The translations under genes and the position numbers were made by a program. A model generated the notes under the pieces. That model was not told the DNA's origin and did not search any database. It saw only the letters and a list, made by a program, of their open reading frames with translations. 43,188 bases of DNA, taken from the IMG/VR virus record IMGVR_UViG_3300045988_081280; one strand, given 5' to 3'. Position 1 is the first letter of the stretch. Each line of letters begins with the position of its first letter. Of this stretch, positions 1 through 43,188 are shown one piece after another. Origin of the DNA: a virus.

Positions 1-119
1 ATCCAAAAAGCGACGGTTCGGAAATTTCGGCCTTCGTTGAGCTTTGGAACGACACCTGCCCGGACTTCCCAAGCGTAAAGAAGCTGACCACTAAGCGCAG
101 GGATAAGATCCGCGCCAGG
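1..119. repeat. Terminal overlap, identical to 43070..43188
   Basis: Exact 119-nt match read directly (atccaaaaagcgacgg...gatccgcgccagg). It lies inside an open reading frame. Confidence 0.95.
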
Positions 120-368
120 TTGCGGGATGAACCGGACCTAATGGCCTGGGCCGAGGTATTCGCAAAAATTTCAGCTTCGGAATTTTGCAAAGGGGTAAAC
201 AAGATGGGCTGGCGCGCTTCTTTCGATTGGATAACGGCAAATTCGGAGAATTACGTAAAAGTTTTAGAAGGCAACTATGACAGGACAAGCAGACAACCGG
301 CAGCCGGAGCGGCTGGACCTTCAGGCGCTGCGCCAGAGATTGACTGGTCAGCCGAAGAACGGCTTTAG
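1..368 (+). CDS. Replication initiator-like protein, C-terminal part (continues 42463..43188 across the circular junction; codon phase starts at nt 3)
   Basis: The frame is open from the window start and in phase with the open-ended ORF at the 3' end. It stops at 366..368. The segment WNDTCPDFPSVKKLTTKRRDKIRARL...GWRASFDWI resembles phage replication-protein C-terminal domains. Confidence 0.7.
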   Translation, partial: PKSDGSEISAFVELWNDTCPDFPSVKKLTTKRRDKIRARLRDEPDLMAWAEVFAKISASEFCKGVNKMGWRASFDWITANSENYVKVLEGNYDRTSRQPAAGAAGPSGAAPEIDWSAEERL

Positions 369-945
369 CATAAAGCGCTACAGGGACCAGCTCCGGGATA
401 TATTGGCTATTTGCTACCAGAGCGAGGTGGAGAGCCGCGGGGCCACATTCCGGATGGACGCAGCCACGGCGGAGCACATAGACAAGGCCGCCGGGTGGCT
501 TGAGCGGGTAAGCTTGCCGAAGCAGGGGCTGATTATTTGCGGCAACACAGGGAACGGAAAGACGACGATGGCGCGGGCCATAGCGAAGGTAATAGAGCTT
601 TGCAACGGCGGATCGGTAAAGCGTATCACGGCGCTACAGTACGCGGCGCTTGAGGCGGACAGGGACGAGAACCGCTACAGGATCATCGAACTGAGGCAGG
701 CCCCGGTGCTTTTCATTGACGATTTGGGGACAGAGGAGAGCAGCGTCCGGGTGTACGGCAATGTAATAAGCCCGGTGGTAGAATTGCTTTACCAGCGTTA
801 CGACTTCCAGGCCTTCACGATAGCGACATCGAACCTGACGACGAAGGCGCTAACGGAGAAATACGGGGAGCGCATAGGAGACAGGATGCGGGAGATGTTC
901 AACGTAATATCATTTTCGAATCCGAGCTATAGGGCCGGAATATAG
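277..945 (+). CDS. DnaC/IstB-like AAA+ helicase loader
   Basis: Walker A GNTGNGKT and Walker B LFIDDLG, followed by TIATSNL. It directly follows and overlaps the initiator gene. Confidence 0.85.
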   Translation: MTGQADNRQPERLDLQALRQRLTGQPKNGFSIKRYRDQLRDILAICYQSEVESRGATFRMDAATAEHIDKAAGWLERVSLPKQGLIICGNTGNGKTTMARAIAKVIELCNGGSVKRITALQYAALEADRDENRYRIIELRQAPVLFIDDLGTEESSVRVYGNVISPVVELLYQRYDFQAFTIATSNLTTKALTEKYGERIGDRMREMFNVISFSNPSYRAGI

Positions 946-990
946 GCTATTTCGCACAGAAACGGGGTAAATTTCAATTTTCACAGCAAA

Positions 991-1632
991 ATGGAGGAAT
1001 TACACGGAAAAGAATTTAGAACGCCTGAGAACGCAAAAGAGACGGCAAAAAGGCGCATTTACATAAGCGGCTCTATTTCGGGCCGGCCTTTGGATGTAGC
1101 GCGCAGGCATTTTGAGAGCGCGGAGGCAACGCTGAGGGCGCAGGGTTGGGAGACGGTAAACCCTTTGCGTAACGGCTTGCCGGAGGACGCTCCGTGGTCC
1201 TGCCACGTAGCGGTGGACATATTGAGCCTGCTGGGTTGTACGGCGATTTATTTGCTACGGGGTTGGCAGGCCAGCCGGGGGGCGCAGCTTGAGGCGAACA
1301 TCGCCAGGCTAACGGATAAGGCGATATATTACGAGACGATGGACGACGCGGACCACTTCGGGCCCATTTTCGACGCCGTAACCAACGTCCTGGACATTGA
1401 CGGCCCGCAGCTTCAGAGCAAGGACAGGGAGCAGCGGCTGGTCTTCGCCCGGATGATATTCTCCAAGCACGCAAGGGAGCAGGGCGCGAGCTTTCCGGAG
1501 ATAGGCAGAGCGCTGAAGCACCACCACTCCACGGTGGTTTATTGGCTCCAGCAGTACGGCGCGGAGTACGCGCAAAACATAGTTTTCAAGATAATGGCTG
1601 ACAAGGTAAGCGAATATTTGAAAAGTTGCTAA
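991..1632 (+). CDS. Fusion protein: DUF4406-like (nucleoside deoxyribosyltransferase-like) N-terminal domain plus a DnaA domain IV-like HTH at the C-terminus
   Basis: N-terminus reads RIYISGSISGRP...CTAIYLLRGWQASRGAQLE. C-terminus reads FARMIFSKHAREQGASFPEIGRALKHHHSTVVYW, which resembles the DnaA C-terminal DNA-binding signature. Confidence 0.65.
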   Translation: MEELHGKEFRTPENAKETAKRRIYISGSISGRPLDVARRHFESAEATLRAQGWETVNPLRNGLPEDAPWSCHVAVDILSLLGCTAIYLLRGWQASRGAQLEANIARLTDKAIYYETMDDADHFGPIFDAVTNVLDIDGPQLQSKDREQRLVFARMIFSKHAREQGASFPEIGRALKHHHSTVVYWLQQYGAEYAQNIVFKIMADKVSEYLKSC

Positions 1633-1653
1633 ATTTGCGTATCAGTCTAATAC
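1630..1653 (+). promoter_or_regulatory. TAAATTTG -7-type box (1630..1637) followed by the palindrome GTATCA-GTC-TAATAC (1639..1653)
   Basis: Matches the Bacteroidota TAnnTTTG consensus. The palindrome belongs to a family recurring at 3601, 12175, 26269 and, in degenerate form, 33774. Confidence 0.5.
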
Positions 1654-1714
1654 GCGGAGGCCGCCGCGTAGTATGTGGTTAGTAGATAAAATAGGGCCCT
1701 TCGGCCAGGGCCCC

Positions 1715-1773
1715 GGAAGCGTAGCTCAGTAGCCAGAGCCGTAGGTGCGCGGGTGCAAATCCCGCCGCTTCCG
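1715..1773 (+). other. tRNA-like element lacking an anticodon arm (tRNA relic or mimic)
   Basis: 7-bp acceptor stem (ggaagcg/cgcttcc), TA at positions 8-9, D arm gctc-agtagcca-gagc and T arm gcggg-tgcaaat-cccgc. Only 8 nt occupy the place of the anticodon arm and variable loop. No CCA is encoded. Confidence 0.5.
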
Positions 1774-1797
1774 CGACTTCATTAAAATTTTTGAATT

Positions 1798-2208
1798 ATG
1801 GCAAAGACACAGACAAAAGCACAGGCCGGACCGGCAGAGATTGGCAGCCGGCCAGAGTTCCGGCAATTCATTCAGGAGGGCGTGGACAGGATCAGGGAGC
1901 AGCGCAAGAACGCGGTGCTTGATCACGGCTACAGGCTTAAGCGGCACACCTTCGACCGGTTGGAGGAGCAGGGCCTGCTGAAGGCTGAAGCCCTTGCGGC
2001 GGAGTTCCAGAGGATAGCAACACGCGAAAGCAAGCTTTCATCGGCGGAGCGCGCCCTGATAAGCGCCATCGTTATGAACGCAGCCGAAAAGACGGTATTA
2101 GTCATGCACAGGGAGGAGGAAAAGCAGGAGGCCGCAGGAAAGGCCGAAAACAAGCCTTCTGAGCCTTCCGAAAGTTCGGGTGGAGTAATTACACCTTCGG
2201 AGAATTAA
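1798..2208 (+). CDS. Hypothetical protein (136 aa, acidic/Ser-rich tail)
   Basis: ATG ORF with coding-like composition. No motif recognised. Confidence 0.6.
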   Translation: MAKTQTKAQAGPAEIGSRPEFRQFIQEGVDRIREQRKNAVLDHGYRLKRHTFDRLEEQGLLKAEALAAEFQRIATRESKLSSAERALISAIVMNAAEKTVLVMHREEEKQEAAGKAENKPSEPSESSGGVITPSEN

Positions 2209-2227
2209 AACGCCTTGTGCGCAAAAA

Positions 2228-2968
2228 ATGGCAAAAATAACGTGGTACCGCCCGGACGGCGGGAAACAGGAGAGGCGAAAAATGAGAAAGCTGGTAATAA
2301 CACCGGAGCAAACGGAGTATTTCAAAGCTCACTTTTACGAGCTTCCGGTCCGGCAGCTTTGCGCGGAAATGGGCTTTTCAACGCCTACGTATTACAGGCT
2401 TGCGGCGACTTTGGGCCTTGCGGTAAACGTAAAGATCAAGGGCAACAAATGCCTGCGCTGGACGCCGGAGATGGAAAGCAAGCTAATAGCGGAATTTCCG
2501 CACCGTTTCAACGACGAATTAGCGCGGGAATTGGGAATCAGCCACAGCAGCCTGCACCGTAAGGCCAGAGAGCTGAAGCTGGAGAAAACGCCCGGCTTCC
2601 TTGAGGCCAGGCGCGCGGACATTACGGAAAAGGTAAGGGAAAAGACACAGAAGGCGGCCCGGACGCGACGCGAAAACACCTACCACGCAATGATCCGGAT
2701 AAAGTACGGGATGCAGAGCGGGATGAAGCAGAACTTAAGGCGCCGCGAATACATACCGAGGCCGGACGACGCGGAGGCCTGGAAAGCGGTAAGAAAGCGC
2801 GAAGCGCGGGAATACCAGATGCGCCACTACTTGCGCAAGCGCGGCTACAGGATTGACGGGCTCACGGCCTTCTGGGACGAAACCACCAGACGCAGTCCCC
2901 GGCTTGAGGCTAAAAAAGGCCCGTTCCGCTTCCTTCAGGAGCCGGCGAAAGCCCCGGAGCTGCTTTAA
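2228..2968 (+). CDS. Putative DNA-binding protein with two HTH-like segments
   Basis: The segments VRQLCAEMGFSTPTYYRLAATLGL and NDELARELGISHSSLHRKARELKL look like HTH motifs. The start may instead be the Met at 2282. Confidence 0.6.
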   Translation: MAKITWYRPDGGKQERRKMRKLVITPEQTEYFKAHFYELPVRQLCAEMGFSTPTYYRLAATLGLAVNVKIKGNKCLRWTPEMESKLIAEFPHRFNDELARELGISHSSLHRKARELKLEKTPGFLEARRADITEKVREKTQKAARTRRENTYHAMIRIKYGMQSGMKQNLRRREYIPRPDDAEAWKAVRKREAREYQMRHYLRKRGYRIDGLTAFWDETTRRSPRLEAKKGPFRFLQEPAKAPELL

Positions 2969-2976
2969 CTTTCCGC

Positions 2977-3029
2977 AAATCGCACAGAAAAGCGCTGAAA
3001 TCGCACAAAAAAGCGCGGAAATAGCACAG
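2977..3029. repeat. 2.5 tandem copies of a 21-bp unit AAATCGCACA(G/A)AAAAGCGC(T/G)G
   Basis: Units at 2977..2997 and 2998..3018, with a partial unit at 3019..3029. The array is intergenic, between the stop at 2968 and the hairpin at 3038. Confidence 0.8.
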
Positions 3030-3037
3030 ATTGAGGT

Positions 3038-3081
3038 AAAAATGGCACAAACCCGGTTTTCGGAAAGGTTGTGCCATTTTT
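3038..3081. terminator. Bidirectional intrinsic terminator-like hairpin
   Basis: The arm aaaaatggcacaaacc pairs with ggttgtgccattttt, giving about 15 bp with one bulge. An A-run and a T-run flank the stem. Confidence 0.7.
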
Positions 3082-3107
3082 CGGCACATTTGACACACGA
3101 CACGAAT

Positions 3108-3572
3108 ATGGGACAGACAGGAAAGAAAGACCCGATATGGGAGATGGAAGCATTTTTATCGGGCAGGAAAGCGGCGGAGCCCAGGCGCAGGCCGCAGCAC
3201 CAGGAGAGCCGGATCCAGCAGAGCTGCGTCCGGTGGTTCCGGCTTCAGTACCCGAAGCTTGCGCTTAACCTTTTCGCGGTAGGCAACGGCGGAGCCAGGG
3301 GAAAGACGGAAGCGGCCATTATGAAGGGCGAAGGCGTAACCGCAGGGGTGGCAGACCTTCTGCTCCTTGCGCCTTCAGCTTCCGGGGAGTTTCACGGGCT
3401 TTGCATTGAGATGAAAACGACGCAGAAAGGGAGCCGGCAGAGCGACAGCCAGAAAGCCTGGCAGGCAGCGGTCGAGGCCGAAGGCTACAAATACGTAGTT
3501 TGCCGGAGCATTGAGGAATTTATGGCAGCCGTAACCGGTTACATACCGCCACCGTCCGGGCGCTGTTGGTAA
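3108..3572 (+). CDS. VRR-NUC domain nuclease
   Basis: SRIQQSCVRWF...NGGARG...GVADLLLL...IEMKT..G..S..Q fits the VRR-NUC (PD-(D/E)xK) pattern. The start is moved to the ATG at 3108 because the longer ORF crosses the repeats and terminator. Confidence 0.8.
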   Translation: MGQTGKKDPIWEMEAFLSGRKAAEPRRRPQHQESRIQQSCVRWFRLQYPKLALNLFAVGNGGARGKTEAAIMKGEGVTAGVADLLLLAPSASGEFHGLCIEMKTTQKGSRQSDSQKAWQAAVEAEGYKYVVCRSIEEFMAAVTGYIPPPSGRCW

Positions 3573-3591
3573 TTTTTCAATAATACGCCGG

Positions 3592-3630
3592 TAAATTTGA
3601 GTATTAGAGTAATACGAATTTGTAAATTTG
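3592..3630 (+). promoter_or_regulatory. Two TAAATTTG boxes (3592..3599 and 3623..3630) flanking the palindrome GTATTA-GAG-TAATAC (3601..3615)
   Basis: Read directly. An extra TAATACG half-site is at 3581..3587. The cluster lies just upstream of the packaging operon. Confidence 0.55.
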
Positions 3631-3651
3631 CGGAAATATTACTACAGCGAT

Positions 3652-3849
3652 ATGGACACAGGCGACAAAGTTATCATCATGAACCACCCGGACCGGCCCG
3701 ACCTAACCGGTCTGCAGGGCGTTATAGTGAGCCGGACGACCATAGAAGGAACGGACTTTTACAGGATAAAGGTGCACGGGTTTTTGTTAAGCGAGACATT
3801 CACGGGGCAGAACTTATGCCCGCATAAACCGGAAAGAAGGAGGAAATAG
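3652..3849 (+). CDS. Small hypothetical protein (65 aa)
   Basis: The ATG at 3652 is preferred to the TTG at 3628, which overlaps the -7 box. Confidence 0.5.
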   Translation: MDTGDKVIIMNHPDRPDLTGLQGVIVSRTTIEGTDFYRIKVHGFLLSETFTGQNLCPHKPERRRK

Positions 3850-3851
3850 CG

Positions 3852-5282
3852 ATGGCCACGAAACAGACAAGCCCAAAGGCCCGGAGCGCCGCAGGCGCGG
3901 GGCCTTCATTTGAGGGGATGGTGCTGGTGCAGAGCCAGGTCCTCCCTCTTTCCGCGCTTGAGCCTAACGACGGCCAGGTGCCAGGAATACCGAAGAATCC
4001 GCGTATTTGTAGCCGGGAGGACGCGCGGAAGCTGAAGCAGAGCATACAGGACGACGCGGAGATGATGACGCTCCGCGAAATTCTTGTTTTGGAGCACGCA
4101 GGTAAGTACGTAATTATAGCGGGAAATATGCGCTACAAGGCCCTTAAGGAATTGGGCTACAAGGACGCTATTTGCAAGGTAATTCCGGCAGGTACCACAC
4201 CGGAGAAAATAAAGGCCTACCTGATTAAGGACAATAACAGCTACGGAGAATGGAACGTGGAGGATTTGGCGAACAGTTGGGACCTTCAGCAGCTTATCGA
4301 ATGGGGCGTAAAACTTCCGGATCTTGACACTTCAGTCCCGGAGGACGAAGCCCAGGAAGATAACTTCAACGTAGCGGACGAATTGACAAAGAAGGCTACG
4401 GCCAACTTCGGAGACGTTTACCGGCTCGGCAGACACAGGCTCATCTGCGGAGACAGCACCGACCCGGCGGTCGCAAAGCTTCTGATGGGAGGCACGGAAG
4501 CGGACCTTATTCTCACGGATCCGCCGTATAACGTTGATTATTCCGCCAAGAATGAAGTTTTGAACAAGGCCGACAAAGGTAACAGGATCCAGAAGGACAT
4601 CGCCAACGACAAGATGACCCGCGAGCAGTTCGGGCTATTCCTTCGCAAAGCGTTTGAGAATATGAACAGCGTAGCGAAGGCGGGCGCAGCGATTTATATA
4701 TTTTACGCGAGCCGCGAAGCTATAAACTTCATAGAAGCGATGGAAGGCGCGGGCTTTTCCTACAAACAGCAGCTTATCTGGGTAAAAAACAATATGGTTT
4801 TAGGCCTTCAGGACTACCAATGGAAGCACGAACCTATCCTATACGGCTGGAAGGAGGGCGCGCCGCATTACTTCGCCGACCGTAGGGACCAGCTGACCGT
4901 ATATGAGGATGCCGCAGCGCTTGACCTTGAGGCTATGAGCAAAGCAGAGCTTAAGAAGGCCCTGAAGGACATAATAGAAGCTTCGCAGATACCGAACACG
5001 GCTATACACGAGAATAAACCGCAGGTAAGCAGCGACCACCCGACGATGAAACCCGTAAAGCTTGTGGGGCGTTTGATAAAAAACAGCACGAAGCCCGGAG
5101 AGATTGTGGTGGACCTTTTCGGAGGTTCAGGAAGCACGCTTATAGCGGCAGACCAGCTCGGAAGGCGTTGTTTTACGGTTGAGTTAGACCCGTGCTATAT
5201 TGACGTTATAATCAAGCGCTGGGAGAAGCAGAGCGGCGAAAAAGCGGAGCTTATAGGCAACTACAGGGTCGGGAAAGAATAA
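3852..5282 (+). CDS. ParB-like nuclease domain fused to an N6/N4 DNA methyltransferase
   Basis: The N-terminus has a ParB-N-like segment (REILVLEHAGKYVIIAGNMRYKAL). Methyltransferase motif IV is TDPPYN and motif I is FGGSGST. Confidence 0.9.
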   Translation: MATKQTSPKARSAAGAGPSFEGMVLVQSQVLPLSALEPNDGQVPGIPKNPRICSREDARKLKQSIQDDAEMMTLREILVLEHAGKYVIIAGNMRYKALKELGYKDAICKVIPAGTTPEKIKAYLIKDNNSYGEWNVEDLANSWDLQQLIEWGVKLPDLDTSVPEDEAQEDNFNVADELTKKATANFGDVYRLGRHRLICGDSTDPAVAKLLMGGTEADLILTDPPYNVDYSAKNEVLNKADKGNRIQKDIANDKMTREQFGLFLRKAFENMNSVAKAGAAIYIFYASREAINFIEAMEGAGFSYKQQLIWVKNNMVLGLQDYQWKHEPILYGWKEGAPHYFADRRDQLTVYEDAAALDLEAMSKAELKKALKDIIEASQIPNTAIHENKPQVSSDHPTMKPVKLVGRLIKNSTKPGEIVVDLFGGSGSTLIAADQLGRRCFTVELDPCYIDVIIKRWEKQSGEKAELIGNYRVGKE

Positions 5283-5321
5283 CGGTATTACACCGAGGCA
5301 ACACCACAAAAACACCGATTT

Positions 5322-5771
5322 ATGGCTAACAAACATCCAAATACAAGCGGTCTGAGACCACCCTGGCAGCCGGGACAGAGCGGAAACCCGAAGGGGCGCA
5401 AGAAAAGCCAGGTAAACGCCACGCTTAAGACGCTGTTCGGAAAGAGCGCCAAGAAAATATATGAGCTTTCGCAGACGGAGCTGGACGAATGGGATAGCAC
5501 GCTTATAAGCCTAACCAAAGACCAGCTCTCCGCGCTTGTTATGCTTGACAGCGCCCCGGCATACCCGAAGGCGCAGGCGCTTGCAATATTGACGGATATG
5601 AAGAACGGCAGGACGGTGACTATAGAACGCCTTGCTAACAGGCTATATGACCGCAAGAAGCCGGATAAAGTTGAGCTTACCGGTAAGGACGGAAGCGACC
5701 TGATCCAGCCGCGCGTCCTGACGAAGGAGGAAGCGGCGGCCTTCCTTGACAAGTTGAACGCAGACTATTAG
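5322..5771 (+). CDS. terS: Putative terminase small subunit (DUF5681-like N-terminus)
   Basis: Contains the GQSGNPKGRKK motif and sits immediately upstream of the large terminase gene. Confidence 0.65.
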   Translation: MANKHPNTSGLRPPWQPGQSGNPKGRKKSQVNATLKTLFGKSAKKIYELSQTELDEWDSTLISLTKDQLSALVMLDSAPAYPKAQALAILTDMKNGRTVTIERLANRLYDRKKPDKVELTGKDGSDLIQPRVLTKEEAAAFLDKLNADY

Positions 5772-5774
5772 CCG

Positions 5775-7256
5775 GTGGAGACGTTCAGGGACATAGATTT
5801 GACAAAGACCTGGGTGATGCAGGGAACCTTGAACTTTACGCGCTATTTCTACAAAAGGACATATAAGCGCAAGTTCATAGTAGGCCGCCACCACAGGCAG
5901 ATCGCTGCCGCCCTGGACCGGGTGCTTAAGGGAGAAATAACCAGGCTTATAATCAACATAGCCCCGCGATACGGAAAGACCGAATTAGCTATTAAGCACT
6001 TCATAGCGGAGGGCTTCGCAGTAAACCCGGCTTCAAAATTTATTCATTTGTCCTACTCCGACGAATTGGCGCGAGACAACAGCAGGGCCGTCCAGCAGAT
6101 TATGCGAAGCGACGAATACCGCATGATGTTCCCGGACGCGGTACCCACTTCGGTAGCCACCAGACGCTGGGAGACGAAAGCAGGAGGCGGGATGTACGCG
6201 ATAAGTTCAGCCGGACAGGTTACAGGCTTCGGAGCCGGACAGGTGGATCCGGACGAAGATAAGGAGGAGACGCAGGAGCTTAAGAACGAGGTGGATGCGA
6301 TTGAGGATGCGGCGCTAAAGGCGGACGGCTTCGGAGGAGCCATCATCATAGACGACCCGATAAAGCCGGACGACGCCAGGAGTGAGCAGGTTAGGGAGAA
6401 AATAAACCAGAAGTTCGAGACAACCATCCGAAGCCGCGTAAACAGCCGCAAAACGCCAATAATTATCATTATGCAGAGGCTGGACGACAACGACCTGTGC
6501 GGCTATTTGGAAAAGCTTGAGCCGGACGAATGGACCGTTATAAAGCTTCCGGTCATATACGAGGACGAAGAAGGAAAGCCGCAGGCCTTGTGGCCGTTCA
6601 AACACACGCTGGAGGAATTGATGAAAATCAAGGAGAAAAACAGCTTTGTGTTTGAAACGCAGTATATGCAGAACCCGCAACCGATTGAGGGCCTAATGTA
6701 TGAACGGGGCTTCCGGACCTACGAAGAAGTACCGGCGACGAAATACAGGAAAATAAAGGCCTACATAGACACGGCGGACACCGGCACGGACTACCTGTGC
6801 TGTATTATTTACGTTGAGACCGACATCGGGAACTATATTTTAGACGTTTACTATACCGACAAGCCTATGGAGGTCACGGAGACAGAGACAGCCCGCAGGC
6901 TTTCGAAGTACGGAGTCCAGGAGGCAAACATCGAGAGCAACAACGGCGGGCGCGGCTTCGCCAGGAAGGTAGAGGAAATATGCCGGAGCATTTACGCAAA
7001 CAGAAAGACCAGCTTCAGGAGCTTCCACCAGGACCAGAACAAGAATGAAAGGATCTTCCAAAATTCGGCAGAGGTTCAGAACCTTACATTTATGCCGGCA
7101 GGTTGGAACTACCTATGGCCGCAATTCCACAAGGCTATAACAGGCTTTTCGAAGATAGGAAAGAACGCCCACGACGATGCCCCGGACGCATTGACGGGAA
7201 CGATAGAAATGAGGAAAGACACCGGCAGAATAAGCCCGGTAGGACTATTTCAATAA
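5775..7256 (+). CDS. terL: Terminase large subunit
   Basis: Walker A-like APRYGKTE and Walker B-like AIIIDDP, with a C-terminal nuclease-like DTADTG...DD region. It lies upstream of the portal gene. A GTG start is used, with an alternative ATG at 5817. Confidence 0.9.
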   Translation: METFRDIDLTKTWVMQGTLNFTRYFYKRTYKRKFIVGRHHRQIAAALDRVLKGEITRLIINIAPRYGKTELAIKHFIAEGFAVNPASKFIHLSYSDELARDNSRAVQQIMRSDEYRMMFPDAVPTSVATRRWETKAGGGMYAISSAGQVTGFGAGQVDPDEDKEETQELKNEVDAIEDAALKADGFGGAIIIDDPIKPDDARSEQVREKINQKFETTIRSRVNSRKTPIIIIMQRLDDNDLCGYLEKLEPDEWTVIKLPVIYEDEEGKPQALWPFKHTLEELMKIKEKNSFVFETQYMQNPQPIEGLMYERGFRTYEEVPATKYRKIKAYIDTADTGTDYLCCIIYVETDIGNYILDVYYTDKPMEVTETETARRLSKYGVQEANIESNNGGRGFARKVEEICRSIYANRKTSFRSFHQDQNKNERIFQNSAEVQNLTFMPAGWNYLWPQFHKAITGFSKIGKNAHDDAPDALTGTIEMRKDTGRISPVGLFQ

Positions 7257-7271
7257 AAACCGAAGAATATT

Positions 7272-8789
7272 ATGGAACAGGAAGAAACGACAGTACAGCA
7301 GCAGCCTACCGGCATAGCCGGGGTGCTTGCACAGGAGGACACAAATGCGGTGATTACCCTGCTTAAGAGCAACAGGGGAAGCAGCCAGCCGGATGTGGCC
7401 AAGATTAAAGCGCAGCTTGACCCGCAGAAGCACGACGTTATGAACCCGGCAAAGCGCAAGGATCGCTGGGTGAAGGTTGATGCCAACGACCCGAACAACG
7501 GAGGCACAGGAAGCGACGACGGAGTCAGAGTCACGACCAGCATATCGCAGGACGGGACGCAGCTCAGGAAGGAGCCGGTGGAGCGCGTAGCCATAGCCTT
7601 GCAGAAGCTTATCGTAAAGAGGGCGGTGGCATTTCTTTTCGGTAACAAGGTACTTCTGGACGCGGATCCGGAGAACGCGCAGGAGGAACAGGCGCTTAAG
7701 AGCTTGAAGAAGATTCTGAAGAAAGCAAAGACGCAGACGCTAAACAGGAGGATAGCCCGCGCGGTATTCAGCTGCACGGAGGCTGCCGAATATTGGTACC
7801 CGGTACCGCAGCCGAATAACAGCCTCTATGGCTTTAATTCCGACTTCAAGCTCCGGTGTTCGATATTTTCGCCGTTGAAAGGCGATGAGCTTTACCCCTA
7901 TTTCGATGAAACAGGAGATATGGTGGCCTTTTCCCGGCAGTTTACCGTAACGGACGCGAGCAAGACAGAACGCACCTACTTCGAGACATACACCGCAGAA
8001 AAGACCTACAGGTGGGAGAACGGAAGCGGAGGCTGGAAGCTTTGCGAAGGGTACCCGACAAATAACCCGATAGGCAAAATCCCGATTATTTACGTAAAAC
8101 AGGAGGACACCGAATGGGCGGACGTTCAGGCGCTAATAGATAGGCTGGAAAAGCTCCTTTCCAACTTCGCAGATACAAACGACTACCACGCAAGCCCGAA
8201 GATTGTAACGAAGGGCGATATTATCAACTTCGCAAAGAAGGGAGAAGCCGGTGCCATAATTGAGATGTCCCCGGACGGAGACGCGCACTATCTTACCTGG
8301 GACAAAGCCCCGGACAGCGTTAAGCTTGAGATAGAGACGCTTCTGCGCTTGATTTACACGATAACGCAGACCCCGGATATCAGCTGGGAGAGCGTAAAGG
8401 GCTTGAATGTTTCAGGCGTAGCGCTTCGCCTTCTTTTCCTTGACGCGCACCTGAAGGTGGAGGACAAAATGGAGGTTTTCGGGGACTTCCTTAGCCGCCG
8501 ATATGCGGTGCTGCTTGAGTATTTGGCCCAGATGAACGCAGGAAATAAAGCCTTCGCGGACGCTTGCAGGACGGTAAACGTAGAGCCTATCGTAACGCCT
8601 TACACGCTTGAGGATGAGAAGGAGAAGGTGGAAATCCTTATGGCGGCCACGGGCCAGAAGGCTATCAGTTCACGCAAGAAAGCCGTAGAACGGCTCGGAT
8701 GGACGGACGACGTAACAGGAGAGATTGACGCGATAGAGGAGGAGGAAGAAATGGCCGCCTACGGCAGCGTTACGGAGCCGACTATATAA
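7272..8789 (+). CDS. Portal protein
   Basis: 505 aa, located directly after terL, with an acidic C-terminal tail. Confidence 0.8.
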   Translation: MEQEETTVQQQPTGIAGVLAQEDTNAVITLLKSNRGSSQPDVAKIKAQLDPQKHDVMNPAKRKDRWVKVDANDPNNGGTGSDDGVRVTTSISQDGTQLRKEPVERVAIALQKLIVKRAVAFLFGNKVLLDADPENAQEEQALKSLKKILKKAKTQTLNRRIARAVFSCTEAAEYWYPVPQPNNSLYGFNSDFKLRCSIFSPLKGDELYPYFDETGDMVAFSRQFTVTDASKTERTYFETYTAEKTYRWENGSGGWKLCEGYPTNNPIGKIPIIYVKQEDTEWADVQALIDRLEKLLSNFADTNDYHASPKIVTKGDIINFAKKGEAGAIIEMSPDGDAHYLTWDKAPDSVKLEIETLLRLIYTITQTPDISWESVKGLNVSGVALRLLFLDAHLKVEDKMEVFGDFLSRRYAVLLEYLAQMNAGNKAFADACRTVNVEPIVTPYTLEDEKEKVEILMAATGQKAISSRKKAVERLGWTDDVTGEIDAIEEEEEMAAYGSVTEPTI

Positions 8790-8861
8790 GAACCCACAGA
8801 AACCGACAAAGGCCCGGAAACGGAAAATTAGGCACCTTTCCGGGCAAATAAACGACCGCTT

Positions 8862-9332
8862 ATGAGCTGTATAAAAGCAAAATTCAACGTAAACGAAGTA
8901 ATAGAGAGTTTAGGCCGGCTTTCAGACATTCTGGTCCAGGCTGTTGTCGAAGCTTTCCAGATGGCCTGCCTTGAGATAACGGCGGAGGCCCGCCAGCTTG
9001 ACACATACACCGACCAGACGAACAACCTGCGCAGCTCCATAGGCTTCGGCGTATATTTGGACGGACACCTGGTGGCGGAGAACTACCAAAACAGCGGCAG
9101 CGGATCCGCAGGAACGGGGGACGAAGGACAGCAGAAGGCGAAGGAGGATGTAGAGAGCATCGCCCGGCAGTATTCCGAAGGCATTGTGGGCGTAATAGTA
9201 GCAGGCGAATATTACGCGCTATATGTAGAAAGCAAGGGCTACGACGTACTTACAGGCCCGGCAAACAAGGCGCAGGAAATTCTGGACAAATATATCGGCA
9301 TTGTTGTAGAGGAACTTAAAGCAGCACTATAA
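8862..9332 (+). CDS. Hypothetical head-module protein
   Basis: ORF between the portal and MuF-like genes. Its stop overlaps the next start (TAATG). Confidence 0.55.
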   Translation: MSCIKAKFNVNEVIESLGRLSDILVQAVVEAFQMACLEITAEARQLDTYTDQTNNLRSSIGFGVYLDGHLVAENYQNSGSGSAGTGDEGQQKAKEDVESIARQYSEGIVGVIVAGEYYALYVESKGYDVLTGPANKAQEILDKYIGIVVEELKAAL

Positions 9333-11710
9333 TGGCAAAGAAAACATACACGACGCAATCGGTAGAGACCTACGCGCTATTAAACAGGCTCGAAAGACAG
9401 CTTACCGACCTTTTCGGCAGCACCTACGAAGGCGCGCTGAAGATAGCAGCCGTAAGGAAGGCAATAGTAGCCGGAGAAAGCTTCACTTTCGACGAAAATC
9501 GCCCGGAGACAAAGCAGCTTATTAGAAGCCTAACCGTTATGGCAGGAAAGGCCGACAGGTTGCTGGCCGACAGCGTAAAGCTTGCCTGGCAGGAGGGCGA
9601 AGAAAGCGTTACAAACGCCTGCTATTCGGCATTTGGCAGCATCAAAGGCAGCAAGGAGGCCGTAAGAGCAATAGCGGACCGCAGCCGCGAGGACTTGCGC
9701 AAGCGCGGCGTTTCGGCTTCCGCCTTCTATAACAGGCAGCACGGCGGTCTGACGATAAGCGACCGAGTATGGAACATAGCCCAGAGCGGCAAAAGCGAGA
9801 TAGAGGAAATCATCCAGCAGGGCGTGCTGCAGGGGAAAAGCGCGGCGGAGATAAGCCGCAGCGTCCGGATCTACCTCCGCAACCCTAACAAGCTTTTCAG
9901 GCGGGTACGCAACAAGGAGACCGGCGAACTTGAGCTGTCCAGGAACGCCCGGAACTACCACCCAGGGCGCGGAGTTTACAGGAGCAGCTGCCAGAACGCT
10001 ATGCGCCTGGCCCGGACGGAGGTAAACGCGGCCTATAGGCGGGCGGAATGGGAGAGCTACCAGAACAACCCGCTTATAACCGGCTACCGCATACAGCTAA
10101 GTAACAACCACACCATCAAAATCAAGGGCAAAGCCGTAGCCTTTCACGATATATGCGACGAATTGGCCGGAGATTACCCCAAGACCTTCCAATGGACCGG
10201 CTGGCACCCGCAATGCCGGTGCAGGATGATACCTATTTTTCTTACGGAAGGCGACTTCAGGGCGAGGATCCGCGCGCTTGCAGCCGGAAAGCTTGACACC
10301 TGGAAGGCCGGCAATACCGTAACGCAGCTGCCGGAAGCCTTTACAGGATGGGTAAAGGCCAACACGGACCGCATAAAGAGCGCAAAGCAAGTCCCCTTCT
10401 TTATTCTTGACAACTACAAAGGAGGAGACCCGACAAAGGGCCTCGTGGACACGATTACGAGCCTGAAGCAGCAGGTCAAGGAAAGCGCGAAGGTTCAGCC
10501 GGTAACGGAGTACGACGGGGAGCTGGCAGACCTTGAGAAATGGTCCGCTACTTTCGAGCTTGACACCACACAGGCGCGGATCCTGCGCGAAGCAGGAGAC
10601 AAAGCTGGGCTGAAGAAGGAGATAGAACGCCTCCAGGAATTGAAGGACGACCGCAGTACGGAATGGCTTACAGCGCGTACCAGGTTGCGAATTTTCGCGG
10701 ATAAGCTTAAAGAGTACCCGGAATATACGAAATACGACAACATTCTGCAACAGTACGAAATTAAGCCACAGGGGCCAACGTGGAAGGAAGCAGTCCAGAA
10801 ACTTAAGGATGCAGCCAACCAGGCGCGTGCGGATTTTGATAAGCGGCTGAAGGAAAAAGAAGCGGAGAAGCAGAGAGCACAAGCAGCAGCGGCTGCAGCA
10901 GCGAAGAAAGCAGCAGAGGCCAGCGACAAGCTCCCAGATATAGAGTATAAAACAGCTACCGATGTCGTAAATGGCCTTAACGCAGTAAACGCCGGACTTG
11001 TAGGGAAACGCTGGGCTCAGAATAGTGCCTCCTTTACGTTAGTAGAAACCAGCAGGCGGGGAATAAACGGATCTACGAATATGGAAGGCAAAATTAATCT
11101 AACCCCAGAACGTTTGAAACTTTGTATTTCCGCATTTGAAAAGATACGGACAGGCAAATCAGATACTATAACAAAGCAAGAAGCAGATGCAATGGGTACG
11201 CTTTGGCACGAGATTACGCATAATAGGCACGTAAACCAGGGTGACGAATTTGCTACGACGAAGCTGCAGGATAAATTTATGGAGCTTGCTAATGAGTTCA
11301 CAGCAAGAAAAAGCCTTCCGGAATTTTATAAGGCCCTGGGCGCAAAAGGGAACCCGGTACCAGAGTTTGAGACTAATAGATCGTCCTCAGGCTACAACCA
11401 AATGGTCATAAATTACGACCAGATAATCGACACTTTGAAGCTTAACCGTTCAGAGGTAACAGCCGCGGTCAGAGAGGGCCTATTTTACGGAAATTACGGA
11501 AGCCAAAAAACGGAACTTGCTAAAGCTTTGCTGAAGGGTGGTATTAAGTTAGCAAGCGGTAAGGACCCTTCAATAAAAACCATTGAGGGGCTAATATCAA
11601 GAATAGCTAACGCAAGAGGCGGCTACTACTTCACGGAAAAAGGATATGTTTACATATCCGCTTCCGAGGAAGTAGAAATGATTTTGAAAGAAAAGAAGTT
11701 TATTCGTTAA
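9332..11710 (+). CDS. MuF/SPP1 gp7-like minor head protein with a long C-terminal extension carrying an HExxH motif
   Basis: MuF-like motifs DRVWNIAQ, RTEVNAAYR and WHPQCRCR are present. These are followed by a coiled-coil and poly-Ala linker, then LWHEITHNRH (11207..11221) and ELANEF. Confidence 0.8.
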   Translation: MAKKTYTTQSVETYALLNRLERQLTDLFGSTYEGALKIAAVRKAIVAGESFTFDENRPETKQLIRSLTVMAGKADRLLADSVKLAWQEGEESVTNACYSAFGSIKGSKEAVRAIADRSREDLRKRGVSASAFYNRQHGGLTISDRVWNIAQSGKSEIEEIIQQGVLQGKSAAEISRSVRIYLRNPNKLFRRVRNKETGELELSRNARNYHPGRGVYRSSCQNAMRLARTEVNAAYRRAEWESYQNNPLITGYRIQLSNNHTIKIKGKAVAFHDICDELAGDYPKTFQWTGWHPQCRCRMIPIFLTEGDFRARIRALAAGKLDTWKAGNTVTQLPEAFTGWVKANTDRIKSAKQVPFFILDNYKGGDPTKGLVDTITSLKQQVKESAKVQPVTEYDGELADLEKWSATFELDTTQARILREAGDKAGLKKEIERLQELKDDRSTEWLTARTRLRIFADKLKEYPEYTKYDNILQQYEIKPQGPTWKEAVQKLKDAANQARADFDKRLKEKEAEKQRAQAAAAAAAKKAAEASDKLPDIEYKTATDVVNGLNAVNAGLVGKRWAQNSASFTLVETSRRGINGSTNMEGKINLTPERLKLCISAFEKIRTGKSDTITKQEADAMGTLWHEITHNRHVNQGDEFATTKLQDKFMELANEFTARKSLPEFYKALGAKGNPVPEFETNRSSSGYNQMVINYDQIIDTLKLNRSEVTAAVREGLFYGNYGSQKTELAKALLKGGIKLASGKDPSIKTIEGLISRIANARGGYYFTEKGYVYISASEEVEMILKEKKFIR

Positions 11711-11939
11711 AAAATTCCCGGAGTTCAGATGCGAACTGATTATTTACAGCTTCAGCAAGCGCTGGATCCGGGAGCTCCTCGGCGACAGCAAGAAGAGCGC
11801 GGGCGTTTTCCGCCGGCCTGTTGAGCCAAACGGCAATGCTTTCAGCTTTACCAGGAGCCGGAAGCCCCAGGGACATAACGAGAGAATCAGACGCGAAATC
11901 AAAAGGCGTCTTTTTTCGGAGGTTTTTATAATTAGCCAT
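11700..11939 (-). CDS. Small hypothetical protein, the only minus-strand gene inside the structural module (moron-like)
   Basis: The ATG at 11939 gives MANYKNLRKK...; the longer ORF starts at 11978. It is convergent with the MuF-like gene and overlaps its 3' end by 11 nt. Confidence 0.45.
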   Translation of the reverse strand: MANYKNLRKKTPFDFASDSLVMSLGLPAPGKAESIAVWLNRPAENARALLAVAEELPDPALAEAVNNQFASELREFFNE

Positions 11940-12174
11940 AATTACACAATTTTCGCAAGTGTACGAAGAAAACTGCACACGTCCAAATCTTTAGGCGGGA
12001 ATTTGAGCCGGAGCCAGCGTCTTACACTAAGTTATTTTTGCCGAATTTTGCGCGTGTCGCGTTTTCTTGCGAAGGTGGTATAATTATATACCAGGAAAAT
12101 TTACGGGCAAAATAGGGCCATTTGTGGGGCTTGTGGAAAACTATTGAAAAATAGGCCTTGTTTTGGCGCTTTTT

Positions 12175-12199
12175 GTATTAGACTAATACGCTACATTTG
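12175..12199 (+). promoter_or_regulatory. Palindrome GTATTA-GAC-TAATAC (12175..12189) plus TACATTTG -7 box (12192..12199)
   Basis: Read directly, 27 nt upstream of the scaffold gene start. Confidence 0.55.
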
Positions 12200-12225
12200 C
12201 AGGAGTAAACTAAAACGCTTTTACA

Positions 12226-12957
12226 ATGAATTTATTTGAACAAATCCTCGCGCTACTTGTTTCAACATTTCAAGGCGTGCGACGTGATGGGCTTGAGGTA
12301 TTGGCGCAAGTGCTTAGCCAGACCAACGAGACCATCGAAGAAGCTACAGCCGTAGTCAAGAAGATGACGCCGGAGAAAGTAGCAGCCTTCATTACAGATT
12401 GGCGCAAAGGCGCAGACAAGGAAATTACCAGGGCAAACCAGACATTCGAAGCCGGCCTTAAAGAAAAGTACGACTTCGTGGACAAGAAGCAGAAACCGCA
12501 GGATCCTCCGGCACCCCCACAGCCAGGATCCGCAGGCTTGACAGCGGAACAGATTGCGGAGCTCGTACAGAACGCCGTAAAAACCGCTACTGCAGACCTT
12601 ACCGCCCAGGTGTCATCCATTACCGGCGCACAGGTAGCCAGTCAGAGAAAAGCGCAGCTGGAAGGGATATTTTCAGGCACAAACGTACCTGCTTCTTTCA
12701 AGAAATCCATTCTTGAAGGATTTGAGGGCCGCAGCTTTGAAAATGATGAAGCCTTTAACGCCTACCTTACCCAGCAGAAGCAGACAGTAGCAGACTTTAC
12801 TCAGGAGCTTGCAAACGCGGGCCTCGGCGGGGCTTCAAAGCCTATCTTCGGGTCCAAGAACAGCGACGGAGTAAGCTCAGCTGTTACGAGCTTCATCAAG
12901 GACCAGGCCGATGCAGCCGCAGGCAAAGGCGGCGGCTTGAGCGGCAAGAGCATTTAA
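12226..12957 (+). CDS. Putative scaffolding protein
   Basis: Helical and low-complexity, Ala/Gln/Lys-rich. Position is upstream of the capsid genes. Confidence 0.55.
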   Translation: MNLFEQILALLVSTFQGVRRDGLEVLAQVLSQTNETIEEATAVVKKMTPEKVAAFITDWRKGADKEITRANQTFEAGLKEKYDFVDKKQKPQDPPAPPQPGSAGLTAEQIAELVQNAVKTATADLTAQVSSITGAQVASQRKAQLEGIFSGTNVPASFKKSILEGFEGRSFENDEAFNAYLTQQKQTVADFTQELANAGLGGASKPIFGSKNSDGVSSAVTSFIKDQADAAAGKGGGLSGKSI

Positions 12958-12975
12958 CAACAAACAAGTAAAATT

Positions 12976-13566
12976 ATGTTCAAAATCTACAGAAAGAACG
13001 ATGGGCGCGTAATTCGCGCTTTCGTACATAAGGTGGCGGACATCCCCAACGGCGTAAACGTAGCTACTTCAGACCTTCCGGACGGAGCTATCCTCCCGGA
13101 GGGCGCAGTCGTAGGAAAGGACTCCGCTACGGGCGTTTTCCACGTTGTAAAGACCGCGCTGGTAGCAGCAGTAGCAGGAGCAGACGCAACAACCTACACC
13201 GTAAAGAAAGGGCACCTTTTCAAAATTGGTGACGTTGTTATGCTGAAGGCAGGGGCGAAGGCCTATGCTATTACCGGCATTTCGCAGAACGTTGCAGACG
13301 CAAGCTGCGAGGATATCAGAGTGAGCACCACTCTGGGAGCCGCAGCAAAAGGCGACGCGCTTATCCTTGCAAAAGCGCAGACCGGAGGCGCAGACTCAGC
13401 GCTGCCATTCGGCAAGCCTTACGCCGTTGTTGGCGACAGCTACAACGTAACAGCCAAAGGCAACATTTTCGCAAACGCCTGGCTTGTAGGCGTAGTTAAG
13501 GAGCAGGTGGCACCGGTAGCCCCAGAGAGCGTCCGCGCACTTGTTTCAGGTATTCACTTCATTTAA
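12976..13566 (+). CDS. Putative head decoration or auxiliary capsid protein
   Basis: 196-aa Ala/Val/Gly-rich ORF directly upstream of the major capsid gene. The call is positional. Confidence 0.5.
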   Translation: MFKIYRKNDGRVIRAFVHKVADIPNGVNVATSDLPDGAILPEGAVVGKDSATGVFHVVKTALVAAVAGADATTYTVKKGHLFKIGDVVMLKAGAKAYAITGISQNVADASCEDIRVSTTLGAAAKGDALILAKAQTGGADSALPFGKPYAVVGDSYNVTAKGNIFANAWLVGVVKEQVAPVAPESVRALVSGIHFI

Positions 13567-13580
13567 CAGGAGGGTAAACG

Positions 13581-14678
13581 ATGATACAGAGTCTTATGCA
13601 GGGCCTGAACGAAAGAGATATGCAGGCAGTTGTAAATAGCTACAACCTTACCCCATTCTATTGGCCTACCCTTTTCCCGCTTAAACAGAACCTTACACTT
13701 ACCTGGAAGGCGCTGGAGCGGAAAGCCGGCCTTCGCATAGCCGCAGACATTGTGGCCAGGGGTTCTAAGCTTACAGCCAAAACCAGACAGGCAATCGCCA
13801 AGCTTACCGGCGATATTCCAAAGGTAGCCATCAAGAGAGAGAAGGACGAGGACGAGCTGAACGAATACGACCTTATGGTCGCACTTGCTTCAGACGACGC
13901 GAACCTTAAGGCGCTTGTAGAGGCGTGGGCGGAGGATACACAATTTTGCTGGGACGGCGTAGCTTCCAGGCTTGAATGGATTGCCCTCCAGACTATGTCC
14001 TTAGGTAAGGTTACACTTACCAACGAGAACAACGTAGGACCGCTTTCAGAGTTCGACGTAGATTACGAGATGGACGAGCGCAAGCTGGGCTATTTCGCCG
14101 GTTCCAACACCTGGGACAACGTAGCGGCAAAGCCTATTTCTAAGGACTTCCGTGGTGTTATTACAGCGGCGCGCAAGAAGGGCGTAAACCTTAAGTACGC
14201 CTTCATGAATACTAACACCTTCGCAAAGTTCGCAGAGATTGAGGAGGTAAAGAAAATTTCCGCAAGCTACGTTCAGAACGTACTCGGTGCTACCTTCACG
14301 CCTACCGTAGATGCGGTAAACACCGCGCTCAAAACGCTGGCCTACCTTCACGGGCTTGAGATCCGCGTAATAGACCAGAATATTACCGTAGAGCTTTCAA
14401 ACGGCGAGGAGCACACCGGCAACCCATTCGCTGACGACGTTGTCATGTTCAGCGAGAGTCTGGTGCAGGGCCAGACATTCTGGACCGTTCCGACCGACTT
14501 CAAGCGCGAGGGCACACCGGCCATCAAGGTAATGAACGGCCCTATCCTTATCAAGAAATTCGCAGAGGAGGAGCCGATCAAGGAAGTAACCATCGGCACA
14601 GCCAACGCCTTCCCGGCCTGGCTTGCAAGCGGTAACAGCTACCTTCTTGACGTAACACACGACGCGTGGTCGAAGTAG
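13581..14678 (+). CDS. Major capsid protein (lambda gpE-like size and position)
   Basis: 365 aa, followed by a strong hairpin. Gene order and length fit the call. Confidence 0.75.
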   Translation: MIQSLMQGLNERDMQAVVNSYNLTPFYWPTLFPLKQNLTLTWKALERKAGLRIAADIVARGSKLTAKTRQAIAKLTGDIPKVAIKREKDEDELNEYDLMVALASDDANLKALVEAWAEDTQFCWDGVASRLEWIALQTMSLGKVTLTNENNVGPLSEFDVDYEMDERKLGYFAGSNTWDNVAAKPISKDFRGVITAARKKGVNLKYAFMNTNTFAKFAEIEEVKKISASYVQNVLGATFTPTVDAVNTALKTLAYLHGLEIRVIDQNITVELSNGEEHTGNPFADDVVMFSESLVQGQTFWTVPTDFKREGTPAIKVMNGPILIKKFAEEEPIKEVTIGTANAFPAWLASGNSYLLDVTHDAWSK

Positions 14679-14685
14679 CATTTAA

Positions 14686-14714
14686 GGGCGGTTACATAGC
14701 ATAACCGCCCATTT
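14686..14714 (+). terminator. Hairpin after the major capsid gene
   Basis: gggcggtta-catagca-taaccgccc gives a 9-bp stem. The T-tail is weak (attt). Confidence 0.55.
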
Positions 14715-14735
14715 AACCCGAATAAAAGCAGAGCT

Positions 14736-15047
14736 ATGACGTACAAAGAGTGGATGACCCGCACAGCTTCACGCTTCCAGATAGGAGAGGCGGACGCGGA
14801 ATTGATACTTACCAACCAGGCGGACCTGATACCGGATCCGGAGGCCCAGGTGGACGTCCGGACAGCGAAAACGGCCCTTTGCAGGGAGTTCGCAACCGTT
14901 ATCCCGTTGGCAAACGTAAGCGAAGGCGGCTACAGCATAAGCTGGAATATTGAGGCGCTCAAGCTTTGGTATTCCACCACTTGCGCGGAGTTGGGCCTGC
15001 AGGATGTTTCAAAACCGAAAATTCGAAATAAGAGTTACTTATGGTAG
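14736..15047 (+). CDS. Putative head-tail connector/adaptor
   Basis: 103-aa ORF directly after the capsid gene. The call is positional. Confidence 0.55.
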   Translation: MTYKEWMTRTASRFQIGEADAELILTNQADLIPDPEAQVDVRTAKTALCREFATVIPLANVSEGGYSISWNIEALKLWYSTTCAELGLQDVSKPKIRNKSYLW

Positions 15048-15427
15048 GCTTGAGGCAATACCCACATTTTCTCTACATCTACCGAGCAGCCCAGGCGCAG
15101 CAGAACGAAAACGGCAGCTTCGAAGCCGGGACGCAGGACAGCTGGGAGCTTTTCTCCGTTTGCAGGGAGGAGCCAAATGGCAAAGGCGCGACCATTCAGG
15201 TGGCCGACAGCCAGGTGCTTGTGTTCGCGGCCCTTGTGCAGCTTCCGTCAGGGCTTGAGCAGATACCGGAAGGCACAAAGGTAGCCGTTACCGCCTTCCA
15301 GGTTCAACCGGAGATGCTCAGGGACGAAGGATGGCGAGCCGAAAGCACCAGAACGGGGCTCTTGAGAATTACCGGAACAGTAGCGAAGTACGACCGCGGC
15401 CAGCTTCATAACCGATGCTGGCTATAA
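15041..15427 (+). CDS. Putative head closure / head-tail joining protein
   Basis: 128-aa ORF overlapping both neighbours. The call is positional. Confidence 0.55.
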   Translation: MVGLRQYPHFLYIYRAAQAQQNENGSFEAGTQDSWELFSVCREEPNGKGATIQVADSQVLVFAALVQLPSGLEQIPEGTKVAVTAFQVQPEMLRDEGWRAESTRTGLLRITGTVAKYDRGQLHNRCWL

Positions 15428-15858
15428 CACCCACAGAAATGCAGACTATAGAGCTTGAAGATATTTTGTATAAGGCGCTCAAGGCTTCCGAGCCGGTAGC
15501 CGCAGCCATAGACGGGGGCATCTTCGTCCTGGGCGAAAGGCCGGAGGGTTCAGGCAAGGTGGACATAGTTATAAATACGATTACAGGCGGAACCGGCACC
15601 AGGCCACAGAACGCCGTAGTAAACGTAAATATCCACGTTCCGGACTTGCTTCTGACCATAGACGGAGTCCAGCAGAGGAAGGCCAACAGAGAACGCCTGC
15701 GCCCGGTTGTAAAAGCCGTAAGGCAGACTATCAACGCGGCGAATATTGAGGGCTTGAGCTTGCAGATCGTAGGAGAAAACATTATCCGCGAGACACAGGT
15801 GCCAGAGCACTACGCTAACATTCGGGTAAATTGTTACATAGTTCAGACAAACGAATAA
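15415..15858 (+). CDS. Putative tail completion/terminator protein
   Basis: 147-aa ORF directly upstream of the major tail protein gene. Confidence 0.55.
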   Translation: MLAITPTEMQTIELEDILYKALKASEPVAAAIDGGIFVLGERPEGSGKVDIVINTITGGTGTRPQNAVVNVNIHVPDLLLTIDGVQQRKANRERLRPVVKAVRQTINAANIEGLSLQIVGENIIRETQVPEHYANIRVNCYIVQTNE

Positions 15859-15871
15859 AACAAAGTTTATT

Positions 15872-16390
15872 ATGGCTAAAAAAGTATATACTCTCGGCCT
15901 TGCGAGCATTGAGGTCGGAGACATAGCCGCCGATGGCGGTATGGGCGAAAATTTGACTTCGCTGGGCTACACCTACCAGGACACCGCCCAGATGACGACA
16001 AACGACCCTACTACTACGGACTTCTACGCGGAGGAAGTAGATGACCCGGTGCTCAGCATCAGCCGCGCCGGTACAATTCAGTTCAAATGGAGCCTTATGA
16101 ACCCTTCCGTCGAGACCTTGCAGACCCTTATGGGCGGCACCATCAAGAAAACCGGCGAAGGGGCGGAGGAACACGACACCTGGGAGGCTCCGGACGTTTT
16201 GCCTACCATTGAGAAATCCGTGAAGATTACACCGCTTCAGGGCCTTAAGTTCGCCGTTCCGCGCCTTCGCATTGTAGCGAAGCTTAACGGTAACTTCAGC
16301 AAGACGGGAATGGTGCTCGTAGAAGTAACCGGAACCGTTATGAAGCCGGAGAAAGAAGGTATCAAGAAGCTTTCCGTAAGTTTGGCATAA
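15872..16390 (+). CDS. Major tail protein
   Basis: 172 aa, followed by a strong terminator and the chaperone/tape-measure genes. Confidence 0.7.
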   Translation: MAKKVYTLGLASIEVGDIAADGGMGENLTSLGYTYQDTAQMTTNDPTTTDFYAEEVDDPVLSISRAGTIQFKWSLMNPSVETLQTLMGGTIKKTGEGAEEHDTWEAPDVLPTIEKSVKITPLQGLKFAVPRLRIVAKLNGNFSKTGMVLVEVTGTVMKPEKEGIKKLSVSLA

Positions 16391-16414
16391 GCGGGGCTTC
16401 CCGTGGTTGTGGTT

Positions 16415-16452
16415 GCAAGCCCCTAATAGTTTAATTCGGGGCTTGCTTTTTT
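16415..16452 (+). terminator. Intrinsic terminator
   Basis: gcaagcccc pairs with ggggcttgc (9 bp), followed by tttttt. Confidence 0.75.
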
Positions 16453-16468
16453 GTAAATAGCAGGAATT

Positions 16469-17050
16469 ATGGCAGCAGACGAAAATATATTACAGGACGC
16501 GGAGAAAACGCTGAAGGACATAGAGCGCGACGAACTGAACCGGATAATCGGGAACGGGGTAAGCTTCACTATTACACGGAGGATCCGCCGGAAAAAGGCC
16601 TTTCCGAAAATTGGCTACCAGGTTGAGACTATAAGCGAGAAATACGAGATCCAGGAACCGACGCTCTCCACGCTTGACAGATTGTCGGCAATTTGGATTG
16701 ATATGGACATCCCGGAACAGGAGCTCCTGAAGGGCGGGGCGGACACCATACGCACGGCTAAGAATTTGGCTAACATAAACGCCCGCAGAATGGCCCGGAT
16801 AATTGCAGTAGCAGTCATAGGCGAAGATTATTTTATCCCTTGCGAGAGGTACGGAAGAACGGCGTACAAGGGCAACGACAAGGCGCTGGACGATTTGACA
16901 GAAATATTTTTGCACAGCCTTCGGCCTTCGGAGCTTGTAAGCCTTGCGCAGACCGTAACCGCCGTTTCGAATTTAGGGGATTTTATAGCCTCTATGCGAT
17001 TGATGAGCGGCGCACGCACGACACAACCGATGACGGGTCGTATAGAGTGA
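16469..17050 (+). CDS. Tail assembly chaperone (gpG-like)
   Basis: Located immediately upstream of the tape measure gene. An overlapping -1 frame is open from 16840. Confidence 0.65.
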   Translation: MAADENILQDAEKTLKDIERDELNRIIGNGVSFTITRRIRRKKAFPKIGYQVETISEKYEIQEPTLSTLDRLSAIWIDMDIPEQELLKGGADTIRTAKNLANINARRMARIIAVAVIGEDYFIPCERYGRTAYKGNDKALDDLTEIFLHSLRPSELVSLAQTVTAVSNLGDFIASMRLMSGARTTQPMTGRIE

Positions 17051-17274
17051 GCGGGCTAAAAAGCCCGGATGGCCGCCGGGGTTCGATTTGCGCCCACTTC
17101 GGCTGGTCGTTGGACTACCTTCTGCACGGCATACCCTGGGGCACCGTAGAAAGGATGATAATAGACGCCCCAAGCGTTGAGAACACAAAGGACGGCGGCA
17201 GGGTCGAGGTCGTAAAGGTAACAGAACAGAACGCCGCTGATATTTTACAAGCTATAAACAACTTAGAACGATGA
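17047..17274 (+). CDS. Second tail chaperone ORF (gpT-like portion), either frameshift-fused or GTG-initiated
   Basis: The -1 frame relative to 16469..17050 is open from 16840 to 17274. A GTGA start/stop overlap is at 17047..17050. No canonical XXXYYYZ heptamer was found. Confidence 0.45.
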   Translation: MSGLKSPDGRRGSICAHFGWSLDYLLHGIPWGTVERMIIDAPSVENTKDGGRVEVVKVTEQNAADILQAINNLER

Positions 17275-20200
17275 GCAAAATCGGAAGTCTTGAATTTGAG
17301 CTTTTGGCCCAAACCGGACAAATAGACAGCGCGCTGGAGGAAACAGGCGCGCGAATACAAGGCCTTTCTGACGTTTCGCAGAAAAGCGGAAAGAGTATGA
17401 AAGAAGCCTTTGAGAAAGCCGGCGACGACATTAACAAGACCTGGTCCCAGCTTGACGACATAGCCGCACGCCTTCAGACGCAGGCCCAGCAGCTTAAAAG
17501 CGAATACGCCTCAGTTCAGGAGGAGCTCAAGAAAATACAGGGCACCAACAACACCACCGTAACCCAGGAAGAAGTCTTTGAGTTGCGCCGGAAGGCCGCA
17601 GCCTTAAAGGAAGCGATGGAGATTAACAAGCAGGCAACGGCCACACTTGACGAACAGGCTGCAGCGCTTGCCAGGACGGAGGAAAAGATGGGTAAGATGG
17701 GGGAACAGAGCGCCAGAGCTTCGGAGGCTAACACCAGCTTACGCACGCAGCTGCGCAACGTTGTAGAACAACTTGCGGAGATGGAGCAGGCCGGATTGAG
17801 GGGAACGGAGGCGTACCAGAAGCTACAGAAGGAAGCCGGACGATTGAAGGATGCGATGGGGGACGCGCAGATGCAGGCGCAGATCCTTGCGCACGATAAC
17901 GCCGGGCTTCAGGGCGTTATTAGCGCCGTTTCAGGCGTTTCCGGAGCCTTCAGCGCAGCCCAGGGCGTTATCGGCCTTTTTGGCGCGGAAAACGAAAACC
18001 TGCAGAAAATTATGCTTCGCGTTCAGAGCCTTATGGGCATAACGATGGGCTTGCAGCAGGTTGCGAACACGCTAAACAAGGACAGCTATTTCTCCGTTGT
18101 AATACTTCAGAAGATACGGGAGAAATACAACGCTGAGATGGCTAAAAGCCCGGCAGTTATAGGAGCGGCCACGGTAGCGCAGACAGCGCAGACCGCAGCG
18201 GCCACAGCCGGCACCGTAGCAAATACGGGACTTGCCGGAGCCTTCAGGATGGTGGGCGCAGCCATTAAGAGCGTGCCGGTCTTCGGTTGGATAGCCGCAG
18301 CAGTAGCAGCCCTGGTGGGCGTTATATCCAAGTTCGTAAGCAAGGCAAAAGAAGCGAGGAAAGCGACGGAGGAACTACAGAAATCGGTGGCCAGCAACGC
18401 AGCGCCGGCCATTTCAGCCGTAAAGGAGCTTTCGGTGGCCTGGAACGCTTTGGGGAACGATATGGCCGCGAAGAAAAAATTTTTTGAGGAACACCGGGTT
18501 CAATTCAACAAGCTGGGCGTAGCGGTAAACGACGTAAACGAAGCGGAGACGCTTATGAAGAACAACGCAGCCGCCTACATTCAGGCGCAGATGGCCAAAG
18601 CGAAAGCGGACGCAGCGCGCACGCTTCAGCAGGAGAACCTGAAAAAAGCCCTTCAGCTTGAGCAGGAAATCGAAACAATGCCAGACACCACGACCGTAAC
18701 GCAAACTTCAAACTATGGCGTAGCAGGTACCTACACGGTTGAGAACACGGCCAAGACGAAGAAGAAAAAAGAGCTTGAGGAGTTGAATGCCATCATCGAA
18801 AAGGGCTACCAGGATGCCGCGAAATACGAGGAGGAGGGCCGCCGCCTGCTTGAGGAAGCGGGGCTTAAAGCTTCAGGAAGCGCAAGCGCAGGGAGTGGAT
18901 CCGGAACAGGCAAGACGACAGGAAGCAGCGGATCCGCGAAAGAAAAGGACTTTTCCGCAGAGCTGAACGAGAAAAAGAAGGCTTACGAGGACTTCAAGAA
19001 ATGGGCTACAAGCAGCGACAGCATCGTCCGGGAGGCCGCAAACCAGGAATATAGCGAGCTTCTGAAGGGCGGGGCCAATTACGTAGATTACCTTAAGAAC
19101 CTACGGGCCGAGCTAATAGCAGGGATGACAGGCGAAGGCAGCGAAGAACAGCGCTCCCAGCTTGCGGCTATCAACAACGCAATAGCGGAGGAAACGAAGG
19201 GCGCAGCTTTGGCGGAGTTCCGCGCGGGCCTTCAGGAGCAGCTGGACGGAGCAAATAGCATACTTGAGGTCCTCAATATCATACAGGAGCGCCGGCAGGA
19301 GTTGGAGGGAGACGACAGCGAGCTCGGCAAGAGCAAGGGCGAAGCGCTGGATGAGGCGGAGAGCGACGCGACGCAGCAACAGAAAGAGCAGACGGAAGAA
19401 CTACTAACCCAATACGCGGACTATTTGGACCAAAAAATCGAGCTTGCGCAGAAATACCAGGAGGATATGGCCCTGCTGGAAGCCGCCCTTACCCAGACAG
19501 AGGATGAGGAGGAAAAGAAGCGCATAGAAAGGGCGATGGAGAACCGCTCCAGGCTTTACGACCAGCAGAGCGGCGCGGACTACGAAGCCCTTATTTCCGA
19601 ATTTGGCAGCTTCGAGGAAAAGAAGGCACAAATAGAAGCGGAGTATGCAGAGAAGCGCAAGCAGGCCCAGATCTTAGCCGCAGAGACCGGAAACACGGCT
19701 ATCCTGGACGCTTTGGATAAGGCACAGGAAAAGGAAATTAGCAAGCTTGCGGCACAGACGCTCACGGCTTCAGAGAGCTGGTCCGAGCTTTTCGGCAACC
19801 TTGACGAATTGACGGCCACCCAGATAGAGGACCTTGTGGCTGAGATTGAGTCCCAATTCTCAAGCCTTTCCGGCACCTTCGACCCGGTGGACCTTCAGAC
19901 CGTAACCAACAAGCTGAATGAGGCTAAAAAGGTACTTGTAGAGGGCAACCCGTTCAAAGCGATGGGCCAGAGTATAAAGGCCATTTTCAACAGCGCGAGC
20001 AGCGACAGCAAGACCAGCGCGAAGGACATCAAAAAGAATTGGAAGCAGCTGGGCGAGAGTACGGCTGAATCCTTTGCTTTTGTAACAGACGCGATAAATA
20101 GCTGCGGCCCTTTGAAAGATGCTATCGGGGACGTTGGTGCTACCGCTATATCTTCGCTTGCAAGTACCGCAGCGGTAGCGGTAGGAGTAGCAGCGGCCAT

Positions 20201-21203
20201 TGATACAGCGGAAAAATCCTCTGTAATTCTGGCAATCATTCAGGCCGCATTAGTTGTAGTGAACGCCGTTGTGGACGTTATAAAGGCTATTTGCGGCAAC
20301 CTTGACAAGCAGATCGATGACCAGATAAAGGAGCACGAAAAGACAATTAACAGGCTTTCAAACGCCTATAACCAGCTATCCTGGGAGATAGACAGGGCGC
20401 TGGGCGAAGATTACTACAAGAAGCAGCAGGAGGCTATAAAAAACCTTCAGGAGCAAAACCGGCAGCTGCAGATCCAGGCGAACCTGGAAAAGCAGAAAAA
20501 GGACAGCGATAGCGAGAAGGTTGCCGACTACAACGAGAAGATGAAGCAGAATCTTCGCACCATTCAGGACACGATCGCTGAAATAACGGAGGAGATAACG
20601 CAGACCAACGCCAAAGACTTTGCCTCGCAGCTTGCGGACGGTATTACGGACCTTTTCGGGACCGGCTTAAGCCAGAGCAAGATCAGGCAGACGGCGGAAC
20701 AGGTTGCGAAGGAAGTAATGGCCAACGCGGTAAAAGCGGCCATTTCTAAACAGTTCCTTACGGTTCCACTTCAGCAGGCGCTCCAGCAGCTCCAGCAGGC
20801 TATGGGCTTCAGGGAGGACGGAACGGGCAGCTTTAACGGCTTGACGGAGATGGAGCAGCAGCAGTTCAAAGACAAGGTCAGCGCGATAGCCGCACAATAC
20901 GCAGAGGCTATGAAGGTTTACCAGGACTTATTTAAGGAGCTCGACGCGACGGACACCAGCACGCTGGCCGGAGCGATAGCCGGCGCAAGCCAGGAGAGCA
21001 TCGACCTGCTGGCCGGACAGACAAACGCGGTACGCGAAAACCAGGTTATAAGCATTGACATTCTGCGGGACCAGCTTATCCACCTGGCTAACATTGACGC
21101 CCGGATGGGAGAGGCAAACACCATTATTAGGGATATATACGACGAATTGCGCAGCTATTCCGGAATAAGCGAAGAACTCAGGGCCCAGGGCAAAACATAC
21201 TAA
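17271..21203 (+). CDS. Tape measure protein
   Basis: 1310 aa, coiled-coil rich, with hydrophobic Ala/Gly/Val segments in the middle. Confidence 0.9.
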   Translation: MSKIGSLEFELLAQTGQIDSALEETGARIQGLSDVSQKSGKSMKEAFEKAGDDINKTWSQLDDIAARLQTQAQQLKSEYASVQEELKKIQGTNNTTVTQEEVFELRRKAAALKEAMEINKQATATLDEQAAALARTEEKMGKMGEQSARASEANTSLRTQLRNVVEQLAEMEQAGLRGTEAYQKLQKEAGRLKDAMGDAQMQAQILAHDNAGLQGVISAVSGVSGAFSAAQGVIGLFGAENENLQKIMLRVQSLMGITMGLQQVANTLNKDSYFSVVILQKIREKYNAEMAKSPAVIGAATVAQTAQTAAATAGTVANTGLAGAFRMVGAAIKSVPVFGWIAAAVAALVGVISKFVSKAKEARKATEELQKSVASNAAPAISAVKELSVAWNALGNDMAAKKKFFEEHRVQFNKLGVAVNDVNEAETLMKNNAAAYIQAQMAKAKADAARTLQQENLKKALQLEQEIETMPDTTTVTQTSNYGVAGTYTVENTAKTKKKKELEELNAIIEKGYQDAAKYEEEGRRLLEEAGLKASGSASAGSGSGTGKTTGSSGSAKEKDFSAELNEKKKAYEDFKKWATSSDSIVREAANQEYSELLKGGANYVDYLKNLRAELIAGMTGEGSEEQRSQLAAINNAIAEETKGAALAEFRAGLQEQLDGANSILEVLNIIQERRQELEGDDSELGKSKGEALDEAESDATQQQKEQTEELLTQYADYLDQKIELAQKYQEDMALLEAALTQTEDEEEKKRIERAMENRSRLYDQQSGADYEALISEFGSFEEKKAQIEAEYAEKRKQAQILAAETGNTAILDALDKAQEKEISKLAAQTLTASESWSELFGNLDELTATQIEDLVAEIESQFSSLSGTFDPVDLQTVTNKLNEAKKVLVEGNPFKAMGQSIKAIFNSASSDSKTSAKDIKKNWKQLGESTAESFAFVTDAINSCGPLKDAIGDVGATAISSLASTAAVAVGVAAAIDTAEKSSVILAIIQAALVVVNAVVDVIKAICGNLDKQIDDQIKEHEKTINRLSNAYNQLSWEIDRALGEDYYKKQQEAIKNLQEQNRQLQIQANLEKQKKDSDSEKVADYNEKMKQNLRTIQDTIAEITEEITQTNAKDFASQLADGITDLFGTGLSQSKIRQTAEQVAKEVMANAVKAAISKQFLTVPLQQALQQLQQAMGFREDGTGSFNGLTEMEQQQFKDKVSAIAAQYAEAMKVYQDLFKELDATDTSTLAGAIAGASQESIDLLAGQTNAVRENQVISIDILRDQLIHLANIDARMGEANTIIRDIYDELRSYSGISEELRAQGKTY

Positions 21204-21215
21204 GAACGACGCTAT

Positions 21216-21731
21216 ATGAGCATTAACAGGGATATGGCAAAGGCCGCCGCAGCGGCGGGCATTTGCGCAGAGTGGCACGACAGGCTGCTCCATACTTCAG
21301 ACCTTCAGGGGCTTTCGGAAATGTTTTTTAACGGCATAGACTTTTGTATAAAGCGCAAGGTTCCGTCTATTGACTATTTACGGCAAATTGGCCCGGAAAC
21401 GCTTGAGCCGCTGGGCATATTTGTGGACGGCAAGCCGAACCTGGGCAATACCAGGCGCGCCGCCTTCTATGGCAGCTGCGAGGGTTACGCAGTTTACAGC
21501 GGCTACAGCACCGGCCAACTGTACTGCACCGGCCAGACCAGGCTCAGCGTAATAGCGCAGGGTAACGCGGTAGTAGTAATAGACGCTTTCGACAACAGCC
21601 TGCTGGCCGTAGAAGCCAGGGGAAACGCCCGTATTACGGTATTTCAGTACCAGGGCGCTACCGTAAATGCAATAACCGGAGAAAACGCCGGACAGGTTAA
21701 AATTATACGCAAAAACAAGAAAACATACTAA
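21216..21731 (+). CDS. Hypothetical tail-module protein
   Basis: 171 aa. The C-terminal half has repetitive beta-strand-like G-N-A-x-V/I segments. Confidence 0.55.
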   Translation: MSINRDMAKAAAAAGICAEWHDRLLHTSDLQGLSEMFFNGIDFCIKRKVPSIDYLRQIGPETLEPLGIFVDGKPNLGNTRRAAFYGSCEGYAVYSGYSTGQLYCTGQTRLSVIAQGNAVVVIDAFDNSLLAVEARGNARITVFQYQGATVNAITGENAGQVKIIRKNKKTY

Positions 21732-21733
21732 TT

Positions 21734-22948
21734 ATGGAACTTTCAGAGAACCTAATTTTTAATATGCCTTTCGACGAAAGCGCAGGATCCGTAAAGGCAT
21801 ACGACTACAGCAAGCTGAGGCACGATGCAACCATCATAGGCGCGGCAACCTTCGGCAGAGGAAGACAAGGCAACTGCATAGAGTTTTCAGGCGAAGGAAG
21901 CGCGGAGGTAGATGCGGATGTAATAAATCTTGCTTCAGACTTCACGCTGACGGCCTGGCTTAAGAGGCCGGCGCAGGAAGAAGGCTATATGGGCGCTAAA
22001 ATAGGCGTATTTTGCAACTGCGAGGGCGTGGACAACAGCCGCTCCCTTTGGGTTGATATAAACGCAGAAACCTGGGGCTATTGGGCTATAGTAAAGACCG
22101 GCACAACGGTGCGCGTCTATCTTGACAGCCAGCTGCGCGGAACGCTTGAGCTTCCGGGCAAACTTGCAGGGTTTTCCATTATTCAGGATATATACGGCAC
22201 CGAATATGGCGTTATTTCAATAGACGAAGTCCAGATCTATAACAAGGCGCTTAACGCGGATGAGATAGGAGACCTTCTCAGCCGCACGGTCACAAGCTTG
22301 CAATACTACATTAACGGCGTAAATTTCAGGAATTGGGACGTAAGGGTGAGCGACAGCAAAGGGCTGCTTGACAGGCCGGCGCTTAAGAAGCTTTACAGCG
22401 TTGAATGGCCGGACGAACACGGCGAAGTGGTAGATTTGAGCGGCAAACGGTTCGAAGCCCGCGAAATAACGCTTTCCTGCTTCATAAAGGCTAACAGTAA
22501 AATAGACTTCGTTACAAAGCTTAACGCCTTCCTTGAGCAGTTCAGCGCGGACGGCACACAGCGTCTGATGGTTGAGATACACCCGACGAAGCCCCTGGTT
22601 TTCGAGGTTTACCTGCCTAATTCGGTAGCCATAACAAAACGCTGGAACGACGCCCTTATGGTTGGGAGCTTTACCATAAAGCTCCGCGAGCCGCAACCGG
22701 TTAAGCGCGTAGTACGCCACCAGATGACCGGAGAGGAAAATTCGACCCTTGAAATAACGCTTACCTCCAGAAAGTTGCTGGCTATCCATTGGGGCGACGG
22801 AACAGCCGACTACGACATCAACGGCACCACGCGGACAATTTCGCACACATACAATGCACCGGGCATCTATTACGCGCTTATTGACGGAGTAATAGAACAG
22901 GTTACAGACTTCGAAACTAACGGCATCGTAGTATGGAGCAAATTATAA
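21734..22948 (+). CDS. Distal tail protein with an N-terminal LamG-like domain and a C-terminal PKD-like domain
   Basis: LamG-like segments are FTLTAWLKR and DEVQIYNKALNADEI. The central part looks like a siphovirus tail-family domain. The PKD-like segment is WGDGT...HTYNAPGIYY. Confidence 0.7.
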   Translation: MELSENLIFNMPFDESAGSVKAYDYSKLRHDATIIGAATFGRGRQGNCIEFSGEGSAEVDADVINLASDFTLTAWLKRPAQEEGYMGAKIGVFCNCEGVDNSRSLWVDINAETWGYWAIVKTGTTVRVYLDSQLRGTLELPGKLAGFSIIQDIYGTEYGVISIDEVQIYNKALNADEIGDLLSRTVTSLQYYINGVNFRNWDVRVSDSKGLLDRPALKKLYSVEWPDEHGEVVDLSGKRFEAREITLSCFIKANSKIDFVTKLNAFLEQFSADGTQRLMVEIHPTKPLVFEVYLPNSVAITKRWNDALMVGSFTIKLREPQPVKRVVRHQMTGEENSTLEITLTSRKLLAIHWGDGTADYDINGTTRTISHTYNAPGIYYALIDGVIEQVTDFETNGIVVWSKL

Positions 22949-25900
22949 TAAAACACCGGGACGGAGGGGAAATGCCGCTTTTCGCTTCCGGTACCCTTTC
23001 AACGGTAAGAAGCGCCAGCCAAAAGAAGGTCTTTTGCGGGGCGGACACTATAACCCTATCGGTGGAGAGTTGCGTGCCGCTTGACTTCAGGATCGGCGAC
23101 CAAATAACGGCATTTTCAGGCGAAACGTACACGCTTAACGCGCTGCCTCCGGTTAAAAAGACCGGGCCGCGCCGCTTCAGCTATAACCTTACCTTTGAGG
23201 GCCGGCAGTACGAGCTCGTGGACACACAATGGCTGCTGCCGGAAAAGACGGCTTTAGACAGCCTTACGGGGACTTTAGACACCTTCGTGGACCTGCTTAT
23301 CACCAACGCCAACAGAACAAGCCCAGGGCGCTGGAAAAAGGGCGTAACACCAAAAAGCGACACCGTTAAAACGCTTAGTTACGTAGGGCGTAACTGCCTG
23401 GACGTTATGTGGGACCTTTGCACGCAGTTCAACACGGAAGTAGATATTACGGAGGATCTGGGCACGCTTACAATCAACTTCCGAAGCGTTGGCAGCGTAT
23501 TCCCTTTTTTGTTTGAGTATGGCTCGCAAGGCGGACTTTACAGCATAGAGCGCAAGAGCGTAAGCGGCGCTAACATTATTACGCGCCTTTATTGCTACGG
23601 GGCAAACAAGAACATCCCGACGGATTACAGGTATAACAGGCTTTGTCTGCCGGATAAGAGCCGGAACGCCTCCTATATTGAGGATGCTGCAGCCGTTGAG
23701 CGTTACGGATTGAGGGAAGCCCGTAAAGAGTTTAACGATATTTTCCCGCAGCGCTACGGCAAAGTTACCGGCTTCGTCCAGGACGAGCCGCTGAGCTTCG
23801 AGGACGGAACGATGGACTTTGACCTCTGCGAAAAAGACCTTAAGGGCAACACATTGTGGATGCTTGACGGAACCGCCCCGAAGATTGAGTTTACAACGGG
23901 ACAGCTGGCCGGCTACAGCTTCGAAATAGTTAGCTACAATCACGCAAAAAAGAGGTTCAAAATAAAGAGCTTTACGGACGCTTCAGGCTTTGTCTTCCCG
24001 GATCCGAACAGCGCCGCCCGTTACTTTGACATTGGCGATACTTATTTCTTGACAGAAATCAAAGTGCCGCAGAGCTACATCGAAGAAGCGGAGGCGAAGC
24101 TGCAGGAGGAAGGGCTGGAAGCTTACGACACCAACAAAGCGCCGCAAGCTTCCTACAGCATTGAGATAGAAAAGAGCTTCCTGCAAAAGTTCGCAGAGGA
24201 CGGCACAGAAGCCGCGCTTTTCCTTCCGGGGGATTATTTGAAGATTGAGGATGCCGACCTCGGAGTGCAGCGAAATATCAGGATAAAAGAGCTAACAAGA
24301 GACCTTCTGGACCCGTACAGCTACAAATTAACGCTATCGGATGCAGAAGCCCGCGCGACCACCATAACGCGCGCAGTTTCGGACGTTCAGGAAATTAAGG
24401 AAATAATCCAGGCCAACGACTTGACGAACATAGCCAAAGCGCGGAGGAATTGGAGGGCGACACAGGACGTCCTCTCCGCCGTATTTGACCCGGACGGAAA
24501 CTACTACACGGAGAAAATAAAGCCGTTGAGCATTGAGACAACGATGCTGGCCGTAGGAGCGAAAAGCCAGCAGTTCACGCTGGCCGGCGTAAACTTCGAG
24601 CCGAACTATAACGGGGACGCAAATAGTATTGCTTCCAGCGCCGGAATATTGGCACATTTCGCAATAGAGGAAACAGTCAGATCCTGGAATATAGCCGCCG
24701 TTTCGATAAGCGCGCTGCAGGCCGAAAGCATATACTACGTTTACGCCAAATGCCAGAGGACGGGAGACGCGGGAATAATTGTAACAGACACGAAGCATAG
24801 GAAGGTGGACGAAGAAGCGAATTACTATTATTTCCTTGTAGGCACCCTTTCGTCGGTTATTGCAGATGAGGACGGCAGCCACGGAGCGAGGGTCCTGGCG
24901 CTTACTTACGGAAGCAGCACGGTAAACGGGCGCTTCATAAAGACCGGGCGGATCCAGAGCGCAGACGGAAAGACCTACTTCGACCTGGATGCCGGAGCGA
25001 TTGGCGGGCGCATCCTGTTCCTGGACGGCAAGACTATAGAAGAATTAGGCTATGACAACACCAAGACAGCCATAGACGGCGGCCTCGTAACTTCCGGAAC
25101 GCTTCAGGTAGCAGGAGAGGACGGCCAGGTGCTTGCGGGTATGACCGGCAAAGGTACAGGCTCGGCAGCGGTTCGCTATTGGGCCGGCAAGACCTTCGCG
25201 GAGAGAGAATCGGCACCATTCCGGGTGCTTCAGGACGGTACGGCACACCTTGAAAAGCTTATCGCATACGGTGCCAGGATAGAAAACAAGGTCGCTAATA
25301 AGTTCCAGCGTATAGAGATAGCAGGCAACGCAATAAAGGGAACCACAAAGGGAGAAACTGATCTGCTTATAACTAACGACGACAACCCTGGACTTTTCAA
25401 GCTTTCCGACACACCAGGAATGGAAGCGACTATTATCCAGCCTGAAGGCTTCGATCCGCCACTAACGGACGAATATAGGAACGCAGATCTTGAGCACGAA
25501 GCCCACTTCGAAGAAACGATTTTTAGCTATTACAACGCGGAAATCTTCAACTATAGCCTCGGTTACGTACCAGCTACCAGCGAAATAAAGTTTAATACTT
25601 TGCCAGATTTGAGCTGGGTCCCGCCTTTCTGGATTTCATTAGAGGACGGGCTGAACGAATACGGGCTGGCAAACGTAAGCAAGTGCACCGTAACGATGGA
25701 AGGACCCAAAATGTGGCTATACAAGGACGGAATACCATACTTATGCCTCGGTACAGGAAGCGGCTTTCTTAGCGGGGAATCGCAACTTTGCAACAATTTC
25801 AACTATTGGACAGGCGTAAACCTTATAAATTTCACCAGGACAGCCAACAGCATAACAGTACCAGAAGGCGGTGTATTCTCCCTTCGCGTAATTGTAGATC

Positions 25901-26250
25901 ATTTGCACGTACACGTAGATGCCCAAGACTATTACTATAGCTATCAAGAGGGTAACACATTCATAAACGGATTTAGCTACCCGGTAGATGACGGGGACGG
26001 AATTTATAACCCGTGGATGATGCTGAAGCTTGAAAACGGTTTACGTATTAGCGTAGTTTTACCGCCGGACTATAAGGGCCTCACCGGCTTTGCTTCCTTC
26101 CGGAACGGCTTTGTATATCGCAATACAAACGGCTTCGTCCGCTTCAGCGAAAGCGATTTTTACGTAAATATTGAGGGCGTTTGTCTCAAGATTGAGTCCG
26201 GAGGCATTAAAAAGAGCACCAACGGCGGAGCGACATGGACCGATTTATAA
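22933..26250 (+). CDS. Tail tip / host-specificity protein (Tal-like)
   Basis: 1105 aa, located after the Dit-like gene. Confidence 0.7.
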   Translation: MEQIIIKHRDGGEMPLFASGTLSTVRSASQKKVFCGADTITLSVESCVPLDFRIGDQITAFSGETYTLNALPPVKKTGPRRFSYNLTFEGRQYELVDTQWLLPEKTALDSLTGTLDTFVDLLITNANRTSPGRWKKGVTPKSDTVKTLSYVGRNCLDVMWDLCTQFNTEVDITEDLGTLTINFRSVGSVFPFLFEYGSQGGLYSIERKSVSGANIITRLYCYGANKNIPTDYRYNRLCLPDKSRNASYIEDAAAVERYGLREARKEFNDIFPQRYGKVTGFVQDEPLSFEDGTMDFDLCEKDLKGNTLWMLDGTAPKIEFTTGQLAGYSFEIVSYNHAKKRFKIKSFTDASGFVFPDPNSAARYFDIGDTYFLTEIKVPQSYIEEAEAKLQEEGLEAYDTNKAPQASYSIEIEKSFLQKFAEDGTEAALFLPGDYLKIEDADLGVQRNIRIKELTRDLLDPYSYKLTLSDAEARATTITRAVSDVQEIKEIIQANDLTNIAKARRNWRATQDVLSAVFDPDGNYYTEKIKPLSIETTMLAVGAKSQQFTLAGVNFEPNYNGDANSIASSAGILAHFAIEETVRSWNIAAVSISALQAESIYYVYAKCQRTGDAGIIVTDTKHRKVDEEANYYYFLVGTLSSVIADEDGSHGARVLALTYGSSTVNGRFIKTGRIQSADGKTYFDLDAGAIGGRILFLDGKTIEELGYDNTKTAIDGGLVTSGTLQVAGEDGQVLAGMTGKGTGSAAVRYWAGKTFAERESAPFRVLQDGTAHLEKLIAYGARIENKVANKFQRIEIAGNAIKGTTKGETDLLITNDDNPGLFKLSDTPGMEATIIQPEGFDPPLTDEYRNADLEHEAHFEETIFSYYNAEIFNYSLGYVPATSEIKFNTLPDLSWVPPFWISLEDGLNEYGLANVSKCTVTMEGPKMWLYKDGIPYLCLGTGSGFLSGESQLCNNFNYWTGVNLINFTRTANSITVPEGGVFSLRVIVDHLHVHVDAQDYYYSYQEGNTFINGFSYPVDDGDGIYNPWMMLKLENGLRISVVLPPDYKGLTGFASFRNGFVYRNTNGFVRFSESDFYVNIEGVCLKIESGGIKKSTNGGATWTDL

Positions 26251-26267
26251 TAAAGTTTTCAGAAGTT

Positions 26268-26300
26268 CGTATTAGTGTAATACGAAAATAGTTATTTTTG
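26268..26300 (+). promoter_or_regulatory. Palindrome CGTATTA-GTG-TAATACG (26268..26284) plus TATTTTTG -7 box (26293..26300)
   Basis: Read directly. It lies upstream of the two-gene unit that ends with the DGR target gene. Confidence 0.55.
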
Positions 26301-26321
26301 TTCAACCAAAACCAAAAGAGT

Positions 26322-26585
26322 ATGACAACACGAAGCGGAGAAATGGCCAGCGCGCAAATAGGCGTTATTGGCGAAATTACCGGACTTTCGGAAGGCAACT
26401 TCAGGAAGGAAGTAGGCTTTAACATCAAGAATGACGGCGAAAGCGCGGTTATTCTTGAATTGAATTTGTGGGGTATGCAGCCCGGCGAGTTTGTAAAGAC
26501 CAGGATAGACACCGGATGGAACCCGGAGATCGTAAGGGAAATAAGGCAGACTTCCGAGGCGCTTAACCTCAAATTCGGCTATTAA
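26322..26585 (+). CDS. Small hypothetical protein upstream of the DGR target gene
   Basis: The ATG at 26322 is preferred to the TTG at 26298, which lies inside the -7 box. Confidence 0.55.
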   Translation: MTTRSGEMASAQIGVIGEITGLSEGNFRKEVGFNIKNDGESAVILELNLWGMQPGEFVKTRIDTGWNPEIVREIRQTSEALNLKFGY

Positions 26586-26614
26586 CAGGAGTTTAACCCT
26601 AAAAACAGAGTATT

Positions 26615-27937
26615 ATGGGACTTATTATCGGCGTAGGCAATAACAAGCCTACATTTCCCTATACGCAATACTACGGCGTTGAGAAGGACCTGAGCGTCGC
26701 CGGGACTTCTTGCAAGCGTATAGGTTTGGAGGAATTGCACAGGCAGCTGCCGATCCAGAGCAAAATGCGGCGTTGCTTGCTTCCGGACAACGGCAAAGTA
26801 TCGCAATACCTTCACGCGGCTAACAGCGACCTGACGGACACAGGAATGGCCGCAGACCTTACCGGAGCCAGCGGACAGAGTATGGTGGAAATTCCAGATT
26901 ATTACGCAAAATTCGAGCTTGAAGGCACGATTTTCCGCGCCCTTTTCAGCGAATACCCGCTGCCAGGCTTCCACCTCATCCCCAAACATTACATATCAGC
27001 CTGGGAGGCTACTATGGACCGCACGACGCAGACGCTTGCGAGCGTTGTAAACACTACGGCACAGTACCGAGGCGGAGGAAACAACGCCGCACGAGACGAC
27101 GCGGAGAATACCGACCTGGGCAAACCAGCCACAGCCATCAGCCTGACGAATTTCAGGGCATACGCAGCCAAACGCGGAGAGGGCTGGTCCAATTACTTGT
27201 ATAGCGCGCATAAATCGCTCTATTGGCTTTACGTTTGCGAATACGCAGACTTTAACTGCCAACTTGCATATAATTCGGATCTTGACGCTACCGGCTTCCA
27301 CCAGGGCGGCCTGGGCCCAGGCGTTACGACTTTGGAAAGCAATAAATGGTCGGCTTTCAACGGTTATTACCCGGTTATCCCTTGCGGCGTTACGCGCAGC
27401 CTCGGCAACAGTACGGGCGTAGTTCAGTACAATATGCCGGCAAGCTACGACGCAGCCGGAAAGGTTGTGGAAGTACCGAGCTACAGGGGAGTTGAAAACC
27501 CATTCGGCCACATTTGGAAATGGGTGGACGGCATCCTGTGCAACGTTCAGAGCGAAGCAGCAGGAGGAAAATCCATCGTTTACACTTCGCCGGAGTTTGA
27601 CCCCGATAAATTGGCTTCAGCCATTACCGCAGACTTTACAGCACGCGGAGAATTGCCGCGTACAAGTGGCTACGTAAAGGAGTTCATTCTGGGCGAATAC
27701 GGGGAGATTATGCCGAAAACGTTAGGAGGATCTACCAACACCTATGTAGGCGACTACTTCTATACCAACATACCGGCGGACGGAGAGGCTACGCGCGGGG
27801 TTTTGTTCGGCGGTCATTCGTACCGCGGTGCGGGTGCCGGCTTTGCGTGTGCGGACACGAACAACGCGCCTTCGAATACGGGTGCGAACTTCGGCTCCCG
27901 GCTTTGCTTCACGCCAAAACGCGAAGCCACGAATTAA
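26615..27937 (+). CDS. DGR target protein: putative receptor-binding tail fibre with a C-terminal FGE/C-type-lectin-like variable domain
   Basis: ENPFGHIWKWVDG resembles the GNVWEW motif. The C-terminus RGVLFGGHSYRGAGAGFACADTNNAPSNTGANFGSRLCF is encoded by VR1. Confidence 0.9.
   Translation: MGLIIGVGNNKPTFPYTQYYGVEKDLSVAGTSCKRIGLEELHRQLPIQSKMRRCLLPDNGKVSQYLHAANSDLTDTGMAADLTGASGQSMVEIPDYYAKFELEGTIFRALFSEYPLPGFHLIPKHYISAWEATMDRTTQTLASVVNTTAQYRGGGNNAARDDAENTDLGKPATAISLTNFRAYAAKRGEGWSNYLYSAHKSLYWLYVCEYADFNCQLAYNSDLDATGFHQGGLGPGVTTLESNKWSAFNGYYPVIPCGVTRSLGNSTGVVQYNMPASYDAAGKVVEVPSYRGVENPFGHIWKWVDGILCNVQSEAAGGKSIVYTSPEFDPDKLASAITADFTARGELPRTSGYVKEFILGEYGEIMPKTLGGSTNTYVGDYFYTNIPADGEATRGVLFGGHSYRGAGAGFACADTNNAPSNTGANFGSRLCFTPKREATN
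27795..27913 (+). repeat. DGR variable repeat VR1 (119 nt) including the 3' IMH ggctcccggctttgcttc
   Basis: Aligns without gaps to the TR at 28371..28489. Of 16 differences, 15 fall at TR adenines. Confidence 0.92.
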
Positions 27938-27947
27938 CGAAAACACG

Positions 27948-27987
27948 GCCACCAGGCCGCGCCAGATATTCTGGCCTGGTGGCTTTT
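27948..27987 (+). terminator. GC-rich hairpin plus T-run downstream of VR1 (terminator and/or DGR target-recognition hairpin)
   Basis: gccaccaggcc (27948..27958) pairs with ggcctggtggc (27973..27983), followed by tttt. Confidence 0.65.
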
Positions 27988-28013
27988 GTTCAACTTTTTT
28001 AACAGGATAATAG

Positions 28014-28346
28014 ATGACACAGACGGACGACGGAAGCCTGGCTTTCTTGAAGATTGCACCGGATCCGGAAAACAAACATTTCAACTGCAGCGAGACGACG
28101 CAGCAGAAGCTCGTAAATACTTCTTTCTGGGTTATTGACTACATAGAAAACGTAAAGACGAAATTCGGGGAAAGCCGTTTCCTGATTAAGGTCAAACCGG
28201 AGAAAGACAGCCCGGAGAGCGAGGCACGCAAATTTTTCAGTAATTCGGCAGAAATAAAGTATGTGCTGAAGAAGATAAGGGAGCTTAACGCCTTCCCGCG
28301 CAGGGTAACACTCAGAGCGTCCGGAACGCGCTATTATTTTGAGTAG
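28014..28346 (+). CDS. Candidate DGR accessory protein (positional call; not obviously Avd-like)
   Basis: 110-aa ORF between the target gene and the TR. The sequence (FWVIDYIENVKTKFGESRFLIKVK) looks beta-rich rather than like a four-helix bundle. Confidence 0.55.
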   Translation: MTQTDDGSLAFLKIAPDPENKHFNCSETTQQKLVNTSFWVIDYIENVKTKFGESRFLIKVKPEKDSPESEARKFFSNSAEIKYVLKKIRELNAFPRRVTLRASGTRYYFE

Positions 28347-28370
28347 ATAATAAAAAGGCTGTTCCTTCCT

Positions 28371-28489
28371 GCGGGGTTTTGTTCGGCGGTAATTCGAACA
28401 ACGGTGCGAATGCCGGCTTTGCGTATGCGAACACGAACAACGCGCCTTCGAATACGAATGCGAACATCGGCTCCCGGAATTGTAACACG
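28371..28489 (+). repeat. DGR template repeat (TR, 119 nt)
   Basis: Intergenic and contains 29 adenines. In the VR frame it reads G V L F G G N S N N G A N A G F A Y A N T N N A P S N T N A N I G S R N C N T, which is rich in AAY codons. Confidence 0.92.
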
Positions 28490-28642
28490 TTAAAATAACA
28501 GGCCTACGGACATACAGGAGAGACAGAGGAGAGAGAGTCCGGAAGCCAGGAAGGAAGGCCCTGCCACTCGGCAAAAAATAAAGTTCATAAACAGGGGGAC
28601 CGGTAGGCAATAGGCCGACAGCCACCCAACGTGAAGCAAAGC

Positions 28643-29746
28643 ATGAAGCGATATAATAACCTTTTCGAGAAAATTTGCGACTTTGATAATCTGAAACTTG
28701 CCGCCGCCAACGCAAGCGCAGGCAAGGCGCAGAGGCAAGCCGTAAAGACGTTTTATGCCAACGAAACGGAGAACCTTCAGACTTTGCGCGAAAGCTTGCT
28801 TAACGGCACTTTCAAACCCAGCAAATACAAACAGTATGAGATAGAAGAAAACGCCTCCCGCAAGGCCAGCAAAAAGCGCATAATTTCAGAGCTTCCCTTT
28901 TCCCCGGACCAGATACTGCAGCACGCGGTCAAGCAGGTTTTAGGGCCTATTTTCGAAGCCACATTTACGGCGGACACGTACTGCTGTATTAAAGGCCGGG
29001 GCATACACCTATGCGCCACGAAGATACAGAAGGCCTTGAAGGAGGACCCGGAGGGCACGAAATACTGCTTTAAGGGAGATATCCGGCACTTTTACCAGGA
29101 AATAGACCACGCCATCCTGAAGGACGGAATAAGGACTAAAATAAAGGATAAAAGGACGCTTGACCTTTTGGACCTTCTTATCAGCGCTTCAGACGAGGAC
29201 CCGGTCCTCATCAAGAAGGGAAAGAACGGGAGGATGCTGAAGGCAGAGAAAACGCCGGGCAAATCCATACCGATAGGCAATTTTACGTCCCCATTCTACG
29301 CAAATATTTACCTAAACAAGCTGGACCATTTTATAAAGGAGGTCCTGAAGGTAAAGTATTACTACAGATACGCGGACGATATAACAATTTTTGCAAGTTC
29401 AAAGGAAGAATTACACCGCATACAAAAGGCTATCTACGAATTTCTTGCAGGCTTGAAGCTTCAGCTTAAAAGTAATTGGCAGATTTTCCCGGTAGAGGCA
29501 CGCGGGGTGGACTTCCTGGGCTACGTATTTTTTCACGGTTACACCCTTTTACGCGAGAGCATAAAGCGCAACTTCTGCCGCCGTATTGCAAAGCTTAACA
29601 AGCGTGTGGGGCTTACGGAAGCGGAATTTAAGAGGGAGACCGGCTCATGGTGGGGATGGGCGAAATATTGCGATAGCCGCCATTTAATACAAACCATTAA
29701 CAAAAGATCCAAGTATGAAATCAAATTCAAACGAAAGGCCGCCTAA
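28643..29746 (+). CDS. DGR reverse transcriptase
   Basis: Contains YRYADDITIF (YADD catalytic box) and the IPIGNFTSPFYANIYL motif. N-terminus MKRYNNLFEKI. It begins about 150 nt downstream of the TR. The ORF track starts it at the GTG at 28631. Confidence 0.92.
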   Translation: MKRYNNLFEKICDFDNLKLAAANASAGKAQRQAVKTFYANETENLQTLRESLLNGTFKPSKYKQYEIEENASRKASKKRIISELPFSPDQILQHAVKQVLGPIFEATFTADTYCCIKGRGIHLCATKIQKALKEDPEGTKYCFKGDIRHFYQEIDHAILKDGIRTKIKDKRTLDLLDLLISASDEDPVLIKKGKNGRMLKAEKTPGKSIPIGNFTSPFYANIYLNKLDHFIKEVLKVKYYYRYADDITIFASSKEELHRIQKAIYEFLAGLKLQLKSNWQIFPVEARGVDFLGYVFFHGYTLLRESIKRNFCRRIAKLNKRVGLTEAEFKRETGSWWGWAKYCDSRHLIQTINKRSKYEIKFKRKAA

Positions 29747-30077
29747 GGTTCAGCCATTGGGTGGTGGCCGCTATTACTACAACTTCCACGTAGAGGAAGT
29801 AGAGAGGACGGAGCAGGGCCCGGACGGAGTACAGGAGTCCCGCCGGTGCTTCGACTACGAAAGCGTACTTATTGCCGGAACGCCGACTTACCGCAAGGTC
29901 GTAGAAGCCAGGATCCGCGACAGGTACACAGCTACGCAAGAGTTTGACCTGATTAACAGCTACAACGCAGCCGTCATCGCAGGGGACGACGCAAGCCCGG
30001 AAATTGAGAATTACAAAGCTTACCTTTCCGAGCTTCAGACCATCAAGGCGGAAGTAGCCCAGGACTTCGAAAAGTAG
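29715..30077 (+). CDS. Hypothetical protein
   Basis: 120-aa ORF overlapping the 3' end of the RT gene by 32 nt. Confidence 0.5.
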   Translation: MKSNSNERPPKVQPLGGGRYYYNFHVEEVERTEQGPDGVQESRRCFDYESVLIAGTPTYRKVVEARIRDRYTATQEFDLINSYNAAVIAGDDASPEIENYKAYLSELQTIKAEVAQDFEK

Positions 30078-30089
30078 GAGGGCCCGGCT

Positions 30090-30587
30090 ATGCTTGCACA
30101 CATAATCCCCCACGTTATTACGCAGCTGGTTTTATTGTTCGTAATATACATCCTGGTGGCCGTTGCGATATTCCTGGACCTTTGGGCGGGAGTACGCAAG
30201 GCAAAGGCTCGCGGCGAATTTCGCAGCTCTACAGGCTTGCGCAAGACCGTAGCAAAATTTTGCAGTTACTATAATATGCTTCTTTCTATTACGGTAATTG
30301 ACATTTTGCAGATGTTGGTGGTCGGCCTTCTTGACTTCGAATATGGCTATACGGTACCGGTTATCCCGATTATAACAGCCGCCGGTGCTTGCTTTATAGG
30401 GTTCATAGAGGTAAAGTCCATCTTTGAGAAGAACGCAGACAAAGAGCGGGCGAAGGTTCAGGCTGCAGCAAACGACCTTCAGAAGCTCATCAAGGATGAC
30501 GGAGCGAAGGACATCTTAAGCGCCGCGCTTGCGATAATTCAGGACAACAGGCCGAAGGAGGGCCAGCAGGATGGAACTAACACTTAA
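30090..30587 (+). CDS. Holin
   Basis: Has three or more hydrophobic helices (VLLFVIYILVAVAIFLDLW, MLLSITVIDILQMLVV, VIPIITAAGACFIGFI) and a charged C-terminus. It lies upstream of the lysin gene. Confidence 0.7.
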   Translation: MLAHIIPHVITQLVLLFVIYILVAVAIFLDLWAGVRKAKARGEFRSSTGLRKTVAKFCSYYNMLLSITVIDILQMLVVGLLDFEYGYTVPVIPIITAAGACFIGFIEVKSIFEKNADKERAKVQAAANDLQKLIKDDGAKDILSAALAIIQDNRPKEGQQDGTNT

Positions 30588-30999
30588 ACGCCGCTATTTG
30601 GGCGGATCCTACACGATTGGAAGCCTTCTGATAAACGGGGCCTATTTCTGCGACACGTTGGAGGACACCGTAAGGGATGTAAACCGAAACGGCAAATTTG
30701 ACGGACAGGAGACGAAAGTGGCCGGACAGACGGCCATCCCTTACGGAAGCTTCAGGGTGATCGTAACCAGGTCGCCACGCTTCAAGCGCGAGCTGCCGCG
30801 CCTTTGCGACGTTCCGAGCTTCGAAGGCGTACTTATCCACCGAGGCAACACCGACGCGGACACATCAGGCTGCATCCTGGTAGGAGAGAACAAGGCGAAA
30901 GGCAAGGTCCTCAATTCGACAAAATACGAGCTTGAGCTGACCAGGCGATGCAAGGCCGCCATAGCAGCGGGCGAGAAAATAACAATTACCGTAGTATGA
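30571..30999 (+). CDS. Putative endolysin / peptidoglycan peptidase (DUF5675-like)
   Basis: TAIPYGSF...VLIHRGNTDADTSGCILVG resembles an H/C-type catalytic signature. The gene lies between the holin and spanin-like genes. Confidence 0.6.
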   Translation: MELTLKRRYLGGSYTIGSLLINGAYFCDTLEDTVRDVNRNGKFDGQETKVAGQTAIPYGSFRVIVTRSPRFKRELPRLCDVPSFEGVLIHRGNTDADTSGCILVGENKAKGKVLNSTKYELELTRRCKAAIAAGEKITITVV

Positions 31000-31562
31000 G
31001 AACGAAGCTAATATTATCCTTCTTAACTCTTGCTTTTCTTGTTTCAGGAGGTTGCGGCACACCGGCAAAGGTGGCCAGCACCAACGACAAGCAGGAAAGC
31101 TGGGCGCGAACTATTGAGAGCGCGGCGAATTGCGACATCCTGCTGCAGCTGGACACCAGCAAGCACGACGTTACGGAAATAACCCTTACGCGGCGCGAGT
31201 ATTACCCGCCGCAATGTGGGGAGGGCGACAGTCGGGACAGCGTTAAAGCCGGGGAACCAGGAAAAGCAGCAGCACCGTCCGCAAGGCTCAAAAGCGAGGA
31301 GATAGTGACGATCCGGAAGGATAAGGAACAAAAGGGCATCCGGCAGGAACTTACTACGAAAGACACGACAACGACAATCAGAGACAGCACGCGGATGACA
31401 GAGGCAAGCACATACAACAGCGAGCCGACGAAGGATCCACAGCGCTACAGATATATTTTTTACATAATTGTTGCCGTTGCTATTATAGGCCTTGCGCTTT
31501 TCCTATATTTCAAGCGCAGCGGCATATTAACACGACTTACATCCCTTTTCCGAGGTTTGTAA
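30996..31562 (+). CDS. Lipoprotein with a C-terminal transmembrane helix (candidate unimolecular spanin)
   Basis: The ATGA overlap gives MRTKLILSFLTLAFLVSGGC, a signal peptide with a lipobox. A C-terminal YIFYIIVAVAIIGLALFLYF segment is hydrophobic. Confidence 0.6.
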   Translation: MRTKLILSFLTLAFLVSGGCGTPAKVASTNDKQESWARTIESAANCDILLQLDTSKHDVTEITLTRREYYPPQCGEGDSRDSVKAGEPGKAAAPSARLKSEEIVTIRKDKEQKGIRQELTTKDTTTTIRDSTRMTEASTYNSEPTKDPQRYRYIFYIIVAVAIIGLALFLYFKRSGILTRLTSLFRGL

Positions 31563-31581
31563 ATTTGCCTAATTCAGACAG

Positions 31582-31613
31582 GCGGGCCGGGTGCGAACTC
31601 CGCCCGCTTTTTT
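31582..31613 (+). terminator. Intrinsic terminator ending the late/lysis operon
   Basis: gcgggc pairs with gcccgc, followed by tttttt. Confidence 0.7.
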
Positions 31614-31619
31614 GTTTGA

Positions 31620-31865
31620 GGGGACGAAAAAACCCGATTTTTTCGCCTTTTCGGGTCCAAAATCGGGTCTTTAATTTTTAACTCCTTGACTATTAGCAAG
31701 GGATTGCGGTGAGAGGGGTATGCGAACCGGAGAACCCGTGGAAGCTCATAAAGTACCAAAAAGCCATTTTGCAGGCGCTTAAGGCCGAATTTCCGAAGGC
31801 TTGAATTTCGCGGGGTTCCTTGAAATTCCACGACGCACACCAAAAACCGGGTCAAAAAACGGGTC
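31620..31865. other. Candidate attP region
   Basis: About 250 bp of non-coding sequence next to the 3' end of int. It is bracketed by two CGGGTC-N6-CGGGTC direct-repeat pairs (31652..31669 and 31848..31865). Confidence 0.4.
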
Positions 31866-33207
31866 ACATACCGGGCCCATCTTCCGGGCCGCTTTCGTAA
31901 TTGTCAAATTTTGACATTTCCTGAGCCTTGAGCGAATCAACGATTTTCGTGTAGGGCTTCATAGCCTTGTGGTCAGAGTGGCCGGTCCAGGACATAACGA
32001 CATCGGACGGAATACCCAGGCGCAGGGCATTGACGACGAAGGTACGACGCGCGGCGTGCGTTGAGAGTACCGACCATTTCGGCACCGTTTCCTCGTAGCG
32101 TTGGGAGCCGACGAAATAGACGATCCGGTGCGGAGTATTGAAGCCGCAGAGCTTACCGATGACTTTAAGCTGTTCGTTCATTTTCTGGTTTGAGATAACA
32201 GGCAGGGCCCTCCCGTCCTCAAATTCAAAATCCTTGTATTTTTCGAGGATAGCGCGGCTGTAGCGGTTCAGTTCGATACGCAGGGGCTCCGCCGTTTTCT
32301 GGGTTACGACATAGAGGAAATCCCCACGGATATCAGAGCGCCGGAGCTTCGCAAGATCCGAGTAGCGGAGGGAGGTAAAGCAGCAGAAGCAGAAGGCATC
32401 CCGGATGGGGCCGAGGTACGGGGCGCGCTTCTTTGGAAATTCGAACCGGTACAGGGCCATAAGTTCCTCCCATTCCAAATATATTATTTCCTTCAGGGCA
32501 CCGTCCCCGCCCTTAAACTTCGGGCGCCAGGTAAGCTCCAGCCGGCTGGGGTTGTAGCCTTCCTTAGCCGCCCAGCGGAGGAACTCCCGAATATAGGCGA
32601 CATATTTAGACGCGGTCGTGTTCCGGATCCCGGCGCGGCGCATATATTCCAGGAAGGAGGAAAGGTGCGCTTCCTTGAGTTGAGAAAACGGCGGGAAATT
32701 CACGCCGGAGGCTTTCAGGTGCTTTTTTATAGTAGCATACTTCACGAAGGTATCGTCGCTCCATTCGTTGCAGACGCTTACGCTTTTGACGAACAGGTCG
32801 AACACTTCGAAGAAGCCGGGCTCCTTGTTTTTGGAGGACGCGCCGAGCGTTTCCAGGACCTTAGCGGAGACGGGCCCGTCCTGGGCCAGAAAGGCGGCAA
32901 ATTCGGCACGGAGTTCGGCGGCGGTAGGATAACGCGCCTCCAGGAACGCGAACTTATTAAAGGCCTTTTCTATGGCCGCAAGCGAATCGCTTATTTTGCC
33001 GTTCAGGGTACCGGCCCCCTGGCCGTAGGGGTTCAGGGTGTTAGGCTTGACGCGGCACGCTTCCCTGTCCCATTTTTCAGGCTCCACGACGATACCGGGG
33101 AACAGGGCGCAGCGCTCCCCGTTCCAGCTTACGCGCAGACGGACGGAGGCGGGAGCAGAGGACCCGCCGGAACGCAGGTGCAGGTCTATTTTAACGCTAT
33201 GCTTCAT
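31864..33207 (-). CDS. int: Tyrosine integrase (Bacteroidales phage/CTn type)
   Basis: Catalytic-type motifs SLRYSD, HAARRTF and GHSDHKAMKPYTKI are present. The start is set at MKHSVKIDL (ATGA overlap with the upstream gene); the longer ORF reaches 33243. Confidence 0.9.
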   Translation of the reverse strand: MKHSVKIDLHLRSGGSSAPASVRLRVSWNGERCALFPGIVVEPEKWDREACRVKPNTLNPYGQGAGTLNGKISDSLAAIEKAFNKFAFLEARYPTAAELRAEFAAFLAQDGPVSAKVLETLGASSKNKEPGFFEVFDLFVKSVSVCNEWSDDTFVKYATIKKHLKASGVNFPPFSQLKEAHLSSFLEYMRRAGIRNTTASKYVAYIREFLRWAAKEGYNPSRLELTWRPKFKGGDGALKEIIYLEWEELMALYRFEFPKKRAPYLGPIRDAFCFCCFTSLRYSDLAKLRRSDIRGDFLYVVTQKTAEPLRIELNRYSRAILEKYKDFEFEDGRALPVISNQKMNEQLKVIGKLCGFNTPHRIVYFVGSQRYEETVPKWSVLSTHAARRTFVVNALRLGIPSDVVMSWTGHSDHKAMKPYTKIVDSLKAQEMSKFDNYESGPEDGPGM

Positions 33208-33500
33208 CTTGTAAAGGCGCGGCCCTTCCCGGTATAGAGCCACCGGGCCGAAACCGAATAACGGGTTATAAGGTAGTAAATGGCCTCCGTTTCAACGTAG
33301 GTGTAGCGGCTTACACCATCCGGAGCGGCGCAAGGGCCGTACTTCAGGCGAAGCTCCCTGTAACGCGGAGCTGAAAGGCCGTTTTCCTCACAGAAGCCGG
33401 AGAGGGACGGCAGGCGGCCCAGCTGCTCAAGGGTTGCGACAGCTTCGAAAAAGCGGCGGTTCAGCGCTTCCTGAATTGGGGTTATTTTCTTGCTCAGCAT
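33204..33500 (-). CDS. CI-type HTH protein (possible excisionase or regulator)
   Basis: Ends in ARWLYTGKGRAF, resembling the phage CI HTH family signature EWLLTGxG. It lies directly upstream of int. Confidence 0.55.
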   Translation of the reverse strand: MLSKKITPIQEALNRRFFEAVATLEQLGRLPSLSGFCEENGLSAPRYRELRLKYGPCAAPDGVSRYTYVETEAIYYLITRYSVSARWLYTGKGRAFTR

Positions 33501-33667
33501 AGGCCCGCGCTTTGTTTGAATTTCAGGAAGGAGTCCTCCGGCACGGAGGCAGTAAGGGAGCCCGCAAGGAAGGCGGCCTCCAGAGCGTCGAACATTTCAG
33601 GAGGCATAAACGGAAGGAAGGCGCTTTTAAGGTAGTATTCCTTCACGGGTATTTCAACGGTTTGCAT
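33494..33667 (-). CDS. Small hypothetical ORF (57 aa), below the ORF-track length cutoff
   Basis: Translated by hand as MQTVEIPVKEYYLKSAF...KQSAGLC. Its stop overlaps the next start (ATGCTGA). Confidence 0.35.
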   Translation of the reverse strand: MQTVEIPVKEYYLKSAFLPFMPPEMFDALEAAFLAGSLTASVPEDSFLKFKQSAGLC

Positions 33668-33859
33668 AAAAAGGCAGTTATTTTATCAAGATTTCGCGCG
33701 TGTCGCGTTTTCTTTTCAAAGTGGAGTAATTACACGTTTTGCAGTTTTGCGCTTAAAATAGGGGCATTTGTGCGCGTTTTTCCGTATCAGCGTAAGACGG
33801 AGGCTATAAAATGGCTTGATTTGTTCCTGTGTTTATATAGGTGTAATAAGTTCAGCTTA

Positions 33860-34333
33860 TCAGACAGCCCCGCCGCTTGAGGAACGGGCAAGCATACCCG
33901 AAGGGACATCCAGGCGGGCGGCCATTTTTTTAGCTTCGTTCAGGCTATCCTCCAGCAGGGAGATAACGCGGTCCATTTGCGCGTCCTTCCGTTCCAGGGA
34001 GTCCGCCTGCTTCTTGATTACTTCCCACGCTTCAGATGGCAGAACTACGACGGATCCGCCCGGAACTTCAGACGGAACCGGCGACGCTTCCGGAGATTGA
34101 GGATCCACAGAGGAAACAGAATCCGGAGAATTTAGCATTTCGCCGCGTCCTGTTAAAAGCCATTCCCGCGATAATTCCGGAAACGCTTTTAGAATATCCT
34201 CGCATTTTTCAGGGCTCGGACTTCCTTTGACTTTCGAAATATACCCATTCCCCAGGCCTGCGCGTTTTTCGAAGGTTGAATTTTTCAAACCTTGCGTTTT
34301 TATAAATTCTTTAAGTCGTTCAATAATAGCCAT
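33860..34333 (-). CDS. CI-like repressor
   Basis: N-terminal HTH with LSREWLLTGRGEML, then a Ser/Pro linker and a helical C-terminal domain. It is divergent from the early operon. Confidence 0.8.
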   Translation of the reverse strand: MAIIERLKEFIKTQGLKNSTFEKRAGLGNGYISKVKGSPSPEKCEDILKAFPELSREWLLTGRGEMLNSPDSVSSVDPQSPEASPVPSEVPGGSVVVLPSEAWEVIKKQADSLERKDAQMDRVISLLEDSLNEAKKMAARLDVPSGMLARSSSGGAV

Positions 34334-34343
34334 TTATAAACAC

Positions 34344-34437
34344 CTTCTAAAAAATCTTCTAAATTTCCTCTAAAAATCTTCTAAAAATATTTGCGCGTGA
34401 TTAGAATTTCATCTAAATTTGCACTCAGTAATTAGAA
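34344..34437. promoter_or_regulatory. Immunity-region operator and promoter cluster
   Basis: Five C(T/A)TCTAAA repeats at 34344, 34356, 34368, 34378 and 34410. A TAAATTTG box at 34414..34421 is flanked by ATTAGAA direct repeats at 34400 and 34431. Confidence 0.6.
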
Positions 34438-34502
34438 CGGTTACAAAGATAATTAAAAAAGTTACACCAACGGCAGCAAGGCCATAGCAAAAACTACTTA
34501 CG

Positions 34503-34727
34503 ATGAACTACGACAGCAAATACATAAACCGGAACTACAGAATAAAGGTTTACGGCGTATTAGAGGACGGCAGCAGGATAAACAAGCTTTTAGGAGTAAG
34601 CGGAACGGTTGAGCTTATAGGCGTTACGCTTTTCAACAAGTTCCTGGACAGGGCCGAAAGAGCTATGGCCGACAGTTGCACCTGCAAGCTCCGCAGAGGC
34701 ATAAGAATAACCCTTTACGCAAAATAA
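34503..34727 (+). CDS. Hypothetical early protein
   Basis: First ORF of the rightward early operon. Confidence 0.5.
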   Translation: MNYDSKYINRNYRIKVYGVLEDGSRINKLLGVSGTVELIGVTLFNKFLDRAERAMADSCTCKLRRGIRITLYAK

Positions 34728-34741
34728 CAGGAGGACAGACA

Positions 34742-34942
34742 ATGAAAGCAGTAAGAATCAACACCGACAGAGAGCAGAGCCTGGCAAACGCGCTTGTAGC
34801 GTTAAAAGTACGTTTCATTTACGAATACGGCACCTATTACCTGCTCGGAACCGACAACGAGGACAAGATCAGAAATTTCCTTGAGTCCCACAGCGTAAGG
34901 ACAGAGGGGATGACCTTCAAAGGCGTAGAATACGAATTTTAA
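34742..34942 (+). CDS. Hypothetical early protein
   Basis: The ATG at 34742 is preceded by TAACAGGAGG. The longer ORF overlaps the previous gene. Confidence 0.5.
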   Translation: MKAVRINTDREQSLANALVALKVRFIYEYGTYYLLGTDNEDKIRNFLESHSVRTEGMTFKGVEYEF

Positions 34943-34954
34943 TAACAGAATACT

Positions 34955-35185
34955 ATGAGTTTAAGAAGCCCAAAGGCCAGATATTGCGCCAGTATACACC
35001 TCGACAAAGCAAGGGGAAATATAGGCGGAGACATTTACACCAGCAACAATATAGACGAATTGAAACGCTGGTGCGCGCAGTTCGCCAGGAAGGACGCCGC
35101 ACACGTTGAGATCAAGGAAAACCTGAAGAAATACCCGGAATTTGAATGGGTACCTGTTGAGAGTTACGACATAAACAAGAAATAG
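34955..35185 (+). CDS. Hypothetical early protein
   Basis: 76-aa ORF tightly packed with its neighbours. Confidence 0.5.
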   Translation: MSLRSPKARYCASIHLDKARGNIGGDIYTSNNIDELKRWCAQFARKDAAHVEIKENLKKYPEFEWVPVESYDINKK

Positions 35186-35187
35186 AT

Positions 35188-35601
35188 ATGGAAAGCTACA
35201 AGACACGCAGCGCGGCGGAGCTTATAGAGGAGCTTCAGGACAAATGCCGCGAGACCATAAAGGCGGCACAGGCCGCAGCCGACAAATACACGAGAGGATG
35301 GGTGCTGGTCGGCTTCAGGACCAGCAGCCTCTCCGGCCTTCAGCATAAGTATGTATTAGGAGGCGACCGCCAGGGACTAAACCTAACGCAGCTATACGTT
35401 TACGGCTACCTTCATCCCCGGATCTTCATAACGGCGGCAACGGCCTGGGAGCAGGTGGACGGGTTCAGCTTCCGGAACGGGGACGGCCCGCTCGAAATGG
35501 CCGCTATACCCGCAGGCACCTACTTCGCGGACGTAGCGAGGGAGAAAACGGAATTACTTGAGACTTTGGGCGGAGCCCTTCAAACAACGGCAGGATGTTA
35601 A
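35188..35601 (+). CDS. Hypothetical early protein
   Basis: 137-aa ORF. Confidence 0.55.
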   Translation: MESYKTRSAAELIEELQDKCRETIKAAQAAADKYTRGWVLVGFRTSSLSGLQHKYVLGGDRQGLNLTQLYVYGYLHPRIFITAATAWEQVDGFSFRNGDGPLEMAAIPAGTYFADVAREKTELLETLGGALQTTAGC

Positions 35602-35705
35602 GCAGGACAGAACGACAGATCGTGGAATTTTTCAGGAACCACGAAGGCCCCATTACAATATCGGCAACCGGGGGGGTAAGGGTTGCGACCTTACAATCAA
35701 GGTAA
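35595..35705 (+). CDS. Possible very small ORF (36 aa); ORF 35558..35806 is an alternative
   Basis: ATGTTAA overlap with the previous stop. The product is MLSRTERQIVEFFRNHEG.... The coding frame in 35600..35780 is unresolved. Confidence 0.25.
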   Translation: MLSRTERQIVEFFRNHEGPITISATGGVRVATLQSR

Positions 35706-35783
35706 CAGGCAAACGAATAGCGCACGACATAGCGCTGGTCCTTCAGGACCATTTGAACAGATTAACCAGAAAAAAGGATAACG

Positions 35784-35999
35784 ATGATGTACAACGAAGG
35801 TTTTAACAAAGGCTATTTACAGCTTCCGGTCGGGAAGGTAAAAGAAGCAACGGCGGCCCTTTGGAGGGCGCTGGGAATCAACAACCGCAACAGCTTCCAC
35901 AACTACAAATGCGGGAAGATTGAGCCATCGGCCAACCAGGCGGTCGCGGTTGAACTTGTTTTCCGCGAATACGGAATTACGGAGATTTGGGGGAAATAG
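35784..35999 (+). CDS. Hypothetical early protein
   Basis: 71-aa ORF. Confidence 0.5.
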   Translation: MMYNEGFNKGYLQLPVGKVKEATAALWRALGINNRNSFHNYKCGKIEPSANQAVAVELVFREYGITEIWGK

Positions 36000-36001
36000 T
36001 T

Positions 36002-36391
36002 ATGGATCTGCAGTCACAACTCACACCCAGGGAGACGCAGGTGGCCGAATACCTTGCCTGGGGCGCGGCAAAGAAGGAGGTAGCGGACAAGCTACGGATT
36101 TCGACGCGGACGGTAGAGAACCAGGCCCGGAGCATTTACGCGAAAATAGGCATACAGAAGGCTACGGAACTGACCGTCTGGTGGTTTTGCACAAAGCTGG
36201 GCGTTTCCTTCGACCTTAACCCGCTCAAGCGCGGAGTAATAAGCGCCCTTCTGCTTCTGGTCTTCCTTCCTTCAGTATTCCAGGAACAGCAGCCGCAGGC
36301 GGTAAGAGCGCAGCGCACGGAGACGATCAGAACAGCCAGAGGAAGGAACGGAGGACGCAGGGAGGACAACGGCGAAACAATAGAATTTTAA
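36002..36391 (+). CDS. LuxR/GerE-type HTH transcription regulator with a hydrophobic C-terminal segment
   Basis: LTPRETQVAEYLAWGAAKKEVADKLRISTRTVENQARSIYAKIG matches the LuxR-type HTH pattern. VISALLLLVFLPSVF is a hydrophobic helix. Confidence 0.75.
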   Translation: MDLQSQLTPRETQVAEYLAWGAAKKEVADKLRISTRTVENQARSIYAKIGIQKATELTVWWFCTKLGVSFDLNPLKRGVISALLLLVFLPSVFQEQQPQAVRAQRTETIRTARGRNGGRREDNGETIEF

Positions 36392-36405
36392 CAGGAGGAA
36401 CAGCA

Positions 36406-36663
36406 ATGAAAACGAACAACAAGAAAATAACGGCCCGCAGGGTTATAAACTTCATTCTTGAGTTATACGTGGGCTTGAGCTTCTGGGGGATGTTTTTGGC
36501 GGGAGCAGAGAGAGAGGACGGAAGTATCAGCCTATTATGGGCCTTAGGTTGGATTGCAAACGCATTTTTTGCGCTTTACGTAGTAGCGCCCAGGCTTGAC
36601 ACCGGAAAGGAACAGCAGGGGCAGGAACAGCCCGGAAACACCAAACAGGAGGACGTAAAATGA
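36406..36663 (+). CDS. Small membrane protein (two predicted TM helices)
   Basis: Hydrophobic segments VINFILELYVGLSFWGMFLAG and LLWALGWIANAFFALYVV. Confidence 0.5.
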   Translation: MKTNNKKITARRVINFILELYVGLSFWGMFLAGAEREDGSISLLWALGWIANAFFALYVVAPRLDTGKEQQGQEQPGNTKQEDVK

Positions 36664-36962
36664 TATCGGCAGAGACAAGGGTGGGCGACTTGAGCCTCGG
36701 AGAGCTTCTGAACGCCTTGCGCGGAGTAACGACCCAGGAGCCGGAGCCGCAACCGGCACCGCAGCCCAGGAAGGCGATGGAGTACGGAATCGGCGGAATT
36801 ATGCGGATTTTCAACTGTTCCAGGACACAGGCCAACAGGATAAAGCAAAGCGGGATTATAGACGGAGCGATAAGGCAGGTGGGGCGCTTGATTGTCACGG
36901 ATCCGGAGAAAGCCCTGGAGCTTTGGGGCGCGGTAAAGAAGAAACCAAAATATAAATACTAA
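36660..36962 (+). CDS. DUF3853-like HTH DNA-binding protein
   Basis: YGIGGIMRIFNCSRTQANRIKQSGIIDGAIRQVGRLIVTDPEKALEL fits the Bacteroidales DUF3853 pattern. Confidence 0.6.
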   Translation: MISAETRVGDLSLGELLNALRGVTTQEPEPQPAPQPRKAMEYGIGGIMRIFNCSRTQANRIKQSGIIDGAIRQVGRLIVTDPEKALELWGAVKKKPKYKY

Positions 36963-36973
36963 CACATACAAAA

Positions 36974-39070
36974 ATGAAGAAAGTAGTAAAACTCATTTCC
37001 TTACACCTTGAGAACTTCAAAGGGGCAAAGGACACGCTGGTGAACTTCGGGGAAGTTACCAGAATTTCGGGAGCCAACGGCACCGGCAAAAGCACCATTT
37101 TCGACGCCTTCACGTGGGTGCTCTTTGGCAAGAACGCGGAGGATCGCACGGACAGCGGAAAGGGCGGCTTCCAGCTCAAGACCGTAGATGGCAGCGGCGA
37201 GAGTTTGCACAACCTTGAGCACAGAGTAACGGCGGTGCTTGAGGTAAACGGCCAGCGCTTCGAGTTTTCGAAGCTTCTGAAGGAGCAATGGGTGAAGAAG
37301 CGCGGCACGGCGGAAATAGTATTTTCCGGGCACGCTACGCAGTATTTCATCGACGGCCTGGAAGTAAAGGCCAGCCGCTACGAGGAGCAGATCAGCGGGA
37401 TAATAAACGCCCAGCTTTTCAAGCTCATTACAAACCCTACCTATTTCCCGGCTTTGGATTGGAAGAAGCAGCGCGACATCCTCACGACGATAGCCGGAAG
37501 CGTAACGCTTGAGATGGTGGCAGCGGGTAACGCGGATTTTGAAGCCATCCTCCGGGAGCTTTCCGGAAAGAGCTTGCAGGAGTTCAGGGAGGCGAAGGCC
37601 TACGACAAGAAAACGGCGAAGCAGGAGCTGGACGACATCCCGGTGAGGATTGCCAGCATAGAGGACGCGACACCGGCACCGCACGAAGGCAACGCCGCAG
37701 AGCTTGAGGCACAGAAGGTGGCAGCCCAGGCGCAGCTGCCGGAGCTTGACGCGCAGCTGACAGACATAGCGGAGGCGACGCGCCAGAGATACGCCAAAGC
37801 GCGCGACCTTGAACAGCAGATCGGAGAACTTCAGCTGCAGCGCGAGCACATTATAAACGACGCGAGACAGCAGGAACAGGCGCGGTGCTTCGAGGCCAAC
37901 GCCCGACGCAGGGAGATGGAGGCGGAAATAAAGAGGCTAAGCGCGGAGATTGCCGGAAATATGGACAGAGCCACCAGGGAGCAGCAGGACGCAGTCAGCC
38001 GCCGCTCGGCCATTGAGCATCAGGTCGCACAGCTTGAGGAAAGAGTCAAGGACTTGCGGGCACAGTTTTACAGGAAGAAGGGCGAGACCTACACCAGCAA
38101 GGAAAACGAAGCCTTTGTCTGCCCGGTATTCGGCCACCTTTGCGGGGACGCAGCGGCCATAAGGACCAGGGAGGACCAGGCACAGAGGGCAGAAGAAGTA
38201 TGGTACCAGAAACAGCGCGAAGCTATTATGGCCATTCAGGAGGAGGGAAAGCAGCTGAACGAAGAAATAGCCCGGAAACAGCAGGAAATAGCCCAACTTC
38301 AGGAGGAGGCCGACTCAGCCTATTGGAAAGGCGTAAACGCGGGCCGCGAAACGCAGCAGCGCATCAACGAACTGAAAGCCCAGCTTGAGGGACAGAAGGA
38401 GGAAACGCCGAAGGCGATAGTAGGGACGGACATCAAGGAATGGCGCGAGCTTTCCAACAAGATAGACCACCTTACTATGGACCTTAACTCCTTCCGGAGC
38501 GATGCGGAGAACCCAGACGGCAACGGCCAGACGGAGGAGAGCCGCAAGGCGCAGATCTTCGAGCGCAAGGCAGCCATAAACGCCGAAATAGCGGCCATAA
38601 GCAAGACCCTCGGAGAGATAGAGGCAACGGAGAGGGTAAGGGCGAAGAACGCCGCCCAGATAGCGCAGCTGCGCGCAAGGGAGAGGGAGCTGGCCCAGAG
38701 GATTGCGGAGATAGAGAAGCGCGAAATGTTGGCGGACAGCTTGCAGCACGCCCAGATGGACGAAATAGAACGCAGGGTAAACGGGATGTTCAAAATGGTA
38801 CGCTTCAGGATGTACGAAAAGCAGATTAACGGCGGCGAAACCGACACCTGCCTGGCTATGATTAACGGCGTACCTTTCGCGGACGCCAACAAGGCCGGAA
38901 AGATAAACGGAGGGCTTGACATCATAAACACCCTCTGCCGCTTCCACGGCATTACGGCGCCTATCTTCATAGACAACGCCGAAAGCGTTAACGATTTTAT
39001 CCCTACCGAAAGCCAGATTATAAAGCTTGAAGTAACCAGGGAACCACAGCTAACAATTACCGAAGAATAA
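36974..39070 (+). CDS. SMC/SbcC/Rad50-like AAA ATPase
   Basis: The N-terminus LENFKGAKD...ISGANGTGKSTIFDAF carries a Walker A motif. A long central coiled coil follows, and IFIDNAESV near the C-terminus is Walker B-like. Confidence 0.85.
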   Translation: MKKVVKLISLHLENFKGAKDTLVNFGEVTRISGANGTGKSTIFDAFTWVLFGKNAEDRTDSGKGGFQLKTVDGSGESLHNLEHRVTAVLEVNGQRFEFSKLLKEQWVKKRGTAEIVFSGHATQYFIDGLEVKASRYEEQISGIINAQLFKLITNPTYFPALDWKKQRDILTTIAGSVTLEMVAAGNADFEAILRELSGKSLQEFREAKAYDKKTAKQELDDIPVRIASIEDATPAPHEGNAAELEAQKVAAQAQLPELDAQLTDIAEATRQRYAKARDLEQQIGELQLQREHIINDARQQEQARCFEANARRREMEAEIKRLSAEIAGNMDRATREQQDAVSRRSAIEHQVAQLEERVKDLRAQFYRKKGETYTSKENEAFVCPVFGHLCGDAAAIRTREDQAQRAEEVWYQKQREAIMAIQEEGKQLNEEIARKQQEIAQLQEEADSAYWKGVNAGRETQQRINELKAQLEGQKEETPKAIVGTDIKEWRELSNKIDHLTMDLNSFRSDAENPDGNGQTEESRKAQIFERKAAINAEIAAISKTLGEIEATERVRAKNAAQIAQLRARERELAQRIAEIEKREMLADSLQHAQMDEIERRVNGMFKMVRFRMYEKQINGGETDTCLAMINGVPFADANKAGKINGGLDIINTLCRFHGITAPIFIDNAESVNDFIPTESQIIKLEVTREPQLTITEE

Positions 39071-39117
39071 CAGTATTAACCGGGCCCGGACCTTCCGGGC
39101 CATAACAACCAACAATC

Positions 39118-39837
39118 ATGAATGACAAAAAAGACATTAGGGACAGAGTTAAGACCTACGAGGACGCCTGCATGGTGTTAGGGATTGACACAAAAACGCC
39201 GGAGCTTCCGAACATTCCGGAGAGGGACCGCAGGGGCGTAACAGCCTACTACAAGCTTATCATCATCGCCCGCGCATTGAACGAAGGATGGGCGCCGGAT
39301 TGGAAGAACGAAAGAGAGGGAAAAGCGGTGCCGTACTTCTATTTCGACAGGGAGAACAACACTATTGCCGGCTTTGCGTTTGCGTCCACGTACGGCGCGC
39401 CTTCGATTACGTCTGCGAGCTTCGGCTCCCGGCTTTGCTTCAAAACGGAAGCGCTTGCGGAATACGCGGCCACGCAGTTTGAGGAATTGTGGCGGGATTA
39501 CATTCTGTACCCCAACGACGTAACGGATCCGGAGGAAGAAGAACCATCGGTCGCCGACTTCCTTCTGTTCAGCGAGAACAGCAGGCGGGAGCTTGAGCGC
39601 AAATGCCGCAAGTTCGACGACGCCTGCTATATGACCCTTGCCTGCGCAAAAGGAGAGGACGGAGCCGAAGCGGCTGCAGGATTTGGCGGCAACCCGAAGA
39701 TGATGGGGCGGCTTCTTGCGGAGATATTCAGCCAGCAGGATTTGAGGGAAGTATTTATGGCGATGCTTCACTATATGGACGTTAAGAAGGAGGCAGCCAG
39801 GATGGGCAAGACTACCGTAGAAATTCGCCACGACTAA
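39118..39837 (+). CDS. Second DGR target candidate: small non-structural protein with an internal variable repeat
   Basis: Residues 84-108 (AGFAFASTYGAPSITSASFGSRLCF) are encoded by VR2. VPYFYFD parallels GDYFYTN of the VR1 protein. About 130 further residues follow the VR. Confidence 0.8.
   Translation: MNDKKDIRDRVKTYEDACMVLGIDTKTPELPNIPERDRRGVTAYYKLIIIARALNEGWAPDWKNEREGKAVPYFYFDRENNTIAGFAFASTYGAPSITSASFGSRLCFKTEALAEYAATQFEELWRDYILYPNDVTDPEEEEPSVADFLLFSENSRRELERKCRKFDDACYMTLACAKGEDGAEAAAGFGGNPKMMGRLLAEIFSQQDLREVFMAMLHYMDVKKEAARMGKTTVEIRHD
39366..39441 (+). repeat. DGR variable repeat VR2 (76 nt), matching the 3' part of the TR (28411..28486)
   Basis: The 11 differences before cggctcccgg all fall at TR adenines. 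The 3' end ggctcccggctttgcttc is identical to the VR1 IMH. The reading frame is the same as in VR1. Confidence 0.85.
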
Positions 39838-39906
39838 CAGGATCAGGAAAATAGTAATACCGGCCTTCGGGCCGGTTCAAGAAACAACAACCAAATTTTT
39901 ACAGAT

Positions 39907-40749
39907 ATGGAAAAAGCAACAACAAAGCTCCCGGCAGCGGAGCCACAGAGCGCCGAAAAGGGCGTAACCGTTTATCAGGTAGCAGGGCAGGAAGTAAAAC
40001 TTTCCTACGCCATTGTCAGAAATTTCCTTACCAGGGGCAACGGCAAGGTCTCAGACGCGGAGATCGTACAATTTATTAGCCTTTGCCGCTTTAACCAGCT
40101 TAACCCGTTCCTGGGCGAGGCGTACCTGGTCAAATACAGCGACAGCACCCCGGCGCAGCTTGTATCAAGCAAGGAGAGCTTTATGAAGCGCGCGGAGAGC
40201 AGCAACCACTATCAGGGCTACAGGGCCGGAGTCATTGTCCTGAGGGACAACCAGGCTATAGAGCTTGAAGGGGCCTTCCTTTTGCCTACGGATAAGCTGG
40301 TCGGAGGTTGGGCAGAAGTTTACAGGGATGATCGCAAGTTTCCGATAGTAGCCCGCGTAAGCTTCGCGGAGTACAACAAGGGACAGAGCACCTGGAACGA
40401 AAAGCCGGCAACGATGATCCGCAAAGTAGCGGAGGCGCAGGCCTTCCGCGAGGCGTTCCCGGTTCAGTTGGGCGCGATGTACACGCCGGAGGAAGGGACG
40501 GAGTCCGACGACCAGGGCGCAGGCCTTCTGGCAGCTGCAGCAGTAGAAGAACAGATGGCGGAGAACGGGAACAGGCAGGCGCTGACCTTCGGAGCCCCGG
40601 CAGCCCAGGAGGCGCAGCCGACACAGGCAGGAACACAGGAGGCGCAGCAGGAAGCGGCACCGGCACCGAGACCGGCGACACAGCCCGCAAGGCCTATGGC
40701 TTCGAGGGAGGCCGGCGCTAATATGAACTTCACGGAACCGGGATTTTAA
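39907..40749 (+). CDS. recT: RecT-family single-strand annealing recombinase
   Basis: FISLCRFNQLNPFLGEAYLVKY...WNEKPATMIRKVAEAQAFREAFP fits the RecT family. The C-terminal tail is Ala/Gln-rich. Confidence 0.85.
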   Translation: MEKATTKLPAAEPQSAEKGVTVYQVAGQEVKLSYAIVRNFLTRGNGKVSDAEIVQFISLCRFNQLNPFLGEAYLVKYSDSTPAQLVSSKESFMKRAESSNHYQGYRAGVIVLRDNQAIELEGAFLLPTDKLVGGWAEVYRDDRKFPIVARVSFAEYNKGQSTWNEKPATMIRKVAEAQAFREAFPVQLGAMYTPEEGTESDDQGAGLLAAAAVEEQMAENGNRQALTFGAPAAQEAQPTQAGTQEAQQEAAPAPRPATQPARPMASREAGANMNFTEPGF

Positions 40750-40758
40750 CAGGAGGCT

Positions 40759-41520
40759 ATGAAGCTTACGGTCATAGGAAGCAGCAGCGCCGGAAACGGC
40801 TACATCCTTGACGCGGGGGACGAAGCCCTGGTCCTTGAGGCCGGGGTCCCCTTCGCCAGAGTAAAGGAGGCGCTGAACTTCAATATAACCAAAATAGCGG
40901 CGTGCCTTATAACGCACGAGCACAAGGACCACAGCGGCCACATAGAGGAAGCGATGGCCAGCGCAGTCCCCTGCTATTGCAGCGCGGGCACGGCGGACGC
41001 AATACGCTACAAGGGGAGGCGCAGACCGGGCATCCTGAAGGCGGCCACTATCTACCGCTTCGGCGGCTTCCTTGTGCAGCCTTTCGAGGCGGTACACGAC
41101 GCAGCGGAGCCCTTCGGCTACTACATACACCATCCCCAGATGGGAAGCGAGGGGCAAAGCCTTCTTTTCGCCACGGATACGGCCTATCTAAAGCACCGCT
41201 TCAGCGGATTGCAGACGGTGCTCATAGAAGCGAATTACAGCCTTGAGTATTTGCAGGAGGGAACCCAGACGGGACGCATACCGAAGCAGGTGCGGGACAG
41301 GATCATAAAGAGCCACATGAGCATCGACCACGCGGTCGAGACATTGAAGAAAAACGACTTAAGCGCCTTGCATACCGTTGTCCTGATACATTTGTCAGCG
41401 GACAACAGCAACGCGGACGAGTTCCGGCAGAGGATGGAGACAGCGCTGCACATTCCGACGGCGGAGGTATTGGTGGCAAGGCCGGGGCTTGAAGTACAGA
41501 TTAACGATTTACCATTTTAA
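40759..41520 (+). CDS. Metallo-beta-lactamase-fold hydrolase (probable nuclease partner of RecT)
   Basis: Contains the HEHKDHSG (HxHxDH) motif and directly follows recT. Confidence 0.8.
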   Translation: MKLTVIGSSSAGNGYILDAGDEALVLEAGVPFARVKEALNFNITKIAACLITHEHKDHSGHIEEAMASAVPCYCSAGTADAIRYKGRRRPGILKAATIYRFGGFLVQPFEAVHDAAEPFGYYIHHPQMGSEGQSLLFATDTAYLKHRFSGLQTVLIEANYSLEYLQEGTQTGRIPKQVRDRIIKSHMSIDHAVETLKKNDLSALHTVVLIHLSADNSNADEFRQRMETALHIPTAEVLVARPGLEVQINDLPF

Positions 41521-41529
41521 CAAAGCATT

Positions 41530-42369
41530 ATGCAAAGCAGAAAATACGAGGTAGTAAGAACTACCGCAGACACAGACGAGATGCTGGGGCAGTACAGCGC
41601 CAGGAACATAGTCCACACCTGGAAGGAGGACTTTTTGGACGACAGCACAGGCGAAGTAATAGGCGTGGACCGGACTCAGATCCTTTTTAAGAAAGGTACC
41701 CTTTTGGACGCGGAAACGATATCTTCGCTTAATTTCTACATTCAGTCCGGGTGGGTTGATACGGTAACGATAACCAACCAGAAGCGCATGGCCACCTATT
41801 CAGAGGTAAAGACCCCTCGCCCGTTCAAGATTACGGCGCGGATAGGAACACAAAACAAGCACTTCATCCTGATGGCCACAGGCATAAGGGAGGCTATGGA
41901 CGCCGTTACGGATTGGATAGAACAGAAGTTCGCCGAAAACTTCTGTATAACGGGAGCGAAGGAGCTGCAGCGCTTTATAATTCTTACGGACAACTTGAGG
42001 AAGGCGGAGACGTTGGAGTCCGAGGAGGCAAAGGCAAAGGACGACGAAGAACGCTCAAAAGCCCGTTATTACAAGATTGAGAGCCGGGTGGATTGGATAG
42101 ACGCAGGAGGGGAAAAGACGAACTCAGAGCTTTACGACTTTATGATCCAGACGAAGGACGTAGATACGGCGAAGGTAGTAATTACGAGCTGGATCAACGC
42201 GCAGCTGAGGAAATTGAGGATGAAGGCGGAGGAAGAAGGAGAGGAACCGGGAGCGACCAGCGCGGAAGTAAGTATTACGAGCGCTTCGCCTTTCAACGTA
42301 GAAGGCATTTTAGACCGCGATTTCTGCCACGACTATTATGCCATTGACAGCATAAGCGTAGAGGCATAG
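41530..42369 (+). CDS. Hypothetical protein with an apparent internal domain duplication
   Basis: The segments KHFILMATGIREAMDAVTDWIEQK and YDFMIQTKDVDTAKVVITSWINAQ share an F-hydrophobic...T-x-WI pattern. Confidence 0.6.
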   Translation: MQSRKYEVVRTTADTDEMLGQYSARNIVHTWKEDFLDDSTGEVIGVDRTQILFKKGTLLDAETISSLNFYIQSGWVDTVTITNQKRMATYSEVKTPRPFKITARIGTQNKHFILMATGIREAMDAVTDWIEQKFAENFCITGAKELQRFIILTDNLRKAETLESEEAKAKDDEERSKARYYKIESRVDWIDAGGEKTNSELYDFMIQTKDVDTAKVVITSWINAQLRKLRMKAEEEGEEPGATSAEVSITSASPFNVEGILDRDFCHDYYAIDSISVEA

Positions 42370-42462
42370 AAAAGGCCGCTACGGCCAAATTAGGCACCAT
42401 TCCGGAGGGTTGCGGCCCCCGCTTCCTTCCGGGTGGTAAACAAACAAGAAAAGTAAGAAATT

Positions 42463-43188
42463 ATGGCTTTAAGAGATAACCCATATATAATGCTTGACGT
42501 AGATAGCTTTATGAACGACGAAAAGCTGCGGTGTTGTTCCCCGGCTTCCGTTGGGATATATATCCGCTTGCTTTGCGTTTTGCATAAAAGCGACACCTAC
42601 GGAGCAATTTTGTACCAACAAAAGGACTTACAAAAAGCAAAAATTTGTGGGTACAAAAACCCTAACAAAATTCAAATTTTTGTTGCGATGCTTTCGCGCC
42701 AACTTCCGGAAACAAGGGAAGAAATAGAAGCAGCCTTAACGGAACTTTTTGAAGAAGGCGTAATACAAATTTACGACAATAGGCTGGAGCAAAAAAGGAT
42801 GGTCCGGGACGCGGAAATCAGCGAAAAACGCCAACAGGCGCGCTCTCAGAGGCGTAAAGCTCACGAAAGCCAGGCCGCAGAGACACAGGAAGAAACTGAA
42901 TTTTGTACCTACAAAACAGCTAACAAAAATCAAAATTTTGTACCTACAAAATTTGAAAATTTGTTGGATACGTGCGCGCACGCGAATACCTTCTCCTCCT
43001 CTTTAGAAAAAGAAAATATAAAAGAAAAAGAGGATGAAAGTAAAGGAAAGAGGGTGCAGGGGGAAAACCATCCAAAAAGCGACGGTTCGGAAATTTCGGC
43101 CTTCGTTGAGCTTTGGAACGACACCTGCCCGGACTTCCCAAGCGTAAAGAAGCTGACCACTAAGCGCAGGGATAAGATCCGCGCCAGG
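42463..43188 (+). CDS. Replication initiator-like protein, N-terminal part (DUF1376/YdaU-like; runs off the window and continues at nt 3..368)
   Basis: ATG at 42463, hand-translated with no stop to the window end. It is absent from the ORF track because it is open-ended. N-terminus YIMLDVDSFMNDEKLRCCSPASVGIYIRLLCVLHKS. Confidence 0.7.
   Translation, partial: MALRDNPYIMLDVDSFMNDEKLRCCSPASVGIYIRLLCVLHKSDTYGAILYQQKDLQKAKICGYKNPNKIQIFVAMLSRQLPETREEIEAALTELFEEGVIQIYDNRLEQKRMVRDAEISEKRQQARSQRRKAHESQAAETQEETEFCTYKTANKNQNFVPTKFENLLDTCAHANTFSSSLEKENIKEKEDESKGKRVQGENHPKSDGSEISAFVELWNDTCPDFPSVKKLTTKRRDKIRAR
42608..42951. repeat. Iteron-like repeats TTTTGTACCNACAAAA inside the initiator gene (candidate origin of replication)
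   Basis: Exact 16-mers at 42901..42916 and 42936..42951. Variants are at 42608..42623 and, inverted, 42644..42658. Each unit is a near-palindrome TTTTGTA-NN-TACAAAA. Confidence 0.6.
43070..43188. repeat. Terminal overlap, identical to 1..119
   Basis: Exact 119-nt match with the window start. Confidence 0.95.

What the first reader, a model, noticed from the sequence alone, without database searches (positions are those of the whole stretch)
26615..29746. Complete diversity-generating retroelement at the end of the tail module
Seen directly: a 119-nt VR (27795..27913) at the 3' end of the 440-aa gene aligns without gaps to an intergenic 119-nt TR (28371..28489). There are 16 differences, and 15 of them fall at TR adenines. 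All 11 differences upstream of the shared cggctcccgg element are A-to-N. The single non-A change lies in the last 12 nt, where the VR reads ctttgcttc and the TR reads aattgtaac; this is the expected IMH versus IMH* asymmetry.

In the VR frame the TR is rich in AAY (Asn) codons. A YADD reverse transcriptase begins about 150 nt downstream of the TR. An 11-bp GC hairpin (27948..27983) follows the VR. The TR-RT spacer contains a purine-rich tract (about 28514..28560).

Established knowledge: this is the signature of a DGR (BPP-1 Mtd paradigm) that diversifies a C-type-lectin/FGE-fold receptor-binding protein.
Basis: partly seen in the sequence, partly recalled or inferred. Interest (0 to 1): 0.8.

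Follow-up and report, generated by a model that had tools for sequence, protein, structure and literature searches.

The report
Two-target phage diversity-generating retroelement
A temperate gut-type phage carries a working diversity-generating retroelement that rewrites its tail receptor-binding protein and also a second protein 11 kb away among the early genes; the kind of system is well known, but this one has a small OB-fold-like helper where the usual Avd protein sits.

Summary
VR1 (27795-27913) and the TR (28371-28489) align without gaps: 16 differences, 15 at TR adenines. The RT is closest to the Bordetella phage DGR RT among solved structures. In six 99%-identical sister genomes VR1 varies at 23.6% of columns against 0-2.8% elsewhere, almost only at TR-adenine positions. 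The two TR polymorphisms are mirrored in VR1 of the same genomes.

(1) A second target, VR2 (39366-39442), lies in a 239-aa early-region protein between an SbcC-like ATPase and RecT. It has an identical IMH and is just as hypervariable in populations. (2) The 110-aa gene between VR1 and TR is not Avd. It is a highly conserved, basic, OB-like protein, and it is fused to the RT C-terminus in Hankyphage-type DGRs. (3) A spacer segment abutting the RT start codon is complementary to the IMH and covaries with it.

The GC hairpin after VR1 behaves like a terminator. Avd-less DGRs, two-target phage DGRs with a non-structural target, and primer-IMH pairing are all published. Only the 110-aa accessory module appears undescribed. 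Verdict: new member of a known kind, moderate interest.

The parts
26615..27937 (+). Target gene 1: 440-aa tail (receptor-binding type) protein, last gene of the tail module
   Evidence: ORF. phrog_5302 'tail protein', E 2.5e-122. It follows the tape measure, Dit-like and Prophage_tail genes. It is 37% identical (E 1e-90) to the DGR-targeted tail protein of Bacteroides phage Versailles.
27795..27913 (+). VR1, variable repeat at the 3' end of target 1
   Evidence: 119 nt ungapped against the TR, 15 of 16 differences at TR adenines. Hypervariable at residues 401-426 in 16 cluster members. 23.6% variable columns in six 99%-identical genomes, 22 of 25 at TR-A positions.
27893..27913 (+). IMH of VR1: shared GC-rich GGCTCCCGG followed by the VR-specific CTTTGCTTCACG
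   Evidence: The 19-mer GGCTCCCGGCTTTGCTTCA occurs exactly twice in the window, at the ends of VR1 and VR2, with 0.01 expected. The TR copy differs at 5 positions, including one non-A.
27947..27984 (+). 12-bp GC hairpin followed by a T-run: probable intrinsic terminator of the tail operon
   Evidence: Fold z = -2.5. Relatives have a GC stem plus T-run of different sequence about 50-66 nt from the VR, or none. VR2 has no counterpart.
28014..28346 (+). 110-aa basic OB-like protein: candidate DGR accessory subunit in the position Avd holds in BPP-1
   Evidence: phrog_19665, no Pfam family. pI 9.2. Same position in 20 related viral loci, 7 genomic loci and two independent look-ups. More conserved than the RT. 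Model pLDDT 89.8 with b1-b2-b3-a-b4-b5 topology. hhalign probability 0.15% against Avd and 96.2% against the C-terminus of the Hankyphage RT.
28371..28489 (+). TR, template repeat (intergenic, invariant); IMH* is 28469-28489
   Evidence: Only 2 variable columns among six sister genomes, and both are mirrored in VR1 of the same genomes. It serves both VR1 and VR2.
28490..28642 (+). TR-RT spacer of the DGR RNA: purine-rich insertion 28514-28560, hairpin P1 28562-28565/28570-28573, A-run 28573-28582, stem P2 28595-28600/28621-28626
   Evidence: 0 of 153 variable columns in sister genomes. Conserved order in 21 loci. P1 and P2: 95.8% paired against 82.2% in shuffles (0 of 500), covariation 0.434 against 0.191 (0 of 500), slid registers 27-60%. 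Coordinates. No Rfam family.
28630..28642 (+). Primer-like 'anti-IMH' segment CGTGAAGCAAAGC, abutting the RT start codon
   Evidence: 13-nt perfect complement of VR1 27901-27913, and 11 nt with VR2. It changes together with the IMH in L011, L013-L019, L032 and L010. It pairs better with the IMH than with IMH* in 20 of 21 loci. In phage BIP-1 the equivalent segment is spacer 48-56, ending at the priming A56 (Naorem 2017, PMC5703328).
28643..29746 (+). DGR reverse transcriptase (367 aa from the ATG; alternative GTG at 28631)
   Evidence: RVT_1, E 2.8e-21. Best solved relative is chain 8ub7 at 133 bits. phrog_1423. IGNFTSP motif 4 and a YADD box. 70 of 81 viral sources (the window and 80 loci) and 31 of 39 genomic relatives carry adenine-biased repeat pairs.
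39118..39837 (+). Target gene 2: 239-aa acidic protein of the early/recombination module (phrog_11581, unknown function)
   Evidence: ORF. It lies between the SbcC-like ATPase 36974-39070 and RecT 39907-40749. Homologues keep an early, DNA-metabolism context in L127, L129 (after Mu Gam), Versailles and BI-TP1. The N-terminal domain is modelled confidently but has no PDB fold match.
39366..39442 (+). VR2, second variable repeat (IMH 39424-39442), in the same reading frame as VR1 and the TR
   Evidence: 11 of 11 differences from TR 28411-28476 at adenines, P = 4e-9. IMH identical to that of VR1. 12 of 12 DNA differences from sister locus L081 fall at TR-A positions. Entropy 1.96 bits at TR-A codons against 0.08 elsewhere in 15 cluster members.

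Best explanation
This is an active, Avd-less diversity-generating retroelement of a 43-kb temperate siphovirus-type phage, probably of Bacteroidales. It has one template and two targets.

Proposed mechanism:
1. An RNA covering the TR and the 153-nt structured spacer is bound by the RT, probably together with the 110-aa OB-like protein.
2. The 3' end of the spacer (28630-28642, next to the RT start codon) acts as the primer region.
3. cDNA synthesis starts at the end of the shared GGCTCCCGG and runs 5' through the TR, with random nucleotides inserted opposite adenines.
4. The RNA-linked cDNA docks on a target because the primer segment pairs with the VR-specific IMH, which VR1 and VR2 share and the TR lacks. 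The cDNA then replaces the VR.
5. This rewrites about 12-14 codons in the tail receptor-binding protein (host-range variation) and about 8-10 codons in a cytoplasmic-looking early protein whose ligand is unknown.

Shown here: the repeats, the adenine bias, RT kinship, variation confined to TR-A codons at both targets, TR-to-VR copying, spacer structure covariation, IMH/primer covariation, and the fusion of the 110-aa module to RTs.

Inferred: the priming site, the role of the 110-aa protein, and the function of target 2.
For: - Repeat statistics.
- The RT is closest to chain 8ub7, which I take to be the BPP-1 DGR RT. Its relatives are DGR-bearing phages. Adenine-biased TR/VR pairs sit next to the RT in 70 of 81 viral sources and 31 of 39 genomic loci.
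- Population evidence: entropy 2.26 and 1.96 bits at TR-A codons against 0.07 and 0.08 elsewhere. Six sister genomes show VR1 23.6% variable against 0-2.8% elsewhere, and two TR polymorphisms (28432, 28447) are copied into VR1 (27856, 27871) in the same genomes. VR2 against L081: 12 of 12 differences at TR-A positions.
- The IMH is identical at both VRs and occurs only there.
- Primer/IMH complementarity covaries and exceeds primer/IMH* pairing in 20 of 21 loci. The same relation holds in BIP-1 at spacer 48-56 and was proposed for BPP-1 by Naorem et al. 2017 (PMC5703328).
- Spacer helices covary.
- 110-aa protein: synteny, fusion to RTs, OB-like model.
- The same two-target design occurs in the cultured phages Versailles and BI-TP1 and, by cross-genome comparison, in L127 against the L002 TR.
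Against: - No reads were mapped, so activity is inferred from differences between assembled genomes, not seen within one population.
- RT motif 4 reads IGNFTSP, not the usual DGR IGxxxSQ.
- No Avd is present.
- The 110-aa protein is absent from some close relatives that still show adenine-biased VRs (L008, L010, L088, L089), so it cannot be universally required.
- Its fold match to OB proteins is not statistically significant (best E 0.18).
- The C-type lectin fold was not demonstrated for either target.
- The priming site is an analogy with BPP-1, not a measurement.
Confidence: 0.92

Rival explanations
1. The 110-aa gene is a passenger of the tail/lysis region, for example a tail-fibre helper, and has no role in retrohoming. 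On this view the DGR is a plain accessory-free target-TR-RT cassette.
For: Close relatives L008, L010, L088 and L089, and the crAss-like loci, have adenine-biased VRs without it. Wu et al. 2018 (PMC5758913) caution that ORFs nested between DGR parts are often unrelated. Nearly a third of their DGRs have no accessory gene at all.
Against: - It was found only next to DGR RTs, always between the VR and the TR, including when the search started from the protein itself.
- It is more conserved than the RT or the target (77% against 61% and 66-70%; 1 of 333 variable columns).
- The same module is fused in frame to the RT C-terminus in Hankyphage, in L099 and L101-L103, and in six RVT_1-containing representatives.
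- Target-1 homologues without an adjacent DGR lack it.
Confidence: 0.25
2. Target 2 is a virion-associated binding protein, like the tentaclins or a decoration protein, that happens to be encoded outside the structural module. Both targets would then serve adsorption.
For: Second targets with the VR away from the C-terminus are known and are thought to be virion-attached (tentaclins, PMC10743442). The Versailles homologue is annotated 'tail protein'. The VR segment is homologous to that of target 1.
Against: - In five phage groups the gene lies among early, recombination, replication or DNA-modification genes.
- Only the 33-residue VR segment resembles the tail protein, which explains the 'tail protein' label.
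- It has no Ig-like or anchoring domain, no signal peptide, and no structural-protein match in PHROGs.
- Benler et al. 2021 reached the same non-structural reading for the Quimbyvirus homologue.
Confidence: 0.2
3. The GC hairpin 27947-27984 is the DGR target-recognition stem-loop, as downstream of the BPP-1 VR, and not merely a terminator.
For: BPP-1 needs a GC stem-loop 3' of the IMH for efficient homing (Guo 2011, PMC3240598, from the abstract only; cited in PMC5703328). A GC stem is present after target 1 in the window, L001, L013 and L084.
Against: It lies 34 nt from the VR here and about 50-66 nt in relatives, and is always followed by a T-run. Its sequence is not conserved. It is absent in L006 and L011. 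VR2 has no such hairpin (z = -0.2) but is diversified to the same degree.
Confidence: 0.2
4. The element is a decayed or inactive DGR, and the VR/TR differences are old, or the adenine bias is a chance feature of a duplicated segment.
For: RT motif 4 has SP in place of SQ. No Avd is present.
Against: P is about 1e-8 to 1e-10 for the adenine bias at each of the two VRs. Genomes 99% identical elsewhere carry different VR1 sequences, and TR polymorphisms are copied into VR1. All ORFs are intact. The spacer is invariant.
Confidence: 0.03

Closest known systems
Bordetella phage BPP-1/BIP-1 DGR (mtd-avd-TR-brt)
   Same: Gene order is target, small basic protein, TR, about 150-nt spacer, RT. Both show adenine-specific VR/TR differences, a GC-rich element plus IMH/IMH*, and a spacer segment complementary to the IMH at the priming site. 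The VR segment of target 1 aligns with the Mtd VR.
   Different: RT identity is only about 31%. The small basic protein is not Avd (hhalign 0.15%) but an OB-like beta protein. The primer segment sits at the very 3' end of the spacer on the RT start codon, not at spacer position 56. There are two targets. The downstream hairpin is not adjacent to the IMH.
Avd-less 'lineage 3' DGRs with CLec3-class VRs, e.g. crAssphage LMMB (Wu et al. 2018, PMC5758913; PMC7290462)
   Same: RT about 40% identical. No avd. Target-TR-RT order. The VR ends in the ...GSRLC... motif reported for CLec3 VRs. The target is a tail protein, and target 1 has 24-40% identical homologues in crAss-like loci.
   Different: An extra, strongly conserved 110-aa gene lies between the VR and the TR. 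There is a second remote target. IMH and IMH* differ here, whereas they were reported identical in LMMB. Lineage assignment here rests on similarity, not on a phylogeny.
'Quimbyviridae' (LoVEphage/BI-TP1) two-target DGR (Benler et al. 2021, PMC8008677)
   Same: One TR serves a tail-module target and a distant non-structural target. Target 2 of the window is homologous (about 31%) to the distant target in BI-TP1/LoVEphage records. I confirmed that the BI-TP1 TR matches its gp84 with 14 of 14 differences at A.
   Different: Different phage family (43 kb against about 71 kb). The RT here is a single ORF, not three frames. Target 2 is on the same strand as the RT. It sits in an SbcC-like/RecT recombination module rather than a methylase-rich island, and it carries a 110-aa C-terminal extension.
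Hankyphage (Bacteroides phage p00) DGR (Benler 2018, PMC6199706; PMC12135933)
   Same: Temperate Bacteroides-group phage with a tail-fibre target. Its RT carries the same 110-aa module.
   Different: In Hankyphage the module is the C-terminal domain of the RT, not a separate gene upstream of the TR. RT identity is about 29%. No primer/IMH match was found by my test. It is a Mu-like transposable phage. No second target was examined.
Tentaclin-type two-target phage DGRs (PMC10743442)
   Same: Two targets, one of them with the VR away from the C-terminus of the protein.
   Different: Tentaclins have Ig-like domains and a conserved anchoring domain, are encoded beside the cassette, and are presumed to be virion proteins. 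Target 2 has none of these features and is encoded 11 kb away among early genes.

Membership tests
Diversity-generating retroelement (DGR) | A template repeat and a variable repeat that differ almost only at template adenines | tested here: met
   VR1: 15 of 16 differences at A, and 11 of 11 before the IMH. VR2: 11 of 11. P = 9e-9 and 4e-9.
Diversity-generating retroelement (DGR) | A reverse transcriptase of the DGR clade next to the TR | tested here: met
   Best solved relative is 8ub7 (133 bits, against 77 for group II and about 55 for chains labelled retron-type). All phage homologues are from DGR-bearing phages. Relatives carry A-biased repeats. No formal phylogeny was built.
Diversity-generating retroelement (DGR) | RT motif 4 signature [LIV]GxxxSQ | tested here: not met
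   The window reads IGNFTSP. SQ occurs in 71 of 78 related RTs, SP in the window and L001-L004, SA in L011. The I and G are kept, and adenine mutagenesis is evidently retained. I therefore treat this as a variant of a typical feature, not of a defining one.
Diversity-generating retroelement (DGR) | VR inside a protein-coding gene, TR non-coding, template adenines at codon positions 1 and 2 | tested here: met
   VR1 and VR2 are in ORFs and share one frame. The TR is intergenic. Adenines: 13 at position 1, 11 at position 2, 0 at position 3.
Diversity-generating retroelement (DGR) | IMH at the VR 3' end that differs from IMH* in the TR (directionality) | tested here: met
   An identical 19-mer sits at both VRs and nowhere else. 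The TR differs at 5 positions, including a non-A.
Diversity-generating retroelement (DGR) | Ongoing diversification: variation confined to TR-A positions, with the TR invariant | tested here: met
   from assembled sister genomes and cluster members. Read-level data were not available.
BPP-1-type DGR (architecture B: avd-TR-RT) | Avd accessory protein (PF05635-type helical bundle) | tested here: not met
   No Avd Pfam hit in the 110-aa protein, in the other two small ORFs next to the cassette, or in 18 other small ORFs. hhalign against BIP-1 Avd gives 0.15%. The model is a beta-barrel-like fold.
BPP-1-type DGR (architecture B: avd-TR-RT) | GC stem-loop immediately 3' of the IMH | tested here: inconclusive
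   A 12-bp GC hairpin lies 34 nt after VR1 but behaves like a terminator, and VR2 has none. A 5-bp stem GCTTC/GAAGC involving the IMH is present at both VRs but was not tested further.
C-type lectin / FGE-fold DGR variable proteins | VR residues displayed on a C-type lectin fold | tested here: inconclusive
   Target 1 has no Pfam or PDB sequence match and was not modelled. Its VR segment aligns with the Mtd VR (E 9e-4, probability 23%). The target-2 model (N-terminal domain pLDDT about 85-97, VR about 62) has no PDB fold match (best E about 2). Published HHpred calls for the Quimbyvirus homologues say C-type lectin (PMC8008677).
Group II intron or retron RT (rival family) | Score above the family cut-off, or intron or msr/msd RNA context | tested here: not met
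   Group II RT model scores 136 bits against a cut-off of 300, and the retron models score far below their cut-offs. No Rfam intron or retron RNA is found in the window.
OB-fold nucleic-acid-binding proteins (for the 110-aa protein) | Five-stranded barrel with a helix between strands 3 and 4, and a significant structural match | tested here: inconclusive
   The topology b1-b2-b3-a-b4-b5 is modelled at pLDDT 89.8. The top Foldseek hits are nearly all OB folds (hSSB1, PRD1 SSB, TEBP, Teb1, AB5 B subunits), but the best E is 0.18 and TM-scores are 0.3-0.4.

The most novel reading that the evidence does not exclude
The 110-aa OB-like basic protein (28014-28346) is a previously unrecognised class of DGR accessory subunit. 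On this reading it takes the place of Avd in a large Avd-less lineage of Bacteroidota phage DGRs. It is a separate gene in the Avd position here and the C-terminal domain of the RT in Hankyphage-type elements, and it holds the TR-spacer RNA or the nascent cDNA during priming and target docking.
Probability: 0.45. Interest if true: 0.6.

Novelty: new member of a known kind. Interest (0 to 1): 0.45.

Why it matters
DGRs are the only known natural machines for targeted protein hypermutation in prokaryotes, and they are being developed as in vivo evolution tools. How elements without Avd work, and how the cDNA finds its target, are open questions.

This locus and its relatives offer three testable handles:
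1. A conserved small protein that is either adjacent to the RT or fused to it. It is a concrete candidate for the missing cofactor of Avd-less DGRs.
2. Natural covariation between the IMH and a spacer segment next to the RT start codon. This gives comparative support to the primer-IMH docking model proposed for BPP-1 and predicts the priming site in a distant lineage.
3. A second, non-structural target family that recurs in at least five phage groups. Two of these are cultured Bacteroides phages (Versailles, BI-TP1), where its ligand could be sought.

For phage biology, it extends the published idea that gut phages hypermutate intracellular proteins as well as tail fibres.

Tried and rejected
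- **Near-identical DNA in GenBank phages:** none found.
- **Rfam:** no family anywhere in the window.
- **Sequence searches of solved structures:** nothing for target 1, target 2 or the 110-aa protein, whether as single sequences or profiles.
- **Fold search of the target-2 model against the PDB:** nothing significant. Against viral predicted structures it matched only uncharacterised gut-phage proteins.
- **PADLOC:** no hit for target 2 or the 110-aa protein.
- **Primer/IMH complementarity as a new principle:** I first thought it might be one. I rejected that after finding it stated for BPP-1 by Naorem et al. 2017.
- **Remote non-structural target as a novelty:** rejected after finding Benler et al. 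2021.
- **Anti-Pycsar identity for the neighbouring MBL hydrolase:** too weak in the window (19.8 bits against a cut-off of 50), so I did not use it as evidence that target 2 is an anti-defence gene.
- **The 120-aa ORF after the RT as a DGR part:** rejected, because it follows target-1 homologues in crAss-like loci that have no DGR between them.
- **Supplementary sequences of Wu et al. 2018:** not held, so I could not check whether the 110-aa gene equals one of their tentative 'PAG' genes.
- **My repeat finder on BIP-1:** it missed the pair, which I then aligned by hand.
- **Target 1 structure:** not modelled.

Full report
**1. The observation**

VR 27795-27913 and TR 28371-28489 align without gaps over 119 nt. 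There are 16 differences, 15 at TR adenines and one T-to-C at TR 28483. All 11 differences upstream of the shared GGCTCCCGG are A-to-N. The chance that 11 differences all fall on the 24 adenines among 106 positions is 9e-9. In the reading frame of the 440-aa gene the TR reads GVLFGGNSNNGANAGFAYANTNNAPSNTNANIGSRNCNT. Every adenine of the mutagenised part is at codon position 1 or 2 (13 and 11, none at position 3).

The other stated features are also present: the RT with its YADD box, the GC hairpin (12-bp stem, 27947-27958 with 27973-27984) and the purine-rich tract (81% purine).

**2. The RT is a DGR RT**

Pfam finds RVT_1. All NCBIfam RT models score below their cut-offs, with group II intron highest at 136 bits against a cut-off of 300. 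That library appears to hold no DGR model. Among solved structures the best match by far is chain 8ub7 at 133 bits. The depositors call it only 'Reverse transcriptase', but its 328-aa sequence is the Bordetella phage enzyme I also read from locus L082. The best group II intron RT scores 77 bits and chains labelled retron-type score about 55.

All phage homologues come from DGR-bearing lineages: crAss-like phages at about 40-44%, Bordetella BIP-1, Vibrio VHML, Hankyphage and the Faecalibacterium phages. A simple repeat finder of my own found adenine-biased TR/VR pairs beside the RT in 70 of 81 viral sources (the window plus 80 fetched loci) and in 31 of 39 genomic relatives.

One atypical point concerns motif 4. 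It reads IGNFTSP here and in L001-L004, whereas 71 of 78 related RTs have the usual IGxxxSQ.

**3. The element is active**

No reads were available, so I used natural sister genomes.

- Sixteen members of the 90%-identity cluster of target 1 carry 4-9 different residues at positions 401, 403, 404, 407, 412, 414, 416, 417, 421, 423, 425 and 426. These are the TR codons with an adenine at position 1 or 2. Most other variable columns show only two alleles. Mean column entropy is 2.26 bits at TR-A codons and 0.07 elsewhere.
- At the DNA level, six genomes are 98.8-99% identical across the cassette. VR1 is variable at 23.6% of its columns. The figures elsewhere are 1.6% for the rest of the gene, 0.3% for the 110-aa gene, 1.7% for the TR, 0% for the spacer and 2.8% for the RT.
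- Of the 25 variable VR1 columns, 22 are TR-A positions. Two of the other three (27856, 27871) reproduce, genome by genome, the only two polymorphisms of the TR (28432, 28447). That is the footprint of TR-to-VR copying.

**4. A second target**

The same TR (28411-28476) matches 39366-39431 with 11 differences, all at adenines (P = 4e-9). The match continues into a 19-nt IMH, GGCTCCCGGCTTTGCTTCA. This is identical to the one at VR1 and occurs nowhere else in the window, even with three mismatches allowed. The two VRs therefore share the VR-type 3' end, while the TR reads GGCTCCCGGAATTGTAACA.

VR2 lies in frame inside a 239-aa ORF (39118-39837). It encodes residues about 84-108, not the C-terminus.

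- Close homologues (81-87% by local alignment) differ almost only at the TR-A codons.
- Against sister locus L081, all 12 DNA differences within the VR are at TR-A positions.
- Fifteen cluster members give 1.96 bits at TR-A codons against 0.08 elsewhere.

Both targets are therefore diversified in nature.

**5. What target 2 is**

It belongs to phrog_11581, a family of unknown function. It has no Pfam, PADLOC or PDB sequence match. It is acidic and has no signal peptide.

The family core is about 130 aa: two helices, NEGWxPDW, PWF, the variable segment ending in GSRLCFK, and a conserved C-terminal helix. The window protein adds about 110 C-terminal residues. Only the 33-residue VR segment is related to target 1 (hhalign 96%). 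The model is confident for the N-terminal domain, but it has no significant PDB fold match and matches only uncharacterised gut-phage proteins in the viral structure library.

Its genomic context is consistently early:
- between an SbcC-like ATPase and RecT here and in L081 and L127;
- directly after Mu Gam in a Mu-like prophage;
- between recombination genes and the replisome organizer in the cultured Bacteroides phage Versailles;
- among methyltransferases, a Holliday-junction resolvase and an HNH nuclease in BI-TP1.

In Versailles and BI-TP1 the phage's own TR matches this gene (15 of 16 and 14 of 14 differences at A) as well as the tail protein. In other relatives, two or three small genes of this family form a tandem array right next to the TR.

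This design is already published. Benler et al. 2021 (PMC8008677) reported that Quimbyviridae DGRs target one structural protein and one protein in a defence-related island, and suggested a role in phage-host conflict. The window adds a member from a different phage family and shows that the target family is widespread.

**6. The gene in the Avd position**

The 110-aa ORF (28014-28346) has no Pfam family. hhalign gives 0.15% probability against BIP-1 Avd. No Avd was found among the other small ORFs of the genome.

Evidence that it belongs to the cassette:
- It is basic (pI 9.2) and very conserved: 65-80% identity over hundreds of clusters, and more conserved than the RT or the target in the same loci.
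- It lies between the VR and the TR in 20 of the related viral loci, in 7 genomic loci, and in loci reached independently from a Leadbetterella byssophila genome and from an abundant gut variant.
- Its model is confident (pLDDT 89.8) with the strand order b1-b2-b3-helix-b4-b5. The top of the Foldseek list is almost entirely OB-fold proteins, but no hit is significant.
- The same module is fused in frame to the C-terminus of the RT in Hankyphage (hhalign 96.2%, E 2e-9), in Bacteroides and Parabacteroides loci L099 and L101-L103, and in six RVT_1-containing representatives of an exhaustive profile search.

I read this as a candidate accessory subunit of Avd-less DGRs. The caveat is that some relatives (L008, L010, L088, L089, and the crAss-like loci) have neither this module nor Avd. 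I found no description of the module in the papers I could search. I could not compare it with the tentative 'PAG' genes of Wu et al. 2018.

**7. The RNA side**

The 153-nt spacer is invariant among sister genomes and has a conserved layout in 21 loci whose RTs are 44-61% identical to the window's. The order is: IMH*, a variable linker, hairpin P1 (UGCC/GGCA), an A-run, stem P2, the motif AGCAAAG(C), and the RT start codon. The purine-rich tract is an insertion found only in the window and L001-L003.

P1 and P2 are supported by covariation: 95.8% of cells are paired against 82.2% in shuffles, the covariation score is 0.434 against 0.191 (0 of 500 shuffles reach either value), and slid registers give 27-60%.

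The last 13 nt of the spacer (28630-28642) are the perfect complement of the VR-specific IMH of VR1, and 11 nt match VR2. In lineages with a different IMH the complement changes with it: L011 has GTGTAAAGCAGA, and L013-L019 have AGACCAGCAA. This segment pairs better with the IMH than with IMH* in 20 of 21 loci and never worse.

In BIP-1 the equivalent match is spacer 48-56, which ends on the priming adenosine A56. Naorem et al. 2017 (PMC5703328) had already pointed out that the RNA primer pairs more extensively with the IMH than with IMH*, and proposed that this sets directionality. So the principle is known. What this clade adds is comparative support and a predicted priming site at 28642/28643, on the RT start codon.

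**8. The hairpin**

The GC hairpin after VR1 starts 34 nt from the VR and is followed by TTTTGTTCAACTTTTTT. Relatives have GC stems of unrelated sequence, each followed by a T-run, about 50-66 nt from the VR, and some have none. VR2 has no such hairpin but is equally diversified. I therefore read it as the terminator of the tail operon. A 5-bp stem GCTTC...GAAGC that includes the end of the IMH is present at both VRs. I did not test it further.

**9. Context**

The first 119 nt of the window repeat at its end, so it is a circular assembly of 43,069 bp. The gene order is:
- methyltransferase/ParB-like, TerL, portal, head morphogenesis, major head protein;
- tape measure, Dit-like, and a large Prophage_tail protein;
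- a 95-aa ORF, target 1, the 110-aa gene, TR, RT and a 120-aa ORF;
- holin, DUF5675, integrase (minus strand), then the early genes including target 2.

The nearest cellular relatives of the RT are Bacteroidales, Prevotellaceae, Dysgonomonadaceae and Tannerellaceae MAGs at no more than 51% identity. A sister prophage abuts a host GH3 gene. The host is probably a member of Bacteroidales, but I did not establish this.

**10. Classification**

The RT is about 40% identical to that of crAssphage LMMB. That RT was placed in the Avd-less lineage 3 of Wu et al., whose CLec3 VRs carry an SRLC motif (PMC7290462). Both VRs here end in GSRLCF. Target 1 is homologous to the DGR-targeted tail proteins of Versailles (37%, E 1e-90) and BI-TP1 (E 9e-20).

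[quoted passage not shown] **11. Verdict**

This is a genuine, active DGR, and a new member of a known kind. Three of its notable features already have precedents: Avd-less DGRs, a distant non-structural second target, and primer-IMH pairing. The 110-aa OB-like module, separate here and fused to the RT elsewhere, is the one feature I could not find described, and it gives the locus moderate interest.

Noticed in passing
window 1-119 and 43070-43188: The first 119 nt are repeated at the end of the window. This is a circular-assembly overlap, so the contig is a complete circular phage genome of 43,069 bp.
   Followed up: partly
protein P0034 (138 aa, 11.4-kb ENA contig); relates to window 39118-39440 and 27900-28010: This ORF joins the N-terminus of the target-2 protein, at the VR, to an out-of-frame reading of the DNA downstream of VR1. 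It is either an assembly chimera through the VR1/VR2 repeat or a real recombination between the two VRs.
   Followed up: no
window 29263-29283 (RT motif 4): The RT reads IGNFTSP where most DGR RTs of the clade (71 of 78) read IGxxxSQ. The SP variant is shared with L001-L004, and L011 has SA. Adenine mutagenesis is evidently retained.
   Followed up: partly
window 29715-30077: A 120-aa ORF (phrog_11557) overlaps the RT 3' end by 32 nt. In crAss-like loci its homologue directly follows a 39%-identical target-1 homologue with no DGR in between. The block of 110-aa gene, TR and RT therefore looks like an insertion between two tail-module genes.
   Followed up: partly
window 27905-27926 and 39436-39451: A 5-bp stem GCTTC...GAAGC, whose 5' arm is the end of the IMH, is present just after both VRs. 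The stem sequence is the same and the loops differ. The TR has no equivalent.
   Followed up: no
L024, L026-L030, L074, L095, L116 (Chryseobacterium sp.): In these relatives the DGR's local targets are two or three tandem small genes (about 125 aa) of the target-2 family, each with its own VR, directly upstream of the TR.
   Followed up: partly
L126 5001-5907: This related locus has two tandem genes of the 110-aa size (114 aa each) between the target and the RT.
   Followed up: no
window 9332-11710: The 792-aa head-morphogenesis/minor-head protein has a strong match to a Bxa ADP-ribosyltransferase family (phrog_16625, E 7.6e-56). This suggests an ejected effector domain.
   Followed up: no
window 40759-41520: An MBL-fold hydrolase two genes downstream of target 2 has only weak similarity to the anti-Pycsar protein Apyc1 in the window (19.8 bits, cut-off 50). 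Its homologues in L127 and L128 are listed with an unmarked Apyc1 hit.
   Followed up: partly
L096-L098, L021, L078, L095 (RT ORFs): These RT reading frames run 70-130 aa beyond the RT domain, but the extension does not match the 110-aa profile. It may be a more diverged version or a different C-terminal module.
   Followed up: no
It is found only in the window and L001-L003, and the rest of the clade lacks it.
   Followed up: partly

Follow-up and report, generated by a model that had tools for sequence, protein, structure and literature searches.

A second, distal target of a phage DGR in a small early gene of the phrog_11581 family

We describe a temperate gut phage in which a single retroelement rewrites both a tail protein and a patch of 8 to 10 codons in a small early protein of non-virion type. 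The window, by which we mean the whole stretch of viral DNA that was analysed (43,188 nt; IMG/VR record IMGVR_UViG_3300045988_081280), carries two variable repeats, VR1 and VR2, and, as judged from comparisons between genomes, VR2 has received adenine-mutagenised information from the template repeat (TR) repeatedly, in several lineages, and independently of VR1. The target of VR2 is not a tail protein; it is one of the long forms in phrog_11581, a small early-gene family. Discussions of phage DGRs usually treat them as host-range switches that act through tail proteins. On the best account we can give, in which we have considerable confidence, this phage has a single DGR, of which VR2 is a second and live target, and the phrog_11581 protein that contains it is an early protein and a probable intracellular binder. 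VR2 adds to the distal DGR targets already documented; it does not establish a new mechanism.

Results

VR2 is a counterpart of TR with adenine-restricted differences

The earlier note had described a gapless 76-nt alignment of VR2 (39366..39441) to TR in which all 11 differences before GGCTCCCGG fall at TR adenines, and this description was borne out. VR2 is the ungapped counterpart of TR 28411..28486, and the 11 mismatches in its first 67 nt (TR positions 28425, 28430, 28431, 28436, 28439, 28440, 28452, 28457, 28458, 28464, and 28466) are all on adenines, for which P = 3.4e-9 (hypergeometric, with 16 adenines per 67 nt of TR). The 18-nt 3′ end of VR2, GGCTCCCGGCTTTGCTTC, had been said to match the IMH of VR1 and not the end of TR, and it does so exactly: there are two exact copies in the window, at 27893 in VR1 and at 39424 in VR2, and when up to 3 mismatches are allowed a shuffled sequence yields 0.13 matches compared with the 2 observed. 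At the same place TR reads GGCTCCCGGAATTGTAAC. VR1 and VR2 both end in the GC-rich block GGCTCCCGG followed by the IMH CTTTGCTTC, whereas TR ends in GGCTCCCGG followed by IMH* AATTGTAAC, the usual IMH/IMH* asymmetry.

At its other end, the homology between VR2 and TR opens with an adenine-free 14-mer, TGCCGGCTTTGCGT, which is exact in VR1, TR, and VR2, and which probably serves as an anchor in resolving the cDNA into VR2, given the homology dependence of the 5′ boundary described in the part of Wu et al. 2018 (PMC5758913) considered here. VR2 shares the reading frame of VR1, as had been claimed, and encodes residues 84-108 of the 239-aa ORF at 39118..39837; it lies on the same strand as the RT gene. 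Ten TR codons that contain adenine fall within VR2 (TAT, AAC, ACG, AAC, AAC, AAT, ACG, AAT, AAC, and ATC). Folding of the sequence downstream of the VR2 IMH revealed no conserved hairpin better than shuffles (z = -0.08; five sequences were taken, and L169 among the five was ignored). BPP-1 needs a hairpin or cruciform just 3′ of the IMH, a requirement established only for BPP-1-like elements.

VR2 need not be regarded as truncated, the term used for it previously: its 76 nt are the median for variable repeats of the family (64-88 nt among 82 VRs), and it draws on the 3′ two-thirds of a TR which is longer because it also serves the tail protein.

Table 1. Coordinates of the DGR components, the two variable repeats, and neighboring genes in the window.
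Feature	Position	Strand	Remarks
VR1 target gene, 440 aa, phrog_5302 'tail protein'	26615..27937	+	PHROGs E = 2.5e-122
VR1, C-terminus of tail-type target protein	27795..27910	+	11/11 TR mismatches at adenines over 107 nt
Small accessory ORF, 110 aa, between VR1 gene and TR, usual Avd position	28014..28346	+	phrog_19665 match only
Template repeat (TR)	28371..28486	+	VR1 draws on all of TR, VR2 on 28411..28486
DGR reverse transcriptase (RT)	28631..29746	+	Pfam RVT_1, E = 2.8e-21
Integrase	31864..33243	-	prophage junction (att region) near 31700
SbcC/SMC-like ATPase, directly upstream of VR2 gene	36974..39070	+	
VR2 protein gene, 239 aa	39118..39837	+	N-terminal domain ~residues 1-130, phrog_11581; C-terminal domain ~135-239, long forms only
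VR2, second variable repeat of the DGR	39366..39441	+	ungapped TR match, 11/11 differences at adenines; 29/29 relatives differ here
VR2, part before GC-rich block and IMH	39366..39423	+	58 nt
VR2, adenine-free 14-nt block TGCCGGCTTTGCGT, putative 5′ homology anchor	39366..39379	+	exact in VR1, TR, and VR2
VR2, mutagenised stretch, 42 nt	39380..39421	+	
VR2, GC-rich block GGCTCCCGG and IMH CTTTGCTTC, codes for conserved GSRLCF motif	39424..39441	+	identical to VR1 27893..27910
RecT recombinase, directly downstream of VR2 gene	39907..40749	+	Pfam RecT, E = 9e-40
MBL-fold hydrolase, weak Apyc1-like signal	40759..41520	+	

The DGR cassette and the layout of the genome

The window reads, in order, the tail-type target with VR1, the accessory ORF, TR, and RT; a few small genes; and the att region. 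Beyond att come the minus-strand integrase and repressor, and then a rightward early operon with regulators that continues through the SbcC/SMC-like ATPase, the VR2 gene, RecT, the MBL-fold protein, and a DnaC-like loader (across the circular junction). A Pfam search of the accessory ORF found no Avd signature. RT homologues are present on 139 IMG/VR contigs, most of them with adjacent adenine-biased TR/VR pairs; the best identity in an RT protein search was at most 44%, to crAss-like phages, and a megablast search with window 38000..41000 returned zero nucleotide matches to GenBank phages.

The assembly of the window is circular, with a terminal repeat of 119 nt, and the distance of about 11 kb originally given between VR2 and the cassette is correct for one way round the circle only (~11 kb to TR, ~9.6 kb if measured to the RT gene's 3′ end), the other way being ~32 kb. 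Given a prophage junction near 31700, a lysogen should have VR2 near one end of the prophage and the RT cassette near the other, and the longer path should apply to the integrated prophage, as it does in a related prophage-form contig with a VR2-RT spacing of ~38 kb. One prophage copy, L166, adjoins a bacterial GH3 gene.

VR2 varies among relatives and follows its own TR

Differences between genomes argue that VR2 is active and not a fossil. We compared the closest homologues of the 239-aa protein (81-91% identity) together with the members of their 90% clusters, 29 relatives in all, and found the VR2 peptide to be distinct in 29/29 of these otherwise near-identical proteins. Column entropy within VR2 is limited to residues 88, 90, 92, 93, 97, 99, 101, and 102 and, more weakly, 91 and 98, and the residues that carry it are exactly those with an adenine in the TR codon. 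Divergence restricted to TR adenines, which the earlier note had proposed to look for among orthologues, was found. Moreover, the amino acids present among the 29 relatives are restricted to F, S, Y, and C at residue 88 (TNT) and to F, L, I, and V at residue 102 (NTC), as adenine-specific mutagenesis predicts. The L166 prophage copy, whose flanks are 94-96% identical to the window, likewise differs within VR2 only at TR-adenine positions, both from the VR2 and from the TR of the window.

TR, VR1, and VR2 are found on one contig in three genomes: the window, IMG/VR 2703719081_000001 (loci L001 and L169), and 3300021426_000117 (loci L002 and L160). Each of these lineages has non-adenine variants of its own (GGCTTT, GGTCTT, GGTTTT; CCTTCG versus CCCACG) that are carried by all three repeats, and the differences among TR, VR1, and VR2 within a lineage are confined to adenine positions. 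Such concerted evolution of TR, VR1, and VR2 implies that, independently of VR1, VR2 has repeatedly been rewritten from the cognate TR, and, together with the relatives, upholds the original proposal that VR2 is a second genuine variable repeat of the same DGR, diversified independently of VR1. We regard the adenine-restricted pattern, the activity of VR2, and its co-evolution with the cognate TR as established here at the level of sequence comparison.

The VR2 protein belongs to a family of habitual DGR substrates

The VR2 protein matches phrog_11581, a PHROGs family of 'unknown function' (E = 3e-34), and no tail family; searches of Pfam, NCBIfam, and PADLOC gave zero matches. It has 122 database homologues, and the family as a whole is represented by more than 476 IMG/VR loci and by 240 loci in GTDB species representatives, the GTDB loci lying nearly all in Bacteroidota or Ignavibacteria. 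Most members are 134-200 aa long, and motifs common to all are ALNEGWxPDW, the variable segment AGF...GSRLCF, and a conserved following helix of ~25 aa (KxxxLAxYAxxQF), so that in this family the VR is never at the extreme C-terminus. The long forms, i.e. the window protein and relatives of 250-260 aa, add a C-terminal domain of ~110 aa that is predicted to be alpha/beta. The VR is therefore internal, as the earlier note had it, but the ~130 aa described as a further domain consist of the helix present in every member and a domain present only in the long forms. An exhaustive phmmer search found homologues of the C-terminal domain only in its own cluster and in the repeat protein P0163, itself without useful Pfam matches; a word-indexed search with this domain alone, in which only 2 candidates were screened, gave no match and is probably uninformative; and GTDB genomes, searched for close relatives of the long form, yielded one distant Paludibacter match only.

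A DGR RT lies within 10 kb at about half of the ~160 family loci that we fetched, with 1-3 tandem family targets. Specifically, i) 42/80 IMG/VR loci have an RT within 10 kb, adenine-biased VRs lie inside the family genes in 42/42 of these, and 36 of the 42 have two or three tandem targets; ii) over all TR/VR pairs of the IMG/VR family loci, 1059/1090 mismatches are at adenines; and iii) an RT was found in 48/81 GTDB loci, and adenine-biased family VRs in 41. The family occurs either as 1-3 tandem copies beside dedicated early-region DGRs, or as single distant copies as in the window and the phage BI-TP1. Other distant copies are at L130, L144, L153, L215, L217, L233, and L246, of which L215 is a Dyadobacter long form with a TR 7.2 kb away. 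By these counts, the DGRs of Bacteroidota phages and prophages use phrog_11581 widely and habitually as a substrate.

Modelling of the 239-aa protein alone, which had been suggested at the outset, gave a full-length model with pLDDT 77 and a confident N-domain model (pLDDT 85, pTM 0.81), but did not lead to a known fold: Foldseek against PDB gave nothing significant for the full-length model and no match at E < 3 for the N-domain, a search of BFVD returned only uncharacterised gut-phage proteins, and the family HMM had no match among PDB sequences. We were unable to detect a C-type lectin fold, the usual DGR scaffold, by Foldseek, HMM, or profile comparison, although the VR2 protein may contain a very divergent one, since a C-lec domain is reported for Quimbyvirus ORF84 (PMC8008677). 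The suggestion that the region preceding VR2 is a pared-down version of the VR1 protein scaffold did not survive closer comparison. BLASTP similarity between the two proteins is limited to the 25 TR-encoded residues, and an hhalign probability of 95% fell to 0.25% once the TR-encoded segment was trimmed, exposing the apparent homology as an artefact.

Family members lie in early and replication regions

The position of the VR2 gene between an SMC-like ATPase and RecT, in what had been called an early recombination module, was confirmed, and a relative at 46% identity has kept the order ATPase, VR2 gene, RecT, MBL. Unrelated phages likewise have their homologues in early or replication regions. 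Short family members lie 3′ of Gam in Mu-like prophages; another short member lies 3′ of a PD-(D/E)XK nuclease, near a SNF2 helicase, a Prim-Pol, and a methylase; the member P0116 is in an accessory island with HigB and a Tad2/Sequestin-like gene; and locus L130 has a complete DGR and three family copies spread across a region of repressor, Ant, replication-initiator, and helicase genes, one of them between repressor and Ant. No N-terminal signal sequence is visible by eye in the VR2 protein or its homologues. The gene neighborhood points to an early, non-virion protein.

Discussion

By analogy with Bordetella phage BPP-1 we infer the following priming and homing steps at VR2. The RT (28631..29746) would copy TR RNA (28371..28486), misincorporating opposite adenines, and the cDNA would home to either of two sites that have in common the 3′ recognition sequence GGCTCCCGG plus IMH CTTTGCTTC. 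At VR2, the 5′ end of the cDNA would be resolved at the internal adenine-free TR block TGCCGGCTTTGCGT, so that only the last 16 TR adenines would be transferred, in ten codons, allowing ~3e9 possible peptides. The product would be an early protein of the cytoplasm that binds through a hypervariable loop, and genomic context makes a variable intracellular binder its likeliest role. The loop would probably track a partner inside the cell that itself changes fast, most likely a host defence factor or, alternatively, a competing element or competitor phage protein recognised by the lysogen, much as the tail protein would track surface receptors.

The idea that VR2 is a fossil, a relic of past homing or of domain shuffling from a DGR target that is no longer rewritten, would fit its distance from the cassette, its shortness relative to VR1, and our failure to detect a downstream hairpin. 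It is very improbable nonetheless, because all 29 near-identical relatives differ, and do so at adenine-coded positions only; because in three lineages VR2 follows its own TR at non-adenine positions; and because the IMH is intact and the same as that of VR1. We give next to no credence to chance similarity, or to an assembly artefact that copied part of VR1 into another gene. Assemblers can indeed mis-join at the VR repeat, as is apparent from the database protein P0034, a chimera of the VR2 gene and the sequence downstream of VR1, but the same arrangement recurs with conserved synteny in dozens of independent assemblies and in the isolated phage BI-TP1, and the shuffles lead one to expect far fewer IMH matches than the window contains.

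Two further explanations accept VR2 as a genuine target and differ from ours as to what the protein does. It could be a virion-associated or extracellular binder, such as a minor adhesin or decoration protein encoded outside the structural module, both DGR targets then serving attachment: those phage DGR targets that have been characterised are receptor-binding proteins (PMC8144416, PMC10743442), a single TR feeds both binding loops and hence samples the same sequence space, and a TR in common with a tail receptor-binding protein could mean similar extracellular ligands. We nevertheless consider this quite unlikely, as at least five genome architectures unrelated to one another (RecT-type temperate, Mu-like, LoVEphage-like, Prim-Pol type, and L130) have the family in an early, replication, or immunity region, we saw no signal peptide by eye and found no Ig-like or anchoring domain, and the PHROG family is one of 'unknown function' and not a tail family. 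Alternatively, the protein could be a prophage-encoded sensor or exclusion factor that shields the lysogen, with a loop that recognises proteins of competing phages instead of acting in counter-defence. The phages are temperate (they encode an integrase), in bacteria, conflict systems have putative antigen sensors that DGRs diversify (PMC10907252), one L130 copy sits between repressor and Ant, and P0116 shares its accessory island with HigB and a Tad2-like gene; against this, the window and its relatives place the gene within the rightward early operon (SbcC-like ATPase/RecT) and not in a moron-like position, and no effector domain was recognised, and we consider such a sensor an unlikely explanation. 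We prefer an early, cytoplasmic binder diversified by the same DGR as the tail protein.

We wish to stress that a more general hypothesis, according to which phrog_11581 is a DGR-driven 'adaptive' intracellular binder whose loop is re-randomised to neutralise or sense fast-evolving host defence or competitor proteins, is put forward tentatively and may well prove wrong. If it is true, many Bacteroidota phages run DGRs for intracellular conflict and not for receptor recognition, some of these DGRs being dedicated wholly to tandem phrog_11581 copies, and the family would be the first general class of hypermutated anti-defence (or exclusion) proteins in viruses.

Whatever the partner of the VR2 protein, the window adds an independent phage lineage in which one retroelement also rewrites an early, apparently intracellular protein, and the family emerges as a widespread DGR substrate, with tandem arrays beside dedicated DGRs, in the early regions of Mu-like, RecT-type, and other phages. 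What might have been a curiosity has become a definable family with cultured representatives (BI-TP1 and LoVEphage-like phages) in which function can be tested; what a phage gains from hypermutating a non-virion protein is now a testable question in cultured carriers.

Comparison with known systems

Distance from the RT cassette, an internal VR, and a location in an early, non-structural gene were the three features of VR2 that the earlier note thought unusual, and all have precedent (PMC8008677, PMC12629997, and the part of PMC5758913 considered here). The DGR of BPP-1 (Mtd, Avd, TR, bRT) resembles that of the window in its adenine-specific mutagenic retrohoming, in the IMH/IMH* asymmetry after a GC-rich block, and in a 5′ boundary set by homology, and VR1 of the window is a classical tail-protein target of the same kind. 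BPP-1 differs in having a single, adjacent, C-terminal target; in the proven C-type lectin scaffold of Mtd, none having been detected in the VR2 protein; in the hairpin 3′ of the IMH, which was not found at VR2; and in its Avd, the accessory ORF of the window being without an Avd signature.

Tentaclins are second phage DGR targets in which, as in the VR2 protein, the VR lies near the N-terminus and further domains follow. They are proteins of 313-649 aa with DUF6273 C-lec and Ig-like domains and a conserved C-terminal Ig anchor, they adjoin the cassette, and they are proposed to be virion-anchored (PMC10743442). We considered the VR2 protein as a possible tentaclin and rejected it: it has no Pfam domains, and its C-terminal domain is predicted to be alpha/beta, not Ig-like.

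Closer parallels are found among non-adjacent targets. The survey of Wu et al. 2018 (PMC5758913), in the portion we searched, describes non-adjacent targets in the same prophage, VRs that are internal or N-terminal, IMHs of internal VRs constrained by the coding sequence, and 5′ boundaries that differ among the targets of one TR; a non-adjacent target, an internal VR, and differing 5′ boundaries are shared with the window, whereas the searched text of this general catalogue does not describe the phrog_11581 family or an early-gene context. Distal second VRs in non-structural, counter-defence surroundings are known from gut Bacteroidota phages (PMC8008677, PMC12629997), among them four induced gut Bacteroidota prophages in which a second, distal VR has counter-defence genes nearby (Nature 2025, PMC12629997) and Quimbyvirus, where ORF84 is a second, distal DGR target (Benler et al. 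2021, PMC8008677).

The cultured LoVEphage-like Bacteroides phage BI-TP1 (PQ571265.1) provides the most direct link. Its gp84 is ~31% identical to the VR2 protein over residues 11-130 (E = 4e-8), has DNA methyltransferases and a tRNA ligase as neighbors, and contains a VR of 107 nt in which 12/12 TR mismatches are at adenines; the TR adjoins a frameshifted RT and an Mtd-like tail protein, and the gp84 VR lies on the opposite strand, ~56 kb off on the map. The window and the BI-TP1/Quimbyvirus system are alike in having one DGR beside a tail-type target and another VR that lies, far from the RT, in a non-structural region, as well as a homologous N-terminal domain, adenine-only mismatches, and a Bacteroidota host. 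They differ in that i) the window belongs to another phage lineage, being a 43-kb RecT-type temperate phage, as against ~71 kb for BI-TP1/Quimbyvirus; ii) VR2 uses only the 3′ 76 nt of TR, and gp84 107 nt; iii) VR2 is on the same strand as the RT, and the gp84 VR on the opposite one; iv) gp84 lacks the C-terminal domain of ~110 aa found in the window protein; and v) VR2 is surrounded by recombination genes, and gp84 by methyltransferases and a tRNA ligase. From the matching descriptions, neighborhood included, we infer that BI-TP1 gp84 is the same kind of gene as Quimbyvirus ORF84, and the VR2 protein is thereby linked, through gp84, to a gene whose neighborhood fits the published Quimbyvirus distal target.

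Variable early genes in other genomes

The small family of early-gene DGR targets in Bacteroidota phages and prophages (phrog_11581) includes loci in which several copies accompany one DGR. At L130, the early region holds the entire DGR system, and the only detected targets are three small-family copies: one adjoins the TR, a second, flanked by the repressor and Ant, lies 3.8 kb upstream, and the third follows a helicase/methylase 8.9 kb downstream. Dyadobacter sp. Leaf189 (L217) shows the same arrangement. At L028/L114 and at L116, a single TR-RT is directly preceded by three tandem small-family paralogues, each bearing a separate VR, about 79 nt long, whose mismatches fall at adenines only.

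Two 197-aa family members, P0108 and P0116, are identical except for a longer variable segment (RSYYNAYAVGGLVYSSAYAASSYSHASFG vs RSVDNAVAYGGLVYSSANYASSVSYASFG), and the VR therefore extends further upstream in some branches of the family. A Tad2/Sequestin-like gene lies near the P0116 locus. Bacteroides phage BT-TP2, which also carries an RT adjoining a giant 2262-aa protein, encodes a family member (44% identity) up to residue ~70; this gene is probably split by the start point of the linear record.

Features of the window and of family loci
Feature	Sequence	Coordinates	Remarks
Accessory ORF	window	28014..28346	between VR1 gene and TR; phrog_19665 match
MBL-fold protein	window	40759..41520	two genes downstream of VR2 gene
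Terminal direct repeat	window	1..119 and 43070..43188	119 nt
Integrated copy	L166	2052 onward	
DGR	L130, IMGVR_UViG_2643221924_000001	2343..15641	
Tandem small-family paralogues	L028/L114	8551..9779	
Tandem small-family paralogues	L116	3..1305	
Long form	L215, Dyadobacter sp. CY261	10001..10666	
TR	L215, Dyadobacter sp. CY261	2953..3026	
Partial family member	L181, Bacteroides phage BT-TP2, PQ571279.1	12001..12210	unannotated, extreme end of linear record

Genome form and gene neighborhood

The window contig is circular and carries a terminal direct repeat. An integrated copy (L166), 94-96% identical, adjoins a bacterial GH3 gene; because its prophage junction maps near window position 31700, in the lysogen VR2 is expected close to one end of the prophage and the RT cassette close to the other. 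The accessory ORF has neither an Avd signature nor any other match in a Pfam search, and its sole match is phrog_19665, a family without assigned function.

The MBL-fold neighbor of the VR2 gene could be either the nuclease partner of RecT or a counter-defence enzyme degrading cyclic nucleotides; its match to the anti-Pycsar Apyc1 Pfam model falls below threshold (19.8 bits vs a cutoff of 50), and the precomputed Apyc1 match of its L162 orthologue is stronger. A 138-aa database protein (P0034), from an ENA contig of 11395 bp, joins the equivalent of window 39118..~39390 to that of 27911..27995, so that ~90 N-terminal residues of the VR2 protein are followed by post-VR1 sequence, fused out of frame; this chimera reflects either an assembler mis-join or genuine recombination across the VR1/VR2 repeat.

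A distant long form

The long form in Dyadobacter sp. CY261 is 32% identical to the VR2 protein over residues 2-233, and its VR is separated from the TR by 7.2 kb. We conclude that the arrangement in which a long form lies at a distance from its TR is also found in Cytophagales prophages.
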